Of a stretch of DNA of 64,000 nucleotides, positions 1-64,000 are shown one piece after another. The notes beneath the pieces are model-generated. The model had not been told where the DNA came from. It made no database searches and saw only the letters and a list, made by a program, of their open reading frames with translations. The position numbers and the translations under genes were made by a program. The number at the start of each line of letters is the position of its first letter. Position 1 is the first letter of the stretch. The stretch is from an uncultured Chloroflexia bacterium (GTDB lineage Bacteria; Chloroflexota; Anaerolineae; Anaerolineales; UBA4823): the NCBI GenBank assembly GCA_963702535.1, contig CAVPDG010000025.1, positions 237,315 to 301,314 on the forward strand. The letters run 5' to 3'.

Positions 1-686
1 CCGGACCGATGCGCATCTCCAGGTGCAGGTGAGCAACCCCGGCGTTGCCGCTCTTGCCCACTTCGCCGATCCACTGGCAGGCGCTTACAGCGTCGCCTAA
101 CGCAACCAGCGGCGCGGCGCCCATGTGAGCATAGAGGGTGTAGAGCGATTGGTCATCCTGGATGTCGAGCTGCTCCCTCAGCTCCGGCGGCAGATCGGAT
201 GCAGGCGTCTCGATGATGACGACGTTGCCATAGGGGAAGCTACCCGAGATGGATGCAGCCACCCGCCCGCCGAAGACGGATTGGACGCCTTCGCCGAGGA
301 TGGAAGTCCGCTTACCCCGCTGGTAGTAGGAGAAATCGACCCCCTGGTGGCGAGCATCGGAGCCCATCGGCGGCGGGTTATACGGCGCCGACACAATATC
401 CGCCAGCCCGGCGAGCGAGTTCTCCTTCAGCGGCGAGCAGGGCTGGGAGAGCCGTTTGCGTGGCGGTTTGCAGGGGTGCAGGCGGCTGGGTCGGCGTTGC
501 GCTAGGCGTTGCCGGCGGCGGGGAGCGCAAGGGCGAGGATCTCGTTACCGCGGGCAAGGTCTGCTCTGCTGGAGCAGCGGTCGTGAGGCTGGGTTCGCCG
601 GTCACGGAGCCAGGCGCGGCGCCGCTGCAGGCAGCCAGCGCCAGGGAGAGAAAAAGCGCGATCAAGAGAGATTGGAGCTTGGGCAT
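1..686 (-). CDS. M23 family metallopeptidase lipoprotein (C-terminus beyond window edge; frame break near 420)
   Basis: ORF 378..686 starts MPKLQSLLIALFLSLALAAC (lipobox) followed by a Pro/Thr/Ala linker. A different minus frame from ~415 down to position 2 reads ...HQGVDFSYYQRGKRTSILGEGVQSVFGG...LYTLYAHMGAAPLVALGDAV...GKSGNAGVAHLHLEMRIGP, carrying the HxxxD and HxH motifs of LytM/M23 peptidases. There is no start codon in the catalytic frame. Confidence 0.8.
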
Positions 687-721
687 GGGAAAACGCCCTG
701 ATTATAACGCACGCCACAGGG

Positions 722-750
722 TTGCCAGAAAAGGGTGAATGGGCTATAAT
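722..750 (+). promoter_or_regulatory. sigma-70-type promoter of tRNA-Pro
   Basis: TTGCCA (722-727), 17-nt spacer, TATAAT (745-750). The tRNA 5' end lies 15 nt downstream of the -10 box. Confidence 0.55.
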
Positions 751-764
751 GTTTGCCGTTCGAC

Positions 765-840
<76 letters not shown>

Positions 841-856
841 TGGATTTCTGAAAAAA

Positions 857-911
857 CACCGGATGATGATGATGGGGCTGGCGTTGCCAGCCCCATCATC
901 ATCATCCGGTG
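857..911. terminator. perfect 26-bp hairpin downstream of tRNA-Pro (putative terminator or processing structure)
   Basis: CACCGGATGATGATGATGGGGCTGGC - GTT - GCCAGCCCCATCATCATCATCCGGTG. An A6 run precedes it, which becomes a T-run on the minus strand. No T-run follows on the plus strand. Confidence 0.45.
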
Positions 912-940
912 AGCTTATACCACAAATACATGTGTTAACG

Positions 941-979
941 AGCGAACGCCCGGGTGAGGGGGGCACCCGGGCGCTCGCT
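941..979. other. second GC-rich intergenic hairpin
   Basis: AGCGAACGCCCGGGTG - AGGGGGG - CACCCGGGCGCTCGCT. The inner 10 bp pair perfectly and the outer 5 bp pair after one A/C mismatch. No flanking T-run. Confidence 0.4.
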
Positions 980-1113
980 GATTGATATTATCATACCCCC
1001 CCTTTCCCGCAACTGGATAAATGACGTAATCGGTAACCCAGTTCATCATTGCCGCAATCTTTAATGAAATCTGAGAATTACGCTGCCAACGCCAGAGGCT
1101 GGCGAAATCCGGT

Positions 1114-1119
1114 TATAAT
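1114..1119 (+). promoter_or_regulatory. -10 box (TATAAT) placed for a leaderless or near-leaderless ldt transcript
   Basis: TATAAT at 1114-1119 lies only 9 nt (cccctaact, no Shine-Dalgarno) before the ATG at 1129. No convincing -35 box. Confidence 0.4.
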
Positions 1120-1128
1120 CCCCTAACT

Positions 1129-2203
1129 ATGGCGCCAAAACTCTCCCGACGCGGGTTTCTCAAAATCGCTGCCCTGGGGCTGGGCAGCCTGGCTTTCAGC
1201 CCGGTCTTCCCGCGCACATCCGAGTGGGAGAACGGAGAAATGGCACGCGTGACCATTTACGAGGTGGACCTGCGCAGCGAGCCGCGCGATGACGCCCCGA
1301 TCATCGGCAAGCGCTACCGCGACCAGCTTGTCCACATCTACGAAGAGATCAACTCACCCAGGGGACCCGCCTGGAACCCGCTGTGGTATCGCGTGTGGGG
1401 CGGCTACCTGCACAGCGCCTACCTGCAGCGGGTGACGCTGGACCACAACCCGGCGCTTGCGCGCCTGCCGGAGGGCGGTCAGTTGTGCGAGGTGACCGTG
1501 CCGTACACCATCGCCTACCAGCACTCACCCTGGGATGGCTGGCATCCCTGGGACGGCGCCCCACTCTACTATTCCACCACCCACTGGGCGACAGCCATCG
1601 AAGAAGGACCGGACAAACAACCCTGGTACCAGTTGACCTCGGAGATCGACGCCAACCTGAAATACCTGGTGCCGGCGATCCACCTGCGCCCGATTCCGGA
1701 TAGCGAGATCTCCCCACTCTCGCCGGACGTGCCGCCGGAGAACAAGCGCATCGAAGTCAAGCTGGGCACGCAAACGCTGACCGCTTACGAATACAACGAG
1801 CCGGTGTTCTCCACGCGCATCTCATACCGGCATCCCGAGCCGCAAGCGCTCGCCGGACGATCTGCCCACCGCCACGCCGACCGGAGACTTCCGCATCTAC
1901 TCCAAGATGCCCAACAAACACATGGGTCAGGTGAGCGGCAACCCGGACGCCGAAAATACCGGTGGTTTCTCCCTCCCGGGTGTGCCCTGGACGTGTTTCT
2001 TCGCCTTCCCGGGCGGCTACGCCTTTCACGGCACCTACTGGCACAACAACTTCGGCATCCAGATGAGCCACGGCTGTGTGAACTTGCGCAACGAAGACGC
2101 CAAATGGCTGTTCCGCTGGAGCACGCCGGTGTTCAAGACGCCTGTCGAGTTGCGCGCCGATTGGGAGCGGCGGGGGAACGGCACGCAGGTGAAGATCGGG
2201 TAA
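1129..2203 (+). CDS. L,D-transpeptidase (YkuD domain) with TAT signal; frame break near 1824
   Basis: N-terminus MAPKLSRRGFLKIAALGLGSLAF (twin-arginine SRRxFLK). YkuD catalytic motif HGTYWHNNFGIQMSHGCVNL lies in ORF 1907..2203. The junction ...FSTRIS/TGIPSRKRSPDDLPTATPTGDFRIYSKMP is restored by deleting one base near 1824. Confidence 0.85.
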
Positions 2204-2217
2204 AGCACCCACGCATC

Positions 2218-3276
2218 TTGAGCAGGTTATCCCGCCGCGAATTCCTCAAATTAGGCGCTCTGGGGGCAGGAGCGCTGTTGTTTGACCCGCCTCCCTGGAA
2301 CGAGCCGAATAGCGACGAGCCGACCATCCCGCTCGCCCGGGCGCGGGTGGCGGCGCATGCCATCTACCTTTACCGCGAGCCGTCCTTCCGCAGCCAGCGG
2401 CTGGGCATGCTCAAACGCGATGAGATCATCTCGATCCAGGAAGAGATCACTGCCTCCAACGGACCCTCCTACAATCCGCTTTGGTACCGGCTGGCGCAGG
2501 GGTACGTCCACAGCGGCTACCTGCAGCGCCTGGATGGAGCTCATTTCAACCTCCAACCCTTGAGCATCGTCGCAAAGACGGGTCAATTGGCGGAAGTTAC
2601 TGTACCGGTCACGCGGAGCTATCGCCAGGCAGGCAAGCGGCGCTGGACGCCGCTATATACGCTGTACTACCAGTCTGTGCACTGGATCACCGGAGTTGAA
2701 GAAGGGTTGGACGGCGCCCCCTGGTACCGCCTCACAGACGATGTGAACCATGTGCAGACCTTTGTGCCTGCTGCACACCTGCGTCCCATCGCCGCGGCAG
2801 AGATCAGCCCGCTGGCGCAAGATGTGCCGGCGGACGAAAAGCGTATCCGAGATTTCGATCGAGAAGACAACACCTGACCGCCTTCGAAGGCGACCGGGCG
2901 GTGTTCCAGGCGAGCGTCTCCACCGGCATGCAGAGCGAGGCGCCATCGCCCAACGGCATCCCTACCGAGACGCCCCTGGGTCACTTTCGCGTGCAGACCA
3001 AGATGCCCTCCCGCCACATGGGCGATGGCGCGGTAACGGATGATGTCGAGGCGTACGAGCTGCCGGGCGTACCCTGGGTTTGCTTCTTTCACAAAGATGG
3101 CATCGCCCTGCACGGCACGTACTGGCACAACAACTTCGGGCGGCGCATGAGCCACGGCTGCGTTAACTTGACGCATGCAAGATGCGCTGTGGATTTACCG
3201 CTGGACGACGCCAGTGATCGCCGCTGGCGAATGGTACACCCGAGACTACGGAACGCGCTTAACCATCCAGGAATAG
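2218..3276 (+). CDS. L,D-transpeptidase paralogue with TAT signal; three frame breaks (~2848, ~2868, ~3175)
   Basis: TTG at 2218 gives LSRLSRREFLKLGALGAGALL. It has the same architecture as the upstream gene (NPLWYR..GY.HS.YLQR motifs). YkuD motif HGTYWHNNFGRRMSHGCVNL lies in ORF 2901..3299. Single-base deletions restore ...KRIEISIEKQHLTAFEGDRAVFQASVSTG... and ...QDALWIYRWTTPVIAAGEWYTRDYGTRLTIQE, ending at TAG 3274-3276. Confidence 0.8.
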
Positions 3277-3283
3277 GGAGATT

Positions 3284-4408
3284 ATGGCACGCAAATTGAA
3301 TATTTACTGGTATGCAGTTACTCTCTTGGCTGTAGTTTGTACTGCCTGCAGTAGTGCGGCAGGCGTTTCAAGCATTTCGATTCCGAACACGGCAACCACC
3401 GCTCCGAGCAAGACGACCGCTCCAAGCCTCACACCCCTCCCCTCCGCTACGCCAACGCTGGCACCCAGCCAGACGCCGACCGTCACCCCCAGCCCAACGC
3501 CCACGCCTCACCCCATGAGCATCCAGGCGCTGCGGCAGATGGCATTTCCGGGCAGCGAGATCACGATAGAACAGACTCTCGAACCGGGGGACAATTACAG
3601 CCGCTATTATGCTTCTTACCTGTCGGAGGGGCTTAAAATCTACGCCCTGCTCACCGTGCCTGACGGCGAGCCGCCAGCGGGCGGCTGGCCCGCGATCGTC
3701 TTCAACCACGGCTACATCCCACCCGCCCAGTACCGCACCACCGAGCGCTATATCGCTTACGTCGATTTTCTGGCGCGGCACGGTTACATCGTTTTCCGCA
3801 TCGACTATCGCGGCCATGACCGCTCGGAGGGCGTCGCCAGCGGCGCCTACGGGAATCCAGGGTACGCCATCGACGTCCTGAACGCCGTGGCAGCCTTGAA
3901 GAGCTATCCCCTGGCGGACCCCCAGCGCATCGGCATGTGGGGACATTCCATGGGCGGCTACCTCACCCTGCGCGCCATGGTGGTTTCACCCGACGTCAAA
4001 GCCGGCGTCATCTGGGCTGGCGTGGTAGCTTCTTACCCCGATCTCCTGACCCGCTGGCGGCGGAGCAGCTCCAGCGTACCTACGCCCGTTCCTGGCGGCG
4101 GGCGTAGCTGGCGCAGCGGCTGGATAGAACAGTATGGCACGCCCGAAGAAAACCCGCAATTCTGGGCGAGCGTCTCGGCAAATACCTTCCTGGGTGATCT
4201 CTCCGGTCCGCTCCAACTGCATCACGGCACGCAGGACGAGAGTGTGCCGCTGGAGTTCTCTGAGACGTTATACCAACAGATTCAGCAAGCCGGAAAGATC
4301 GGGGAGCTGTATGTTTACGAGGGGGATAACCATAACCTGTCGGGATACTTTAGCCAGGCGATGCTGCGCACCATCGAATTTTACGACCAGTATTTAAAAG
4401 GCGAATAA
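3284..4408 (+). CDS. secreted alpha/beta hydrolase, S9 (prolyl oligopeptidase) / dienelactone-hydrolase-like
   Basis: Intact 374-aa ORF. SD GGGAG is upstream. Signal peptide is followed by a Pro/Thr/Ser linker. GHSMGG nucleophile elbow, later HGTQDESVP and GDNHNL (Asp/His candidates). Confidence 0.75.
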   Translation: MARKLNIYWYAVTLLAVVCTACSSAAGVSSISIPNTATTAPSKTTAPSLTPLPSATPTLAPSQTPTVTPSPTPTPHPMSIQALRQMAFPGSEITIEQTLEPGDNYSRYYASYLSEGLKIYALLTVPDGEPPAGGWPAIVFNHGYIPPAQYRTTERYIAYVDFLARHGYIVFRIDYRGHDRSEGVASGAYGNPGYAIDVLNAVAALKSYPLADPQRIGMWGHSMGGYLTLRAMVVSPDVKAGVIWAGVVASYPDLLTRWRRSSSSVPTPVPGGGRSWRSGWIEQYGTPEENPQFWASVSANTFLGDLSGPLQLHHGTQDESVPLEFSETLYQQIQQAGKIGELYVYEGDNHNLSGYFSQAMLRTIEFYDQYLKGE

Positions 4409-4435
4409 CTTAAGATTGGGGGAACACCGAAGAAA

Positions 4436-4468
4436 AGCTGTTGTGCTGGCGCGGTCAGCACAACAGCT
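4436..4468. terminator. rho-independent terminator between convergent genes
   Basis: AGCTGTTGTGCTG - GCGCGGT - CAGCACAACAGCT (13 bp perfect). On the minus strand it is followed by TTTTCTTCGG, so it most clearly terminates the ABC operon. Confidence 0.6.
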
Positions 4469-4498
4469 GATTACTCGGCATCAATCCCCAAAGAAAGA

Positions 4499-5339
4499 CT
4501 AACTGCCGTTAGCAACTATCAGGAACTCAGCAAGCGCCTGGCGCTGCACATCCGTCATACCGAGATGGCGAAGCATATCAGCGTCGCCTTCGACAATGCG
4601 CTTACCCAGCCCGGAGTGACGCCACATCTTCAAATCCTCCTCGACCGGCGAGCCGATGATATCTTCGCGGACGATCATGCCATCTGCCATGACGAGCACG
4701 CGGCGCGTTTGGCGTGCGACCGCCGGGTCGTGTGTGACCAGCAGGAAGGTGGTGCCCTGGCTGCGATTTAGCTCGGTGAGCAGCTTGAGCAAGATCCTGC
4801 CCGGATACGGTATCCAGGCTGCCTGTAGGCTCGTCGGCAAGCACCAGCGGCGGGTTATTTGCCAGGGCGCGCGCCACAGCCACGCGCTGGCGCTGCCCGC
4901 CCGAAAGCTGGTTGGGCAGGTGGTGCAGGCGATCCTGGAGACCGACCAGCTCGAGCAGCTCCCTGGCGCGCTTGCGCCGCTGCCGGCCGCCGAGCTGACC
5001 GATCATGGGCACTTCGACGTTCTCCAGTGCGCTCAGGGTGGGCAGCAAGTTATGGAGCTGGAAAACAAAACCCACCGTGTGGCTGCGGAAGCGGTCTTTG
5101 TTGCGGATCCTCGCCAGGTCCTGCCCGGCGACGAATACCTGCCCGCTGGTAGGTTTATCCAGGGCGCCGAGCATGTTGAGCAGGGTGCTCTTACCGCTGC
5201 CGCTGGGTCCCATCACCGCCACGAGCTCCCCGGCAGCGATGCGCAGGTTCACCGCATCCAGGGCGCGGATCTCGCTGCCGTCGCCGTAGATGCGCGTCAG
5301 CTCGCGCGTTTCTACGATCCATTGCTGTTCAGCGCCCAT
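4499..5339 (-). CDS. ABC transporter ATP-binding protein (MacB/LolD type); frame break near 4797
   Basis: ORF 4602..5339 carries Walker [10 protein letters not shown], signature LSGGQRQR and Walker [16 protein letters not shown] 4499..4840 carries the H-loop FLLVTHD and a C-terminal extension. Confidence 0.85.
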
Positions 5340-6520
5340 TATTTCACCTCGATATCGACAAATGCCGTCATACCCCAGCGCAGGTTTTCCGGGATCTCCG
5401 GCAGCTCAACCCGCACGGTATAGTTCACACCAGCGCCTTCTGCTGCTTTAGGAGCGATGCGGGTCACTTTTCCCTCCAGGGAAATCTCCGGCAAGGCATC
5501 AAAGGTGACCCACGCGATATCACCAATCTTGAGCCGCGCCACATCGATCTCGTTCAAATCGGTGGTTTCGATATGCAGCCTACCCAGGTCAGCAAGCTCC
5601 AGGACCGCCTGACCGGGAGCAACCCACTGTCCCGGCTTGACATGCACAGCCGTGATCGTTCCGGCAAACGGGGCGATCAGTTCCAGGTCGGTGAATGCCG
5701 CCTCAGCCGCTGCGAGCTGCGCTTTGGCGTTCTCAACCCTTGCTTGAGCCAGGTTGACATCTTGCGGATCGGGACCTTGCTGGCGCATCGTCTCCTCTTG
5801 CTGCGCCTTATCCAGGCTAGCTTTTGCCAGGTTCAGGTCCGCCTGGGCTTCTGCCAGGTCCAGCTCGTTGACCGAGCCGAGCAGGTTATTGAGCTTGCGC
5901 TCGGCATTGCGCACATCCTTCTCTAGCTGCGCTACGCGGCTCAGCAGACCGGCGCGCACCAGGTTATCTTCGGATTTCTTCTCGTAGGGACGATAATCCT
6001 TGCGGGCGCGTTCAAGCTTATCCCGCAATATCGCCAGGTTGGCGCTTGCTTGCTCGATATCGCGTGATGGCGTGGATGCGTTCAGGTTATCCAGGCGACG
6101 TTGCGCGTCGCGCACTGCGATGCGGGCATCCACAACCGCCTGGGAGGCTTGCGATGCCTTGAGCTCGGGGTCCTTGTAAAGCTCGTCAAGGGCATGCTGG
6201 GCAGCGGTGAGCTCCAGCCTGGCAGCCGCAATAGCCGCCTGCATTTCCTCGCGCCCTTGCAGTCGCACCAGGATTTGTCCAGAATCAACCCGCTCATTCT
6301 CCTGCACCAGCACCTCTGCAATGACCCCCGCCGTAGACAGGCTGAGCGTGGCAGAGCTCTCGGGCATAACCTTACCGGTTGCGCTGACCACAGGATTGAT
6401 CGGCTCTTCCTGGACGGGCTGCTCCGTGGGAGTCTGAGCCGCGGCGCTACAGGCAGCCAGGCAGAGACTCAGCAAGATTGTGAGCAAGAGCAGAGCGGGT
6501 AAGTGCTGTTTGTTTTTCAT
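5339..6520 (-). CDS. HlyD-family periplasmic adaptor (membrane fusion protein) lipoprotein
   Basis: 393 aa. Signal with lipobox LCLAAC, a long Ala/Glu/Leu-rich coiled-coil centre and a beta-rich C-terminus. Sits between the permease and ATPase genes. Confidence 0.8.
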   Translation of the reverse strand: MKNKQHLPALLLLTILLSLCLAACSAAAQTPTEQPVQEEPINPVVSATGKVMPESSATLSLSTAGVIAEVLVQENERVDSGQILVRLQGREEMQAAIAAARLELTAAQHALDELYKDPELKASQASQAVVDARIAVRDAQRRLDNLNASTPSRDIEQASANLAILRDKLERARKDYRPYEKKSEDNLVRAGLLSRVAQLEKDVRNAERKLNNLLGSVNELDLAEAQADLNLAKASLDKAQQEETMRQQGPDPQDVNLAQARVENAKAQLAAAEAAFTDLELIAPFAGTITAVHVKPGQWVAPGQAVLELADLGRLHIETTDLNEIDVARLKIGDIAWVTFDALPEISLEGKVTRIAPKAAEGAGVNYTVRVELPEIPENLRWGMTAFVDIEVK

Positions 6521-6546
6521 CGTCTTTACTCCTTACATTTCATGTG

Positions 6547-8787
6547 CTACTCGTAACGCAAAGCTTCAACCGGCTGCAAGCGGGTGGCGCGGTACGCAGG
6601 GTATAGACCCCCCAGCACGCCGAGGATGAGAGAGATCGCAAAAGCGCGAGCGAACACATCCCATTCCCAAACGGGAAGCAAAGCCTCGCCCAACATGGGC
6701 GCTTTCGTCATCAAGAAACCCAACCCAAGGGCGATGATGGCGCCCAGGATCGCCCCGAGCACGCCCAGCCACAAAGCTTCCTGTAAGATCAATCCCAGGA
6801 TAAGGCGTCGTCTCCAACCCAACGCGCGCAGCACGCCGATCTCGCGCGTGCGCTCGAAGACTGCCATCAGCATGGCATTCATGACACTGACCCCGCCGAC
6901 GATGATCGTCAAGAACGAGATGGCGACGATCAGGGCGTCGATCGTGCGCTTATCGGGCATCTGTTCGAAGAACTCGCCGCTCAAGGCAGCATGGACATCC
7001 GGCAGCTCCGCGTTGATCCTGTCAACCACCGCCTGCGCCTGGGAGGGATCGCGAACTTTAACCAGGTACATAGACACCTTGCGCGGGCGACCCATGGCAA
7101 CCTGAACATCACGCAGGGAGATAACGCCCCCCATCTCCTGCCAGCCGGCGTCCCCCTTGTAAATACCGACAACTTTATAGCGGCTGCCGCTCACTTCAAC
7201 CGTATCCCCTACAGACCTGTTCAGCGCCTCCGCCATCATTTCGCCCAGCATGATCTGGCGGTTGCCGGTCAGCTTTTCTCCCGCGATCATTTTGAACTGG
7301 CGGATTGCATAGTCATTGGGTGCATAGCCAAACAAGATGAAGATGGTTCCCGAATCGGGAATAACAGTCCCCGAGAATCCCATGCCGCTGGCATACGCCA
7401 CCCCCGGCATTGTAGCCAGCTTATCCCCGATCCGCTCGTCGATGGCGCTCAGCTCGGTGTCAGCCACATCCGCCTGGCGGACCATGATCTCCGCATCGGC
7501 GCTGAGACCTGCCATCATTTGCCCTACCCCACCGACGACGGCATCCAGCGCCATGATGCCTCCCACGGTAATACCGATCGCGCCCAGGGTAAGCAGGGTG
7601 CGAGCGCTGCGCTGCCACAGGCTGTTCAAAGCCATACCCCCTAAGGGCAAGCGATGGTAACCGCCGGCGCTGCCGCCTTCGTAGCGCAACGCCTCTACCG
7701 GTTGCAAGCGGGACGCCCGGTACGCCGGGTAAATACCTGCCACCAATCCCATGATCAGCACAACCGCAAATGCCTGCCCGAGCAAATCCGGCGTGATATT
7801 CGTAGTGGTGGCGCCGAAGAAGCCCACCGTTCCTGAGAAGCCGCTCAAGATGAGCCAGGCGATGCCGATCCCAAGCAGACCACCAGCGATGCAAACCAGC
7901 AAGGATTCCTGCAAGATCATGCGCATAATGCGGCGCTGGCTCCAACCCAGGGCGCGCAACACCCCGATCTCCCGCGTGCGCTCGACCACCGCCATCAACT
8001 GGGCGTTCATCATTCCAACACCGCCGATGATGATCGCCAATCCGGCAATCGCCCAAACATAACCCTTGAGCACATCTCCCATCATCATGTCATCGGAGAA
8101 GTCGCCGGTGGTTTTGAGGGAGAGACTGGGCCAGACCCTCTCCGCCCGTTTTTGAAGCCGCTCTGCCAGCGCCAGGTCTTTAAGCTGAATGTAGAACAGG
8201 CTGACCTGCCTGGGTCGCCCCAGCAGGTCCTGAGCGTCATCCAGGCTTAAGACTGCGCCGTTATCCTCCAGGGTCTCGCCCGTCTCGTAGATGCCTGCCA
8301 CCCGGTATACCTTTTCCATCAAGCGCAGCGTATCGCCGGGGTGTTTGTCCAGAACTTCCGCGGCTGCTGCACCTAACAGGACAGGCTTGCCACGCAGCTT
8401 TTGGGTCTCGTGAGAGTCAAGCGAGACGCCCTCTACAATTTGGAAGCGCTGCAGGGCGAAGCTGTTTTGCGGATAACCGTAGACGAAGAAGTATGGAACA
8501 CTCTCTGCCTGGACGAAGCCCTGCAGCATTCCACTAACCCTGGACACCTCAGACATGGCAGCCAGCTCTCTCTCTACCGATTCGTCCACTGCGCTGGTAG
8601 AGAGGTCGATGGCATCCTCCTGGCTCAGGATTAGATCTGCCTGGCTGCCGGAGATGATCGAGTTGTACCCGGCTTGCAGGCCGTTTGCCAAAGCGCCCAA
8701 GCCAACGATTGCCGCCACGCCGATGCTGATGCCGATTACGGTGAGCAGGGTGCGAACTTTACGGCGAAACAGGTTCTTCAGGATCAT
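6547..8787 (-). CDS. ABC transporter permease, duplicated FtsX/MacB-type
   Basis: 746 aa. Two repeats, each with an N-terminal TM (RKVRTLLTVIGISIGVAAIV / SARTLLTLGAIGITVGGIMAL), a large extracytoplasmic domain and three TMs. Both halves end RLQPVEALRYE. Confidence 0.85.
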   Translation of the reverse strand: MILKNLFRRKVRTLLTVIGISIGVAAIVGLGALANGLQAGYNSIISGSQADLILSQEDAIDLSTSAVDESVERELAAMSEVSRVSGMLQGFVQAESVPYFFVYGYPQNSFALQRFQIVEGVSLDSHETQKLRGKPVLLGAAAAEVLDKHPGDTLRLMEKVYRVAGIYETGETLEDNGAVLSLDDAQDLLGRPRQVSLFYIQLKDLALAERLQKRAERVWPSLSLKTTGDFSDDMMMGDVLKGYVWAIAGLAIIIGGVGMMNAQLMAVVERTREIGVLRALGWSQRRIMRMILQESLLVCIAGGLLGIGIAWLILSGFSGTVGFFGATTTNITPDLLGQAFAVVLIMGLVAGIYPAYRASRLQPVEALRYEGGSAGGYHRLPLGGMALNSLWQRSARTLLTLGAIGITVGGIMALDAVVGGVGQMMAGLSADAEIMVRQADVADTELSAIDERIGDKLATMPGVAYASGMGFSGTVIPDSGTIFILFGYAPNDYAIRQFKMIAGEKLTGNRQIMLGEMMAEALNRSVGDTVEVSGSRYKVVGIYKGDAGWQEMGGVISLRDVQVAMGRPRKVSMYLVKVRDPSQAQAVVDRINAELPDVHAALSGEFFEQMPDKRTIDALIVAISFLTIIVGGVSVMNAMLMAVFERTREIGVLRALGWRRRLILGLILQEALWLGVLGAILGAIIALGLGFLMTKAPMLGEALLPVWEWDVFARAFAISLILGVLGGLYPAYRATRLQPVEALRYE

Positions 8788-9418
8788 GGTCGTTCGTCCT
8801 GTTGGCTATCCCATCGAAAAGGATCGATGTAATCACTTCAGATAATTCTTCCCATTCGGTCGTGACCTTCGGATCGCCCAGCACTTCCAGGACGAACAAA
8901 CCAGTGGTCAGCCCGACCAGGATTCGAGAGACCAGCGCGGCATCGACGGGCTTGATCTGACCCATCTGGCTGCGCGCCTGGAGGTGACCGGTGAGCAAAC
9001 CCAGAACAGGCAATGTAAGCTGCTGGTAATAGCGCTGCCGCAGATCCGGGTTGACCAGGATTTCGGATAGCACGGATTGCAGCATCTCGCCTTTTTGCTC
9101 AACCATCTCCCGGCGATTCTCCAGCATCGCCATCAAGAAATGGCGAGCATCCACCGGCAACCCATCGGTGAGACGCAGGTCCATGCGCTGCGCATCAACC
9201 AGCAAGGTCATAATCCCCATCAGCATCTCGTCCTTGTTCTCAAAGTAGTTGTACAGCGTGCCTTCCGACACGTCCGCCGCTTCGGCGATGTCTTTCGTCG
9301 TTGTGCGGTGAAAGCCTTTCTCAGCGAACAGGCGGGCGGCAGCTTCGAGGATCAAGGTCCTGCGAGCAGCCACGCGCCGTTCCCGGCGAGAACTGGGAGG
9401 GTGGTCATCCATGAGCAA
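8759..9418 (-). CDS. TetR/AcrR family transcriptional regulator
   Basis: 219 aa. N-terminal HTH FHRTTTKDIAEAADVSEGTLYNYFENKDE. First gene of the efflux operon. Confidence 0.85.
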   Translation of the reverse strand: MLMDDHPPSSRRERRVAARRTLILEAAARLFAEKGFHRTTTKDIAEAADVSEGTLYNYFENKDEMLMGIMTLLVDAQRMDLRLTDGLPVDARHFLMAMLENRREMVEQKGEMLQSVLSEILVNPDLRQRYYQQLTLPVLGLLTGHLQARSQMGQIKPVDAALVSRILVGLTTGLFVLEVLGDPKVTTEWEELSEVITSILFDGIANRTNDHDPEEPVSP

Positions 9419-9437
9419 TCTTTCTCATACCGTAATA

Positions 9438-9471
9438 TTGAGTATTCACTCAATTATTGAGTGTACACTCA
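9438..9471. promoter_or_regulatory. two adjacent palindromic operators upstream of tetR
   Basis: TTGAGTATTCACTCAA (9438-9453) and TGAGTGTACACTCA (9458-9471) share the half-site TGAGT. They lie 20-53 nt upstream of the tetR start and overlap AT-rich -10-like hexamers on the minus strand. Confidence 0.6.
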
Positions 9472-9531
9472 TTTTATGCCGATTTTTAATTTTGTCAAGC
9501 ACCAATTGGGGAATAGAGCGATTTAATTGTA

Positions 9532-9576
9532 AAAATGGGGTGCAGCGCAGGTCTTCCCTGCCCTACACCCCATTTT
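9532..9576 (-). terminator. terminator of the cox/ctaAB operon
   Basis: AAAATGGGGTG ... CACCCCATTTT, an 11-bp stem whose 23-nt interior can pair further (GCAGG/CCTGC). On the minus strand a T-run follows, 28 nt after the ctaB stop. Confidence 0.55.
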
Positions 9577-9603
9577 CGGGGAACCTGTTTGTAGCTTACG
9601 CCA

Positions 9604-11425
9604 TCAGAGCAAGGCATCCACCATCAACACAATGAAGATGAAGGCGAGGTACATGCTGGAGTAGCGGTACATTTTCCAGGCGAGCTTGTTTCCGCCTTTT
9701 TTCCAAACTTTCCAGGCAGAGAAGAGCAGCCAGCTCCCGAGCATCAATGCGCCGATAAAGTAAATGCTGCCGCCCAGCCCAAAGAGCGGGAGAAAGAGAG
9801 TCAGACCCACCAGCTCCAATGTGTAGACAAAGATCTGCCAGCGTGTCTCCTTCTCACCGCGCACCACGGGCAGCATCGGTACACCTGCGCGGGCGTAATC
9901 ATTGCGGCGCACCAGGGCAAGCGCCCAGAAATGGGGAGGCGTCCACATAAAAACGACGGCGAAGAGGAACAGCGAAGGCAGGTTCAGGCTGCCGGTTGCC
10001 GCCGCCCAACCGACCAGGGGAGGGATTGCCCCAGCGCCGCCGCCAATGACGATATTCTGTACGGTGGTCTTCTTCAAGAAAATGCTGTAGATCAGAACGT
10101 AATAGATAATCCCTGCCAGGCTCAATAGAGCAGCCAGCAAGTTGACAAAAGCTACCATCAAGAAGAAAGACGCCAGCGCCATGCCAACCCCAAAGGCAAG
10201 TCCCTCGCCTGGGGTCAGCCTGCCGGAGGGGATGGGACGCTTTTGTGTACGCTGCATCTTCTCGTCATCCACCCGGTCGATGAACTGGTTGATCGCCCCA
10301 GACCCGCCCGCCGCCATAAAACCACCCAACAGCGTCCAAAAAGTAAGCCAGAATGATGGCCAGGACTTTGCCCCAATCACCATACCGGCATAGGTCGTGA
10401 CCAGCAACAGCACCACAACAATCGGCTTTGTGAGCATGAGCAGGTCGCGTGCCAGGCCCTTTCGCCCGGTTATCTGCCGTGCTTCCGCGCGCTCTTGCTC
10501 AGCTGTGCGTGCGGCAAAACCGTTGCAAACGGTTGTAACCAGTGCAGCCACCCATACCGCCACGGCAGTCGCCTGGTGTAAAACCAGGAGATCAGGCTGG
10601 TAAGCCTCCACCAACCGGGAGCCTAGCAGAGCTTGTGCGAAGAACAACACGGCTGTGGCGGTGGCAGCCACGATCACCGCTGTCTGGGTACGCTGGCTGC
10701 GCCAGGACTGCAGGAACATCCAGCCCACCACGAAGGCGGCAGCCAGGACCAGCGCCCGGTGAAACACATTGATCCACACACCTAACTGCCAGCCCGAGAT
10801 CTCACCGGCGCACAAGCGGCCAGGCATCACACAGCTTCGTCGAGCCACTCCCGGCGACAACCGCCCCACTAACCAGTGACAAGAAGATCAGGAGCAGGGC
10901 TGAAAGAGAGAGGCGGGCAAAAGGCGAGCGGAAAGATAGCCGGAAGCCTTCGATCTTTTGAGACCCAAAATAATAAACCGCGGTCAGAGCGACGAGAAGC
11001 GACCCTAAAACGATCAGGGATAGCCCCAGGTGCGCCGCACCGATCCAGGCGCTGCCTGTCGATTGGCTAACGAACGCCCCCAAGCCCACCTGTACGGTCA
11101 CCAGCGCAGCAGCGGAGAGAACCGGGTAGAGCATCAATGCCTGCCGGCGGTAACGTTTCCACGCCAGAAACGAAACGCTGCCCAATAATAAGACACTGAC
11201 CAGCGTTGCCAGGCGGTGCAAGTAGTCCAACATCGCTTCCTGCCCTGCTGGAGGGGTTACCACGCCAAAACAAGTCGGCCAATCCGGGCAGCCACCGCCC
11301 GAAGCGGTTGCCCGCAACAAACCCCCAAGGACGATCAGCACGAATACCGATATCGTGGTTGCCAACAGCAGCGAGCGAAAACCACGCCAGGATCTGGTTT
11401 CAACGGGCGGAGGAGTTATCGACAT
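9604..11425 (-). CDS. ctaA-ctaB: fused heme A synthase (CtaA/COX15) - protoheme IX farnesyltransferase (CtaB); frame break near 10815
   Basis: ORF 10802..11506 (from MSITPPP at 11425) carries GGGCPDWPTCFG and ...STKLCDAWPL. ORF 9604..10869 continues CAGEISGWQLGVWINVFHR..., then a UbiA-type domain NQFIDRVDDEKMQRTQKRPIPSG. Deleting one base joins the frames. Confidence 0.8.
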
Positions 11426-12245
11426 GGGATTGCTCCAGTTTAAGTAGTCTGGCTTTTTCCTGCCTGCGGATAAAGAAGGGATAGCCCAAGCCAAGTATGG
11501 CGGCAAATGTAAACCACTGGAAGGCGTACCCCAGGTGCGGACCTTCCGTCAGATCCAGCTCTGGCTGGGAACGGTGCGGCAGGCTCGACCAGGACGGATC
11601 AGGCGCCTGCTGGATGTAAATAGATAACAACGGGTAAGAAACCTGCTCGGCTATGCGCTGCACATTGGCGAAGTTCCAAACATCCAAGCGTCCCGGTGGA
11701 TCTGCGCGTTTTCCGAAATCTGGCGTGCTGCTGGAAACACGGATCACACCTGTGACGCGCACCTTGCCTGGCTCTGTGTACTGCGACCAGTCATGGCTGT
11801 TGAAATCCTGTACCGGAACCCAACCGCGGTCCACCAGCACAGCTTGATCGCTGCCTGCGATTTTCAGCGGTGTGAGCAGGTGCACGCCAATCTGATCGTT
11901 CCAGGCTTGGTTGCGCAATGCCACTTCCTGGGTATGGTCGTATTCACCCTCGACGGTCACCGTACGATATTCCATGCTCGCCAGGTCAGCACCTAGCGCC
12001 TGACCGGTGAGCGCCAGCGGGGGCTGGTTGACCTGCGCCAGCACACGGGCATTAAACTGGCGACGTTTCTCCAGGCGATCGAGCTGCCAGATGCCCAGCC
12101 GGATCATGACCGCCATTGCGGCAATGACAAGCAGCGTACTCAGGATCCAACGCCGGCTGAACATGCGCAACACCAGCGGCTTGGGGCGGGCATCCGCGCT
12201 TGGTCGGCGGGGGACATCCGAAAGGCGTTCGCTCTGAGCGCTCAA
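11400..12245 (-). CDS. SURF1 family cytochrome oxidase assembly protein
   Basis: 281 aa. N-terminal TM followed by RLGIWQLDRLEKRRQFN, a C-terminal TM with LGYAFQWFTFA. 4-nt overlap with the upstream gene. Confidence 0.8.
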   Translation of the reverse strand: MSAQSERLSDVPRRPSADARPKPLVLRMFSRRWILSTLLVIAAMAVMIRLGIWQLDRLEKRRQFNARVLAQVNQPPLALTGQALGADLASMEYRTVTVEGEYDHTQEVALRNQAWNDQIGVHLLTPLKIAGSDQAVLVDRGWVPVQDFNSHDWSQYTEPGKVRVTGVIRVSSSTPDFGKRADPPGRLDVWNFANVQRIAEQVSYPLLSIYIQQAPDPSWSSLPHRSQPELDLTEGPHLGYAFQWFTFAAILGLGYPFFIRRQEKARLLKLEQSHVDNSSAR

Positions 12246-12763
12246 GGGTTGCCTCCAGCCCCCCCAGGTTGGCGCGGCTTGACCGGAATAACCAACAGGC
12301 TGTAAATGAACAGGAAGACTGCCAACGTGGGGGCAGAGATCATCAAGCCGGTCATCCGAGTGGCAAAACCGGTAGTCTGGCGGACATCCAGACCCAGGTA
12401 ACGGTCGGGCGCAAATGAGCAGGAGTAGGAAAAGCGGTTGGCTTCCTTCAATGCCAGGCTGCCGGTCGCACCCGGCGGCACCCAGATGGGTCCGAGCTGG
12501 TGCGGCTGCACATCTTCGTTTTTGACTTCAAGCACATCCCCAACGATGAAGGTCATCTTATCCGGGATGCCGGGAGCAGGCTCGCCCTGCGCCACGCGCT
12601 CTGCGGTTCCAGCCGGTATGACCAGTTGCATGGTTTGTGGAGCCCGGTCGATTTTGTCGCGCTGCAGAAGATAAGCGCCTTCGTTGATCAACAAGGCGAC
12701 TGCTATCGAAATGATCACAATCACGCCCAGGCGGACGATATAGGGGCTATAGTCCGTCTTCAT
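12242..12763 (-). CDS. hypothetical membrane protein embedded in the cox operon
   Basis: 173 aa. N- and C-terminal TM helices flank a soluble beta-rich domain. Translationally coupled on both sides (4-nt overlaps). No family recognised. Confidence 0.55.
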   Translation of the reverse strand: MKTDYSPYIVRLGVIVIISIAVALLINEGAYLLQRDKIDRAPQTMQLVIPAGTAERVAQGEPAPGIPDKMTFIVGDVLEVKNEDVQPHQLGPIWVPPGATGSLALKEANRFSYSCSFAPDRYLGLDVRQTTGFATRMTGLMISAPTLAVFLFIYSLLVIPVKPRQPGGAGGNP

Positions 12764-13455
12764 TGCACGCTCTCCTCGACCAGGTGGCGCACATCCTCTA
12801 CAATGGCAGAGAACTCAATATCATACGGGTAAGTCAGGCGGAAATTACCTGTTTTATCGATGGCATAGATGCGTGCGGTGTGATCGACCGCATAATTCCC
12901 CGAGCTATCCGGGGCTTGCTTTTGCTGGAAAACGCCATATTCCTGCCAGACCTGCTCCAGTTCCGAGCGGCTGCTGGTCAGCCCGGTGAATTCCGGGTCG
13001 AAGCTCCCCAGGTATAGTTTCAAGCGCTCAGGCGTATCGCGTTCCGGATCGACGGTGATGAACACGAAGCGAACCGGTGCAGCATCGTCCCCCAGACCCG
13101 CCTTGATCTTGTTTGAATTGGGCAAGGGTAGTGGGGCAAACGTCCGGGCAGTTGGTATAACCAAACGCCAGTAAGACAACCTTGCCGCGTTGATCACTCA
13201 GGCTGAATGGCTTGCCATCCTGATCGCCGAGCTGAATTTCCGGAGCCAAAACAGGGGTTTCAAGCAAGGAACCGTGGTACGTGTAAGGTTGCGCTAGCAA
13301 TCGCCACCCCACCAGCGCCAACAGCAGTAGAACTACCCCCCCACCCCGTACACCAAACCTTTGGATTTCATTTTCGAACCATTCTTTCCAGAAGCGGGTG
13401 AAGCTCCCAACCCTCCCCGAGCCAACGCCGCCCCGCTTCGGAGTGGAGGGATGGG
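12760..13455 (-). CDS. SCO1/SenC copper chaperone; frame break near 13108, start uncertain
   Basis: CxxxC motif LLAFGYTNCPDVCPTT lies in the frame of ORF 13028..13783. VRFVFITVDPERDTPERLKLY... lies in ORF 12760..13197. A candidate GTG at 13455 is in the same frame as ctaE with no intervening stop. Confidence 0.7.
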
Positions 13456-13486
13456 AGCCCACCTGAATTTCTGCTATAAAGAGGGG

Positions 13487-14055
13487 CTTACCTATCAAGT
13501 ACAGTGCGGGGTAAAAGAAGATCCATACGACATCGACAAAATGCCAGTAGATCGCCGCAGCCTCGACCGCCCACATGCGCTCCGGAGAGTACAGACCCTT
13601 CCGCCCATTGCGATAAACGATCGCCAGGAAAATCACGCCGGTGAGGACATGAAAGGCATGAAAACCGGTCATGGTAAAGAAAATCGATGCAGCCGCGCCA
13701 TCCGATGGGGAGAACGGCACAATCTGCCACTCCACCCCCACCACGCCGATCAGGAAGACAACGCCCAGAATCAGGGTGATCAAAACGCCGCGGCAGGTAA
13801 CCCTTGCGATCGCCGTAAGCCATCGCCGTCTCGGCGCGGTTCATAAAGAAGCTGCTCGCCAGCAGGACAACCGTGATCACCAGACCGAGGATCTGGTTCA
13901 GCTCCGGTCGGGTGTAAAATCCCAGCAAGAAAAAGCGGGACACGAACAGCCCGGCAAAGACAAACGCGTCGGACAGGATGAAGAGCCACAAACCCAGGCG
14001 GTTGGTGGCAAGCTTTGCGGCGATATTCCGGAAGTGTAGTAACGGTTGTAGTCAT
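13487..14055 (-). CDS. ctaE: cytochrome c oxidase subunit III; frame breaks near 14008 and 13788, 3' end unresolved
   Basis: Three pieces: MTTTVTTLPEYRRK / LATNRLGLWLFILSDAFVFAGLF...AYGDRKGYLPRR / LITLILGVVFLIG...FHAFHVLTGVIFL...IYWHFVDVVWIFFYPALYLIG. Each junction is repaired by deleting one base. Confidence 0.8.
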
Positions 14056-14288
14056 TAATGTTCCTCCTCATCGCCTTTGAAAAGGCGTGGCAGGTGCATG
14101 TAATCACGCACGACGAAGAAAGCTTTCACCAGAGAAATAGCCATCAAAATAAACCACCAGGTGACAGCCACAGCGCCGACAAAGAATTCTCCGATGGTCA
14201 ACGCCAGCAGCAGAACGAAAACCGCAAAGCCGATCTGCCAGGCTGCTTTTTTCTTGGCGTCCAGGGTTGGATCGATTTGTCCTTCCAT
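14055..14288 (-). CDS. small cytochrome oxidase subunit IV-like protein (COX4_pro-like)
   Basis: 77 aa from ATG 14288 with SD GGAGAG. Two TM helices, C-terminal ...LVKAFFVVRDYMHLPRLF. Position between ctaD and ctaE. Confidence 0.6.
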   Translation of the reverse strand: MEGQIDPTLDAKKKAAWQIGFAVFVLLLALTIGEFFVGAVAVTWWFILMAISLVKAFFVVRDYMHLPRLFKGDEEEH

Positions 14289-14313
14289 TATGATCTCTCC
14301 ACAACGTAAATAA

Positions 14314-16194
14314 TTAATCAGTGGCGGCTGGCGCCTGAGCAACGCGTCCAGCAGGATGCAGGTCCACATACGTGGAGCCTTCCAGACCGTAATCGTACGG
14401 CTCGCCTACCACAAGCGGGGTTTCCTCGTAGTTATGCGCAGGAGCGGGCGAGGCGATCTGCCATTCCAACGAGCGCGAGCGCCAGGGATTGGCTACCGCA
14501 ACCTCGCCCTTCCGGGCGCTGCGGTAGAAGTTGATGACCGCGATGAGCACGGATGTGCCGATGACAAAGCCGGCGATGGTGACGAGCAGCTGTGCCGTCT
14601 GGATCCCCAGTGCGGGGTCGAAATCGGCAATCCGGCGGCGCATGCCTAGCAGACCGGTCTCCATCTGCCCCAAAGACTGGACGTAGAAAGCCGGCAGCAT
14701 CAACCAGAAATGCAGCTTGCCCAGGCGCTCGTTGTACATCCTGCCGGTCATCTTCGGGAACCAGTAGTAGATCGCCGCGAAGAAGGGGAAGACAAATCCG
14801 CCAAACAGAGTTGCGTGGAAGTGACCGACGATCCAGTAAGTATCCTGCAGGTGCAGATCAGTAGCCACCACACCGTTGGGTGGACCGCTCAAGCCACCCA
14901 GGAGGAAGATCGAGATTGCCCCCAGGACAAAGAGCATGGGCGTCTCGAAAGAGAGCTTGCCTTCCCACAGCGTACCAACCCAGCTAAAGAATTTGATCCC
15001 GGTCGGCACAGCCACCAGCAGGGTGGAGTACATGAAGGGCACGCGCAGGTAAGGCGCCATGCCGGATGTGAACATGTGGTGCGCCCATACCAGGAAGCCG
15101 ACCAGGGCAATACCGAACGAGGAGAGCGCCACCCACTTATAACCAAACAACGGCTTGCGGGCGAACACCGGTAACAGCTCGCTGATAACCCCCAGACCCG
15201 TCAGGACAAACACATACACTGCCGGGTGCGAATAAAACCAGAACAGGTGCTGGAAGAGGATCGGATTGCCGCCGCCGGCTGGCTCGAAGAAAGACATGCC
15301 CATCAAACGCTCGAACATCACCATCTGGAACGACAGACCGATGAACTGCGTCGCCGTCAGACCGATGATAGCGGTAGCAAAAGCCGTCCAGACAAAGATC
15401 GGCATGCGGAAGTAGTTCATTCCGGGGGCGCGCATGCGCACGATCGTGGTGATGATGTTCAGCGAGCCCAGGATCGACGAGATACCCACAAAATATACCC
15501 CCAGGAAGAACATATCCATACCGATCGGTCCCTGGGTGCTCAAAGGCGGATACCCCGTCCAACCCGTCTCGACGCCTCCAAACGCCCAAACAGCGGTTAG
15601 CAGGATAGCTGCGGGGATATTGATCCAGAATGCAAAAGCGTTCAGGCGTGGAAAAGCCATGTCGTTGGCGCCGATCATCAGCGGAACCAGATAATTGGAC
15701 ATCGCGCCGACCGCCAACAAAGTCGCTCCGATCATAACAATGCCGTGCAGAGTCATGAATGTGTTGTAAGACTTGGTGCCCAGGAACTGCAAGCCGGGGG
15801 AGGCAAGCTCAGTGCGGAAGACCAGGGCGTAGGAGCCAGCCAGCATGAAGAGGATCAGCGCCGTGATCCCGTACTGGATGCCGATCACTTTATGATCGTA
15901 GGACACACTCAGGATTTTGGACCAGCCCTTTAAGTTGGGTCTGGATTCCGGATGATCGGGAGTCTCTTCACCCTTAGCCCACTTGAGCCAATCGTTCATC
16001 ACTCCGGTGCCCAGCATAAAGCCGGCTACGCCAAAAATTGCGCCAACCACCCACACGGGCTCGGGCTTCCATGCGGGCATACCCATAAGGACGCGCACCA
16101 ACATGGCAAAAACGATGCCGACCAGGGCGCCGGCGATCATACCACCCAGGCCGCGCACAAAGCTCAATGAAAAGAAACCTGTTTTTTGATTCAT
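14314..16194 (-). CDS. ctaD: cytochrome c oxidase subunit I
   Basis: Intact 626-aa ORF with about 12 or more TM helices. Heme-copper oxidase motifs LFWFYSHPAVYVF, WAHHMFTSGM, VGHFHATLFGG. Confidence 0.95.
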   Translation of the reverse strand: MNQKTGFFSLSFVRGLGGMIAGALVGIVFAMLVRVLMGMPAWKPEPVWVVGAIFGVAGFMLGTGVMNDWLKWAKGEETPDHPESRPNLKGWSKILSVSYDHKVIGIQYGITALILFMLAGSYALVFRTELASPGLQFLGTKSYNTFMTLHGIVMIGATLLAVGAMSNYLVPLMIGANDMAFPRLNAFAFWINIPAAILLTAVWAFGGVETGWTGYPPLSTQGPIGMDMFFLGVYFVGISSILGSLNIITTIVRMRAPGMNYFRMPIFVWTAFATAIIGLTATQFIGLSFQMVMFERLMGMSFFEPAGGGNPILFQHLFWFYSHPAVYVFVLTGLGVISELLPVFARKPLFGYKWVALSSFGIALVGFLVWAHHMFTSGMAPYLRVPFMYSTLLVAVPTGIKFFSWVGTLWEGKLSFETPMLFVLGAISIFLLGGLSGPPNGVVATDLHLQDTYWIVGHFHATLFGGFVFPFFAAIYYWFPKMTGRMYNERLGKLHFWLMLPAFYVQSLGQMETGLLGMRRRIADFDPALGIQTAQLLVTIAGFVIGTSVLIAVINFYRSARKGEVAVANPWRSRSLEWQIASPAPAHNYEETPLVVGEPYDYGLEGSTYVDLHPAGRVAQAPAATD

Positions 16195-16204
16195 CAGTGA
16201 TCTC

Positions 16205-17213
16205 CTACTTCAAGCTCTTAATCAGCGCAATCAAGTCCTGGATCTGCTGATCGGTAAGCGTGCTTCCGATGCCGGCGGGCATGATGTTCTGGTAACCCTC
16301 CACGATCCTGGCGCCCGGATTGCGGATCAATTCGATGATGTAGGCGTCATCGGCGGTAGCCGTAGAGCCGTCCGCAAACCTGACCTCTTCGCCGTATATG
16401 CCTTTCCAGCTCGGTCCCACATTTTGCGTGCCATCCAGGCTGTGGCAGGCGTTACAGCCGAATGTTTCATACCACTTGGCGGCGCGCTCAAGCGGATCTG
16501 CGGAGAGACCGGCCTCCTGGGCAGCCCAGGCGTCGAAATCTGCCGAAGCCATGACGATCACCGGTGCTTCCATGTAAGTATGGTCCAACCCACACAACTC
16601 AGCGCAGCGCAGCGTGTAATTGCCGATCTTGTTTGGCGTCACGCGCAAATCGCGCACAAATTCTTTACCGCCGGGTAAGGCATCCTGTTTTACGCGAAAC
16701 TCGGGCACCCAGAACGAGTGGATCACATCTAATGACGAGAGACGCAAGAGCGCCTGGCGGTCGACCGGCATGCGCAGCTCGTTGGTCTGAATACCCAGCT
16801 CTGGATATTCGAAGCGCCATGACCACTGCGAGCCGATGACGTTGATCTCTAGCGCACCGGGATCGACGCGCATCGTCTCTGCAAGCGCCTGCGACCCCAG
16901 GTATGCAAAACCCAGAACCATTGCCAGCGGGATCGCCGTCCAGATGATCTCCAGACGCTGGTTGCCCTCAATATGCCTGGCATCCGTAGTATCACCCTTT
17001 TTGCGCCGGAAGACAAAAATACTGTACAACATAAAAACCACGATCAAAGAAAAAGAGGAAGGCGATCACCGTGAATTCCAGACCAAACATCCGGTCAATC
17101 GGATTAGCCTGGAGGGCAGCAGCAGTAGGTAGAAGGTCGACCTGCTGCAAGCCGAGGAGCAACAAAGCGGTTACCAGGATCACGAGGATGCCAACGACGA
17201 TAAAATGTTTCAT
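16205..17213 (-). CDS. ctaC: cytochrome c oxidase subunit II with C-terminal cytochrome c domain (caa3 type); frame break near 17050
   Basis: CuA motif CAELCGLDHTYM and heme c motif CNACH lie in ORF 16205..17047. The N-terminal TM MKHFIVVGILVILVTALLLL (ATG 17213, SD AGGAGAAG) lies in the frame of ORF 16992..17624. The frames join in a T-run. Confidence 0.9.
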
Positions 17214-17624
17214 ATTACTTCTCCTGTTCGATTCGGGCGCTTTCTGGAGCTCATCCACATCCGCCACAGGCCAGTCTTCCAGCCAGTCGTCTATCCGGGC
17301 TGCCGCCAGGGTGCGGCGATCATACACCTGGGCATGCTGAGGATCAGACAGTGAAAGCAGCACAACCCTGAGCTTTCTCTCACCCTCAAAGAAACGAGCC
17401 AGAGCTTCTTCCCGGTTGAGCAGCCTGTCATCGTAGTCCACAACCACCAGGTCGGGATGGTGCTTCTCCAGGGCTTGCATCGCTTCTTCAATGCTGGAGA
17501 CAACCCCGATGACTTCTACACTCCTCTGGCGCGCCTCCAGCAGGCTCCGCAAACCCTGCCCAAACAGAGGGTGGCTCGAAGCGATCAACACACGCTGGGG
17601 TCTAACTTTAGAGGGCAACGCCAT
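17214..17624 (-). CDS. receiver-like (pseudo-REC) domain protein, open in frame into ctaC
   Basis: MALPSKVRPQRVLIASSHPLFGQGLRSLLE...HHPDLVVVDYDD...VVLLSLSD has a CheY-like alpha/beta pattern, but the N-terminal acidic pair is replaced (IASSHP). No stop codon precedes the ctaC ATG in this frame, whereas both other frames stop at TAATATGA. Confidence 0.5.
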
Positions 17625-17727
17625 ACCGGAAAATCACCTGTTTATAGGAATGCAAGTGTAATATAACCAATCAGGTAGCAATTGTCATCCACCAGCGCGT
17701 TTCAAAAAGAGGGATAGTTAAGTAACA

Positions 17728-17757
17728 CGGAGGGGTGATTTTTCAATCACCCCTCCG
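17728..17757 (-). terminator. hairpin after the response-regulator gene
   Basis: CGGAGGGGTGATT - TTTC - AATCACCCCTCCG (13 bp perfect), 25 nt downstream of the stop at 17782. The T-tract is poor. Confidence 0.45.
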
Positions 17758-17781
17758 CGGGTCAGCGCGCATGGCTTGGGG

Positions 17782-18429
17782 CTAAAGGTCCTGCCCGATC
17801 ATCCCCAATTGGACCGCTTTGCTCACAGCTTCAGCGCGATTGGAGGCTTCCAATTTTTCAAGGATATGCCTCACGTGGGTTTTTACGGTATTATCAGATA
17901 TGAAGAGCTCATTTGATATTTGGGCGGTAGTTTTCCCCTGCGCCAGGCATTTCAGCACTTCCAGCTCGCGGCTGCTCAAGCCGCGGTCGGCTGCGCCCAC
18001 CTGCTCCAGGCTCACCGCGCGCATCACCTGTCGGGTCACATCCGGCGCCAGCACCGATAAACCCGATTGCACGTTACGGATGGCTTTGAAGAGCTCGTCT
18101 GGAGTAACATTCTTCAATAAGTATCCATCCGCTCCAGCAGAAATTGCCCCAAACAGATCTTCATCGTTTTTCGAGATGGTCAACATCAGGATGCGCGCAT
18201 CACTGCCCTGGCGCAGCTCGGTGACCGTTTCGACGCCGCCCATAACCGGCATGTTGACATCCAGCAAGATGACGTCTGGAGAGAGGCGGCGAACCACATC
18301 TAACGCTTCTTGCCCGTTGCCCGCCTCGCCAACCACCTGGAACTCCGCTGTTCCATTGAGCAGGCTGATTAATCCCGAGCGAAACAAGGCATGGTCGTCC
18401 ACCACGACAAGACGAATGGGTTTCATCAA
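17782..18429 (-). CDS. NarL/LuxR family response regulator
   Basis: 215 aa. REC domain (VVDDH..., ILLDVNMP) plus a C-terminal LuxR HTH LSSRELEVLKCLAQGKTTAQISNELFISDNTVKTHVRHILEKL. Confidence 0.9.
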   Translation of the reverse strand: MMKPIRLVVVDDHALFRSGLISLLNGTAEFQVVGEAGNGQEALDVVRRLSPDVILLDVNMPVMGGVETVTELRQGSDARILMLTISKNDEDLFGAISAGADGYLLKNVTPDELFKAIRNVQSGLSVLAPDVTRQVMRAVSLEQVGAADRGLSSRELEVLKCLAQGKTTAQISNELFISDNTVKTHVRHILEKLEASNRAEAVSKAVQLGMIGQDL

Positions 18430-20294
18430 CTACTTTCCTTTACAGTGGGCAAACTGACCCTCACGGTCGTGCCTTGTTCGGGGAGGCTTACCACCTGGAA
18501 ATCCGCTCCGATCAGCTCAGCTCGCTCGTGCATCCCGCGTAAACCGTGCCGCGACGGACCCGGGATATCTTGCGCGGTGAACCCCAATCCATCGTCGCGC
18601 ACCTCCAGGATAATCTCACCGCCATACTCCTGGCAGGAGATCTGGACCCTGCCGGCCCGGGAATGCTTGCGGATATTACTCAAAGCCTCCTGCACGATGC
18701 GGATCAGTTGCGCATGCACTTCCGGCGGCAAGTCGACGTCGGCGACCGGCTCCAGCACATGCACAGGGATACCGCTGGTCTCTTCGAATTCGCTTGCGGT
18801 CTGCCGCAGCCAGCCGCCCAGACCCTCTTCTGAAGGCAGGATGCGCAAGCCATCGATAGCCTGGCGAGCATCCTGGTAGGCGTCTGCCAGGGTATCGTAC
18901 AGGATATCGACGGTCTGGCTGGCGACCTCGATATCGCCGTCGCGCAGATACCCCTTCATCTGTGCCACTTTCAGCTTCAGAAAGCCGAGCGTTTGCGCCA
19001 ACCCATCGTGGATCTCACGCGCCAGGCGAGTGCGCTCTTGGGCAATGGTCTCGTATTCGATCCGCGCCAGCAGGTTTATATTCTGCAGAACAAGTGAGAC
19101 CTGCCCAGCAATGATCTGCATTGTGGCGAGCTGGCTCTGGTTGAACGTGCGCCCCTGCCCACGGGATTCAGCGGTCCTTCGGTTTGCCACCAGCAGCGCC
19201 CCGAGCGCAGGCTGGTTCTGCACCAGCAGCGGCGCGGCCATCAGGGACACCACCCCAGGCGAGGATGCGGCATCCCCGGCAACGCTGCCCAGTAATACCG
19301 GCTCGCGGGATGTCATCACGCTTTGCACGATACCATCCAGCAGGTGCTGCGCCTTGTCGGGCAGATCCCCTTGTTGCAGGGTGGTTAGCGGTTTACCCGC
19401 CTCCTGGTCCCATACCGTGACGCGCGCATAATCGGCGTCCAGGGTTTCATGCAGGTTATCCAGCAAGTCGGACAACAATCCGTTCAGATCGGCTCGCTCG
19501 CGCGCCGATTGCAGCGTTCGCAACGTGGTCATGGCGCGTTGCCGCATGCGCACACCCTCCAAAGCCAGCGATGCCTCGTCGACCAGCGTGCGTAAGAATG
19601 TCTGGCTCTCCCGGTCGAGGCTTGCCGGAGCAGGGATATACAGGTTGAGCACACCAAAATCCTGCTCACCGCGCCGCAAGGGCAAGCAATACATTCCAGA
19701 TGCATCCAGGTAAGAGCCCTTCAGCAAGGGACAACTCACCGTGAGCTGTTCATGGCTCTGACAGGTAGCGCATTGCTGGCGGATGGCGGGCGAGGCAAGG
19801 TATTCCACCCATGCCTGCGCGACAGGGAAAGGCATCTCCCCCATGCTTACCGCGGCTTGGGGCTGGGAGCGCTCATCCAGCGGCACGTATGAAGCGCCTT
19901 TCGCCTTTAGCAGCTCCAGCGCGCTATGCAGCACCAGGTCGACCACCTCGGACTCGTCTTTGGCATCTGTGAAGAGCTGGCTGATGCGAAAGAGGGCTGC
20001 CTGGCGCTGGTAAGCCTGGGCTAACTGCTCATGAGCGCGTTCCAACTCGTCCCTGAGCTCGGCGCCTGCCTGGCTGGAGCGCCGCCACTGCTCCAAAGCA
20101 GCATAGGTGACGCCCGCGAAGAGGCACAAGACCAAGATATCCAGTGCGATCCAGATCTCCCTGGAGCTCCGGGTAAGCCAGGTAGCTTCTATTGCTTCGT
20201 AGAGAATAATCAGAAGCAGCGCCAGCCCAATCAACAGCCAGCGCGTCCACGAGTGCCTGAGCCATGCGGGATGGCGTTTATCCTTGGAATTCAC
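18426..20294 (-). CDS. GAF-domain sensor histidine kinase (HisKA_3 / NarX-DegS type)
   Basis: Two N-terminal TMs, GAF-like regions, H-box LAREIHDGLAQTL and an HATPase C-terminus (VRDDGLGF, HGLRGMHERA). GTG 20294 is preferred as start because the longer ORF (to 20471) overlaps bcp. Confidence 0.85.
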   Translation of the reverse strand: MNSKDKRHPAWLRHSWTRWLLIGLALLLIILYEAIEATWLTRSSREIWIALDILVLCLFAGVTYAALEQWRRSSQAGAELRDELERAHEQLAQAYQRQAALFRISQLFTDAKDESEVVDLVLHSALELLKAKGASYVPLDERSQPQAAVSMGEMPFPVAQAWVEYLASPAIRQQCATCQSHEQLTVSCPLLKGSYLDASGMYCLPLRRGEQDFGVLNLYIPAPASLDRESQTFLRTLVDEASLALEGVRMRQRAMTTLRTLQSARERADLNGLLSDLLDNLHETLDADYARVTVWDQEAGKPLTTLQQGDLPDKAQHLLDGIVQSVMTSREPVLLGSVAGDAASSPGVVSLMAAPLLVQNQPALGALLVANRRTAESRGQGRTFNQSQLATMQIIAGQVSLVLQNINLLARIEYETIAQERTRLAREIHDGLAQTLGFLKLKVAQMKGYLRDGDIEVASQTVDILYDTLADAYQDARQAIDGLRILPSEEGLGGWLRQTASEFEETSGIPVHVLEPVADVDLPPEVHAQLIRIVQEALSNIRKHSRAGRVQISCQEYGGEIILEVRDDGLGFTAQDIPGPSRHGLRGMHERAELIGADFQVVSLPEQGTTVRVSLPTVKESS

Positions 20295-20355
20295 GCCCCA
20301 TATTGTACCGCAAGAGCAGGATAGAATTACGGTCGAGAAACGACCTCTTGCTACT

Positions 20356-20820
20356 TTAATCCCCCTGCAACGCCTCCAGCACCTCGGCGCTGTGCTCCGC
20401 CGGCTTGACATTCTCGAAGACGCGGGCAATCTTGCCCTGTGCGTCAATGATGAATGTAGTGCGAAAGACACCGTCGTATTCCCTGCCCATGAACTTTTTT
20501 AATCCCCACACCCCGTACTGCTCGCACACCTTGTGATCGATGTCCGCCAGCAGAGGGAAGGGCAATGCAAACTTAGCTTTGAACCTGGCATGGGATTTTG
20601 GCGTATCTGGGCTGATGCCCAGGATGGTCACACCCGCTTGCTGGTAAGCGCTGTAGTCGTCACGGAAGTTGCAAGCCTCGGTCGTACAACCGGGGGTATC
20701 GTCCTTCGGGTAGAAGTAAAGCACCAGCGCCTGACCGCGATAATCAGACAGGCTTCGCGTTGTTTCTGTATCATCCTGCAAGGTGAATTCAGGGGCAGGG
20801 ACCCCGGCTGAGATCGGCAT
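20356..20820 (-). CDS. bcp: peroxiredoxin, Bcp type
   Basis: 154 aa. AhpC/TSA fold with peroxidatic motif FYPKDDTPGCTTEAC. Confidence 0.9.
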   Translation of the reverse strand: MPISAGVPAPEFTLQDDTETTRSLSDYRGQALVLYFYPKDDTPGCTTEACNFRDDYSAYQQAGVTILGISPDTPKSHARFKAKFALPFPLLADIDHKVCEQYGVWGLKKFMGREYDGVFRTTFIIDAQGKIARVFENVKPAEHSAEVLEALQGD

Positions 20821-20837
20821 GGCGTCGCTCCTTTGGG

Positions 20838-21203
20838 CTAGGCTAACCTGGCAGATTGTAACACACGCTCGAGGGTATCGACGGTGGGTGGCTTGACCAG
20901 CACCAGCAAGGCGCCGGTGCGGCGCGCCTTCAGGGCGGTCTCCGGCTGGTCGTCTGAGGTCACCACCACCACCGGCACATCCCGGAAACGCGGCTCGCGC
21001 CGCAAGTAAGCCATGATCTCGAAGCCATCGATACCCGGCATATTGATATCCAGGAAGATAGCATCCGGTGTGCTCTCTTTCAGGGTTAAAATAGCCGCCC
21101 GTGGTCCGTATGCAGGGACGGCATCCATCCCCAGGAAAGACAGCATCTGGCAGAGCATATCGGCAGTGTGCCGGTTATCATCCACAACCAGTGCGGTAGA
21201 CAT
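20838..21203 (-). CDS. single-domain response regulator (CheY-like)
   Basis: 121 aa. LVVDDN, IFLDINMPGIDG, VVVVTSDD and a conserved Lys (LVKP). Confidence 0.85.
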   Translation of the reverse strand: MSTALVVDDNRHTADMLCQMLSFLGMDAVPAYGPRAAILTLKESTPDAIFLDINMPGIDGFEIMAYLRREPRFRDVPVVVVTSDDQPETALKARRTGALLVLVKPPTVDTLERVLQSARLA

Positions 21204-21216
21204 GCGGGACTTCCTC

Positions 21217-23180
21217 TCATTCCAGGCTGGCGATCAGTTCGCCCATCGGGCTGACGTCGTATCCAGGCAGCCCGGCAACCGCCTGGCGGAAAGCGGGCTC
21301 ATGCAACAGGTCCAGCAGCGGGGCAAGCAACTGGTCTGCGTAATATTGGCTCGGAATGACCAGGTCGTATCGCTCCTGAAAAAGCGGGACAAAATCCAGG
21401 TCAAGAGCCTGAGCAGCAGCAGCAATCCCCAGACCACAATCAGCCCGACCGGATGCCACCGCTGCTGCTACTGCCAGGTGGGTGTATTCTTCTTGATTGT
21501 AGCCATGGATAGAACGGGAATCAAGTCCCAAAAGTACTAGCTGGTAGTCGAGCAGCACGCGCGTTCCCGCACCGCGCTGCCTGTTAATGAAAGTAACTTC
21601 CGGTTGCACCAGGTCCTCCAGGCTGCGGATACCTTTCGGGTTACCTTTCAAAACAATTAGGCCCTGCTGGCGTCCCACCAGGGTGACCACCTTCACCGCA
21701 ACGCCAGGCAGGTACTGGCGGATGGAGCTCAGGTTATAATCGCCCGTCTCGGTATCCAGCAGGTGCGATCCGGCGAGATGCGCTTCGCCTCGTTTGAGCG
21801 CCACTAACCCGCCCTGGCTGCCGACGTTGGCGGAGGTAAGGCGGCGGTCGCTCCTAGCCAGATACTGAGCCATCAGATCCAGCGTGATATCGTGAGAGCC
21901 GATGGCAAAAATGGTATGCTCCAGCTCGGCAAGCGAGCGATAGAGGGCGACTTTTACCTCTGCCCCGGCGGGAAGCCCTTGCGTGCCGCGCGGCAGGAGC
22001 GCCAGACCATCCGCACGCACCAGTGAGGTGATTACTCCGCCCCGCGGGCGAGGGGCGCCGCCAGCAGCCGCTCGCCGACGCGCCCGACAGCCACACGCAT
22101 GTAGTCATCGTCACCGGGTGGCGAGGTAACCTTGCGTGTCAGGGTCGCCATCACGCTCGCCGGCTCATCCGGCGAGAGTCCAATCCAGCGCCGTAGTAGC
22201 ATCTTGACGAAAATCTCTCCGGTGAGCGCGGCTGAAACCGGGTAACCTGGCACGCCGATCACCGGCTTCAGTTCGCCGGAGGCAGTTGCCACCATGCCCA
22301 GGATCACCGGGTGCCCGGGACGCACAGCCACGCCATGCACCAATAGCTCACCGCAAGATTCAACCACGCGGGCGGAGTAATCTTCCGATCCAGCAGATGA
22401 GCCGGCGTTAATCAAAACCAGATCACTCTCGCCTGCCGCCTCGAGCAGCCGTCCCCTGATCAGCTCGTAATCATCCGGGATGATCGGATAGCGCTGCGCC
22501 TGGCCCCCCCAGGCATTCACCTGAGCCGCCAGGACGAGCGAGTTGTACTCAATGATATCGCCCGGGCGGGCCGGCTGTCCCAGCGGGATCAGCTCGCTGC
22601 CAGTGGGCAGGATGGCTACCTTCGGTCGGCGAGCAACGCGCAACTGAGCATGCCCACAGGCGGCTATCGCCCCCAGGTCCACCGGGCGGAGCTGGTGACC
22701 GGCGGGAAGCACAAGCTGGGTTGCTACGATGTCCTCGCCAAGAGGTCGCACATGCTGCCAGGGAGGCAGGGCAGCGCGCAGGCGAATAGCAGCCGGGCGG
22801 CGCGATTCTGGCGCCAGTTGCCCGGCAGCATCGAGCGGTTCGACATTTTCGATTGGCACGACGGCATTAGCCCACACCGGGAGGGGGTCTCCGGTATCCA
22901 CGTAAGCTGCCTGTTCGCCGCATGTCAGCGTCATAGGAGCGGAGGGCATGGCGCCAGCCGTATCTTCGGCGCGCAACGCAAAGCCATCCATGGCTGAAGC
23001 ATGGTAATGGGGAGAAGATATCTTAGCCCACACCGGCTCCGCCAGCACACGCCCTAAGGCGTGCTCGTCCAGCGGTATTTCTTCGACGCCCAGCAAACCA
23101 TCTCTTCTGGCAGCCTGAAGAGCAGCCAAAAGACGAGCTTGCGCTTCTGGGAGGGGAATATCGTGCAAGTATACAGACAT
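21217..23180 (-). CDS. moeA: molybdopterin molybdenumtransferase MoeA fused to a periplasmic-binding-protein-like domain; frame break near 22035
   Basis: ORF 22032..23180 has the MoeA N-terminal and MPT-binding domains (SAMDGFALRA, LPTGSELIP, LINAGSSAGSEDY, VAVRPGHP). Deleting one base gives ...ARGAGVITSLVRADGLALLPRGTQGLPAGAEVKVALY (MoeA domain IV) running into the PBP-like domain of ORF 21217..22020. Confidence 0.8.
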
Positions 23181-23196
23181 ACGGATAGCCTTTAAT

Positions 23197-23800
23197 TTAG
23201 GATGGATGATAACTCAATCCGGCTTCACCGCAACAAACCGGCAAACGCAACCAGGTCGTAGCTGCCCTGGACCAGGTGCGCACCACCATCGGCAGCAGGT
23301 AGAAGCCCGATTTGTCTATGAAGACGATCGTTCGTCCTTCTTGGACCGCCTTTTTTTCAACTCGGGCCATCGCTCTGTCTTCCATCGCTGGATCTCGGCT
23401 TCCTTGCGCTGTTTGGCTCGCCGAATAGGCTTCTGGGGTGTCCAGCCCAGCTCTTTCAGAATGCGGCTGACGTGGGAGGGGTGGTACTTCACACCCAACT
23501 CGCGTTCGATGACCTTTGCCACGCGTGGACAGGTCCACAAATCGCCTCGGAAACCGAAGCTCTCCGCCCCGTGTTCGAATAATCCTGGGATGCGCTGCCG
23601 TTCTTCCGTGCACAAGTGGCGAGGCGAACCGGTCGACTTCCGAGCCGCAAGCGCCGCTTCCCCTCCTTCCTTGCCCGCCTTGATCCATTGGCTGACCGCT
23701 CCTTTGGTGACGCCCATCGCTTCGGCAATTTGCTTCTGCGGCCAGCCCGCCTGGTACAACACCGAGGCTCGTTTGCTAATTCCGGCTCAGGTAGCTTACA
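23197..23800 (-). mobile_element. IS630-family transposase remnant (HTH part plus first ~45 aa of the catalytic part)
   Basis: ORF 23316..23762 reads ...GWPQKQIAEAMGVTKGAVSQWIK...GDLWTCPRVAKVIERELGVKYHPSHVSRILKELGWTPQKP...WPELKK. The -1 frame continues KAVQEGRTIVFIDKSGFYLLPMVVRTW and then ends. The frames meet at an A7 run (T-run 23351-23357 on the plus strand). The DDE core is missing and the N-terminus is truncated. Confidence 0.7.
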
Positions 23801-23809
23801 TTAACTCGG

Positions 23810-25043
23810 CTATAGATACACCACTTCTACACGTGCCCCAGCGGGTAGACCGTTGGCATCCGCGGGGATACGGATCAGACCATCCGCGCGCGCCAGCGTG
23901 AAGATCAGGTTGCTCTTGCCGAAAACCGGCTCAGCCAGGTAACCCTGGGGAGACTCCACCAGCCTGACCGGCACCCAGTCCTCCCGCCCGGCTTGCGAGG
24001 GCAAATTCAGCGCCAGCGCCGCGCTCAGCCCGGGCCGCGGCAGGCGCCGCCGCAAACCAAGCAGCGTTTCCAGAACTGGCGTGACAAACAGGTCAGCAAT
24101 GACGAGGGCGCTGACCGGGTTGCCGGGCAAGCCGATCACCGCCTTGCCGCAGCACACCGCTAAAATTGTCGGCTTGCCCGGACGGACGTTCACTCCGTGC
24201 ACCAAAACGCCTGGCTCGCCGAGGGCATCGATCACCTGGGCAGTCAGGTCGCGTGTGCTGGCAGAAGAGCCAGCCGTAATCACCACGATATCACATTCTA
24301 ACAGCGCACGGCGAGCAGCAGCCAGCAAATCAGCCGCCCGATCAGGTTGGATGCCGTAATGCACCGCAACTCCTCCAACCCTCTCCACCAAAGCGCTCAA
24401 GGTATACGCGTTGACGTCCCGTACCTGGCCGGGTCCGGGCTGTTGATCAGGCGCAACCAGCTCATCGCCGCTGGAGAGGATGCCCACGCGCGGGCGGCGT
24501 GCCACAGCTACCTGCGTCAGCCCAAGCGCCATCAGACCGCCTATCTCCGCCGGTCTGAGGCGCAAGCCGTCCGGCAACACCTCCTGCTCCCTCCTGCACA
24601 TCCTCGCCAACCTTGAGCACGTTCTCACCATCAGCCAGCGAGCGTAAGATCTCCACCTCTCCCTGGCGCACGCTCTGGGTGTGCTCAACCATCACGACGG
24701 CGTCCGCGCCAACCGGCAACATACCACCGGTATGGATGAGGGCGCAGCTACCCCGGCGCAGCTCAAAGCCAGCCGGAGCGCCCATCAGCACTTCGCCGGC
24801 GACCTGCAGGTAGGCAGGCAGTGTCTCGCTGGCGCCATGCGTGTCGCTGGCGATCACGGCATACCCGTCAACCGTAGCGCGAGGGAAAGCCGGCAAAGGA
24901 TGTGGCGCCGTCACCGAGGCAGCCGTAATCCTTCCCAGGGCTGATTCTGTCGCAACAATTTCCGGCGATGGGCTTGCCGGCAGATGAGCCAGCAGGCGAT
25001 CTAACGCCTGCGGAGGTGGAACGAGCTCAAGAAACTCCGGCAT
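23810..25043 (-). CDS. moeA: MoeA paralogue (molybdopterin molybdenumtransferase); frame break near 24590
   Basis: ORF 24462..25043 carries ATVDGYAV...IHTGGMLP...LKVGEDVQEG. ORF 23810..24688 carries QEVLPDGLRLRPAEIGGLMALG...ILSSGDELV...VITAGSSASTRD...VNVRPGKP...ARVEVVYL. Confidence 0.8.
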
Positions 25044-25062
25044 ACTCTCTTCTCAGTCCCAT

Positions 25063-25968
25063 TCAGCGCGTCCAATAGGCAAACGCCAGTAAATAAGCTG
25101 CAGACGCAAATAGCACCAGGGCAGTCAGCGTCAGCGCCCTCCAGTTCGGAGCAGCTCCTTCCGCAATGCGGCGCATCTGCCAGATTTGCAACAACCCTAC
25201 TGGCAGGGTAAAGAACGCCGGCAAAGCGATAAAAAACGGCATGCCCAGCGTTACCGCCACCGCAAGGAGGAGATAGGCGATCAGGATCAGCAGGTTGTGA
25301 AATCCCATGCCGGCATTCCAGCCCAAACGCACCAGAAGGGTTCGCTTCTCTTGTTTCGTATCCGAGGCGTAATCGGGAAACTCGAAAGCCAGCATCATCG
25401 CCAGGTGCAGAGCAGTCAGAGGGAAGGTCGTCATGGGCACAAGGCGATGCAAATCGCCCACCTGTAAAAGATAAGCAAAACCCGGGATCAGGTTCGCCAC
25501 GATGATCGAGGTGGTCAACTCGCCATAACCGGAGGAAGCCAGCCGCACGGGGGGAACGGAATAGAAAAAGGCGCCGAGGAAGCACAAGACCATGATCAAG
25601 ATCGTAGCGGATTCAAGCCTGTGGGTATTGATGAGCAAAACAGTCAGGGATGCCGTCACAGCCAGGCAGGCTGCTGCAGCCATCAGAGCGGTTGAGCGCG
25701 TCAGCTTACCCGGTCCCACCGCCCCGCTACCGCCGGAGAATGGCGTGCGGTTTGGGTTATCCTGATCGCCAGGTGCATCGTAATACTCGTTAAGATATTG
25801 CGCACTGAGCTGTAACAGAGTCACCCAGGCTTGCCCTAACAAGTACAGCTCCCAGTTCACCTCGCTTCCCAGGTAATGGGCTATTCCCACACCGAGGGCA
25901 TACACCAGGATTCCGCCAAGCAGGAATAATGGACGGGACATGCGCACAAATAGCCGCAGGTTCTGCAT
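25063..25968 (-). CDS. UbiA-family aromatic prenyltransferase (MenA-like)
   Basis: 301 aa with about 8 TMs. Asp-rich motif NEYYDAPGDQDN and a second motif EFPDYASDTKQEKRTL. Confidence 0.75.
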   Translation of the reverse strand: MQNLRLFVRMSRPLFLLGGILVYALGVGIAHYLGSEVNWELYLLGQAWVTLLQLSAQYLNEYYDAPGDQDNPNRTPFSGGSGAVGPGKLTRSTALMAAAACLAVTASLTVLLINTHRLESATILIMVLCFLGAFFYSVPPVRLASSGYGELTTSIIVANLIPGFAYLLQVGDLHRLVPMTTFPLTALHLAMMLAFEFPDYASDTKQEKRTLLVRLGWNAGMGFHNLLILIAYLLLAVAVTLGMPFFIALPAFFTLPVGLLQIWQMRRIAEGAAPNWRALTLTALVLFASAAYLLAFAYWTR

Positions 25969-25972
25969 AAGA

Positions 25973-26452
25973 TTATTGCTCGGCGAGGTGTTTGCGGATA
26001 TCGCGTTGGTGGATCTGGTTATGCCGGTAAAGCAGTTTGATGATCTCAGCCAACTCGGTTTTCCCTAAGTAGGGATGGCGCCCCTGGCGGAGCAGGTCTG
26101 CCTGGGTCATGCCAGAGACGGTCTGGATATTCCGCTGACGGAAGCGATCAAATTGCTGCAGCAATTCAGGCGGAGATACCTGGTTTAGCGAAGCGACTTT
26201 GCGTTCATTATAAGCATCAATATCAAAATCATCCGGCGCCCCGCTTCCACCCGCCTGGATATTCTCGATCAAACGACCGAACGCAGCTTCTGCGGAGACA
26301 AAGTGAGCCAGCACCTGGCGCACCGCCCAACAAGAGCCATCTGTGTAAACGGTTTTCCCCCAGCTATCCGGTGAGAGGGCAGAAAAAAACTCAACCGTTC
26401 TCTCACCTTCAACTCTCATACGCTCGGCAAGGAATTGAGGGGTGTCAGACAT
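25973..26452 (-). CDS. DinB-family protein
   Basis: Starting from MSDTPQFLAERMRVEGERTVEFF the protein is about 159 aa, helical, with His-containing motifs (VLAHFVSAE, YRHNQIHQRD) typical of the DinB/YfiT fold. The longer ORF start at 26533 overlaps the rhodanese 3' part. Confidence 0.65.
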   Translation of the reverse strand: MSDTPQFLAERMRVEGERTVEFFSALSPDSWGKTVYTDGSCWAVRQVLAHFVSAEAAFGRLIENIQAGGSGAPDDFDIDAYNERKVASLNQVSPPELLQQFDRFRQRNIQTVSGMTQADLLRQGRHPYLGKTELAEIIKLLYRHNQIHQRDIRKHLAEQ

Positions 26453-26462
26453 GCGCACTGCC

Positions 26463-26936
26463 TTACGGCTCGATGGGGTAGCCTGCGTCCTGCCAGGCTT
26501 GCAACCCACCCAGGATAGGATTGACTTGCTCAAAGCCCTGGCTCAGAAGATACGACGCCGCACGGGCGCTCGATTCCTCCGCCGGTCAGGTGCAATAGGT
26601 AATGATCCAGGCGTTCTGATCCAGCTCGCCAAGGCGGTCGGGTAGCTCACTCAAGGGGATAGACAAAGCTCCAGGGATGTGATGCGAAGCAAAGGAATCA
26701 GCATCGCGTACGTCCAGGAAGACCGCATTCTTCTGATCGAAAGCCGCTTTTGCATCCACCAGGGCGATACGGGTGACATCCTGGGCAGTTACCCCTTGCT
26801 CTGCAGCCGGTTCAGGCGCTGCAGCGGGCTGAACCAGTTTCCAGACAAGCCAGCCCCCTAGCACCAGGACCACGAAGCCGCCAAGGGCTATCAGCAACAC
26901 TGGCAGTGAATTATCCCGACGCTTGCGTTTCGCCAT
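26463..26936 (-). CDS. membrane-anchored rhodanese-domain protein with an in-frame TGA (26586-26588) at a conserved Cys position
   Basis: ORF 26586..26936 carries an N-terminal TM and a rhodanese fold, ending ...NAWIITYCT-TGA. The same frame continues PAEESSARAASYLLSQGFEQVNPILGGLQAWQDAGYPIEP to TAA 26463-26465, 11 nt before the DinB ATG. Confidence 0.7.
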
Positions 26937-27048
26937 TCATCCTCCATGGTGAGCTTTCTGTGCTGGTTTATACTAGAAATTTGATCCACAAGGGCGCAAT
27001 CACGCCCATCATACCATAAGTGACCGGATCGCTTCGAGAGCTGCCCTG

Positions 27049-28011
27049 TTATTTGCGAAAGAAATTCGAGATGAAAAACCACAAATTGGCAGGGCGCTCA
27101 GCCAGGCGGCGTACAAAGTAAGGGTACCATTCTGATCCGTAAGGCACATAGACTCGCACCGGGTAGCCTTCCTTCGTCAAGCTTTCCTGTAGATCACGCC
27201 GGATACCGTGCAACATCTGGAATTCCAGCGCTTCTTTGGGAACGCCGATCTTGCGGGCATAGTCGCGCGCAAACTTCACTCGCCGCTCATCGTGAGTAGC
27301 CAGGGCGACCGTGGGGGGCAGGCGCCCGTCCTGGCTGACAACCGGGCATCCGGCAGCCAGGGACCCATCCAGCATGATCTGAGCCAACCTGTCGTAGCTG
27401 GCATCCACATCCGGCTTGTGGGGGTACGCAATGTCATTCGGCTCTTTATAAGCGCCCTTGCACAGGCGGATGCGTGAGCACTCGCTGGTCAGCTTGCGGA
27501 CATCCTCCTCGCTGCGGTACAGGTAAGACTGGATCACCACCCCCACATTTTCAAATCCTTGCTCCTTCCGCATCTGCCAGAAGAGGCGCAGCGTTGCATC
27601 GACACAAGAAGAATCTTCCATGTCGATACGGACAAAATTGCCCGTATCCGCTGCTTTTTGCAGGATCATCTGCAAATTCTCGCGGCACATCCCCTCACCC
27701 AGCGCCAGCCCAATCTGAGTCAGCTTGATCGAAACGTTGGCTCTTACCCCGGATGCCTGTATGGTTTCCAGCACCTGAAGGATCTCCTCAGCGGCGCGCC
27801 TGGCAGACTCCAGATCGGTGGTATGTTCCCCGAGGTGATCGAGCGTGGCATTGATCCCTTTCTGGTTCAATTGTTTGATGACCCGAATAGCATCGTCGAG
27901 GTTTTCACCCGCGACAAATCGTGATGCTGCCCGCCATGCAAATTTCCAGTTCGTGACGAGTTTGCGTGCCCAGGCTGCCTTAGATAAGTAGATGAACAGG
28001 GTTCGGAACAT
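27049..28011 (-). CDS. proline dehydrogenase (monofunctional PutA-like)
   Basis: Intact 320-aa ORF. TIM-barrel proline dehydrogenase pattern ...INATLDHLGE..., VSIKLTQIG, VRIDMEDS, VVIQSYLYRS, RLCKGAYKEP, ATHDE, FQMLHGI, C-terminal YFVRRLAERPANLWFF. Confidence 0.85.
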   Translation of the reverse strand: MFRTLFIYLSKAAWARKLVTNWKFAWRAASRFVAGENLDDAIRVIKQLNQKGINATLDHLGEHTTDLESARRAAEEILQVLETIQASGVRANVSIKLTQIGLALGEGMCRENLQMILQKAADTGNFVRIDMEDSSCVDATLRLFWQMRKEQGFENVGVVIQSYLYRSEEDVRKLTSECSRIRLCKGAYKEPNDIAYPHKPDVDASYDRLAQIMLDGSLAAGCPVVSQDGRLPPTVALATHDERRVKFARDYARKIGVPKEALEFQMLHGIRRDLQESLTKEGYPVRVYVPYGSEWYPYFVRRLAERPANLWFFISNFFRK

Positions 28012-28126
28012 CCTTTGGTGCCTCCCGTTGCAAGTAAAGGTTCAGCTCAGAGGAGTCGCGCAGTCGGAACGAGATGATCTTGTATTCGAAGCTTCGATCA
28101 GTAGTTTGCGCGCAAATCCTTTTAGA

Positions 28127-28135
28127 GCTATTCTA
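28127..28135 (-). promoter_or_regulatory. extended -10 promoter for the proline dehydrogenase gene
   Basis: The minus strand reads TGCTAGAAT (TGn + TAGAAT), about 115 nt upstream of the ATG at 28011. Confidence 0.4.
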
Positions 28136-28158
28136 GCATGAAAGCCCCAAAAATATTG

Positions 28159-28174
28159 TGGCACAAAACTTGCA
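28159..28174 (+). promoter_or_regulatory. sigma-54 (-24/-12) promoter upstream of rpoN
   Basis: TGGCAC-aaaac-TTGCA is an exact match to the TGGCAC-N5-TTGCW consensus. It ends 36 nt before the rpoN ATG (28211). A TATAAT hexamer (28181-28186) follows immediately. Confidence 0.7.
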
Positions 28175-28210
28175 ACAAGGTATAATCGAATAAATCCGCG
28201 AGGGAATGCC

Positions 28211-29755
<1,545 letters not shown>

Positions 29756-29759
<4 letters not shown>

Positions 29760-31723
29760 ATCCACCCCCTCAATTCTACACACTGCCAACCTTACGGCGC
29801 GCCCCCGGTCAGGCGGACTTTGAGGCGCTGCTCGACCTGCTGCCAGTTCCTGCACTGCTCCTCGATGCCAGGAGCAAGCGCGTGGTGCTGGCTAACGCTC
29901 GGGCAACTGAGCTGACCGCGTATACACGGGCGGAGCTTGCCGGTATGGATTTCGAGCGTCTCTCCGCCAATCCCACAAGCCAGGCGGCTTTGCAGAAGAG
30001 CACCACGGAAGCGGATACGCTGCCGCTGGCGCTATTGAAAAGGAATAAATCACAGGTCGAGATCGTCGCCAGTTTCCAGAAGCTATCTTCTCAGAGCCGG
30101 TGGATTCTGGCATCTCTGGAACCGGCTGAGCAAGTGCAGCGGCGCATGATGGAGAGCACGCGGCGGGGTGAGGTCATCGACAGCATGAAAATGATCAGCG
30201 CCGCCATCCACCAGCCTCACTTGAACAGCGCCGCCCAGGATATGGTAGAAGCCGCCCGCCAGATGACCAAAGCAGATACCGCCGCCCTATACCTGCAAGA
30301 ACTGGCTGGCACAGGTCAGGAAATCCTCATGCCCAGGCTGATCGTTTCTGGCGCCGCGGGGGTCCTCCCTGATGCGCTTCCCGCCCAGGATATGGCGCAC
30401 CTGCGCCGCCCCCTCATCTGGACGCCTGGTAAGCGTATCGCCAGCAGCCTGCATCTGGCAGCCCGTTCCAACAGCCTGGCATACCTGGCAAGCGCTCCAT
30501 TGGGCAGCAGCTCGGCTGCCATCGGCGTCTTGGCTCTTGCAGGCAGCGCTACGCCCTCCCTGGAATTGCTCCTGGTGCAGGTCGAGATACTGGCAGATGC
30601 AACGTCCGCTCTGATCGAGCATCACAGCCGCGCCACGAGCCTGGAGGCAGACTTGCTGGAGCTGAAGCGCACGGCAGCGATCCGGGCGCTCGTTGAGAAC
30701 ACGATCGACGAGGCGGTCATCGTCCTGTCTCCCGAGCTCGACTCTCACGCGTATGAACCAGGCAGCAGAAGCAATCCTGGGGTACTCGTCTGGGGAAGCC
30801 GAGGGGCAGCCCGTAGATCACATCCTCATCGCCACAGAATCCCTGATCCCCATGCTTAAAAACGCGCTCGATGGACTACCCACCTTGAAGGCAGAAAACT
30901 TGCACATCTACCGCCGAAACGGCGAGACGTTCCTGGCGCAGGTAAGCGTTCTCCCTGCCCGCATCGAAGATAGCATACAAGGGACGATCCTCTTGATCCA
31001 GGATATGAGTGAGAAAGAGCAAATCCAGGCTCAAGCCCAGCAGTTGGAGCAGCGCGCCTTACTGGGTGAAGTCACGGCGATCTTCGCTCACGAAGTGCGC
31101 AATCCGATCAACAACATCAGCACCGGCTTGCAATTGATGGGTTACAACCTGCCAAACGACGATCCGAACCAGGAGATCATCAGCCGTTTGCAGGCCGATT
31201 GTGACCGTCTCGGAGAGCTGATGAAATCGGTGCTGGCATTCTCGCGCCCGACAGAATATGAGATGGAGTCCGTGGCGATTGGACCCTTACTGAATCGCCT
31301 GCTCGAGCGCCAGCGCTCACGCAGCGCCACGCCGCCCATCCAGACCCACATGCAGATCGAGACCGGCACGCCGGATGTCCGAGGCAACGCCCGCGCTCTC
31401 GAACAGGTATTTTCCAACCTGATCACCAATGCAGCCCAGGCGATGAGCGACACCGGCGGAAGCATCGCGGTTAAGGTGCGCCAGGTGGTGGCTGGCGAAG
31501 AGCGCCGTTACATCCAGATCGATGTCGCCGATAACGGACCCGGCATCCCCAAAGAGCTTCAGGAACGCATCTTCCAGCCGTTCTTTACAACCAAGCCCAA
31601 TGGCACGGGTCTCGGTCTGGCGATCACCAAGAGAATCATCACCGCACACAAAGGGAATATCCAGGTCAGCAGCTTCCCTGGCGGAACCGTGTTTCACGTA
31701 CAATTGCCCGCCATGGAGGCATA

Positions 31724-31724
<1 letters not shown>
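29756..31724 (+). CDS. PAS/GAF sensor histidine kinase (NtrB/AtoS-like); frame break near 30740
   Basis: The ATG overlaps the rpoN stop (ATGA). N-terminal PAS-like and GAF-like regions and a second PAS (MNQAAEAILGYSSGEAEGQPV). H-box FAHEVRNPINNIS, ATPase boxes NLITNA, DNGPGIP, GTGLGLAI. Confidence 0.85.
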
Positions 31725-32901
<1,177 letters not shown>

Positions 32902-32905
<4 letters not shown>

Positions 32906-34426
32906 GGGTTTTGCCAAATCATAAAGCTGTCTTTAACGCAGTATCTCTCGTAAGTTAGATCAAAAATGCAGACAAGATACGAGATCAGCGATCCATTCGG
33001 CTGATCGATCGGACCGATCGTCATCGTGCTAACGCCATCCTCGCCGCTCGGCAGCATGATGTATGATTTTTCTTGACCGTCAGGGAAGGTAAGCGTAAGA
33101 ATCGGCTCCATGTTGGACATGGGGGCGTTATTTTCAGATATGCTGACGCCGATCTCCTGGTATCTGGTCCGGCGCCAACATGGCGTAGCTCTCCCAAACC
33201 CGCATCGTCAGCTCGCGCCCCGTGATGCCTGAAAAACTGGCTTCCGTCGCTTCAGGATTGGCGGAGGGTTGGCTCTCTGCGCCGCCCACTTCACTTTCTG
33301 GGGATGGCGGGGCTGCGTTTTCCTGCTTGGGCTTCACCGGGCTGAGCGAAAGCATCCGGTAGAGATAACCAAGCTGCGCCGGGCGCACGAGGGGTCCTCC
33401 CGAGCTCTTTTGGAGCAATTCCAGGCACAGGTTGGTGAAGCATTGTCGTTCGAGCAGATGATTATCCCGATAAATCTCCGTGATTGGAGGACCGGAGGCA
33501 TCCATGCCGCCATGCCTGGCTAAGTAATCCGCGAATACTTTCGGGATGTTATAACCCAACCCGTCCTTCACAGCATAAAACTCGTAGCCTTCCTTACCTG
33601 AAGGGACGGTGAGGGGATCTGCCTTGTACCCCAGGGCTTCGACGATCGGGCGTAAAAATACATGGCTCGGATTTTCTGGGTCAGAAACGAGCACCACGTT
33701 TTCGAAGACCTGCTCAGTATAGCCATCCGGAGTCTTGTATGCCTCTCGTGATCGCAACTCCGGTGAAATCTGCACCCAAACGACCCACTGCCTCCCAAAA
33801 AAGCTTATCCGTGGGATAAGGCAGTTTCACTACGGCGTTATCATCTTTCGGCGAGCGGCAGATCGCATCACATTTCCAGGCGCCATAATGGAGCAGCCGC
33901 ACTTGCTCAGGTCCTTCGCTCTCCAGCCAGTACATGCCCAGGTTCTCGAAATACTGCTCGGTGCGCTGCTTCTCCCGGTTGTTACGCGCCTCTGTAAGGG
34001 GCTTTCCCACGTAACGCTCGCCTTGCAGGCGATCATATAACGGCAGAAAAGCAGTTTGATGACATGCCCATCCACATAGCGACCGTCCGGATCGGGCGGC
34101 TCTGGGATGGGCGGCTCGGCTATCCCCATATCTAGACCGAGGGCTGCCAGGTGAAATACATTATTTTGCCCGGCGTTGGCGTCGCGCTTCAGCAGCGCGG
34201 CAGCCGTATACTGGTAATGCACATTATTCATTTCAAACGGTGGGGAAATTGCCGGACCGAGAATCTCCGCCCCGCCCAGCATCTCATAATCTTCCCGGAA
34301 CATCGGGTCGACCCCATAATAGCCTTGTGGCAAGCCCACGCTGAGAGTCATAGCGGAGCCCTCACATGCGGCGGTTATTAGAGATATCGCCACCAACCAC
34401 AAGACAATCAATATTTTTTGCAACAT
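32902..34426 (-). pseudogene. lipoprotein of unknown function, paralogue of 34757..36325; three frame breaks (~34050, ~33745, ~33160)
   Basis: Four ORF pieces (33830..34426, 33714..34010, 33134..33775, 32902..33120) are collinear with the downstream paralogue. Signal/lipobox SLITAAC. Shared motifs GVDPMFREDYEMLGG, EKQRTEQYFENLGMYW, YGAWKCDAICR, GLGYNIPKVFADYLARHGG, RQCFTNLCLE. Confidence 0.7.
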
Positions 34427-34756
34427 CTACTCGCTTTTAGCCGCTTCCACCCACTCGCAAATTTCAGGATCAGCAATCTCATCCGCTCGTTTCACCTTCA
34501 CCCACCTCTCCGGGGGACGCCGGGATCTCGTGATGATTTCAGTTCAGCCGTTATGGATCGCTGAGTTTATTCAAGTACTAAAGTACCAATTTCTTTAACA
34601 TAGTATACATGCGCATGTTACACAATAATTAACAAAAATGATAGTCGTTAACCTGATCTTAACATTAAATTAGAATCCCTTCGACATTTTAAGATTCCAT
34701 TTTGCAAACGAAAAAAGCCGGCGCCTGAGAATGCTCAGCTTTTTTAGATCGAATAT

Positions 34757-36325
34757 CTACGGATCCCTGCTTACAAAGGGAAGATAGGTTGTGAATGAAT
34801 CCAATAAGACCGGAATATAAAACTCGATGTGCTTGATGACAAAGGGGATGTAGCTCGTATATTGCACCGGCGCGAGCGGCGTAACCGTGACATAATCCGT
34901 GATCCATACCAGGTAGCTATCCAGGACGCAAAATTTTCGCTCGTCCAGAGCAGCAACACATACTTTGTACGGGATTAACGTGCCATTCGCCACATCCAGC
35001 GGCTCAATGCCAATTTTGCTCTCCCCTTGGTCATTGGTCGGATCCATCACATACACCCGCGGCGAGCCGTCTGGAAGGCTTAGCGTTAGCTCAGGGCGGC
35101 TGCCGCTCAGGGGCTGGTTATTCCCATACACCACGACGCCGATGACTTGCTCCTGGTTGGGTGAGACCATGGGCAGGTCTTCCCACACCTGTATCGCCAG
35201 GTCAACCGGCTGGCTCTCATCCACCGTTGCCGTTTCACGCCTGTAAAAGAGATCCCGGTACTTCAAGCCCAGGTGCACCGGCGCGATAGAAATTTCACCC
35301 GTCCCGGAGATTTGCGCTTCCAGGCACAGGTTCCTGAAGCACTGGCGATACGTTGTGCTGTCCAGTTGGGATAGCTGAGATACAGGCGCCCCAGCCAGCT
35401 CCATGCCCCCATGTTTCTGAATGTAGTCTATGAAATAAGGCGGCACGTTATAGCCCAACCCACCCTGCACCGGATAAAAATAGAGGTTGGTATCAACCGC
35501 AGGCGTTTGCAAGGCGTCGCCCATCAACCCCAGTTTCTCCGCAAGCGGCAGCAGCGCAACCGTGTCGGGATATTGGGGGTTGAATACCATTACCAGGTTA
35601 TCGAAAATCTGCTGCATGGATCCGTCCTGGGTCAGGTATGGCTCCGTCCGGGCATAGCCGGTAAAATCCAGTCCTAAGCGCGCCACTTCTTTCAGGAAGG
35701 GGACCGCTGTCTTGGTCGGCATATTAACGCGGCTGTCTTCCGGAGGGGCGTGCCGGCAATGTGCATCACACTTCCAGGCGCCGTAGGAGAGCAGCCCGAC
35801 AGCATCCGCAGGGGCTCCTTCCATCCAGTAGAACCCCAGATTCTCGAAAAACTGCTCGGTTCGGTTTTTTTCAATATTCTGATGGGCTGTGGTCAGCGGC
35901 TTTCCCACCATGGCAAGCCCGCCAAGTTCCTGGTAGAGCGATGCAAATTTATTGTCAACCGGGTAACCCTCCACGATCAAAGCCCCGGATGCGCTATCGA
36001 TACTGCCCGGCAGCTCGTAGACACCCATATCCCGTCCGATGGGCGCCAGGCGCAGGCGTTGGTCGCGCGGAGCGCCGGGATTGTACTCCATCAGCGCACG
36101 GTCAACGTACTGGTAAATGACCCCTTTGCTCTCGAAGACAGGTGAGATTGCCGGACCCAAACGCGCGATTCCCCCGTAGCGCTCGTAGAGATCGCTGAAG
36201 AGGGGATCAACCGGGTACGTACCTTCCGGTAAAGGGGTCGGCTTACCCCCTGCCTGGGTGCAGGATGCCAGCAAGAAAACGAGGAAGAAGACCAGCTTAA
36301 CTGTATACGAGCGCCGCGACGTCAT
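34757..36325 (-). CDS. lipoprotein of unknown function (conserved GAWKCD..C / RQCF.NLCLE motifs)
   Basis: Intact ORF. Probable start MTSRRSYTVKLVFFLVFLLASC (lipobox LASC) at 36325. About 520 aa. No family recognised. Confidence 0.65.
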   Translation of the reverse strand: MTSRRSYTVKLVFFLVFLLASCTQAGGKPTPLPEGTYPVDPLFSDLYERYGGIARLGPAISPVFESKGVIYQYVDRALMEYNPGAPRDQRLRLAPIGRDMGVYELPGSIDSASGALIVEGYPVDNKFASLYQELGGLAMVGKPLTTAHQNIEKNRTEQFFENLGFYWMEGAPADAVGLLSYGAWKCDAHCRHAPPEDSRVNMPTKTAVPFLKEVARLGLDFTGYARTEPYLTQDGSMQQIFDNLVMVFNPQYPDTVALLPLAEKLGLMGDALQTPAVDTNLYFYPVQGGLGYNVPPYFIDYIQKHGGMELAGAPVSQLSQLDSTTYRQCFRNLCLEAQISGTGEISIAPVHLGLKYRDLFYRRETATVDESQPVDLAIQVWEDLPMVSPNQEQVIGVVVYGNNQPLSGSRPELTLSLPDGSPRVYVMDPTNDQGESKIGIEPLDVANGTLIPYKVCVAALDERKFCVLDSYLVWITDYVTVTPLAPVQYTSYIPFVIKHIEFYIPVLLDSFTTYLPFVSRDP

Positions 36326-36405
36326 CCAATCCCCTCGATATCGATTATCCTCTCGCGCGATTGCAGAACTATAGCATATTAGCAATATTATACCACAATT
36401 TTTGC

Positions 36406-36421
36406 TGGTACATTTCTTGCA
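36406..36421 (+). promoter_or_regulatory. sigma-54-type promoter upstream of 36455 gene
   Basis: TGGTAC-atttc-TTGCA matches the consensus at 10 of 11 positions with GG and GC conserved and correct spacing. It is intergenic and ends 33 nt before the ATG at 36455. Confidence 0.5.
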
Positions 36422-36454
36422 TCATCTGATACACACCACCCGGGAGAGATACCG

Positions 36455-37811
36455 ATGAATCCGGAGAAATCCACCATTCAGAAAAACCGCCTCGGCTTTC
36501 ATTACTACCCTGATACCCGCCATTATACCGATAGCGACCTGCGCACCTGGTTGCCTGTGCTGGATCAGTTGGGGGCAAAATGGCTTACCCTGGTCGCCCC
36601 AAGAGATCGGGCGATCCCTGAAGCGTTCATCACCGGTCTCGTACAGGCAGGCATTCAGCCGGTGCTGCATTTCCATTTCGCGCCGGCATCTCCCCCAGCG
36701 CCGGAAGAGATGTCGCTGCTCTTCTCCAGCTATGCGCGCTGGGGAGTGCGCTACGCAGCCATCTTCGACCGACCGAATATGAAAGCAGCCTGGAATGCAT
36801 CCACCTGGGCGCAGACCGATCTCGTCGAGAGATTCCTGGATACCTTCATTCCATTGGCTGAAGCCGCCCGCCAGGCGGGTTTAACTCCGGTCTTCCCGCC
36901 CCTGGAGCCCGGCGGTGATTACTGGGATACATCCTTCTTGCTCGCAGCATTTCGCGGCATGCAACGCCGTGGCAACCTGCAGTTGCTTGAGTCCATGGCT
37001 CTAGGAGCCTACGCCTGGGTCGGGGAACACCCCTTGGATTGGGGCGCAGGCGGTCCAGAACGTTGGCCCGGGACGCGACCCTATTTCACGCCATCAGACC
37101 AGCAAGACCAGCGCGGCTTCTTCATCTCTGATTGGTACATAGCCATCGCACAGGCTGTATTGCACAGGTCACCGGATGTTCTGCTGCTAGGCGCCGGTTA
37201 TCGCATCGGCGCTGGGATTGGATATCGCCTCATCCGTAGACGAGATCTACCAGCATACACGCCAAAATCTGGCGTTGGTCAAGCTGGTACAAGATCAACA
37301 AATTACAGACGAAGAAACCCAACCCGGGGAAAAGATCTCAGCAAAAGTGCTGGCATGCAATTTCTGGCTGCTGGCTTGTTCGCCGGATGAGCCAGAAGCT
37401 GGAAATGCCTGGTTCCAAGCCGATGGCAGCGTGCTACCCATCGTTGAAGCGCTTTACCCAACCGCGCCGGAACAACCGCAACCGGAAACGCAGGAAGAGG
37501 AGTTTCCGCCATTCGACGAGCCCCATCCTGCGCAAGTGAATTACCCCATTGAGCACTACCTTCTCCTACCCCTATACGAATGGGGTGTGGTGGAATGGCA
37601 TCTGGATGCCATCCGTCCTTATATCCTCCGGCACCAACCCACCATCGGCTTCAACCTGGCTGAAGCCATGCTCGCCAGGCACGTTACCTTGCTGGGTGGA
37701 GAGCAAACATTTCCTGCGGAAGATATCGAAAGGCTGCGCCAGGCTGGCTGTGCGGTCGAGCTCGTGAGTGGAGATGGCACAAGTATTGCAACACAGATGG
37801 CAGTCCTTTAA
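36455..37811 (+). CDS. hypothetical cytoplasmic protein (TIM-barrel glycoside-hydrolase-like N-terminal half); frame break near 37215
   Basis: ORFs 36455..37390 and 37218..37811 join as ...LLLGAGYRIGAG/LDIASSVDEIYQHTRQNL... No signal peptide. The acidic Pro-rich middle contains ...PEQPQPETQEEEFPPFDEP.... The family assignment is only a resemblance. Confidence 0.5.
37775..37790 (+). promoter_or_regulatory. sigma-54 (-24/-12) promoter upstream of ftsZ
   Basis: TGGCAC-aagta-TTGCA is an exact consensus match. It lies in the last 37 nt of the preceding gene and ends 47 nt before the ftsZ ATG (37838). Confidence 0.6.
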
Positions 37812-37837
37812 CGATTTGGCTTACAGGAGAATTCGAG

Positions 37838-39049
37838 ATGATGCTGACCAATCACTACCAACCCGAACCGGAGAACTACCATAAGCCCATCCTGAAAGTT
37901 TTGGGGCTTGGTGGCGGTGGATGTAACGCCATTGCCCGCATGATGGAGCTCGGCATCCGCGGCGTCGATTATGTTGCCGCGAATACCGACCACCAGGCGT
38001 TAGAGGCTAACCCGGCGCCCGTGAAAATCCAGCTGGGTCCCAAAGTCACGCGTGGATTGGGCGCAGGTGGAGATCCCCGGATCGGAGAGGAAGCCGCCAA
38101 GGAGAGCGCCCGCGAGATCGCTGCGGCGTTGAGCGGCGCGGAGATGGTCTTCATGACCGCCGGCATGGGTGGCGGGACTGGCACAGGCTCCATCCCGGTA
38201 GCGGCTGAAATTGTACGCTCGCTAGGGGCTGTGGCAATCGCGGTAGTGACCATGCCGTTCACCTTCGAGATCGGTCGCCGTCAAAAGAACGCCGCTGAAG
38301 GCGTAGCCAAGCTGCGCCAACGCACGAATACATTGATCGCCATCCCCAACGACCGGTTGCTCTACGTCGCGCCTCAAAACCTGCCCCTTGAGATGGCGTT
38401 CAGACTGGCAGACGATGTCCTCCGCCAGGCTGTGCAAGGAATCTCAGAGCTGATTACTGAAACCGGGATGATCAATGTCGATTTTGCCCATATCCGCAGG
38501 TTGATCCGCATGGGCGGCGGGGCGATGATGTCGATGGGACACGGGCACGGCGAGAACAAAACCAGAAAAGCCCTGGAACAAGCCCTGCACCATCCTCTGC
38601 TGGAGACTGTATCCCTGGATAGCGCAGCAGGCGTGATCGCCAACTTCACCGGCGGAGACGACCTGACCCTTTTCGAAGTCCAGGACGCCCTCACCTACTT
38701 GCAGGAGCTGACCACGGGTCAAACAGAGATTGTCATGGGCGTCATCAACGATAAGCGCCTGGAAGACCGCGTGCAGGTCACCCTCGTCATTACGGGACTT
38801 GGCGCCACCACGCTGGAACAGGCGATGTCGGATATATCCCGCTCCGAGAGAGACAATTCGCGATCTGAGAGAGAGATTTCCCGCCCGGAAAAAGTAGAGC
38901 GAGTGATTGTGAAAGCAGAAGAACCTCCCCAACTGCCTCCCACCCCTATGCCCAAACCTATGCCCCTTCAGCAACCGGTGAACGAAGCCACTTATACCAA
39001 TCTGGACTTACCGGCATTCCTGCGCCGTAGGGCTCGTTTTGCGGGGTAA
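37838..39049 (+). CDS. ftsZ: cell division protein FtsZ
   Basis: Intact 403-aa ORF. GLGGGGCNAI, tubulin signature GMGGGTGTGS, IPNDRLL. A variable Ser/Arg/Glu linker and the C-terminal peptide LDLPAFLRRR. Confidence 0.97.
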   Translation: MMLTNHYQPEPENYHKPILKVLGLGGGGCNAIARMMELGIRGVDYVAANTDHQALEANPAPVKIQLGPKVTRGLGAGGDPRIGEEAAKESAREIAAALSGAEMVFMTAGMGGGTGTGSIPVAAEIVRSLGAVAIAVVTMPFTFEIGRRQKNAAEGVAKLRQRTNTLIAIPNDRLLYVAPQNLPLEMAFRLADDVLRQAVQGISELITETGMINVDFAHIRRLIRMGGGAMMSMGHGHGENKTRKALEQALHHPLLETVSLDSAAGVIANFTGGDDLTLFEVQDALTYLQELTTGQTEIVMGVINDKRLEDRVQVTLVITGLGATTLEQAMSDISRSERDNSRSEREISRPEKVERVIVKAEEPPQLPPTPMPKPMPLQQPVNEATYTNLDLPAFLRRRARFAG

Positions 39050-39052
39050 GTC

Positions 39053-39300
39053 ATGGACCCCAAAGTATTAAAAACCGTCGTCGCCCAGGTGCAAAGGCGC
39101 TTCCCGGAGTTCGCTGGCTCTCAGCCAAAGGTGCGCCAGCAGAACGCGCCGCAAGCGAAACCGCCCGCCCCACCTACCTGCTGACTTTTCAGAGCAGCGC
39201 TAAGGTTGCCAGCAGCAATGGCGGTAAAACGATGCCGCGCTGGGTGCGCGTCGTCGTATCCGAAAAAGGGAAGATCATCAAGATCACCACCTCACGGTAA
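39053..39300 (+). CDS. small conserved-looking protein downstream of ftsZ; frame break near 39180
   Basis: ATG 39053 gives MDPKVLKTVVAQVQRRFPEFAGSQPKVRQQNAPQAKPPAPPT.... After a one-base shift it continues LLTFQSSAKVASSNGGKTMPRWVRVVVSEKGKIIKITTSR to TAA 39298-39300. Not in the ORF track because each piece is under 60 aa. Confidence 0.35.
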
Positions 39301-39331
39301 CCAGGTCGAACATATATCGCCCAAATCCGCT

Positions 39332-39541
39332 ATGCATACCCGTCAATTCTCTGCCCGGCTTCAAGTATTTTTCTGGACGATCATCATCCGCTTGATCAGT
39401 GATTCACGGCTTGCACAGCAGTGCTTGCAGCAGTTGTACGAGCTTAAAGATGCAAAAGCTGCCTCGCTCGTCAAAGTCTCGCTGGTTTGTTTAGGAGCGG
39501 GCATCTTGCTTGGTTACTTGCTGGGTGTGGCAGGGATTTAG
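39332..39541 (+). CDS. possible small membrane protein
   Basis: From ATG 39332: MHTRQFSARLQVFFWTIIIRLIS...VSLVCLGAGILLGYLLGVAGI, with hydrophobic segments at both ends. No clear SD. Confidence 0.3.
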   Translation: MHTRQFSARLQVFFWTIIIRLISDSRLAQQCLQQLYELKDAKAASLVKVSLVCLGAGILLGYLLGVAGI

Positions 39542-39575
39542 CGCCCTCTCGGCTGGTGCCAGCGCCTGATAACCG

Positions 39576-40681
39576 ATGATAGCTACCAAGACGAAATCGC
39601 TCTCCCGGCTCATCACCTTCGGGTTGCTCCTGATTTGCCTCATCGCCTTTCCAAAACCCGCGGCGGGGTACAGCGGCACCCCCGATTCGCCGAAATTTGG
39701 CTATGGCGCGCGGCTGGACCCTTATGGTGAAGATGTCGCGCTGGCGCTCAAAGCCGCTGCCAGCATTGGGATAGACTGGATCGCGGTGGATATCGATTGG
39801 GCGCGAGTGTGGCCCGACCGGAATAGTGACCCAGACCTGATGCGTTGGATTTCGTCATGCAAAAAGCCAGCCGTTATGAGCTGGGAATGCTTGTCTCAAT
39901 AACCAATCCTCCCCGCTGGGCAGTCACCGCAAAGGGACCCGACCAGGCAGCCACCATCCGCCTTGTACTCTTGCTGGCGCAACGCTACCCGCAAAACCAA
40001 CTGTCCATCGAGCTCTTCCCCGCTGCCAACACTGCGCAGGGCTGGGGAGCCGCGCCTGATCCCAGTGCTTACAACAACCTGCTCAAGGCGTGTTGGAGCG
40101 CACTACAATCGAGCGGCAGCCCGGTGCTGTTAGTTGCCGGTGGGCTTGAACCGCTTACATCTAAGCCGTCGAACGGGGATATGGACGACCTGGTATTCCT
40201 GAGCAAACTGTACAGGTCTGGCGCCGGAGGCTTTATGCCCGTCGTCAGCCTGCGCTTGCCTGCGGTGACAGCAGACGTTCTAGCAGACCCAGGCGATGGA
40301 TCAGCGCTGGTCTTGCGTCACTACGAAGCAATCCGCAAAGTGATGACCCAATACAACCACAGCTCGGGCTTGATCTGGGTCACCGGCTATACCTGCCCGG
40401 CTCAAGATCTCCGCACAGTGAATGAGCAGGCTGAGTGGATCCAGCAGTCCTACCAATTAATGCGCTCGCAATTATATATCGGCGCGGCTTTCTACGATGG
40501 TCTCAACCCGCCAGCTACCCACCCGCAACCGGGCCACCTTTACCTTGTCCGGAAAGATGGCGCCAAGATCAGCCTGCACCCTGCGCTGGCAACCCTAGCT
40601 CAGTTCATCACATTGGACCGTACCGGGCAAACCATACCCAACCTCCAGCCGGCGGAAATCACTCCCACAGGTAATAAATAA
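39576..40681 (+). CDS. secreted hypothetical protein (glycoside-hydrolase-like barrel?); frame break near 39835
   Basis: Signal peptide MIATKTKSLSRLITFGLLLICLIAFPKPAAG. ORFs 39576..39902 and 39845..40681 join as ...RNSDP.PDALDFVMQKASRYELGMLVSITNPPRW... after adding one base. Confidence 0.5.
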
Positions 40682-41560
40682 TGGAAAACGAATCCTTCGC
40701 GCCTTCTAAAAATAGCCAGGTTGACCGGGACCATCCTGCTCTTTCTACTGATCTTTACTTTCAGCCTGTGGCTCGGGCGCGGAATTGGGACCACTACCCG
40801 GCGGTCTGTTCTGGCAGCCATCTCCTCCAGCTCAAGGCATTCCAGATCCGTCGCGCAAGAATTGAAGCAAGCGAAACACAATCTCTCGCAGACAAAAGTA
40901 GCCGCACAACGCGCGAGTGATGCCCGGCAGGAAGCGCCAGGTCGCCAACGGAATATCCTTCTGATCGGCGTCGATAGCCTCCAGTCAGAAGCGCCGCGTC
41001 TCGAGGGGGTATGGATGGTTTTATACCTGCGCGATACCCCGCACTTCATGCTACTGCCCGTCTACCCCAGCCAGACGCAGAATCAGGATAACCCAGCCCT
41101 CATCGATCAAAACCTGGCTCGTCTCTTCAGCCTCGAGGATGAGCAAACACCCAATCCCTTGTTTTTACAGGCGCTCAAGGATAAGCAGCTCTGGTGGGAT
41201 GGCTTCATCGTCCTGGATAAATCGGCATTGGTTGAGATCCTGGCATTAACCTCGTCCGGCAATGCAACCACCAGCCTTAGCCAGCAGCAGGCAGCCACCA
41301 ACCTTACGAATGTTGAGGAAGCGCCTATGCGCTCTCTGCTTGGGCAAGCTCAGCTCGCCCAAGAATTGTGCCGGAGCTCCGGAGCAATGCTGGCTTCTGA
41401 TAAAAGCCGCCTCCCCGGCTTGCTGGTACAGGCTTCAGCCCATCTCCGCACCGACCTGGACCTGATAACGATGGCTGCTGAGATCGTCGAGGCATTGCAC
41501 CGCGGCGGCGGGGTCTCTTGCGAGTTCCCGTCCCTGGCATCTGCCCCCAACTTGCACTAA
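40681..41560 (+). CDS. LytR-CpsA-Psr (LCP)-like membrane-anchored protein; frame break near 40720
   Basis: ATG 40681 overlaps the upstream stop (TAATG) and gives MENESFAPSKNSQ. After deleting one base it continues LTGTILLFLLIFTFSLWLG (TM) ...QRNILLIGVDSLQSEAPRLEGVWMVLYL..., resembling the LCP core. Confidence 0.5.
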
Positions 41561-41632
41561 AACTCGTCTTCACCAAAGCCTCTGAAGAAGTTAACAAGTT
41601 AAACGAGGGGTATCCACTGGGATGTTCGGAAC

Positions 41633-41648
41633 GGGCATAATTCTTGCA
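41633..41648 (+). promoter_or_regulatory. weaker sigma-54-like element upstream of 41703 / TPR genes
   Basis: GGGCAT-aattc-TTGCA matches at 9 of 11 positions with GG and GC conserved and correct spacing. It is intergenic and ends 54 nt before the ATG at 41703. Confidence 0.3.
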
Positions 41649-41702
41649 TCACATAGAGTTGGTGGTGCACACATTCAGCTACTATTCACCAGCGAGGTTG
41701 CT

Positions 41703-42029
41703 ATGGACCCTACTTTTACCTTCGAGCTTCTCCTGATTATGGCTTTCTCCCTGTTCGTTTTGGGTATGTTGACAACCATAACCGGTATCCTGATCCTGAC
41801 GACACGGGTTACCAATAAAGACCTGCGTACCATAGCCAGCCAGACGAGCCGCCTGGCGCAAAAAGGCTTGGCAGAAGAAGTAGCTGGTCTGGTAGGAAAC
41901 GCCTCCTCGCTTCTAGATGCGATGAACCAGCTCGTGCGCACGACGGCTGGCGTGGGAGTTTTCCTGACCTTATTCGGCATGTGCATGATCTGTGCTGCGG
42001 GTTGGCTTGCCCTAAGAATTTACCCTTGA
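41703..42029 (+). CDS. small two-TM membrane protein
   Basis: MDPTFTFELLLIMAFSLFVLGMLTTITGILILT ... GVGVFLTLFGMCMICAAGWLALRIYP, 108 aa from the internal ATG of ORF 41622..42029. Confidence 0.5.
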   Translation: MDPTFTFELLLIMAFSLFVLGMLTTITGILILTTRVTNKDLRTIASQTSRLAQKGLAEEVAGLVGNASSLLDAMNQLVRTTAGVGVFLTLFGMCMICAAGWLALRIYP

Positions 42030-42043
42030 ATAATGGAGCGCCC

Positions 42044-45000
42044 ATGAGCTCTTCAACCAGTGTTTTCATCCGTCAGATACAACGGGTCTTCCCTGAAACG
42101 GTCTGGCATTGGCTCATCAGAGCCTTGCGCCACGACCCGCTGGTCTGGGAATTCCTGATTTCAGAAGCTGGTCAAAAAAGCGTTGATCTCAGCTCTGGGC
42201 GCCAGGAATCGCTCTCCCCGGCTAATCTGGCGTTGCTTGCCATGCATTATCCGATCAGCGCGGAGAGCCTGCGTGAAGAGCCTATGCAGCCGGTGGACCT
42301 GGAAAACCTGGAGCTCCCCGCAGGCGAGCCAGGTCTCACCCTGGCGCAGGCAGGCAAAGACGCTCTCTGCCTGCGTGAGCGACGCCGTCTGTTAGGCAGT
42401 TGGAATGGGCTGAACAATGATCTGCTCGCGCTCTCCCCGACAGCGGTCGCATGTCTATTCGGCATGCTCTCTGATCCTCAGGAGCCATTCCACGTGCTCC
42501 TGGCTGGAGCGACCAGCCAGGGCTCGCTGGAGCAGGCAGCGACCTTGACGGCGCATGCCTTGCTCAGCAACCCCCAGTCGCCAGCCGGACAGTATGGGTT
42601 TGCCACCCAGTTATTACAGGATTTACCGCCAGCCGCTGGCTTAGAATTCATCAAAAAGGTACAGAGCTATGCTCCCCGGCTCAGCGCCGACCTGGCTGGC
42701 GACCTGGCTGCCCACCTCCAAAAAACCTCAATCACACCGCCTCCAGCCGATGAGAATGCACTCCTCGAGCAGGTCTCTGCGCTGGCGAAAGCCGCTGAGG
42801 CGGGGATACTCGCCGAACATGCCGAGCAAGCCGCACGGACGATCGATGCTTCGATTAAAGCAGCCCGCATGCTTGAAGCCAGGTTAACTGCCCGCAAAGC
42901 CCGTTTCCTTTCAGCGCAGGGAGACGACCAGGCTGCACTCCAGGCTTGGGAGGCCGCCAGCCAGCTCGACCCGAGCTCAGCCGCTCTGGTGGGTCAGACG
43001 GCAATGGCGCTGCTCGATGCCGGTCGCACCGCCGATGCGCAAAATGTCCTGGCGTCCGCCCAGGGTCCCGCGGCGCTGATCCACATCGCCCGGGCGCGGT
43101 TGGCGTTTCTTCGCGACAATGAAGAGCAGGCGCAGTCAGAAACCCGGCAGTCTCTGGAGCTGCTGGAGGCAGGCGATACTGAATGCGAGCCAGCGCCGCC
43201 GCTGCACACATTGCCGGCTGCCCACCTGGCAGGTCTGCTCATGCAGCTCAACCAACCTGCCCAGGCTGCCAGAGCGGCGCAAATTGCTGCCAGCCAGGCT
43301 CCCAACGATGCCGACATCTACGCTTTGCTGGCTCGCGCTCAATGGGCAAGCGGGGATTGGGAAGGAGCGGTAGCTGTCCAGCCAGATCTCCACTTGCCTG
43401 GAGCCATCCCGCCTGGACTTGCGGCGTGAGCTTACAGAGCGGTTGGAGCTGGCAGAAGACTGGGAAGCAGCCCTGCTAGAACGTAAAAGCCTCAACGAAA
43501 AACTGGATCCACCATCGATAGAAGACCTGCATGCCCTCAGTGAATGTGCGCTGAACGCGGGAGATGCGCGGTTGTGCTTACAGGTCTGTGAGCAGATCCT
43601 GGAGCAAGAGCCTCAAGACGGCATCGCGCTTGCCTGGCAAGGTGAAGCCCAGGCTGCTCTCGGCGAGATCGAGCCAGCACTGGAGAGCCTGCACCAGGCA
43701 ATCCAGGTTGCCCCCAGCCTGGCGATCCCCTGGTTGTCTTTAGCCAAGGTTTACCAGGGCGCCAGCCAACCCCAGAAAGCCCTGGAAACGTTGCGAGCAG
43801 CCACGTATGCGGTTCCGGATGACGCCTTGATCCATCTAAAATTGGGCGAGGCGTATATTGAAGGAGGCTCGCCAACACAGGCGCTGAGCGACCTGCGCCT
43901 GGCGGCTGAGCTTGCCGATCAGGATCAAGAGTACCCTCAATCTGAGCTAAAAAGGCACCGCATGGCGCACCTGCGCATGATCATCGCCCTGCGGCTCGGT
44001 CAGACACTGGGACACCTGGGTCATCAAGAAGAAGCCCATCATGTCCTGGAAGAGGCTTACAGCCAGGCGCCATCCAATCCGGAGATCGCCCGGGGATATG
44101 CCCAAGTGCTGCTGGCAGAAGGTGAGCTAACTGCAGCTCTGATGCCCCTGGAAACCATCCTGAATAGCCAAACTGCCGATCTGGAGGCTTACCTGGACTA
44201 TGCCGGATGCATAGCTCGAGCTCCACCAGCGCAATGAATGCGATATCTCGCTAGAAAAAGTCCTTCCGGCGCTCTACAAGGCGCTGGAGCTCCAACCCGC
44301 TCACCCCCAGGCGACCGCCATGCTGGGTGAGGCGCTGTTAAGCTGCGGCAAGCCGGTTGAAGCCCAGGCAGCGTTCAGCCAGGCTTTATTATCCGATCTG
44401 GGGCAGGACCCTTGCTGGCAGGTGCGCCTCTCTTTAGGTCTGGGGCAGGCAGCTATGCAGCTTGGCGAGTTTGAAACGGCAGTCGCCGCATTGCAGGAAG
44501 CCAACCGCATTGACCCCTTGAACTCGAAAATCCAGCGCTGTTTATCCCAGGCTTATCTGGAGGCAGGTCTGGCAGATGAAGCCTTCCAGTCTGCCAGGGC
44601 GGCGTTGTTGCTGGCGCCCACCGATGTCGATCTGTTGATCTGGTTCGCGGACCAGTCGATGAAATTGCATGAAAAGACGGGCTCACAGGAAGCTCAGCAA
44701 GAAGCCCTGAATGCCTTGAAGCGCGCCGCGCAGATCTCGCCCTCCCGACCAGAGCTGGCTGTAAAGCTCGGTCAGATGCAGATGAGATTCGGTGAGAATG
44801 CGCTCGCCCGCCAAACACTCTTGCAATTAATCGCTGAGGATGAGACGGATGGCTGTTCGCAAGCCACAGTCAAAGACTACCAGATTGCCGCGCAGTGCCT
44901 GGTGCAGCTAGGAGATGCCAGCGCGGCTGTTATTTGCCTCGAAAGGGCGATCGAGCTGACGGGCAAGAGGGATGCCGGAACGCTCAGCCTGCTTACAGAC

Positions 45001-47567
45001 CTGGCAATCGCCCGCAACCGGGCGGGAGATCAAGCTGGCGCGCTGGAAGTCATCAACCAGGCAATTTCCCTTTATCCATACCAGGCAACACTTGTTCTTG
45101 ATGAAAGCCGACTTATTAAGTGAAATGAGCCCTCGCCTGCTGACGGGGCGTGATCCCAGTCACACAGCAATCAGCAGCGAGATCCTGGATTGTTTGCAGA
45201 CCGCGATCAGGCTCAAAGCGGATGATCCCAACCTGCACGAGCGAGTAGCGAACATCTATCGCCAGGCAGGCGATTTACGCCAGGCAAGCGCTCATGCCCG
45301 GCAGATGCTGGAGGTGTGCGGCGAAACGCTGCCTCAGCGCCTGCGCGCCCGGGCGCTGGCTGCCGATCTGGCGATCGCCCAGCTCCAGCCCGATATTATC
45401 CAGGAATTGCTCGAGCTGAACCTGCCTGCATTTAAATCCCCATCCGAAGCCGCAGAGGCAGATGCTCCGGAGTACTACCTCCTTCGTGCCGAGTGCGCAC
45501 TGGATGCCGGCGAGGAATATGTCGCCGCGCACGAGCTGGTGACTGCGAGCGAGATCGAGCCGCATCACCCCGCCCTCTTGAGCTTGCAAGCTCGCCTCGC
45601 CTTCCGGCGCAACGATCCACAACCTGCTTTGGAGCTGCTCACCTCCGCTCTGCTGGCGGCGGGCGACCTCTCCAGAATTTCTCCGCTGACCAACCGCATG
45701 CTGGCGAATCACAGCGCTTGAAATCGGTCAGTGGGAGCAAGCGATCCAGCTACATGAACGCCTGGCGCTGAACTATCCTCAAGAGCCGCTTTCCCACCTC
45801 GCCCTGGGACGTGCCCTGGTCCTGTGCGCCGAGCGCCAGCGCCTTTGCCAGGCGCTGGAGGTGGTCCGGCGCGCGCCGGGTGAGCAAATATTGAGCGAGA
45901 AAGCGGCGCAGGATTGCGAATCCAGCCTCCAAAAAGTTGAGGAGCTGGTGAGCAGGCTGCGGGGGTCGCTGCCCGTCCAGGTTCAAGTCCAGGTAAGTGA
46001 GTATCGGGCGCGTGGTAAAGCAGCTTTCAAGCCAGATACCGCCAGCGCTGCGTTGCTGGCAGATCTGCCTCCCAGCCCGGATGTCATTGCCGCCCAGATC
46101 GCCGTCTTACGCCAGACGGGCGAGCTTACCTTAGCTGGCTACCTGGCACGCGACTTTTCAAAGAATCCGACTGTCCTGCTGCAGCTCGCCCTTGCCTTGA
46201 TGGACGAGAAACCCCGCCAGGCAATGGCAGCCGCGCACGCCGCTGCCGACATCATCTCGGACTCAACAAATCGCCCACCAATGCAGCCCCTTCAGAGGCT
46301 ATATCCGCTGGTCCAGGTACTGATGGCGCGCCTCTACCATCGCAACGGCAACCGCTCTGGCGATCACATCTCGGCTATCCAGGCAATCCATAACGCCCTC
46401 GCCGCGTGGCAGGATGAGCCCCGCTGGCATTTGCTGGCAGCCGAGATCTATCTGGGACGCGGCCACCCGGATGATCTGGTGGATAAAGAAGAGGCAATCT
46501 CCCACCTGGAAGAAGCCATCCGGCTCGATCCCAAATACCCATCCCCCTACCTGAGCCTGGGGAAGATCTACCTGGAAGAAGGACAACCGGAGAAAACCAT
46601 CCAGGTCTGTGAGCAAGCCTCGCGCCTTGCGGCGGATGAACCCAGGACCTGGCACTTGTTGGCTCAGGCTCATCAGCACCTGGGGCAGCTTGACCAGGCA
46701 GCCTCCAGCGCCGAGCGCGCCATTGCCCTGGCTCCGCAGGAAACAGCTTATCTTGTGCTGCGCGGTGAGATCGCTATGGACGCGGGTGATTACCAGGCCG
46801 CGCACAGCCAGGCGCTGGTCGCCATCGAGAACGATCCCGACAATCCTGGCGCGCTGTTGCTCATGGCGCGCGCCTTGCAAGAGCTCGACCAGCCTGAAGA
46901 AGCCCTGGAAGTCTTGGAGAAGGCGGTGCAGTTTGTCCCGCAGCCTTTGCCTCTACACCTGGAGAAAGTGCGCTTGCTCAACCGGACACAGGGCGCGCAG
47001 GCTGCTTACCAATCGATACAGGAGCTCAACCAACGCTATCCGGACGAGCCCAGGGTATTAGCACTCATGGCAGATATTCTCGCCAAGGCCGATGAGCCGG
47101 GCGGCGCCATCCGTGTCGCCCAGCGCGCCTTGAGAATCAACGGCGAAACTGCAGTACTTTCTCCTAAGGAGCAAGGAGAGCTTCACTTCACGCTTGGCAA
47201 GCTAATGCGCCAGGGGGGTCAGCTGGACCAGGCTATCCATCACTTGAGCGAGGCTGCCCGCCTTACACCGCAAGGGATTGACATCTATCTCGAGCTCGGC
47301 ATGGCGCACCGCGAGCGCAGGCAATACACGGAAGCTATGGAAGCCTACCAGCAGGCAGCCGCGGCAGCGCCTAAGGATTACAGACCCTACAATGAGATGG
47401 GACTGACCTTCCGCGATAACAAAGACTATCTTGGCGCCGAGCGGATGCTCCGCCGCGCAGCAGAAATGGCGCCCAACGACCCGGCTGTGCACAGGTCACT
47501 GGCAGCCGTTGTCGCATTGAACCTGCTCCACAACCGCCGTGAAACCGTCCACAATATCCGGGCGTAA
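42044..47567 (+). CDS. very large TPR-repeat protein (~1840 aa if contiguous); four frame breaks (~43375, ~44211, ~45099, ~45712)
   Basis: ORFs 41981..43429 (ATG 42044), 43419..44237, 44320..45123, 44972..45721 and 45861..47567 are Ala/Leu/Gln-rich 34-residue-type repeats. Each junction is bridged by deleting one base, for example ...DYAGCI/LELHQRNECDISLEKVLPALYKALELQP... and ...MLANH/ALEIGQWEQAIQLHERL.... Confidence 0.7.
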
Positions 47568-47631
47568 GGGCAATTCCAGGCACAGCAGGCGCTTTTCAAA
47601 CACATTCATGGTGGATAGAGGTATCTGACGG

Positions 47632-50424
47632 ATGACATCGCAGCGCAACAGTTCCCCTCCGAGACAACGCATCAAGCGAGACGTATTCCTGAAGATGATC
47701 CGCACGGCTTCTGCAAGCACGCATTTGCGCTTCACGCGTGAGGCGTGCCTGGCGTGGCTGGCAGCTTTCCCCGGAGATTTACCGGTTAGCCTGATCTACG
47801 CCCAAACTTTGCTAAAAGAAGGTCATGCCGAGCAAGCGCTCCCGATCCTGGAAAGGCTTTGCCAGACAGACCCTGAGTACCTGGAGGCGTACGCCTCGAA
47901 ATTAGAGGCTGAAAATCGCCTGCGGGCAGCCAGGATGAGCGTGTCGAAAGCGCCCTTACAGGCTTATCGCCAGGCGACCGGTCCTCAACCCGAATTGACT
48001 CGCGCCTGTATCTACGCTCTGGGGGGAAGCGCAAAAACCGTCAATATCACCTCCAAAAGCTCGAATGCCATCTCACTGGACTACCAGGCTGCCTGGAGTG
48101 TTCAAGTGCGGCAGGCGCGCCAGGCTCTTGTGCAGGACAAAGCACCCGGGCAAGGCGAGAATATCTCGTTGGATGACGCGGAGACGCTCATTCATGGAGC
48201 GCTGGCGTCCAGCGAGACGAACCCCCTCATTGCGATCACCCATCTGCGCTTGATGCAAGCCAAAAAAGCCCCCGGGCAGAGTCTGCGCAAGCTGGCTGAG
48301 TATTACCTGCAGCGCTGGCCCGCTTGCCTGCAACTAAGCCTGATCCTTGCCAATGTTCAAATGGAAGGCGGCGAGCCAGATAAAGCAGTCAACTTGCTGC
48401 ATCAAGCTGCTGCCCGCGATGTAACCGGGCAGGTCATATCACGTCTGTGGGGGGACCATCACCCGTACCTGACCCTGTGGCCCGAACGCCTTGAGATCGA
48501 GCTAGAAATCGCTATCCCTGCCGAGATTGCCGCCGCCCTGGGTTGGAACCAGCTGCCAGAGATCGCGCATGCCCTCACACCCGGTAGCTACCCTGCCCGT
48601 CCATGGCGGGATAGTGCTGCCAAATCTGCCAGAAGAGATCCAGCCAGCAAAGATGGGACCAGAGCAGCCGCTGCCTATAGCGTACCGGAGTCTTTACGCC
48701 CCATCCAGGACGAGCTGGAGCGCGTGGCACAGCGGCTACACCAAACCGGTCTTGCCAGCTCGGATGGGCGTTTTCCGGTTTATGTGCTCATGACCACCCG
48801 CAGCGGGTTGCAAGCCCAATACGGCGCTCAGTCAGCCTCGCTGGTCGAACAAGAGATGAAGCGCATGGTAGCAGCCATACAACAGCGCCGGGATTGGCAC
48901 GCCATGCTGTTTTACGCCGACCAACCTTCCATTCCAGACCTGCGACCGGCGCGTTACAACGACCCCTGGTCGCTGAAGCTGGCTCTGGCAGACCTGGATG
49001 CCGCTCTCGGCAAAGAAGGGGAGATGATCGGCGCAGTATTGATTGTGGGCGGACCGGAGGTCATCCCGTTCCACCAGCTCCCCAATCCGGTAGACGATGC
49101 CGATGATGACGTCCCCTCAGACAACCCGTATAGCACTCGGGACGAGAATTATTTCATCCCCGAATGGCCTGTCGGCAGGCTGCCGGGAGGCTGCTCGTCC
49201 GATCCGGCGAGCTTGATCAGCGGATTAGCCAGTATCACCCGGCGCCATGCAGAGTTCGTCAAACAGAGCCGCAAAACGCCCTGGTATCGAGGCTGGTTGC
49301 ACCGCTTTACCTACTGGCTGCGGATCAATCCGAAATCAGGGAGCAAGGGCGCCAGGAAGCAGGCCAGCATTGGATATACTGCAGCCGTATGGCGCAAAGC
49401 CTCAGCCGTTGTATATCAACCGATCGGCGAGCCAAAGGCATTGAAAGTCTCGCCGCCCCTATGCAACGACGCCACGTCCATCGCTCCCCTGCCCCAGGCA
49501 AGGCTGGGCTACTTCAATCTCCACGGGCTGGTCGATGCAGTGGAATGGTACGGTCAAAGCGACCCTGAAAATACCTCGGCTAAAGCAAGCAGCAAGGACA
49601 TGATCGATGGTCAGCCTGCTGTTACAGGCATAGATTACCCGGTGGCTGTGCGCCCGCAGGACATCCAGGGCAGCAGCTCTCCCGATATTATCTTCACCGA
49701 AGCCTGCTATGGTACCCATATCATTGGCAAAAAGGTGGATGAAGCGCTTTCGTTGAAATTCCTGCAAGCAGGATGCCAGGCGGTCGCAGGATCAACCTGT
49801 ACCTCCTATGGTTCGGTTACAGCGCCGTTAATCGCCGCCGACTTCCTCGGGCATGCCTTCTGGAACTACCTGCGCCAGGGTTGCCCGGCGGGAGAGGCGT
49901 TGCGCCGCGCCAAGATCGCCCTTGCCCGTGAGATGCACCAAAGACAGGGCTACCTGGACGGAGAAGACCAGAAAACTTTGATTTCCTTCGTGCTTTATGG
50001 AGATCCCCTGGCTCTGCCCAGCGACGTGCAAATGCAATCGAAATCTATCCTCCGTTCGGTGAAACCCCCGACAAAGCTCAAAATGGTGTGTGATCGCCAA
50101 CCGGAGGAAGACACAGACCAACCCGTTCCGGCTGAGGTTATGATGCACGCCAAGCAGATCGTCCGGCAGTATCTACCGGGTATGCAGGATGCGCAAATCC
50201 TCTTCAGCCAGGAGCACCTCAACTGCGGCAAGCCGGGGCAGCCTTGCCAGGCTCATTCGGATGGTAGCACAGCAAGCCGCGGAAAGGCGCCTCGGGTGGC
50301 GCCTCGGCGGCGTGTCGTGGTTCTCAGCAAACAGGTTGCCAGTTCGGACCACCTGCACCAGCACTTCGCCCGGATTACCATGGATGAGCAAAACCGCCTG
50401 GTCAAGTTGGTGGTCTCTCGCTGA
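47632..50424 (+). CDS. TPR-like N-terminal domain fused to a clan CD (caspase/legumain/gingipain-like) cysteine-protease-like domain
   Basis: Intact 930-aa ORF. N-terminal helical repeats (…AQTLLKEGHAEQALPILERLCQTDPEYLEAY…). C-terminal part has ...VLIVGGPEVIPFH..., a His-Gly dyad in a beta-strand context GYFNLHGL, and a Cys in PDIIFTEACYGTHI. Confidence 0.45.
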   Translation: MTSQRNSSPPRQRIKRDVFLKMIRTASASTHLRFTREACLAWLAAFPGDLPVSLIYAQTLLKEGHAEQALPILERLCQTDPEYLEAYASKLEAENRLRAARMSVSKAPLQAYRQATGPQPELTRACIYALGGSAKTVNITSKSSNAISLDYQAAWSVQVRQARQALVQDKAPGQGENISLDDAETLIHGALASSETNPLIAITHLRLMQAKKAPGQSLRKLAEYYLQRWPACLQLSLILANVQMEGGEPDKAVNLLHQAAARDVTGQVISRLWGDHHPYLTLWPERLEIELEIAIPAEIAAALGWNQLPEIAHALTPGSYPARPWRDSAAKSARRDPASKDGTRAAAAYSVPESLRPIQDELERVAQRLHQTGLASSDGRFPVYVLMTTRSGLQAQYGAQSASLVEQEMKRMVAAIQQRRDWHAMLFYADQPSIPDLRPARYNDPWSLKLALADLDAALGKEGEMIGAVLIVGGPEVIPFHQLPNPVDDADDDVPSDNPYSTRDENYFIPEWPVGRLPGGCSSDPASLISGLASITRRHAEFVKQSRKTPWYRGWLHRFTYWLRINPKSGSKGARKQASIGYTAAVWRKASAVVYQPIGEPKALKVSPPLCNDATSIAPLPQARLGYFNLHGLVDAVEWYGQSDPENTSAKASSKDMIDGQPAVTGIDYPVAVRPQDIQGSSSPDIIFTEACYGTHIIGKKVDEALSLKFLQAGCQAVAGSTCTSYGSVTAPLIAADFLGHAFWNYLRQGCPAGEALRRAKIALAREMHQRQGYLDGEDQKTLISFVLYGDPLALPSDVQMQSKSILRSVKPPTKLKMVCDRQPEEDTDQPVPAEVMMHAKQIVRQYLPGMQDAQILFSQEHLNCGKPGQPCQAHSDGSTASRGKAPRVAPRRRVVVLSKQVASSDHLHQHFARITMDEQNRLVKLVVSR

Positions 50425-50493
50425 TCTGGGTGTCTTCTTAGAGATATCTCATCTCTAAATCAAGCCAGCCAAATCATGGTATGATAATCCGCT

Positions 50494-51986
50494 GTGAGAA
50501 ACCGGTCATTGTTTTCCCCGCTGCGCTGGTTTTCAGCCTTGTTTGTGCTGGCAGCTCTGATCCTCATCATCATCAACCTGGTTCAGTACAGCCGCACTCA
50601 AGCTAATTTTCCCGCGGGGATGAAGATCGCCGGCGTGCCCGTAGGAGGCATGGATCGCCAGCTTGCCGCCCAGCGCCTGGTGGAGGCATACTCGATCCCC
50701 ATCGAGCTGGTTTACAACCAGGCTCTCATCCAGGTCAGCCCATCGGTAATCGATTTTCAGCTGGACCTGGATAGCATGCTGGGCGCCGCAGACCTGCAGC
50801 GCACGCAGAATAACTTCTGGGTCGGTTTCTGGGACTTTCTCTGGGGGCGCTCAACCTCGCCGACGGAGGTCCCCCTGCGCTCAACCTTCTCGAAGGCGCG
50901 CCTTGCAGACTTACCTGGAAAATGAGGTTGCGAAACGCTACGACCAGCCCCCGGTCGCCGCCAAACCGGTGGTTGGCACCGTCAATTTTGAGCCGGGTGC
51001 GCCGGGGACGGTTCTCAACGTCGAGGCGTCGCTAGGGTTGGTCGAGAGCTCCTTGAACTCACTCAGCCAGCGGCAGGTAGTTCTGCCGCTGGAACGCACC
51101 CAGCCGCCACGTCCCGCATTCGACAACCTCAAAATCTTGCTCAAGCAAACCGTCGACTTAGCCGGTTTCGACGGGCTGGCAGGCATCTACCTGCATGATT
51201 TACAAACCAACCAGGAAGTTCACTTTAGAATACCGCCAGGGGGAAGAGCTGCCCGTTCAGCCGGATGTGGCGTATACCGCATCCAGCATCATCAAGGTTC
51301 CGATTATGGTTTCAGTTTACCGCCGCCTGGGCGAGAATCCGGATGCGGAAACCATGCGACTGATGGGCGAGATGATCACAAAATCGGGGAACGAGACTGC
51401 TGACTGGCTGATGGATCGCGTCATCGATGGTAATCGAGCTCCGCTTACCGTCACCGAAGATATGCAGGCTGCCGGTTTGCAGAACACCTTCCTGGCAGGT
51501 TACTTTACCTTCGGCTCGCCGCTGCTCGCTCAGATCGAGACACCCGCCAACCAGCGCTCGGATATCAACACAGACCCCGACCTTTATAGCCAGACCACCC
51601 CCTCCGATATCGGTATGCTCCTCGAGGATATCTATGAGTGCGCCGAGACCGGCGGCGGGGCTTTGATGGCGGCTTTCCCCGGTGATTTCACACAGGTAGA
51701 ATGCCAATCGATGCTGGATTATCTAAAGAACAATAAACTGCCCGTTCTCTTGACCGCTGGCATCCCCGAAACAGTGCAAATCGCGCATAAGCATGGCTGG
51801 GTATCCGACGGGAATGGCGTGATCAATACCATCGGCGATGCCGGCATCATCTACTCTCCCGCCGGGAATTATGTTCTGGTTGTCTTCCTCAACCACCCGG
51901 ACCAACTGGTCTGGGAACCAGCGTCCAAGCTGATCGAGAACCTCTCACGAGCCGTTTACAATTACTACAATATCCCGGAAGGGTAA
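50494..51986 (+). CDS. membrane-anchored serine hydrolase, class A beta-lactamase-like fold; frame breaks near 50901 and 51228
   Basis: GTG 50494. TM FSALFVLAALILIIINLV. Junctions ...FSKAR/LQTYLENEVAKRYDQ... and ...NQEVHF/EYRQGEELPVQPDVAY.... Motifs SxxK (TASSIIK), SxN (KSGNE) and a KTG-like HKHGW. Confidence 0.65.
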
Positions 51987-52017
51987 ACCAGGGCTTGTGC
52001 TTTGAATTCTTTTTAAG

Positions 52018-52056
52018 GGCGGCAGTTGCACGAAGGAGTGATTGCCGCCTCTTTTT
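52018..52056 (+). terminator. rho-independent terminator
   Basis: GGCGGCA - 18 nt - TGCCGCC followed by TCTTTTTG, 32 nt after the stop at 51986. Confidence 0.55.
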
Positions 52057-52154
52057 GTCTCTACCCACCAGAACGGGTATGGGTAGCCTGAATTATTGCC
52101 CCGGTTGGTCGGAAAGTTTGATATCATAGCCATCATTACCAGGAGGATGGACCG

Positions 52155-53048
52155 GTGCCGCGTAAAATACACGTCGTGATCAATCCGGCCTCAGGCCAAC
52201 CCCAACCGATCTTGCACACCCTCAACCGGGTATTCCGGACAGCCAAAGTCGACTGGAGCATATCCATCACCCAGCAAAGCGGTGATGCCGAAAGTTTCGC
52301 CCGCCAGGCGGCAGCCTCGGGCGCCGACGTCGTGGCTGCCTATGGCGGTGATGGAACCGTGATGGAAGTTGCCCGGGGGCTGCTCGGTAGCCAGGCGCTG
52401 ATGGCAATCTTGCCCGGCGGGACTGCCAATCTGATGTCGGTGGAGCTGGGCATCCCCAAGAAACTGGATAAGGCTGCTGCCGTGGCGTGCAGCGAACGCA
52501 GCATCATCCGCCAGGTGGATATGGGCAAGATGGGAGAGACACCATTTCTGTTGCGGGTGGGGATGGGTTTCGCCGCCCGCAAAGTCAAGCTGGCAGACCG
52601 GCAGTTGAAAGACAAATACGGTGTGCTGGCTTATACCATTGCCGCCATGAAAGCCCTGGCAAAATCTAAAATGGCTTTGTACCGGATAAACCTGGATGGA
52701 GAAACGGTTGAGATCAAAGGCTTGACCTGCCTGGTGGACAATGCCGGTAACATGGGGATTGCTGGCTCAGCTCCCGGAAGGAATATCAGCGTCAGCGACG
52801 GGCTGCTGGATGTTTTGCTGATCACAGATCCCGGTTTCAGCTCCGCCGTCGACATCGCTGCAGGCAAGCCGTTGATCAACCTCTCCAACACCTACGCACA
52901 TTGGCAAGCCCGGCAGATCGAAATCAGCGCAGAGCCATCTCAGCCGGTTCAGCTCGACGGCGAGATGGCGGGTAGGACGCCGCTTTCCATCCAGGTCATC
53001 CCCCACGCGTTGCGTATCCTGACCCCCGCAAATGAAAATGCCAGATAA
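52155..53048 (+). CDS. diacylglycerol kinase-family lipid kinase (YegS/DagK-like)
   Basis: GTG start 8 nt after AGGAGG. 297 aa. NPASGQ, catalytic-domain motif VVAAYGGDGTVMEV, ILPGGTANL. Confidence 0.8.
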   Translation: MPRKIHVVINPASGQPQPILHTLNRVFRTAKVDWSISITQQSGDAESFARQAAASGADVVAAYGGDGTVMEVARGLLGSQALMAILPGGTANLMSVELGIPKKLDKAAAVACSERSIIRQVDMGKMGETPFLLRVGMGFAARKVKLADRQLKDKYGVLAYTIAAMKALAKSKMALYRINLDGETVEIKGLTCLVDNAGNMGIAGSAPGRNISVSDGLLDVLLITDPGFSSAVDIAAGKPLINLSNTYAHWQARQIEISAEPSQPVQLDGEMAGRTPLSIQVIPHALRILTPANENAR

Positions 53049-53087
53049 TCGCTTTTCCAGATCATCGAACAGGAGGTATCTATTCCA

Positions 53088-53567
53088 ATGCAAGAGCTAA
53101 CAGATTTCCCTTACCAGGTTCCGGGAGAAAAACGCCAGCAGGCGCTGGATAGCTGCCTGGCAACCATCCGTGACTGGGGACTGACCATGCCCGGCGGTAC
53201 GCCGCTGGTCCTGGATTTCGGCTTGGGACGCTTCGACGAGATCGGCGAGATTGAGTTCTGGGTCGCTAACGAGGAAGAGGCGGGTTATTGTGGCAAATTC
53301 TTGTATGTCCAGGACGGGCAGACCTGCCCTTACCACCAGCACGCCCATAAGCACGAGACATTCTTTGTCGTCAAAGGGAAAGTCCGCATGGTGATCGACG
53401 ACCAGGAAAAAATATTGAATGAGGGCGATGTATTGGTGATGCCCCCTGGCATGCGGCATTCCTTCACCGGCGTCGGTCCGGCGCTGCTGCTGGAAGCCTC
53501 CATGCCCAGCACTCGCCAGGATAACTTCTTCGCTGATAAAGCCATCGGCGAAGAAGGCGTCATCTAA
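53088..53567 (+). CDS. cupin-domain protein (D-lyxose/D-mannose isomerase-like)
   Basis: 159 aa with SD AGGAGG. Cupin His motifs YHQHAHKHETFFVVKGKV and PPGMRHSF. Confidence 0.6.
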   Translation: MQELTDFPYQVPGEKRQQALDSCLATIRDWGLTMPGGTPLVLDFGLGRFDEIGEIEFWVANEEEAGYCGKFLYVQDGQTCPYHQHAHKHETFFVVKGKVRMVIDDQEKILNEGDVLVMPPGMRHSFTGVGPALLLEASMPSTRQDNFFADKAIGEEGVI

Positions 53568-53571
53568 GGAC

Positions 53572-54734
53572 ATGCCCATGGACCGCATTGGCATCGGCAT
53601 GGTCGGGTACGGCATGATCGGGCGGGTACACTGCCTGGGATATCGCGACCTGCCTATCCTTTACCCGGGTCAGCTCCCCCATTTGCAGCTTGCCGCAGTC
53701 TGTACCCAGCACGCAGAAACCGCCCAAGCTGCCGTCCTGGAAGCCGGCTTCCAGGCATGGTATACGAATTATGCTGACCTGCTCGCAGATGGCGCCGTCG
53801 ACGTTATCGACTGCTGTGTGCCGAATGACGCCCATTACGCCGTCATCAAGCAAGCCTTACTTGCCGGCAAGCACGTCTACTGCGATAAGCCGCTGGCGCT
53901 GAACGCCGCCCAGGCAAGCGACCTGGTGCAGGTTGCACAAACGACAGGCATGCAGGTGGGTATGACCTTCAACTATCGCTTCCTTCCTGCAATCCTGCGC
54001 GCCCACGAGATCCTTAGCGCCGGCGAGCTGGGCGAGATAACCTCTTTTCGCATCGACTATCTGCACAGCGGTTACCAGAATCCATCTCGCCCGATGGGCT
54101 GGCGGCTGCGCAAAGAGCGAGCGGGCGGCGGCGCCCTGGTTGACATCGGCTCGCATGTCATCGATCTCCTCCGCCACCTGCTCGGTGAAGTTGAATCGCT
54201 TCACTGTTCTACACGCACATTCATCCAACAGCGGCCTGTTTCACAGGGGGCGAAGTGAGATGGAAAGCGTAGCAGGTGGACGATGCAGCCTGGGTGCAGG
54301 CGCGCCTGGGCAACGGCGCCGAAGGCAGTCTGCACGTCAGCCGCTTTGCCACCGGCGCGCAGGATGACCTCAGCCTCGAGATCTACGGCAACCTGGGCGG
54401 GCTGCGCTTTAATCTCATGGACCCCAACTGGCTTTACTGGTACGACGCCCGCCGTCCGGAGGGAGCAACCGGCGGTGAGCGGGGCTGGACAAGAGTAGAG
54501 ACAGTTCAGCGCTATCCCGGCGCCAGCGGCTTGCCTGCCAGAGCCCCCGTGGGCTGGGGCAGGACGCATGCCGAGAACCAGTACGCCTTCTTACGAGCTT
54601 TGCACCTGGGTAAGCAGTGCTCGCCGGGTATTCTGGATGGTTATATCAATCACCTGGTCATCGAGGCAGCTTACGCATCGGCGGAAACCGGAAGTTGGGT
54701 GAGAGTACCCGGGGGTCCAGAAGATGCTGATTAA
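53572..54734 (+). CDS. Gfo/Idh/MocA family oxidoreductase; two frame breaks (~54250, ~54275)
   Basis: Rossmann N-terminus IGIGMVGYGMIGRVH, EKPLA-like DKPLALN. C-terminal domain VDDAAWVQARLGNGAEGSLHVSRFATGAQDDLSLEIYG lies in ORF 54276..54734. Confidence 0.8.
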
Positions 54735-55119
54735 AAATGGCTGCGTGTTGCACTTCAACCGTCTTGAATCTGGCAAGGATGTCCGCATCCAGGCAGGGAA
54801 GATCAGCGCCGTTGCAGAGAAACTCACACCGCAGGCAGGTGAGGAAATATTGGATGCCAACGACTTGTATGTCTTGCCTGGTCTGATCGACCTGCATACC
54901 CACGGACTGAAGGATGTCTTCGTCCAGGACGGCGGCTGGAGGGAATTTTCCCGCCTGCAGGCAGAGCAAGGGGTCACCGGCTGCCTGCCGACCTTGTTTT
55001 CCGGTCCCGAGGTGATCATCCAGTCGCTTCAGACTGCCTTGCAGGACACCGTGGCGAAGCTGGTTGCCCTGCTGCGCGAGTACGCCGCCTGGGACCCACA
55101 CTCCGGCGACCTGCCGTGA
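54724..55119 (+). pseudogene. 5' fragment of a metal-dependent amidohydrolase (NagA / dihydroorotase-like), truncated after ~130 aa
   Basis: MLIKNGCVL...ILDANDLYVLPGLIDLHTHGL... is the HxH metal motif of the amidohydrolase superfamily. Full-length members are roughly three times longer, and here the ORF stops 31 nt before the tRNA-like element. Confidence 0.6.
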
Positions 55120-55150
55120 GGTAGCTTTTCAGGTATAATCACTGCCAGAC

Positions 55151-55224
55151 GCCCCCGTAGCTCAATGGACAGAGCATCTGACTTCGGATCGATTGGGTTT
55201 GAGACGAGTTCAGGAAACGGGGCA
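55151..55224 (+). pseudogene. tRNA-Arg(TCG)-like gene, canonical only through the anticodon loop (3' half degenerate)
   Basis: GCCCCCG-TA-GCTC-AATGGACA-GAGC-A-TCTGA-CTTCGGA fits acceptor, D arm and anticodon stem-loop. From 55191 the anticodon stem complement (TCAGA) and a pairing T arm are absent. Only remnants remain (TGGGTTTGAGAC, CGGGGCA). TATAAT at 55134-55139 lies upstream. Confidence 0.6.
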
Positions 55225-55281
55225 GAAGCCCTCGAACAGTACCATTTGATTGCCTGAAAAACGAGTCAGATGCCCTATTTT

Positions 55282-55320
55282 AGGACATTCGCAACCCCGC
55301 GAATGTCCTTTTTCATTTTC
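55282..55320 (+). terminator. rho-independent terminator
   Basis: AGGACATTCGC - AACCCC - GCGAATGTCCT followed by TTTTCATTTT. Confidence 0.75.
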
Positions 55321-55382
55321 CGGGAGCATCTAACTCGACAGATCTTAGAAGGCGAATGTTTTAACATTTGAAGGAGACAGAT

Positions 55383-56336
55383 ATGGACATCACCCTGGAA
55401 CAGGCAATCAAGGGATTCCGGCTCTATAATGAGGCAGCCGGAAGGTCAAAGAAGACCTACCTATGGTATGACAAAAACCTAAATTTTTTTCAAAACTGGC
55501 TGGAAAAACAGATCAAGCATAAACCATATCTTAGCGAGATTACTACCGAGTTGCTTCGCAGCTACCTGACACTATTGCGGTCTGAAGCAGAACAATCAGA
55601 ATTACACCCAGAGCTACTTCCCAAGAAACGGATCCGTTCTCTCCGCACCGTGCGGGGCTATTACGCCAGCCTCTCGGCTTTCTTCAACTGGGCAGTTCGA
55701 GAGGATTTGATCGCACAATCGCCGATGAAAAACATCGCCCGCCCCAAAGTACCGCGTTACATCCCCGATCCCTTCAGTGAGCAGGAAATCCGCGCTCTAC
55801 TCACAGCATGCAAATCGATGACTGATCGCAGTTCGCTTAGAATGATGGCGATGCTGTTATTCTTATTAGATAGCGGGACACGGGTTGGCGAGATGCTGAA
55901 GCTCAAGTTAGCCGATCTCAACCTTGAGCAAGGCCGTGCAAAAGTAATGGGCAAGGGTGCTAAAGAACGCTATGTATATTTCGGTAAAGCCACCAAGCGG
56001 ATTCTATGGCGTTATATTAGCCTGGCGCGACCAGAGCCAATGCCAAATGTAGAGAATCTCTTCCTGACTTTTGATGGACGACCTATTGCACAGCGCCAAT
56101 TCAGTCACATGCTTTCAAAGCTGGGAGAGGCTGCGGGTGTTAATAAGGTCCACCCCCATCGCTTTCGACGAACCGCGGCAGTTCAATTCTTGAGGAACGG
56201 AGGGAATATCTTTGCCTTACAGAAATTGCTGGGGCATGAATCTCTGGAGATGGTTCGCCGGTATGTAGAGCTGGCTTCGAATGACGTAGCTGAGGCTCAC
56301 CAAAAAGCCAGTCCTGTTGACGGGTGGAGGTTATAA
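55383..56336 (+). CDS. tyrosine recombinase / phage-type integrase (XerC/D-like)
   Basis: ATG 55383 lies 6 nt after AAGGAG. N-terminal SAM-like domain. Catalytic residues appear in ...LDSGTRVGEML (R), ...HPHRFRRTAA (HxxR), ...LLGHESLEMVRRYV (H..Y). Confidence 0.9.
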   Translation: MDITLEQAIKGFRLYNEAAGRSKKTYLWYDKNLNFFQNWLEKQIKHKPYLSEITTELLRSYLTLLRSEAEQSELHPELLPKKRIRSLRTVRGYYASLSAFFNWAVREDLIAQSPMKNIARPKVPRYIPDPFSEQEIRALLTACKSMTDRSSLRMMAMLLFLLDSGTRVGEMLKLKLADLNLEQGRAKVMGKGAKERYVYFGKATKRILWRYISLARPEPMPNVENLFLTFDGRPIAQRQFSHMLSKLGEAAGVNKVHPHRFRRTAAVQFLRNGGNIFALQKLLGHESLEMVRRYVELASNDVAEAHQKASPVDGWRL

Positions 56337-56358
56337 AGCGTACCAGTAGTGCACCAAC

Positions 56359-56670
56359 TTATTCGCCGATTGCAGTCCTTTGATAGATTTTCACCTCACG
56401 ACAGATCCGCTCACCCAATTCCTTCTCCGCCAGCTCGAGATCATAGCGCACCTGCATCCGCAACCAGACGGCAGCGCTGGTTCCAAAATAGCGCCCCAGC
56501 CTCAGCGCCGTATCGGCTGTGATAGAGCGCTGCCCATGCACGATCTCGCTGATCCGAATTGGCGACACACCGATGTCCTTCGCTACGCGATACTGGCTCA
56601 AACCGAGCGGCTTCATGAAATCCTCGAGCAGCACTTCGCCAGGGTGAATTGGTGAAAGTATCTCATTCAT
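56359..56670 (-). CDS. higA: HigA-family antitoxin (XRE HTH)
   Basis: 103 aa. IHPGEVLLEDFMKPLGLSQYRVAKDIGVSPIRISEIVHGQRSITADTALRLGRYFGTSAAVWLRMQ is the typical HigA/VapI pattern. Confidence 0.85.
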   Translation of the reverse strand: MNEILSPIHPGEVLLEDFMKPLGLSQYRVAKDIGVSPIRISEIVHGQRSITADTALRLGRYFGTSAAVWLRMQVRYDLELAEKELGERICREVKIYQRTAIGE

Positions 56671-56681
56671 ACCTATACCTC

Positions 56682-56966
56682 TCAGGAGTGGTAATCAACA
56701 ATTTCAACGTTTCTAGCCTTGCCATCAATCCATTCAAAACAGATTTGCCATTGGTCATTGATCCGGATACTGTATTGACCGGCTCGATCTCCCTTGAGTT
56801 TTTCAAGTCGGTTACCAGGCGGCGCATGCAAGTCCTGCAAATCCTCTGCACTGTCGAGATAGATCAATCTCCGTCGGGCAACGCGTTGGATATCCGGAGG
56901 TAGTTTTTGTGATAATTGACCGAGGAATATCTTCTCCGTTTCTTTCGATGCGAAGGATTCGATCAT
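56682..56966 (-). CDS. higB: HigB-family toxin (RelE/ParE superfamily, plasmid maintenance system killer type)
   Basis: 94 aa from MIESFASKETEKIF...PPGNRLEKLKGDRAGQYSIRINDQWQICFEWIDGKARNVEIVDYH. Toxin-first order, 11-nt spacer to higA. Confidence 0.85.
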   Translation of the reverse strand: MIESFASKETEKIFLGQLSQKLPPDIQRVARRRLIYLDSAEDLQDLHAPPGNRLEKLKGDRAGQYSIRINDQWQICFEWIDGKARNVEIVDYHS

Positions 56967-57079
56967 CGATGCAATGATATCACGCTGCGATATTATTATC
57001 AAGCGATAATAGAGCAATATATATCGCATGGATTCATATTGCCCTGAACTCAAGGGAGATCGTTCAATAAGTATCTAGC

Positions 57080-57250
57080 TCACCGCCCAGGCGTACGGCA
57101 GCCGTAAAATTTTTCAGGATTGGAGGGAATAGCTTTGCCTTGCAGAAATTACTGGGGCACGAAATGCTGGAGATGGTGCGCCGTTACGTTGAGCTGGCTT
57201 CCGATGACGTGGCTGAAGCTCACCAAAAAGCCAGCTCTGTGGATGGGTAG
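57080..57250 (+). pseudogene. 3' remnant of a second, related integrase gene
   Basis: Reads ...PRRTAAVKFFRIGGNSFALQKLLGHEMLEMVRRYVELASDDVAEAHQKASSVDG-stop, collinear with the last ~57 codons of the intact integrase (56150-56336). Roughly 85% nucleotide identity by eye. No 5' part. Confidence 0.8.
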
Positions 57251-57265
57251 AGGTTATGGGGAATA

Positions 57266-57274
57266 TGCTATAAT
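57266..57274 (+). promoter_or_regulatory. extended -10 promoter (TGCTATAAT) of the phd-vapC operon
   Basis: TGcTATAAT lies 37 nt upstream of ATG 57312. An ACAATTGT palindrome and SD GGAGG sit between. Confidence 0.5.
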
Positions 57275-57311
57275 GTATCTACAATTGTGGACACATAACT
57301 TGGAGGTATAT

Positions 57312-57563
57312 ATGCAAACCGTGGGTATACGCGAATTGAAGCAACGCGCCAGTGAATTAATCCGCCGGGTACGAGAAGAAGGTACTGAGATTCAGGTCAC
57401 CTACCGAGGTGAGGTAGTTGCCTTGCTCATCCCTGTCACCCACCCTACCCCACAGAAAGAAGCTCAAGCCTGGGCGGAGATCGATCACCTGGCAGCAGAG
57501 ATTGGGGCTCGCTGGCCTGCCGGCGTGTCTGCGGCGGAGGCGGTCACTGAGAGCCGACGATGA
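57312..57563 (+). CDS. Phd/YefM-family antitoxin
   Basis: 83 aa. MQTVGIRELKQRASELIRRVREEGTEIQVTYRGEVVALLIP is the characteristic Phd/YefM N-terminus. Confidence 0.8.
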   Translation: MQTVGIRELKQRASELIRRVREEGTEIQVTYRGEVVALLIPVTHPTPQKEAQAWAEIDHLAAEIGARWPAGVSAAEAVTESRR

Positions 57564-58045
57564 GCATGCAATTTAATCCACCATCGAGTGCTTCAGGTGA
57601 CATCAACGATGATGACCCAATGCCCGACTTTATTGTCCTTGACGCCAGCGTTTGGGTCTCTCGCTTGGTTCAAAAGGATGTTTTTCATCGAGCCGTTAAG
57701 GCATGGATGGATAAGCAACGTTCTGAAGGAGTGATTTTCCTCTCACCAGCATTGCTCCTCCCCGAAGTTGCTGGAGCAATTTCTCGCCGTACAGGTGAGC
57801 CGTATTTGGCGAGAAATGCTACTGCCTCCTTGATGCGTCTGCCAGGTCTGCGGCTTGTCGAAATGGATCAATCTCTGGTGCAGGAGGCAGCCCGCTTGGC
57901 GGCTGACCTGGGGTTGCGTGGCGCTGACTCTTTTTATGTTGCAGTAGCAGCCCGATTACGCCTGCCCCTCATCACGCTGGATGAAGATCAGAAGACCAAG
58001 GCTGATACAGTGTTCGCTGTGCATACTCTGGATAAGCCCATGTAG
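57560..58045 (+). CDS. vapC: PIN-domain toxin (VapC family)
   Basis: The ATG overlaps the antitoxin stop (ATGA). Acidic PIN residues appear in FIVLDASVW, LLLPEVAG, RGADSFYV, ITLDEDQ. An alternative internal start lies at 57620. Confidence 0.8.
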   Translation: MSMQFNPPSSASGDINDDDPMPDFIVLDASVWVSRLVQKDVFHRAVKAWMDKQRSEGVIFLSPALLLPEVAGAISRRTGEPYLARNATASLMRLPGLRLVEMDQSLVQEAARLAADLGLRGADSFYVAVAARLRLPLITLDEDQKTKADTVFAVHTLDKPM

Positions 58046-58052
58046 ATTTTAC

Positions 58053-59009
58053 TCAAAATGCGAAATACAGCCTGCGTTTGTTTAAGTAGCGCCCTACCCA
58101 GCTCAAAATGCCAATCTGTGCCGAGAGCTGGAGGACGACCAGCCAGAAAGGCGCCTGCACATACCAGATTGGGATTGGAGGTAAGGCAAACACCGCGAGC
58201 AAGGCATAGTGCAGCAGGTAGAGAAGAAGTGGATTACGACCCCAGTCGCTTAGGATAGGCAGCCTAAACTGCCACTGCTCCTGCATGAGATGAATTAGGT
58301 AGAAAACCAATCCACTCAGCCCCAGGCTAAGGATGGCATAGCTGGCTGAGGCGCGGTCTTTGCTCAGTGGTATCAGCAACGACAGCGCCAGACCTGCTAT
58401 CACCAGTCCACCCGATACCAGAGGATATGCACGCTGGTTGATCCAATCGTCGTGGAAAAGGTCTGCTAACGCAGTCGCTAGGATGAGCATCGCTCCCCAG
58501 CTCAATGCCCCCCACGGCCCGTTGTGGGGCGCTACAAGCACTTCCTGCAGCCAGAAGCGGTCCAACAGGATCTGATAACCTGCCAGAATGGTCAGCCCAA
58601 TACCCCAGCGCCAGGTTGTGGAGAGGTGTATAAAAGGTAGCGCAATTAAACCAGCCGCACCAAGCGCCTGCAGTAGCCCCCAGTTGACGCTAGGCGGCTG
58701 GATGCCTGACAACTGCCAGACCAGGGTGATCAGGTATCCCATGCCGATCAATGCCAGGTAGCGGGTCAGGAAGTGCTGGTAAGTATCCCAGGCGCCCAAT
58801 TTATCCATTCTGCGGCGGAAGGAGAGCCCATACGTCAGCCCCATGGCAAACACGAACATCGGCGCGATCAGGTCTATCGCCGTGTAGCCAATGTCATCAG
58901 CGTGCTTTAGCCACGCTGGGATGACCCTGACGTTGTTCATGTAATTGGCCAGGATCATCAGCAGGATGGCAAAACCTCGGTACTGGTCAATTGCTTCCAG
59001 TCGTTTCAT
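58053..59009 (-). CDS. polytopic membrane protein, DUF1624 / heparan-alpha-glucosaminide N-acetyltransferase-like
   Basis: 318 aa with about 9-10 TMs. N-terminus MKRLEAIDQYRGFAILLMILANY matches the conserved R.GF start of that acyltransferase family (from memory). Confidence 0.55.
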   Translation of the reverse strand: MKRLEAIDQYRGFAILLMILANYMNNVRVIPAWLKHADDIGYTAIDLIAPMFVFAMGLTYGLSFRRRMDKLGAWDTYQHFLTRYLALIGMGYLITLVWQLSGIQPPSVNWGLLQALGAAGLIALPFIHLSTTWRWGIGLTILAGYQILLDRFWLQEVLVAPHNGPWGALSWGAMLILATALADLFHDDWINQRAYPLVSGGLVIAGLALSLLIPLSKDRASASYAILSLGLSGLVFYLIHLMQEQWQFRLPILSDWGRNPLLLYLLHYALLAVFALPPIPIWYVQAPFWLVVLQLSAQIGILSWVGRYLNKRRLYFAF

Positions 59010-59109
59010 GCGCTAGAAATATGTCATTCCGAACCCCGGAAGGGTGAGGAATCCCTGCTAGATAGCCTGAACAGGGGTTTATTCCGGGATTTCTCGTAGC
59101 TGTATTGAA

Positions 59110-59259
59110 TTATTCTTTCGCTTTCTCTGCTTCCACAACTTCTTTTGCGGTTGTCTCAACAACCTGCTGGCTGGCGGGTTGGGTGGATTTTTTGCGGCGA
59201 TAATATCCGATGAAATAGCCAGCTACCCCGGCAATGATCAGTAGCAGTAGTAGTTCCAT
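59110..59259 (-). CDS. possible 49-aa single-TM protein
   Basis: ATG 59259 preceded by AGGAAA. MELLLLLIIAGVAGYFIGYYRRKKSTQPASQQVVETTAKEVVEAEKAKE. Too short for the ORF track. Confidence 0.35.
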   Translation of the reverse strand: MELLLLLIIAGVAGYFIGYYRRKKSTQPASQQVVETTAKEVVEAEKAKE

Positions 59260-59421
59260 AGCTTATTTCCTTTCATTATTCGATAATATTTCATCCGAAT
59301 TGAGCTTTAAGATAACCCAGGGAATGCTGTCCAGGGGGACATCTCAAATGCTGGTTTGAGCAAATTCGTAACACGCTCAGGATATCCTATGAGCGCCAGA
59401 GGGAGGCGCACATCGCGAAAC

Positions 59422-59453
59422 CTTAGGTGTGGGATAGAAATCCCACACCTAAG
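59422..59453. other. perfect 14-bp hairpin in the intergenic region
   Basis: CTTAGGTGTGGGAT - AGAA - ATCCCACACCTAAG, about 160 nt downstream of the stop of gene 59612..60571 on the minus strand. No strong T-tract. Confidence 0.4.
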
Positions 59454-59611
59454 TTACTACATCTTCCTTAAACACGCTTGATATCCCGGAGGATCATCCA
59501 ACTTGCAAACTCAAGCGCATCATCTTAGGGTCAGGTTGTGGTGAAGTGTTTTAACGTAACCCTTTTACAAATCTACTACCAGTCAACGAGGCAGTTCAAC
59601 CAACCCATCAG

Positions 59612-60571
59612 CTAGCTGGTGATGATCTGTGGAAGCTGCTTCGCCTGATCGATCCAGCTCTTGATCTTGGATACGCCTGCAACATCGCGCACCAAGTTCT
59701 TGTTGGTATTGACAGCAGCCAATCGCTCGTGCAAGCTGGCTGCCTCTTGTTGGGCGAGCTCGCCTACCGTGCCCACACCTGCCGCCTGAAGAAGCTCACC
59801 ATATTGCGCGCCAATTCCCTTAACGCGCGAGAGATCGATGGCGCTTACCCAACTGCTGATGAGCTTCTCGCTGATCTTGCTTTGCTCGGCAATCTCAGCT
59901 CTGCCTGCTTTCGTCGCGCCGCGGTCCAGCAGTGCTTGCTTGGTGGCAATTCCTACGGAAGCCAGGGTGGCGCTTCGGGCAGGACCTATTCCTTCGACGG
60001 TAGTCAAACGGCCACCTAAACCTGTAACCACTGCAACATCCTCTTCGGCGACAGGCTCGACGTCGGTCGATTCCTCTACCTGCTCCATGGTTTGCTCAGG
60101 TACCAGGTAGTTTTCGACTTTCCCTCCCAGGCTGGTCAGCTCGGCTGAGGTGGGATATACCTCGATTTCATCTGCCATGACCACAACCGCTGCGCCGCCA
60201 TCCTGAAGGAATTGCTCTAGGCGTTCCTTATCAGCATCGGTCAAGCCCAGGCTCTTGTGGAACAACGCTCCCAACACCGCGCCACCGGCCGCTCCAGCCA
60301 CGGCACCACCGATGAGTGTGACGCCACCGGAGAGAATACCCGTGACAGCACCCAAAGCAATCCCCCACTTCGCTCCGGTTCCACCGGCGCGAGAACCAAC
60401 CTTGCGCGTCTTAACCTTGTTCTTCTTCCAGGTCAGAATGCCGATACCGCCCAGCTTGATATCCTTGTTGGCTTTATCCCATTTCTTGAGCTGTTTCGCA
60501 GCATCAAGGGCAGCTTCCGGATTAGGGAAGTAGCTGATGATAACGTGCTTGTTCTTGTTACTCATGATCAA
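59612..60571 (-). CDS. DUF1269-like glycine-zipper membrane domain fused to two helix-hairpin-helix (DUF4332-like) repeats
   Basis: 319 aa. N-terminal HVIISYFPNPEAALDAAKQLKKWDK...GGIGILTW, a Gly-zipper GIALGAVTGILSGGVTLIGGAVAGAAGGAVLGAL, and a C-terminal duplicated ...VEGIGPARSATLASVGIAT... / ...VKGIGAQYGELLQAAGVGTVGELA.... Confidence 0.6.
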   Translation of the reverse strand: MIMSNKNKHVIISYFPNPEAALDAAKQLKKWDKANKDIKLGGIGILTWKKNKVKTRKVGSRAGGTGAKWGIALGAVTGILSGGVTLIGGAVAGAAGGAVLGALFHKSLGLTDADKERLEQFLQDGGAAVVVMADEIEVYPTSAELTSLGGKVENYLVPEQTMEQVEESTDVEPVAEEDVAVVTGLGGRLTTVEGIGPARSATLASVGIATKQALLDRGATKAGRAEIAEQSKISEKLISSWVSAIDLSRVKGIGAQYGELLQAAGVGTVGELAQQEAASLHERLAAVNTNKNLVRDVAGVSKIKSWIDQAKQLPQIITS

Positions 60572-60814
60572 TTCTCCTTTTTGATTATATGATTTGAATG
60601 TAATGGATGAATCCCATCCATGGAGAGGGAACCCTCTCGGTATCGAATTGAATGAAAACCTTTATCCTTTGCAATAAGCAACTCCTTTCCAACACTCAGG
60701 TCTTGCTTGAGACTGTTGCGTGTCAAATCATTACTGAACCAGAAACTCACCCTGCCTTGAGAGGAGCCACAGATCAGGCTTCGACCAGAAACTGGATGGC
60801 ATATCGCTCGAGCA

Positions 60815-62537
60815 TCATGGTCGTAGCAGCTCGAGGTCGGTGACGAAGATCGCCCCTGAATCAGTGGCATCAAAAACCAGGGAGATTGCCTGTATGTTGC
60901 TCAGATCAACGCCAGAAAACGCGGTCATTGGCACGCGGATCGAGCTCAGGATCACGTGGTTGTCCCAGGTATCCACCTTGATAGAATCATCAAATCCCTT
61001 CTTTCCGGCAGGGAAAGCAAGAGCTGGTTCATCCTTTAAAGTGACAGAGGCCGTTTTTTCTTCACCATCTGTCAAACGCAGGGAAAATGACTGGGGCTGT
61101 CCCTGCTCGTTCAGCGGATTGAGCGGGTCAACGGCAGCGCGCAAATGCAGATTCTCATATCCAGTCAGGTCCCGTTTTCCTTCTGGGAGGTCTAGCGAAT
61201 AGATGCCTCCCACCCCATTCCAGGCAAGTGCCAGCTCCCCTGGGCTCCCGGGTTGGTTGAAGCGCAGGCGGCAGGTTTCCATTTTTTCCTCCGCCAGAAC
61301 ATATCCGGGTCCACAGTCCACTCCCGTAACTATCCCTTTGGCGCTATCTCCACTCAGAGGTAACACCCATCGCTGTGCGGTCGGGAGTGCCGGGGATGTG
61401 AGCACCGTGCGTTCAAAAAGCTTCGCCGGGGCGGGCTGTGAAGGATCAATGCCGATTAAAGCTATATTCGCACCATCCCTACCCAAAACTGCGTCGAAGA
61501 AATGGGTTGCATAATCCACCAGAAAACCTTGCTGAGCTTCTTCGGGCAGGAGCGCACCATCACAGATACTGCTGGCATTCCCAAGCGTCTCATCCGCGAG
61601 CAAGGTATTGAACCGGTTGTGATTCATAAACGGCAAGAAAACCGATACAGCCAGATCGTCACTCTCTGGTTTCTGGCGTGCAAATTCATAGTAGAATTGC
61701 CCGCCCAGGTCAGCGACATCTCGATCGCAAGCTGGCAAAAGCACGGCTAAAGGCAAAGAAGCCTCTATGTCATGAGGGCTGGTGGCCGAAGGCGCCAGCA
61801 AGATAGCAGCCGCGATGGGACCCTGCCCGGCGCTGATTTGCTCTGGCGCCGTGCGATCGGCGCGGCTTTCAATGATCCAACTCACACCTTCGCCTCCCGC
61901 CGAATGACCAAGGATGACCAGCTGCTTCCAATCCACCCGCCCGGTCAGGTCGACACCCAGACCCACATCTTCTCCTTTGGTCGCCGCAGCGATTTTCGCC
62001 AGATATTGATCAAGCAGGACGGGCAGGCGTTGATTCGATGCCGGCTGGCCATATGCTGCCACGTAGGCGGGATTGGCATTGAGGCTGACGGCGACAGAGC
62101 CGTCCTCGGCCAACGCTTCGATCAGGTACGCAAAGCCTTGATAATTGGGGACCTCCTCTCCGGGACAGGGCCAGGTTGCCGTATAACCATCGGGGGATGG
62201 ACAGCCTATGTCGTGACTGCCATGGATGATAATAACAATTGGCAAGTTATCACCTGTGGGCGGTACAGCAATCAACCCGTTGAGCCGGACGGGCATATTG
62301 CGGAACTCTTCGAGGGATGCCCATGGCTGTGCGATCATACTTTCACCCAGGTCAAAAGGCACAGCCTTTAATTCTGCTGATTACTATTGGTGCTTGTGTG
62401 CCTATTTCCGTCAGTGTTGCAGCTGGGGGGCTGATGGTTGATATGGGAGGCGCAGTATCCGCCATGTAACATCCAGCCGACAATATAACGCTGGTCAGGA
62501 GGACAGCAAAACAGGAGATTTTCGGTCTAATGGGCAT
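60815..62537 (-). CDS. alpha/beta hydrolase lipoprotein with C-terminal beta-rich domain; frame break near 62365
   Basis: ORF 62352..62537 gives the signal and lipobox (VILSAGC). ORF 60815..62362 carries PIVIIIHGSHD and the nucleophile elbow VILGHSAGGEG. The C-terminal ~150 aa form a separate beta-rich domain. Confidence 0.7.
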
Positions 62538-62574
62538 ACGTGAACTCTACATTAGCAAGATAGCTACCGATGAG

Positions 62575-64000
62575 CTATTGCGCCAGCCCAAGATCGATCA
62601 AGAGGTTGTTGAGGGCAAATCCCGTGCCCTGAATGACTGCAAACAAGAAAAACAGCCCGACGACAAAGGTACCCAGGTAGAGAACTGGCAGCAGGAAAGT
62701 ACGCCAGCCGCGTAGCTCGTGCGCCGCGGCAGTGCCGACCCAGATGCCAAAAAGCACCAGGAGCAGAGAGATAAAGCGCATCATGGGTCCGATCAAAGGC
62801 AGAAAACCAAGCAGCTCGAGAATGTGAGCGCTCTGGGCGAAACCCGCCACACGCATGGTGGACGTGTAGTGCCTTTTACCGCGCAGTAGTCGGGCTGCCA
62901 AAAACAGGAACAATACCACTACAAACCAAAGCATGTAGCGCAGCAGAATATCGACAATATCGAACTTGCCCAGCGCGTTTACAGATTGGATCGCCTGTGC
63001 CAGCAGGGAAATTAATAGTGCAGGCGCGGTCATATATGCATCCCTGGCGATTTCCCGGTAGGCATCCCGGTTAAGTGTTACCGCCTGCATAGCGAGGCGC
63101 AGCCACACCCCAACCTGGCTAATGCCTTTCGCCAGGTTTGCCACTGTCCAAGGCTCTATTAAAGGAGCAACAGGGCGCTCCGGTTTGGGTGTCGGACCCG
63201 GCAGACCGCGGCGCGAATCGAGGATCGCCTTAAATTCCTGCGCTGAACGCGTCTCGGGGACCTGCATGTCACCAGGGTGGAACATGTAAGCATCCGTCTG
63301 CTCGCCCCCCAGACCACCATGGTTGCCGATCAGCTCCTCCAGGGCCGCCACGCTGCCGTCCGGAAAGAGGGTGCTGTTCAGGATCAAGTCTCCGGAATTG
63401 TCAAAATCCGCCAGGCGGAGAAGCTGCCCGGCGCGTAGCTCGACATCGCCATACGGCAGCAGGGGATCTTCTCCGACGACGTCGCCCGTGTGCAGGTTGC
63501 GCGCCCCGCGCTTGCCAAATACCACCGCATTCAGATCGTCTTCATATGCGATCACAAAACCGATACCTTCGTGGGCGACCAGCTTATCGACCAGCCCTGG
63601 ATACGCTACATTCAATTCATTCAGGGTAATCTTACGTGGGTATAGATCAAAGTACACCAGCGCGCCGTTTCCGCCATAAGCCAGGGTGACGTTGGCTGGC
63701 TTTGCCTCCTGAAAAGAATCTTGTTTTGAGAGGCTGCTGCGGATCAGGCGCTGCCCCTGGCGGACGGTGGCTTTGCCTACCGCACCACCTTGCTTTTCCA
63801 CCTCCATATTCTCGAGCTCATCCATCATCGCAGCCACACCGATGGTCCCATCATCTCCACCACCGGAACCTGATACGCTGGCGCCCTGGGGCAGCTGCTG
63901 CTGGATAAACTCCAGAATGCTGATCCCATAGCGCTGCTTGAACGTCGGCCCGAAAGATTGACCATGGTCAGATAGCAGAATCAGCTCGTATGGTCTTGGC
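62575..64000 (-). CDS. alkaline-phosphatase-superfamily (type I phosphodiesterase/nucleotide pyrophosphatase-like) domain fused to a C-terminal Yip1-like membrane domain; 5' end beyond window
   Basis: The frame is open to position 64000 and reads ...PRPYELILLSDHGQSFGPTFKQRYG... upstream of the listed ORF. Later ...LIGNHGGLGGEQT.... The last ~170 aa contain about 5 TM helices. Confidence 0.6.
   Translation of the reverse strand, partial: PRPYELILLSDHGQSFGPTFKQRYGISILEFIQQQLPQGASVSGSGGGDDGTIGVAAMMDELENMEVEKQGGAVGKATVRQGQRLIRSSLSKQDSFQEAKPANVTLAYGGNGALVYFDLYPRKITLNELNVAYPGLVDKLVAHEGIGFVIAYEDDLNAVVFGKRGARNLHTGDVVGEDPLLPYGDVELRAGQLLRLADFDNSGDLILNSTLFPDGSVAALEELIGNHGGLGGEQTDAYMFHPGDMQVPETRSAQEFKAILDSRRGLPGPTPKPERPVAPLIEPWTVANLAKGISQVGVWLRLAMQAVTLNRDAYREIARDAYMTAPALLISLLAQAIQSVNALGKFDIVDILLRYMLWFVVVLFLFLAARLLRGKRHYTSTMRVAGFAQSAHILELLGFLPLIGPMMRFISLLLVLFGIWVGTAAAHELRGWRTFLLPVLYLGTFVVGLFFLFAVIQGTGFALNNLLIDLGLAQ

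What the first reader, a model, noticed from the sequence alone, without database searches (positions are those of the whole stretch)
26463..26936. Rhodanese with an in-frame TGA at a conserved Cys position plus a SECIS-like hairpin: candidate selenoprotein
- The rhodanese ORF stops at TGA (26586-26588) in the context ...WIITYC-T-TGA-PAEESSARAASYLL....
- The same frame stays open for 40 more codons and encodes the expected rest of the domain (...GFEQVNPILGGLQAWQDAGYPIEP). It ends 11 nt before the next gene.
- Membrane-anchored rhodaneses of this type carry a YCxCPxE..SA motif (recalled from family knowledge). The TGA therefore replaces the second Cys of the active-site loop.
- On the mRNA, nt 12-36 after the UGA (plus-strand 26550-26574) can fold as AUCGAGCGCC-CGUGC-GGCGUCGUAU. 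This has about 9 pairs, a bulged A and a bulged U, and a 5-nt apical loop containing GU. The loop starts 21 nt after the UGA, matching the position and style of bacterial SECIS elements.
- This is the only gene disruption in the window that is an in-frame stop. All the other ~30 are single-base indels, which argues against the same error process.
Basis: partly seen in the sequence, partly recalled or inferred. Interest (0 to 1): 0.65.

Follow-up and report, generated by a model that had tools for sequence, protein, structure and literature searches.

The report
Membrane-anchored selenocysteine rhodanese (C-x-U)
The in-frame TGA in this small membrane-anchored rhodanese gene almost certainly encodes selenocysteine, which makes the gene a member of an already described type of rhodanese selenoprotein that public databases routinely cut short at the TGA.

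Summary

- **The gene.** Window 26466-26936 (minus strand) encodes a 157-codon protein: an N-terminal membrane helix followed by one rhodanese domain. Codon 117 is TGA, in the motif ..WIITY-C-T-[TGA]-PAEESSARAA...
- **Conservation of the TGA.** It sits in the same column in 19 of 20 syntenic orthologues from different genera, and 41 of 42 close orthologues in a 201-genome sample of the order carry an in-frame TGA. Four genomes carry a second TGA at the Cys two codons upstream (U-x-U).
- **Independent data.** Short-read contigs from four metagenomes keep the TGA.
- **Cys relatives.** 325 loci encoding YCTCP[ANS]EE have Cys in that column.
- **SECIS hairpin.** GCGCC-CGUGC-GGCGY starts 16 nt after the UGA. 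It shows compensatory changes and near-zero synonymous variation, fits the published bacterial SECIS model, and is absent from the Cys forms.
- **Sec machinery.** The genome has selA, a Sec-containing selD, and selB, whose frame breaks are assembly insertions. tRNA-Sec is missing from this 85%-complete assembly but present in 13 of 13 relatives tested.

C-x-U and U-x-U rhodanese selenoproteins are already described (NCBIfam NF041203 "rhodanese_LYCAU"). This clade hits that model best but scores below its cut-off. It is a new member of a known kind, and its main value is for annotation. Function beyond rhodanese-type sulfur or redox chemistry outside the cytoplasm is inferred.

The parts
26466..26936 (-). 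Coding sequence of the 157-residue rhodanese selenoprotein (stop TAA at 26463-26465)
   Evidence: AlphaFold2 model has mean pLDDT 91.8. Foldseek gives a rhodanese fold, with top hits 3tp9, 3ilm and 1gmx.
26586..26588 (-). In-frame UGA, codon 117, read as selenocysteine
   Evidence: Same column is TGA in 19 orthologues, and 41 of 42 order-level orthologues carry an in-frame TGA. TGA is retained in contigs from 4 independent metagenomes. Cys occupies this column in 325 relatives.
26592..26594 (-). Cys115 codon (TGC), the canonical rhodanese Cys after the central beta-strand. It is itself TGA in four related genomes (U-x-U).
   Evidence: The predicted strand 110-114 is followed by C115-T116-U117 and then helix 118-132.
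26555..26569 (-). Conserved apical SECIS hairpin: stem GCGCC (26565-26569) with GGCGU (26555-26559), loop CGUGC (26560-26564). The stem starts 16 nt after the UGA and the loop 21 nt after it.
   Evidence: compensatory changes at two pairs; synonymous entropy 0-0.6 bits here against mostly 1.2-2.4 elsewhere, and CGT for Arg in 18 of 18; the full stem is present in 15 of 19 Sec forms but only 5 of 80 Cys forms.
26540..26583 (-). Extended lower stem predicted for this sequence only (-20.5 kcal/mol for the 48 nt after the UGA). It is not conserved among orthologues.
26835..26906 (-). N-terminal membrane helix (residues 11-34), preceded by a Lys/Arg-rich tail. It is a signal anchor that would place the rhodanese domain outside the cytoplasm (inferred).
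   Evidence: Helix 11-34 in the model. Orthologue L020 and Cys form P0051 have lipoprotein-type signal peptides (LLAAC, LFAAC) in its place.
26487..26756 (-). Rhodanese domain (residues 61-150)
   Evidence: Pfam PF00581, E 1.4e-15
25973..26452 (-). Downstream DinB_2-family gene starting 10 nt after the rhodanese stop; conserved neighbour, probably co-transcribed
25063..25968 (-). UbiA-family prenyltransferase gene, conserved further downstream
27049..28011 (-). Proline dehydrogenase gene, conserved upstream neighbour; used here to establish orthology by synteny

Best explanation
The gene encodes a genuine selenoprotein: a single-domain rhodanese tethered to the membrane by an N-terminal helix, with the active-site motif Y-C115-T-U117-P-A-E-E.

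**Recoding (inferred mechanism).** During translation, SelB carrying Sec-tRNA(Sec) binds the small G+C-rich hairpin (GCGCC-CGUGC-GGCGU) that starts 16 nt after the UGA. It delivers selenocysteine at codon 117, so the ribosome continues for 40 more codons and completes the rhodanese fold.

**Chemistry (inferred).** The Sec lies two residues after the canonical rhodanese cysteine, at the N-terminus of the active-site helix. It most likely works with Cys115 as a redox or sulfane-sulfur-transfer pair, through a selenenylsulfide or Se-S persulfide intermediate, on the outer face of the membrane.

**What is shown.** The conserved UGA, the conserved coding sequence after it, the conserved and covarying hairpin, the Cys homologues, and the Sec genes in the genome.

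**What is inferred.** Actual Se incorporation, membrane topology, and the chemistry and substrate.
For: 1. **Conserved TGA.** It is in the identical column in 19 syntenic orthologues sharing 41-59% identity, and 41 of 42 close orthologues in a 201-genome sample of the order carry an in-frame TGA, across 20 genera.
2. **Translation continues past the TGA.** The 40 codons after it are conserved as protein while their synonymous sites vary freely.
3. **TGA is otherwise a stop.** It is the commonest stop of long ORFs in this genome (599 of 1236). It also terminates the same rhodanese gene in several orthologues. Recoding is therefore site-specific.
4. **Cys homologues.** 325 loci encode YCTCP[ANS]EE with Cys in the column. 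Cys forms P0027, P0044 and P0051 agree.
5. **Hairpin.**
   - Pairs 30-42 and 33-39 show double-sided compensatory changes in 3 and 2 sequences. No shuffle out of 500 reached the observed count of both-sides-changed cells.
   - Codon entropy is 0-0.6 bits at Ala+7, Arg+8 and Ala+10 (1.02 at Ser+6), against mostly 1.2-2.4 bits at other conserved residues. Arg is CGT in 18 of 18.
   - It fits the bSECIS model quoted in PMC13188914: 3-9 nt loop, G followed by U in the first loop positions, 16-37 nt spacing, MFE at or below -7.5 kcal/mol.
   - The full 5-bp stem is present in 15 of 19 Sec forms but only 5 of 80 Cys forms.
6. **Independent sequence data.** Contigs from four independent metagenomes show no change at 26586-26588.
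7. **Sec machinery.**
   - selA is intact (427 bits).
   - selD carries its own Sec TGA in ..SSCAG[U]ASK...
   - selB is present. Its four frame breaks coincide with single-base insertions in the assembly that short-read contigs lack.
   - tRNA-Sec is present in 13 of 13 relatives tested.
8. **Closest family.** The best NCBIfam hit for all 20 orthologues is NF041203, rhodanese-related (seleno)protein.
Against: - **No tRNA-Sec gene in this assembly.** ARAGORN, Rfam RF01852 and blastn with the relatives' near-identical tRNA-Sec all failed to find one. The assembly is 84.8% complete and also lacks tmRNA, so absence is weak evidence, but it is unresolved.
- **selB is frameshifted as assembled**.
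- **The conserved stem is short.** It has 4-5 bp, and in four orthologues only 4 pairs form.
- **The protein scores below the NF041203 cut-off:** 72.7 against 115 bits.
- **No protein-level or 75Se evidence exists.**
- **Which residue is the nucleophile is not resolved.** Sequence alignments to solved rhodaneses place either C115 or U117 on the catalytic Cys.
Confidence: 0.9

Rival explanations
1. The TGA is a sequencing or assembly error, or a recent nonsense mutation (pseudogene), of a TGC/TGT Cys codon in an error-rich long-read assembly.
For: The assembly carries many single-base errors. Four extra bases in selB are absent from short-read contigs. Earlier notes on this genome say the same.
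Against: - The errors seen are indels, not substitutions.
- TGA is kept in contigs from four independent metagenomes.
- TGA is in the same column in 19 syntenic orthologues, and 41 of 42 order-level orthologues carry an in-frame TGA.
- The downstream 40 codons remain under protein-level constraint.
Confidence: 0.01
2. The UGA is read through or recoded without selenium. Near-cognate Trp, Cys or Arg would be inserted, with the hairpin acting only as a generic read-through stimulator. Alternatively, this particular strain has lost Sec decoding and makes only the 116-residue fragment.
For: - tRNA-Sec was not found in the assembly.
- Some database entries show W, R or A at the column. The W entries are most simply explained by gene callers applying a TGA=Trp code.
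Against: - selA and a Sec-type selD are intact, and selB's breaks are assembly artefacts.
- tRNA-Sec is present in 13 of 13 relatives.
- The hairpin has the position and the G-U loop of bacterial SECIS elements.
- Cys, the classic Sec counterpart, occupies the column in relatives.
- The closest curated family is a (seleno)protein family.
Confidence: 0.06
3. The TGA is a true stop, and the 40 downstream codons are a separate small gene or untranslated remnant.
For: Public gene callers annotate more than 100 relatives as ~116-residue proteins.
Against: - A rhodanese domain cut at the active-site loop lacks its last helix-strand-helix and could not fold.
- The downstream segment has no start codon context of its own.
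- It is always in frame and is conserved as the missing part of the domain in all orthologues.
Confidence: 0.02

Closest known systems
NCBIfam NF041203 'rhodanese_LYCAU', rhodanese-related (seleno)protein. [quoted passage not shown]
   Same: - Single rhodanese domain.
- Sec two residues after the canonical Cys that follows a Tyr (Y-C-x-U).
- It is the best NCBIfam hit for this protein and all 19 orthologues, collinear over profile positions 12-124 of 126.
   Different: - It scores 72.7 bits against the curated cut-off of 115. The best orthologue E-value is 4.7e-23.
- The motif is TYCTU-PAEE rather than LYCAU.
- It has an N-terminal membrane anchor.
- It forms a clade in one order, reported to be Anaerolineae.
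- Cys relatives of the YCTCPxEE type also fall below the cut-off at 54-92 bits. This is therefore a sister group, not a member by NCBI's criterion.
U-x-U rhodanese-related sulfurtransferase selenoproteins of the Olavius algarvensis deltaproteobacterial symbionts (PMC1976440)
   Same: A second Sec has evolved at the neighbouring Cys, giving U-x-U. This is seen here in four related genomes: G016, G020, G024 and G095.
   Different: The phylum is different. The window's own gene is the C-x-U form. I could not compare the sequences directly.
Extracytoplasmic or membrane-bound single-domain Cys rhodaneses: E. coli PspE (periplasmic), YgaP (membrane-anchored) and GlpE
   Same: Same fold and size. Location is extracytoplasmic or membrane-associated.
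   Different: - Those proteins have a single catalytic Cys in a C-X5-(R/S) loop that is neutral or basic.
- This protein has C-x-U followed by an acidic P-A-E-E turn and an N-terminal rather than C-terminal anchor.
- No substrate is known for it.

Membership tests
Bacterial selenoprotein (SECIS-dependent UGA recoding) | In-frame UGA conserved among orthologues, with conserved coding sequence after it | tested here: met
   TGA in the same column in 19 of 20 syntenic orthologues, and an in-frame TGA in 41 of 42 order-level orthologues. The downstream 40 codons are conserved as protein.
Bacterial selenoprotein (SECIS-dependent UGA recoding) | Homologues with Cys aligned to the UGA | tested here: met
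   325 loci encode YCTCP[ANS]EE. Cys forms P0027, P0044 and P0051 agree.
Bacterial selenoprotein (SECIS-dependent UGA recoding) | [quoted passage not shown] | tested here: met
   Loop CGUGC, 5-bp stem, 21 nt spacing, -20.5 kcal/mol for the 48-nt context. Covariation and synonymous-site suppression are present. The hairpin is absent from Cys forms. bSECISearch itself was not run.
Bacterial selenoprotein (SECIS-dependent UGA recoding) | selA, selB, selC (tRNA-Sec) and selD in the same genome | tested here: inconclusive
   - selA is intact.
- selD is present with its own Sec codon.
- selB is present, and its four frame breaks are assembly insertions.
- tRNA-Sec was not found in this 84.8%-complete assembly but is present in 13 of 13 relatives.
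Bacterial selenoprotein (SECIS-dependent UGA recoding) | Selenium demonstrated in the protein | not testable with these tools
   Needs 75Se labelling or mass spectrometry.
NCBIfam NF041203 rhodanese_LYCAU (equivalog) | Whole-protein score at or above the curated cut-off of 115 bits | tested here: not met
   72.7 bits. All 20 orthologues are below the cut-off, although NF041203 is their top hit.
NCBIfam NF041203 rhodanese_LYCAU (equivalog) | Y-C-x-U active-site motif in a single rhodanese domain | tested here: met
   T-Y-C-T-U. The comparison rests on the model's name and the motif listed in PMC13188914.
Rhodanese homology domain (Pfam PF00581) | Profile match above the gathering score, and a rhodanese fold | tested here: met
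   58 bits against 22.2. The AlphaFold2 model has pLDDT 91.8, and Foldseek hits to rhodaneses have rmsd 1.2-2 A.

The most novel reading that the evidence does not exclude
The most novel reading still open is that this is a distinct family, uncatalogued in databases, and the signature selenoprotein of this order. The family would consist of extracytoplasmic, membrane- or lipid-tethered C-x-U / U-x-U rhodaneses with an acidic P-A-E-E active-site turn. It would be almost obligately Sec-dependent (41 of 42 orthologues carry the TGA). Its function would differ from cytoplasmic thiosulfate sulfurtransferases, for example envelope persulfide/polysulfide, selenium or thiol-redox handling. A single SECIS would serve two UGA codons one codon apart in the U-x-U forms.
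Probability: 0.35. Interest if true: 0.5.

Novelty: new member of a known kind. Interest (0 to 1): 0.35.

Why it matters
- **Annotation.** More than 100 public entries for this clade are truncated at about 116 residues. They are named "SseA" or "hypothetical", or are translated with Trp at the Sec codon. The curated model that should catch them, NF041203, misses them on score. A model for this clade would correct the annotation across a whole order and raise its counted selenoproteome.
- **Biology.** The clade adds a well-supported, apparently extracytoplasmic selenoprotein with a very compact, highly conserved SECIS. Natural C-x-U, U-x-U, C-x-C and C-x-S variants occur in syntenic genes. That is a convenient natural series for asking what Sec adds to rhodanese chemistry.
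- **Limit.** It does not change what is known about Sec decoding.

Tried and rejected
- **tRNA-Sec search in the own genome.** I used ARAGORN at default and lowered thresholds (the latter gave only false positives). I also used Rfam RF01852 (best hits were ordinary tRNAs), a hand-written anticodon-arm/T-arm pattern, and blastn with seven relatives' tRNA-Sec sequences. Nothing was found.
- **Flanks of tRNA-Sec in relatives.** I tried to show that they map to contig ends in this assembly. The result was uninformative.
- **Which residue is catalytic.** HMMER alignments to solved rhodaneses disagree on whether C115 or U117 occupies the catalytic position: gapped against 3tp9, ungapped against 6mxv. 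The model places C115 directly after the central strand and U117 at the helix N-terminus. I did not have the coordinates to measure distances.
- **selD's own downstream hairpins** were compared with this SECIS. They are only loosely similar and I did not use them as evidence.
- **Global TGA reassignment** was rejected, because TGA is the commonest stop in this genome.

Full report
**Observation**

On the minus strand an ORF starts at ATG 26936 and meets TGA at 26588-26586 (codon 117), in the context ...NAWIITYCT[TGA]PAEESSARAASYLL. The frame stays open for 40 more codons and ends at TAA 26465-26463. With the TGA read as a residue, the 157-aa product matches Pfam Rhodanese over residues 61-150 (58 bits, cut-off 22.2).

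An AlphaFold2 model built on 20 orthologues is confident (mean pLDDT 91.8). It shows:
- a membrane helix at residues 11-34, after a Lys/Arg-rich N-terminus;
- a Pro/Ala-rich linker;
- a complete rhodanese fold.

Foldseek finds rhodaneses as best matches (3tp9, Alr3790 3ilm, GlpE 1gmx; rmsd 1.2-2 A). In the model the central strand is W110-Y114. C115, T116 and U117 form the turn, and the following helix starts at P118.

**Is the TGA real and conserved?**

Whole-genome searches that read through stops gave a clear answer.
- Among 40 relatives, the best match in 19 genomes of different genera (41-59% identity) has an in-frame TGA.
- After extraction and alignment, that TGA is in exactly the same column in all 19..[IL][TP]Y-C-T-TGA-P-x-E-E-[ST]-S-A-R-[AV]-A...
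- Synteny confirms orthology: proline dehydrogenase, rhodanese, DinB_2 protein, UbiA prenyltransferase.
- In an even sample of 201 genomes of the order, 36 genomes (20 genera, 7 families) have a close orthologue. Of their 42 matches, 41 carry TGA.
- Four genomes (G016, G020, G024, G095) have a second TGA at the Cys115 codon, giving U-x-U.
- The single exception, G010, is syntenic and has C-A-S. It still owns a tRNA-Sec.
- Contigs from four independent metagenomes (wastewater, wetland, sediment, freshwater) laid on the window show no difference at 26586-26588, although they differ at many synonymous sites nearby.
- TGA is the commonest terminator of long ORFs in this genome (599 of 1236). It also ends the same rhodanese gene in several orthologues. 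Recoding is therefore local and not a change of genetic code.

**Cys counterparts**

A scan of one genome per species for the peptide pattern YCTCP[ANS]EE found 337 stretches, of which 325 are confirmed relatives. They are mostly Acidobacteriota, Burkholderiales and other soil lineages, and all have Cys in the Sec column. Further Cys forms appear in the protein database (P0027, P0044, P0051). Several of these also have an N-terminal anchor or a lipoprotein signal peptide, as does orthologue L020 (LLAAC). This supports an extracytoplasmic location. That location is an inference from the positive-inside rule and the lipoboxes and has not been tested.

**The RNA element**

Sixteen nucleotides after the UGA lies GCGCC-CGUGC-GGCGY.
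- **Pairing across the 19 Sec genes.** The two inner pairs are invariant. Pair 30-42 is C-G in 15, U-A in 3 and U-G in 1. Pair 33-39 is C-G in 17 and U-A in 2. Both therefore show double-sided compensatory changes.
- **Shuffle control.** No shuffle out of 500 reached the observed number of both-sides-changed cells. Sliding the partner strand collapses pairing from 76% to 18-47%.
- **Synonymous variation.** Conserved residues elsewhere in the gene mostly show 1.2-2.4 bits of synonymous-codon entropy. The hairpin codons show much less: Ser+6 1.02, Ala+7 0.49, Arg+8 0.00 (CGT in 18 of 18) and Ala+10 0.63 bits.
- **Control in Cys forms.** The full 5-bp stem in this register is present in 15 of 19 Sec genes but only 5 of 80 Cys genes. 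In the Cys genes the S-A-R-A-A peptide is not conserved either.
- **Nucleotide conservation in the community.** In the metagenomes the 54 nt from the Trp110 codon to the Ala127 codon (26609-26556) attract contigs from many other organisms at 90% or higher nucleotide identity, with unrelated flanks.
- **Fit to the published model.** The element meets the bacterial SECIS consensus quoted in PMC13188914: 3-9 nt loop, G followed by G or U in the first loop positions, at least 4 bp of stem, 16-37 nt between UGA and loop (here 21), and MFE at or below -7.5 kcal/mol (here -20.5 for the 48-nt context).

**Sec machinery**

- **selA** is intact (427 bits).
- **selD** scores 359 bits and carries its own in-frame TGA in ..SSCAG[U]ASK.., at the position where Sec-type SelD proteins have Sec, as far as I recall.
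- **selB** is present at C11:~102780-104691 but broken into four frames. Short-read contigs from up to three independent runs lack one base at each of four places (L002 positions 99, 181, 300, 1233), and these coincide with the frame changes. The breaks are therefore assembly insertions.
- **tRNA-Sec** was not found by any method. All 13 relatives tested have one, scoring 67-77 bits. The seven whose sequences I extracted are almost identical to one another. The assembly is 84.8% complete and also lacks tmRNA. I regard the gene as unassembled, but this is the one membership criterion left open.

**What it is in relation to known families**

Rhodanese selenoproteins have been known since the Sargasso Sea analysis (PMC1088965). 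Reviews list a C-x-U form: "COG0607 form 2" in PMC9312934 and "form 3, NF041203" in PMC13188914. A U-x-U form was reported from Olavius symbionts (PMC1976440).

NF041203 (rhodanese_LYCAU) is the best NCBIfam hit for this protein and for all 19 orthologues. The score is 72.7 bits against a cut-off of 115. The YCTCPxEE Cys relatives also fall below it, at 54-92 bits. The window's gene therefore works like that family and is its closest relative, but it is not a member by the curated criterion. It belongs to a sister clade with an N-terminal anchor and a TYCTU-PAEE motif. The lineage is reported to be Anaerolineae (earlier notes, unchecked). One named homologue comes from "Chloroflexi bacterium RBG_16_54_18".

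**State of public annotation**

A search of 5.8 billion proteins returned 1329 relatives. The closest are overwhelmingly 110-117 residues long and cover 74% of the query, meaning they are cut at the TGA. They are named "3-mercaptopyruvate sulfurtransferase SseA" or "hypothetical protein". A few full-length entries have Trp at the column, most simply because the gene caller applied a TGA=Trp code. Isolated entries have Arg or Ala.

**Mechanism and function**

I commit to SECIS/SelB-dependent insertion of Sec at codon 117 (probability about 0.9).

For the chemistry:
- Position 115 is Cys or Sec in every sequence examined.
- Position 117 is Sec or Cys in most, but Ser, Ala or Arg in three.
- The model puts C115 at the canonical post-strand position and U117 at the N-terminus of the active-site helix.

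I therefore take C115 as the canonical rhodanese nucleophile position. U117 would be a partner that forms a selenenylsulfide or carries the transferred sulfur. This is inference, because sequence alignments to solved structures are ambiguous. The acidic P-A-E-E turn is unlike the basic loops of thiosulfate sulfurtransferases (my own knowledge), so the substrate may not be an anion. No substrate can be named from the data. The conserved DinB_2 and UbiA neighbours give no clear functional link.

**Verdict**

This is a correct and well-supported selenoprotein call. It is a new member, or sister clade, of a known kind. It is useful mainly for annotation and as a natural series of Sec/Cys/Ser variants.

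Noticed in passing
Own genome C11:~102780-104691 (L002:1-1700): selB is split over four reading frames in the assembly. Short-read metagenome contigs lack one base at L002 positions 99, 181, 300 and 1233, which are the frame breaks. These are therefore assembly insertions, and the assembly is indel-rich in general.
   Followed up: yes
Own genome, whole assembly: No tRNA-Sec and no tmRNA gene were detected. The assembly has 47 tRNAs in 32 contigs and is 84.8% complete. Two oddly long tRNA calls were left unexamined: C7:331962-332050 ('Trp cca', 89 nt) and C21:145205-145298 ('Phe gaa', 94 nt).
   Followed up: partly
window 26556-26609: In four metagenomes, this 54-nt stretch (Trp110 codon through the SECIS 3' arm) is matched at 90% or higher identity by many contigs from other organisms whose flanks are unrelated. 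Summed contig depth reaches 24-91 in the 26570-26596 bin, against about 3-8 in the flanking bins. The UGA/SECIS block is conserved at the nucleotide level across the community.
   Followed up: partly
L032 (G010:C5:130583-130897): This syntenic orthologue has C-A-S instead of C-T-U, although the genome keeps a tRNA-Sec. The GCGCC/GGCGC stem is still there, but the loop has changed from CGUGC to AGCGC. It looks like a recent loss of Sec at this site.
   Followed up: partly
G067:C1 (three loci); G090, G141, G152 and G207 (two each): Some genomes of the order carry two or three paralogous copies of this rhodanese, all with the in-frame TGA.
   Followed up: no
Proteins P0019, P0022, P0024, P0025, P0030, P0031: These public full-length entries of the clade have Trp at the Sec column. 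The likely cause is that the gene caller chose a TGA=Trp code for those contigs. P0015 has Arg and P0037 has Ala there. P0081 (Chloroflexi bacterium RBG_16_54_18) ends at ..WIITY, which indicates a U-x-U form cut at its first TGA.
   Followed up: no
Own genome C10:548615-549547 (-): selD is itself a selenoprotein here (..SSCAG[TGA]ASK..). Two G+C-rich hairpins lie 12 and 26 nt after its UGA.
   Followed up: partly
window 26973: One metagenome contig (X7) lacks one base here, in the intergenic region upstream of the rhodanese start. It may be another assembly indel or a strain difference.
   Followed up: no

Follow-up and report, generated by a model that had tools for sequence, protein, structure and literature searches.

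A putative sigma-54 promoter inside the coding sequence upstream of ftsZ in Anaerolineae

A perfect sigma-54 -24/-12 element, here named P2, overlaps the last codons of the uncharacterised gene preceding ftsZ in a 64-kb stretch of Chloroflexota DNA (the window, i.e., the whole stretch analysed). On comparative grounds it is likely that P2 is a functional, activator-driven promoter in the 3' end of this gene (gene X) and part of a small sigma-54 regulon. The filamentous, uncultured Anaerolineae of this clade would then probably turn on ftsZ, their main division gene, by activator-gated sigma-54 that is encoded nearby. Sigma-54 transcription of ftsZ had been suggested in a first-pass annotation of this DNA, and the comparative evidence (12 lineages, a codon test and syntenic machinery) speaks in its favour.

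To our knowledge, ftsZ transcription has been studied almost solely in Proteobacteria, Firmicutes and Actinobacteria, in which the promoters are of the sigma-70 family. Cell-division genes were not enriched in a survey of sigma-54 regulons (Francke et al., 2011; PMC3162934), and in another survey ParA/MinD-type ATPases stand alone in the cell-division category, ftsZ is not a listed target and Chloroflexota are unmentioned (PMC12316311). A search of the literature on sigma-54 together with ftsZ, and on cell division in Anaerolineae, yielded no prior report. Intragenic sigma-54 promoters are already known, and it is ftsZ as the target that is unusual. If the promoter is real, division in these widespread filamentous environmental bacteria would be an all-or-none, signal-licensed event and not a housekeeping one. 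With its four promoters and a single kinase and activator, the locus would also define a compact regulon in a phylum whose sigma-54 biology is essentially unexplored.

Position of P2 and the genes around it

The features surrounding P2 are the following:
36455..37811, + strand: gene X, uncharacterised, about 450 aa, here in two frames with a frameshift near 37225
37775..37790, + strand: P2, sigma-54 -24/-12 element TGGCAC-aagta-TTGCA, predicted from sequence, chance expectation, occurrence in 12 lineages and synonymous-site invariance
37800..37803, + strand: predicted transcription start, placed by standard sigma-54 geometry about 11-12 nt after the GC of the -12 element (C at 37789)
37825..37829, + strand: Shine-Dalgarno sequence AGGAG, 8 nt before the ftsZ ATG, seen in the sequence and lying inside the predicted 5' UTR of about 37 nt
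37838..39049, + strand: ftsZ, full-length and canonical (Pfam Tubulin and FtsZ_C; homologs)
39053..39297, + strand: gene of about 84 aa, the first of the downstream cluster, recognised from relatives and frameshifted here
41706..50424, + strand: membrane protein of about 107 aa and giant TPR protein, here broken into several ORFs

P2 reads TGGCACAAGTATTGCA at 37775-37790 on the + strand and agrees with the sigma-54 consensus TGGCAC-N5-TTGCW at 11/11 specified positions, its GG and GC dinucleotides being exactly 10 nt apart, as in sigma-54 promoters. It lies within the end codons of gene X (GAT GGC ACA AGT ATT GCA), the TAA stop of which is at 37809-37811, and the gap from its end to the ftsZ ATG (37838) on the same strand is 47 nt. 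The first-pass annotation had described it in the same way, as the second perfect match of the window, located on the coding strand in the last codons of the preceding gene, and the sequence bears this out. Also its view that two correctly oriented perfect matches, both within 50 nt of a start codon, are improbable by chance holds: the distances are 47 nt (ftsZ) and 36 nt (rpoN), exact matches to TGGCAC-N5-TTGCA number 2 in the 64-kb window vs. 0.10 expected, and two such matches were reached in 0/100 shuffles of the window. The relaxed pattern GGYAY-N5-TTGCW has 5 matches in the window vs. 1.5 expected, and four of these five are on the + strand directly upstream of genes.

FtsZ carries the GGGTGTG motif and the C-terminal peptide LDLPAFLRRR, and is similar to B. 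subtilis FtsZ over its full length (E 1.8e-93). Its T7 loop is NVDFAH, with His replacing the canonical Asp. Most relatives have a purine-rich GGAG/GAGG-like stretch ahead of the ftsZ ATG, and the 84-aa gene follows ftsZ after 4-5 nt in most of them and after 60 nt in two loci (L044 and L045). The giant TPR protein of relatives has approximately 1700-1900 aa and a C25-peptidase-like region. Gene X is a single ORF of 447-476 aa in relatives and is conserved upstream of ftsZ; its 1613 homologs are all unnamed. The predicted structure (a model) comprises a TIM barrel and a C-terminal alpha/beta domain, and the fold search returned generic TIM-barrel matches only (glycoside hydrolase clan A and sugar epimerases; TM 0.3-0.45). 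Gene X had no match in a sequence search of the PDB, and paralogy with the PslG-like 388-aa gene was not detectable. No Pfam or NCBIfam family was found for gene X, for a divergent gene of about 530 aa or for the 84-, 70-, 297- and 107-aa genes.

Conservation of P2 and of related sites in the locus

The relatives compared are loci from uncultured metagenome assemblies. Whether the motif is kept in orthologous loci had been put forward as a check by the first-pass annotation, and TGGCAY-N5-TTGCA indeed occurs at the same codons in 12 related lineages with FtsZ identities of 58-97%, these being all the recovered orthologous loci that keep the gene X C-terminus. The spacer differs among the lineages (AAGTA, CAGTA, AGAAA, GGAGA, GGTAA, GAGTA), and flanking synonymous sites vary as well. 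A search of genome contigs with FtsZ gave only distant relatives (≤48% identity), none of which had the motif; one of them (L001) was taken as an outgroup that has gene X and ftsZ side by side.

Codon usage was compared in eight full-length gene X orthologs, in which the amino acid is both invariant and degenerate at 108 columns. Single-codon columns are 4/108, and these are exactly the Asp GAT, Gly GGC, Ile ATT and Ala GCA of the -24/-12 elements, two of them four-fold and one three-fold degenerate. None of the four is a preferred codon, and the probability of their joint usage is approximately 0.01 per lineage. Neighbouring conserved Gly, Ala, Cys, Val, Leu and Arg columns use 2-5 codons each. 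In ftsZ, taken as a control, 4/179 columns have a single codon, all two-fold degenerate and scattered. At the nucleotide level, GATGGCA and ATTGCA are the longest invariant runs in the codon alignment of gene X (1500 nt), and there is no other invariant run of more than 5 nt anywhere in the gene. Judged from these alignments, P2 is more conserved than the coding sequence it overlaps would demand.

The protein nevertheless has its own share, and it is conceivable that the motif is a by-product of a conserved GDGTSIA peptide and chance codons, having no function in the DNA. This peptide is conserved in 110/120 homologs and belongs to the folded part of the model, where the residues D-G-T-x-I-A make up the strand-turn-helix with which the last helix begins. 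Since these residues are themselves conserved, protein constraint adds to the nonsynonymous conservation. The gene X homolog of one lineage (L001; 31% identity), also located upstream of ftsZ, has a different C-terminus and is devoid of the motif, and therefore the C-terminal peptide is not essential to the protein. The use of unpreferred codons in the only single-codon columns, the freedom of the spacer codons and the recurrence of the motif at three intergenic sites free of coding constraint leave such a by-product scarcely any probability. This reading is already contradicted by the codon test and the invariant runs, and the codon constraint of GDGTSIATQ, which the first-pass annotation had named as the alternative, thus failed. 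A promoter embedded in a protein C-terminus would place the same 16 nt under dual selection, and P2 would be a clean natural example of this.

Conservation might also act through the RNA, e.g., by a fold or by a signal that couples translation where gene X ends. This would suit a site that is transcribed within the gene X mRNA near the ftsZ ribosome-binding site, but is extremely improbable. The consensus fold of 10 lineages amounts to -1.3 kcal/mol; its three pairs are trivial and covariation is absent, and RNA structure at P2 was rejected on this ground. The motif is also present in non-transcribed parts of three intergenic regions. No Rfam family was found at P2, one tRNA being the only Rfam match of the window.

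The sites related to P2 in the locus are the following:
28159..28174, + strand: P_rpoN, TGGCAC-aaaac-TTGCA, 36 nt before the rpoN ATG (exact consensus match; conservation)
28181..28186, + strand: TATAAT box overlapping P_rpoN, invariant in four lineages
36406..36421, + strand: P1, TGGTAC-atttc-TTGCA, 33 nt before the gene X ATG (conserved in nine lineages)
41633..41648, + strand: P3, GGGCAT-aattc-TTGCA, about 58 nt upstream of the gene for the membrane protein of about 107 aa, which is followed by the giant TPR gene (conservation)

By their sequence and position, P2 and the other three sites (at 28159, 36406, 37775 and 41633) are four conserved, predicted promoters of the sigma-54 type. In the intergenic regions ahead of rpoN, of gene X and of the 107-aa gene, the motif is the sole conserved island. 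P1 is the only invariant island of an otherwise unalignable region in nine lineages, and its TGGTAC is akin to the TGGTAT variant of the nifH type. P3 is kept as NGGCAY-N5-TTGCA in six loci (L010, L011, L040, L041, L042 and L044); P1 (36406) and P3 (41633) flank the ftsZ cluster. P_rpoN is conserved as CTGGCACA-N4-TTGCAAC-N4-TATAAT in three loci (L046, L047 and L048), and the TATAAT box together with cTGGCA 17 nt upstream may constitute a sigma-70-like promoter. The first perfect match mentioned in the first-pass annotation is the predicted promoter of rpoN itself. In the window and the related loci together (194 kb), 28/33 matches to the relaxed pattern are at the four promoter positions, all in gene orientation, and the 26 aligned sites of the clade give TGG(C/T)A(C/t)-N5-TTGCA.

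The same letters might instead be the site of another DNA-binding protein, e.g., a response regulator recognising a TGGCA/TTGCA repeat. The two half-elements are alike (TNGCA) and form a direct repeat at 11-bp spacing, which is one helical turn. However, TGG-A and TTGCA are invariant in the 26 aligned sites, and the C/T and C/t variation falls exactly where the sigma-54 consensus allows it. One copy is directly upstream of rpoN, the locus has both sigma-54 and an activator that would not bind DNA, and the conserved cluster includes no regulator with a suitable DNA-binding domain. We therefore consider another protein a very unlikely owner of these sites.

Sigma-54 machinery and the predicted action of P2

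The sigma-54 machinery is located 5-10 kb upstream of ftsZ in the window:
28211..29759, + strand: rpoN with AID, CBD, DBD and the RpoN box ARRTVAKYR (domain search)
29756..31724, + strand: histidine kinase, PAS/GAF/PAS-HisKA-HATPase (Pfam domains), frameshifted near 30736
31724..32905, + strand: activator, a bacterial enhancer-binding protein (bEBP) of 393 aa, with REC, sigma-54 AAA+ (GAFTGA) and lid (Pfam; profile alignment)

In the window assembly rpoN falls into three frames, owing to a 52-nt duplication that brackets a homopolymer run (about 45 T followed by about 10 G), while relatives have an intact gene of 450-454 aa. The disruption is probably an assembly artefact, because frameshifts also affect neighbouring genes (those of the kinase and of the 84-aa protein, and gene X). 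It may also be a real pseudogene, in the genome of the window alone. A dead sigma-54 system was considered in view of the broken rpoN and was rejected, as four neighbouring genes carry frameshifts as well. In relatives the kinase is a single gene of about 655 aa; no transmembrane segment was predicted in it, which indicates a cytoplasmic protein. The Sigma54_activat domain of the activator (E 4e-67) contains ESELFGYESGAFTGA, and the protein aligns to positions 1-383 of 463 in the NtrC profile and 6-391 of 461 in AtoC, stopping after the lid with no HTH_8 at its C-terminus. The HTH DNA-binding domain is absent from the activator of the window and of every relative in the domain search, the relatives having 388-395 aa and the same Pfam set.

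Most relatives keep the rpoN-kinase-activator operon in synteny with the ftsZ cluster. The activator operon is 1-5 kb from gene X and ftsZ in the window, L042-L045 and L047, and in L046 and L048 the rpoN operon is not adjacent to ftsZ. Neither a second bEBP nor a second ftsZ was found in the 64-kb window by tblastn. The link between the ftsZ promoter and the kinase at 29756, which had been proposed from the window sequence, gains support from this synteny.

From these elements we infer the binding of sigma-54 at P2, the start site, the dependence on the activator and the physiological signal. Sigma-54 RNA polymerase would be held on P2 as a closed complex, to be remodelled by the phosphorylated REC-AAA+ activator lacking a DNA-binding domain, which would be supplied by the rpoN-kinase-activator operon 5 kb upstream. 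No enhancer would be required, because the activator would not bind DNA, and therefore the promoter could sit inside a coding region. Transcription would start near 37801 and yield an ftsZ mRNA whose leader, about 37 nt long, bears AGGAG. P_rpoN would drive the rpoN-kinase-activator operon and so feed back on the module, P1 would serve gene X and, by read-through, ftsZ, and P3 the membrane protein and the giant TPR protein. The likely input would be an intracellular signal sensed by the cytoplasmic PAS/GAF kinase.

Scanning of 36250-39300 revealed no convincing terminator in the 26-nt gap from gene X to ftsZ, and for these reasons read-through from P1 could fully serve ftsZ. P2 might bind sigma-54 holoenzyme unproductively, either as a roadblock or attenuator for transcription from P1 or by holding or titrating the holoenzyme. 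In E. coli, most sigma-54 sites lie within genes, and under standard conditions the holoenzyme bound there is transcriptionally inactive (Bonocora et al., 2015; PMC4591121). Moreover, P1 is 1.4 kb upstream of P2 in the same orientation, so that its traffic would be open to modulation at P2. Against this, P2 has a promoter-like geometry, being sense-oriented and keeping a nearly fixed distance of 41-48 nt to the ftsZ ATG in 9/10 lineages (89 nt in the remaining one), the predicted leader contains a ribosome-binding site, and the three other sites of the locus are ordinary intergenic promoters. Unproductive binding thus appears unlikely, and we prefer to regard P2 as an active promoter of ftsZ.

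A simple scan of 36250-39300 on the + strand detected no sigma-70-like promoter, although a weak non-consensus one would escape it. A more far-reaching and only tentative suggestion is that ftsZ of this clade has no sigma-70 promoter and that the main job of the compact sigma-54/kinase/activator module is to license septation. The module would be wired to its own promoter through P_rpoN, and an intracellular signal would fire P1, P2 and P3 together, the output being FtsZ, gene X, glycosidase-like proteins and the giant TPR protein. Sigma-54 would in that case be essential, serving these filamentous bacteria as a sigma factor for division.

Comparison with known systems

The ftsZ genes of E. 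coli (the ftsQAZ region) and B. subtilis (ftsAZ) have promoters in the upstream coding sequence in addition to read-through. These promoters use sigma factors of the sigma-70 family (sigma-70, sigma-S, sigma-A, sigma-H) and no ATP-dependent activator. P2 is similarly embedded in the coding sequence of the upstream gene, which is ftsA in E. coli and B. subtilis and the TIM-barrel gene X here. In letters and spacing P2 is identical to canonical sigma-54 promoters such as glnAp2 and nifH (TGGCACG-N4-TTGCW); these, however, are intergenic and have upstream enhancers, whereas no conserved enhancer was seen at P2.

Intragenic sigma-54 promoters of E. coli are found in nagB, rlmD and yqeC, driving nagE, relA and yqeB, respectively (Bonocora et al., 2015; PMC4591121). 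P2 resembles them in having a sense -24/-12 element in the upstream gene, in its conservation across species and in driving the downstream gene, which is a prediction in the case of ftsZ. The E. coli promoters need the DNA-binding NtrC, and their 5' UTRs measure 360-760 nt, while the predicted leader of P2 is about 37 nt. Unlike them, P2 overlaps the last codons, targets ftsZ and would rely on an activator with no DNA-binding domain.

The closest counterparts in terms of activation are the enhancer-independent FlgS/FlgR of Helicobacter and CtcB/CtcC of Chlamydia, classified as type Ic (Francke et al., 2011; PMC3162934). Common to these and to the window is a REC-AAA+ activator devoid of HTH together with a soluble histidine kinase, and activators of the FlgR/CtcC type work on any sigma-54 promoter with no upstream activator site. 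Conserved sites of the NtrC type, approximately 80-150 bp upstream, were not found at P2. We place the window system among the enhancer-independent (FlgR/CtcC-like) and not the NtrC-type systems because the activator is devoid of HTH and gene X has no other invariant run of more than 5 nt; activation from solution is what the domain architecture would predict. The known targets of FlgR and CtcC are flagellar or late developmental genes, whereas those predicted here are rpoN, ftsZ and neighbouring envelope-type genes, in Chloroflexota, a phylum in which sigma-54 has been reported in some members only.

The motif upstream of ftsZ and its codons

Strong comparative evidence supports the prediction that P2, a -24/-12 element located upstream of ftsZ, is a sigma-54 promoter of that gene. 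The features of the site are as follows.

37775-37790, + strand, P2 motif, TGGCACAAGTATTGCA (sequence)
37825-37829, + strand, ribosome-binding site AGGAG upstream of ftsZ (sequence)
37838-39049, + strand, ftsZ, encoding full-length FtsZ (Tubulin and FtsZ_C domains)

The motif and the ftsZ ATG are 47 nt apart, and the letters of the motif also belong to the codons GAT GGC ACA AGT ATT GCA (D G T S I A) in gene X, an uncharacterised gene the stop codon of which is at 37809-37811. The first-pass annotation had described an exact sigma-54 consensus at this position, as is indeed the case, and had considered two perfect matches unlikely by chance. The exact pattern TGGCAC-N5-TTGCA occurs twice in the window, with 0.10 matches expected, and none of 100 shuffles reached two, which bears this out.

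The product of ftsZ is closest, among solved structures, to B. subtilis FtsZ (E 1.8e-93) over its entire length, including the C-terminal peptide. Its T7 loop (residues 213-218; window 38474-38491) reads NVDFAH, with His in the place of the aligned B. subtilis D213, and this His is common to 111 of 120 FtsZ relatives. D213 is the equivalent of E. coli D212, a residue important for GTP hydrolysis.

Conservation upstream of ftsZ in related genomes, proposed as a check in the first-pass annotation, was followed in orthologous gene X-ftsZ loci sampled along a graded divergence from 97% down to approximately 58% FtsZ identity. TGGCAY-N5-TTGCA is retained at identical codons in 12 distinct lineages, while the 5-nt spacer varies (AAGTA, CAGTA, AGAAA, GGAGA, GGTAA, GAGTA) and the flanking codons are free to vary. 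Eight full-length orthologs of gene X were aligned by codon (1500 nt). A degenerate amino acid is invariant at 108 columns, only four of which use a single codon throughout: Asp GAT, Gly GGC, Ile ATT and Ala GCA, corresponding to motif positions 1, 4, 13 and 16. These are not preferred codons; the probability of using all four together is about 0.01 per lineage. GATGGCA and ATTGCA are the two longest invariant nucleotide runs of the entire alignment, the remaining ones being at most 5 nt long and each beginning with a Trp codon; no further conserved DNA element was found in gene X in this alignment. In the ftsZ control, a single codon is used in 4 of 179 columns, all of them two-fold degenerate and scattered. 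In addition, a distant gene X homolog (31% identity) from an Anaerolineaceae genome, also located upstream of ftsZ, has a different C-terminal end without the motif, and the protein can therefore dispense with the peptide encoded there. Taken together, the codon invariance, the longest runs, the ftsZ control and this homolog contradict the explanation by coding constraint and chance, which the first-pass annotation had itself set against a promoter. An RNA element is likewise contradicted, since the consensus fold is negligible and shows no covariation, and an Rfam search gives no support.

Sister elements and the sigma-54 machinery

Three sister elements and a sigma-54 operon are found in the same locus.

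28159-28174, + strand, P_rpoN, 36 nt upstream of rpoN, conserved
28211-29759, + strand, rpoN (sigma-54) with AID, CBD and DBD domains and the RpoN box ARRTVAKYR, in the operon downstream of P_rpoN
same operon, histidine kinase of approximately 655 aa, PAS/GAF/PAS, without a membrane segment
same operon, REC-AAA+ activator of 393 aa with GAFTGA, ending after the lid domain
36406-36421, + strand, P1, TGGTAC-N5-TTGCA, 33 nt upstream of gene X, invariant in nine lineages
41633-41648, + strand, P3, GGGCAT-N5-TTGCA, approximately 58 nt upstream of a gene for a membrane protein of approximately 107 aa, followed by a giant TPR gene

In each of the three intergenic regions (P_rpoN, P1, P3) the P2-type element is the sole conserved island. 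The DNA around P1 is otherwise unalignable across the nine lineages, P3 is conserved in six more loci (five lineages), and the P_rpoN block CTGGCACA-N4-TTGCAAC-N4-TATAAT is retained in three more lineages (L046, L047, L048). The relaxed pattern NGGYAY-N5-TTGCW has 33 matches in 194 kb (the window and eleven loci), 28 of which fall on the four promoter positions and are oriented with the genes. The consensus of 26 aligned sites, TGG(C/T)A(C/t)-N5-TTGCA, is the canonical sigma-54 consensus. A binding site of another regulator is unlikely: variation among the sites fits sigma-54 tolerance, one copy of the element stands upstream of rpoN, and no candidate DNA-binding regulator is encoded in the cluster.

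The activator aligns to positions 1-383 of the 463 positions of the NtrC profile and thus lacks the HTH. Its architecture is the same in all relatives (388-395 aa) and is that of the type Ic class of Francke et al., together with FlgR and CtcC (PMC3162934). No second bacterial enhancer-binding protein or second ftsZ was found in the window. The distance between the rpoN operon and gene X-ftsZ is 1-5 kb in the window and in loci L042-L045 and L047; in L046 and L048 the two are not adjacent.

Other sites were observed alongside. An invariant TATAAT (28181-28186) is fused to P_rpoN (28159-28186 overall), with cTGGCA 17 nt upstream of it, so that a sigma-70-like promoter overlaps P_rpoN; this points to basal expression of rpoN from sigma-70, together with competition or feedback by sigma-54. 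On the minus strand, TGGTATAAT at 36387-36395 is an extended -10-like box back-to-back with P1, its ATTATA mostly conserved among relatives, and is probably the sigma-70 promoter of a divergent membrane-anchored gene of approximately 540 aa (34757-36385). L047 has an additional exact TGGCAC-N5-TTGCA (16496-16511), located where two minus-strand genes are separated by 490 nt and no plus-strand gene is annotated downstream; it could be the promoter of a small ORF or RNA that is not annotated.

Assembly state and neighboring genes

Relatives of FtsZ, sigma-54 and gene X all come from Chloroflexota/Anaerolineales metagenome assemblies, and in a species-level genome collection no FtsZ was closer than 48% identity. 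The window assembly is error-prone, rpoN, the kinase gene, gene X and an 84-aa gene downstream of ftsZ each being out of frame. The sigma-54 gene is split over three frames by a direct duplication of 52 nt (96% identical) inside rpoN, on both sides of a homopolymer stretch of approximately 45 T and then approximately 10 G (28994-29170), and this is best read as an artefact of the assembly or of the reads. Other frame changes are at approximately 30736 (kinase), 37225 (gene X) and 39145 (84-aa gene) and within the giant TPR gene (41981-50424). Since all five genes are single ORFs in relatives, the window looks like unpolished long-read data, and 36455-37811 was read as a single gene X (approximately 450 aa), with rpoN likewise a single gene (28211-29759).

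The gene X family has more than 1600 members, all unnamed, and no Pfam domain was found for it. The model shows a TIM barrel and a C-terminal alpha/beta domain (mean pLDDT 81) with generic fold matches only. Gene X occupies the place immediately upstream of ftsZ where ftsA usually stands, likewise in the distant Anaerolineaceae genome (L001 4596-5966; 31% identity, E 2e-62), and may be a lineage-specific division partner. Downstream, a cluster gene of 388 aa (range 380-390 aa; L041 5781-6947; window approximately 39845-41560, fragmented) resembles the exopolysaccharide glycosidase PslG (PDB 5bx9, E 1.5e-07), with weak GH5 likeness and an N-terminal hydrophobic segment. The cluster terminates in the TPR protein of approximately 1700-1900 aa, the C-terminal part of which (window 47632-50424) has a Peptidase_C25 (gingipain-like) match (E 1.4e-08). 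Roles of these genes in the envelope or septum are plausible. A tyrosine recombinase (Phage_integrase family, 55368-56336), followed by G+C down to 0.52 at 56000-60000, could mark a mobile element; the sole tRNA of the window (Pro-GGG, 765-840) is distant from it.

Proposed mechanism and comparison with known systems

Sigma-54 holoenzyme would hold P2 in a closed complex, which the phosphorylated activator would open in response to a signal; being unable to bind DNA, the activator would act from solution. As no enhancer would be required, such a promoter could sit inside a coding region. Transcription is predicted to start near 37801, giving ftsZ mRNA with a leader of approximately 37 nt. P1 would read through into ftsZ, since the gene X-ftsZ gap is 26 nt and a sequence scan found no terminator in it, and P2 would add ftsZ-specific output. 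P_rpoN would form a feedback loop onto the rpoN-kinase-activator module.

It is classical in E. coli and B. subtilis for ftsZ promoters to lie within the upstream genes, and these promoters belong to the sigma-70 family. In a survey of sigma-54 regulons cell-division genes were not enriched, and sigma-54 was present in only some Chloroflexi (PMC3162934). In a second survey the cell-division category comprised ParA/MinD-type ATPases only, ftsZ was not a listed target and Chloroflexota were never mentioned (PMC12316311). A full-text literature search found no prior report of a sigma-54-dependent ftsZ promoter. The serious rival is that P2 binds sigma-54 in a non-promoter role, as many intragenic sites of E. 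coli may do (PMC4591121), but its sense orientation and near-constant distance of 41-48 nt to the ATG favor a promoter. As a predicted intragenic sigma-54 promoter P2 is of a kind already known, the nearest precedent being the conserved ones that E. coli has inside nagB, rlmD and yqeC (PMC4591121). The leaders there measure 360-760 nt and the activator is NtrC, whereas the predicted P2 leader is far shorter and the window activator resembles the enhancer-independent FlgR/CtcC type. What is unusual is ftsZ as the predicted target, and the proposed rpoN-linked, enhancer-independent wiring with four promoters around ftsZ.
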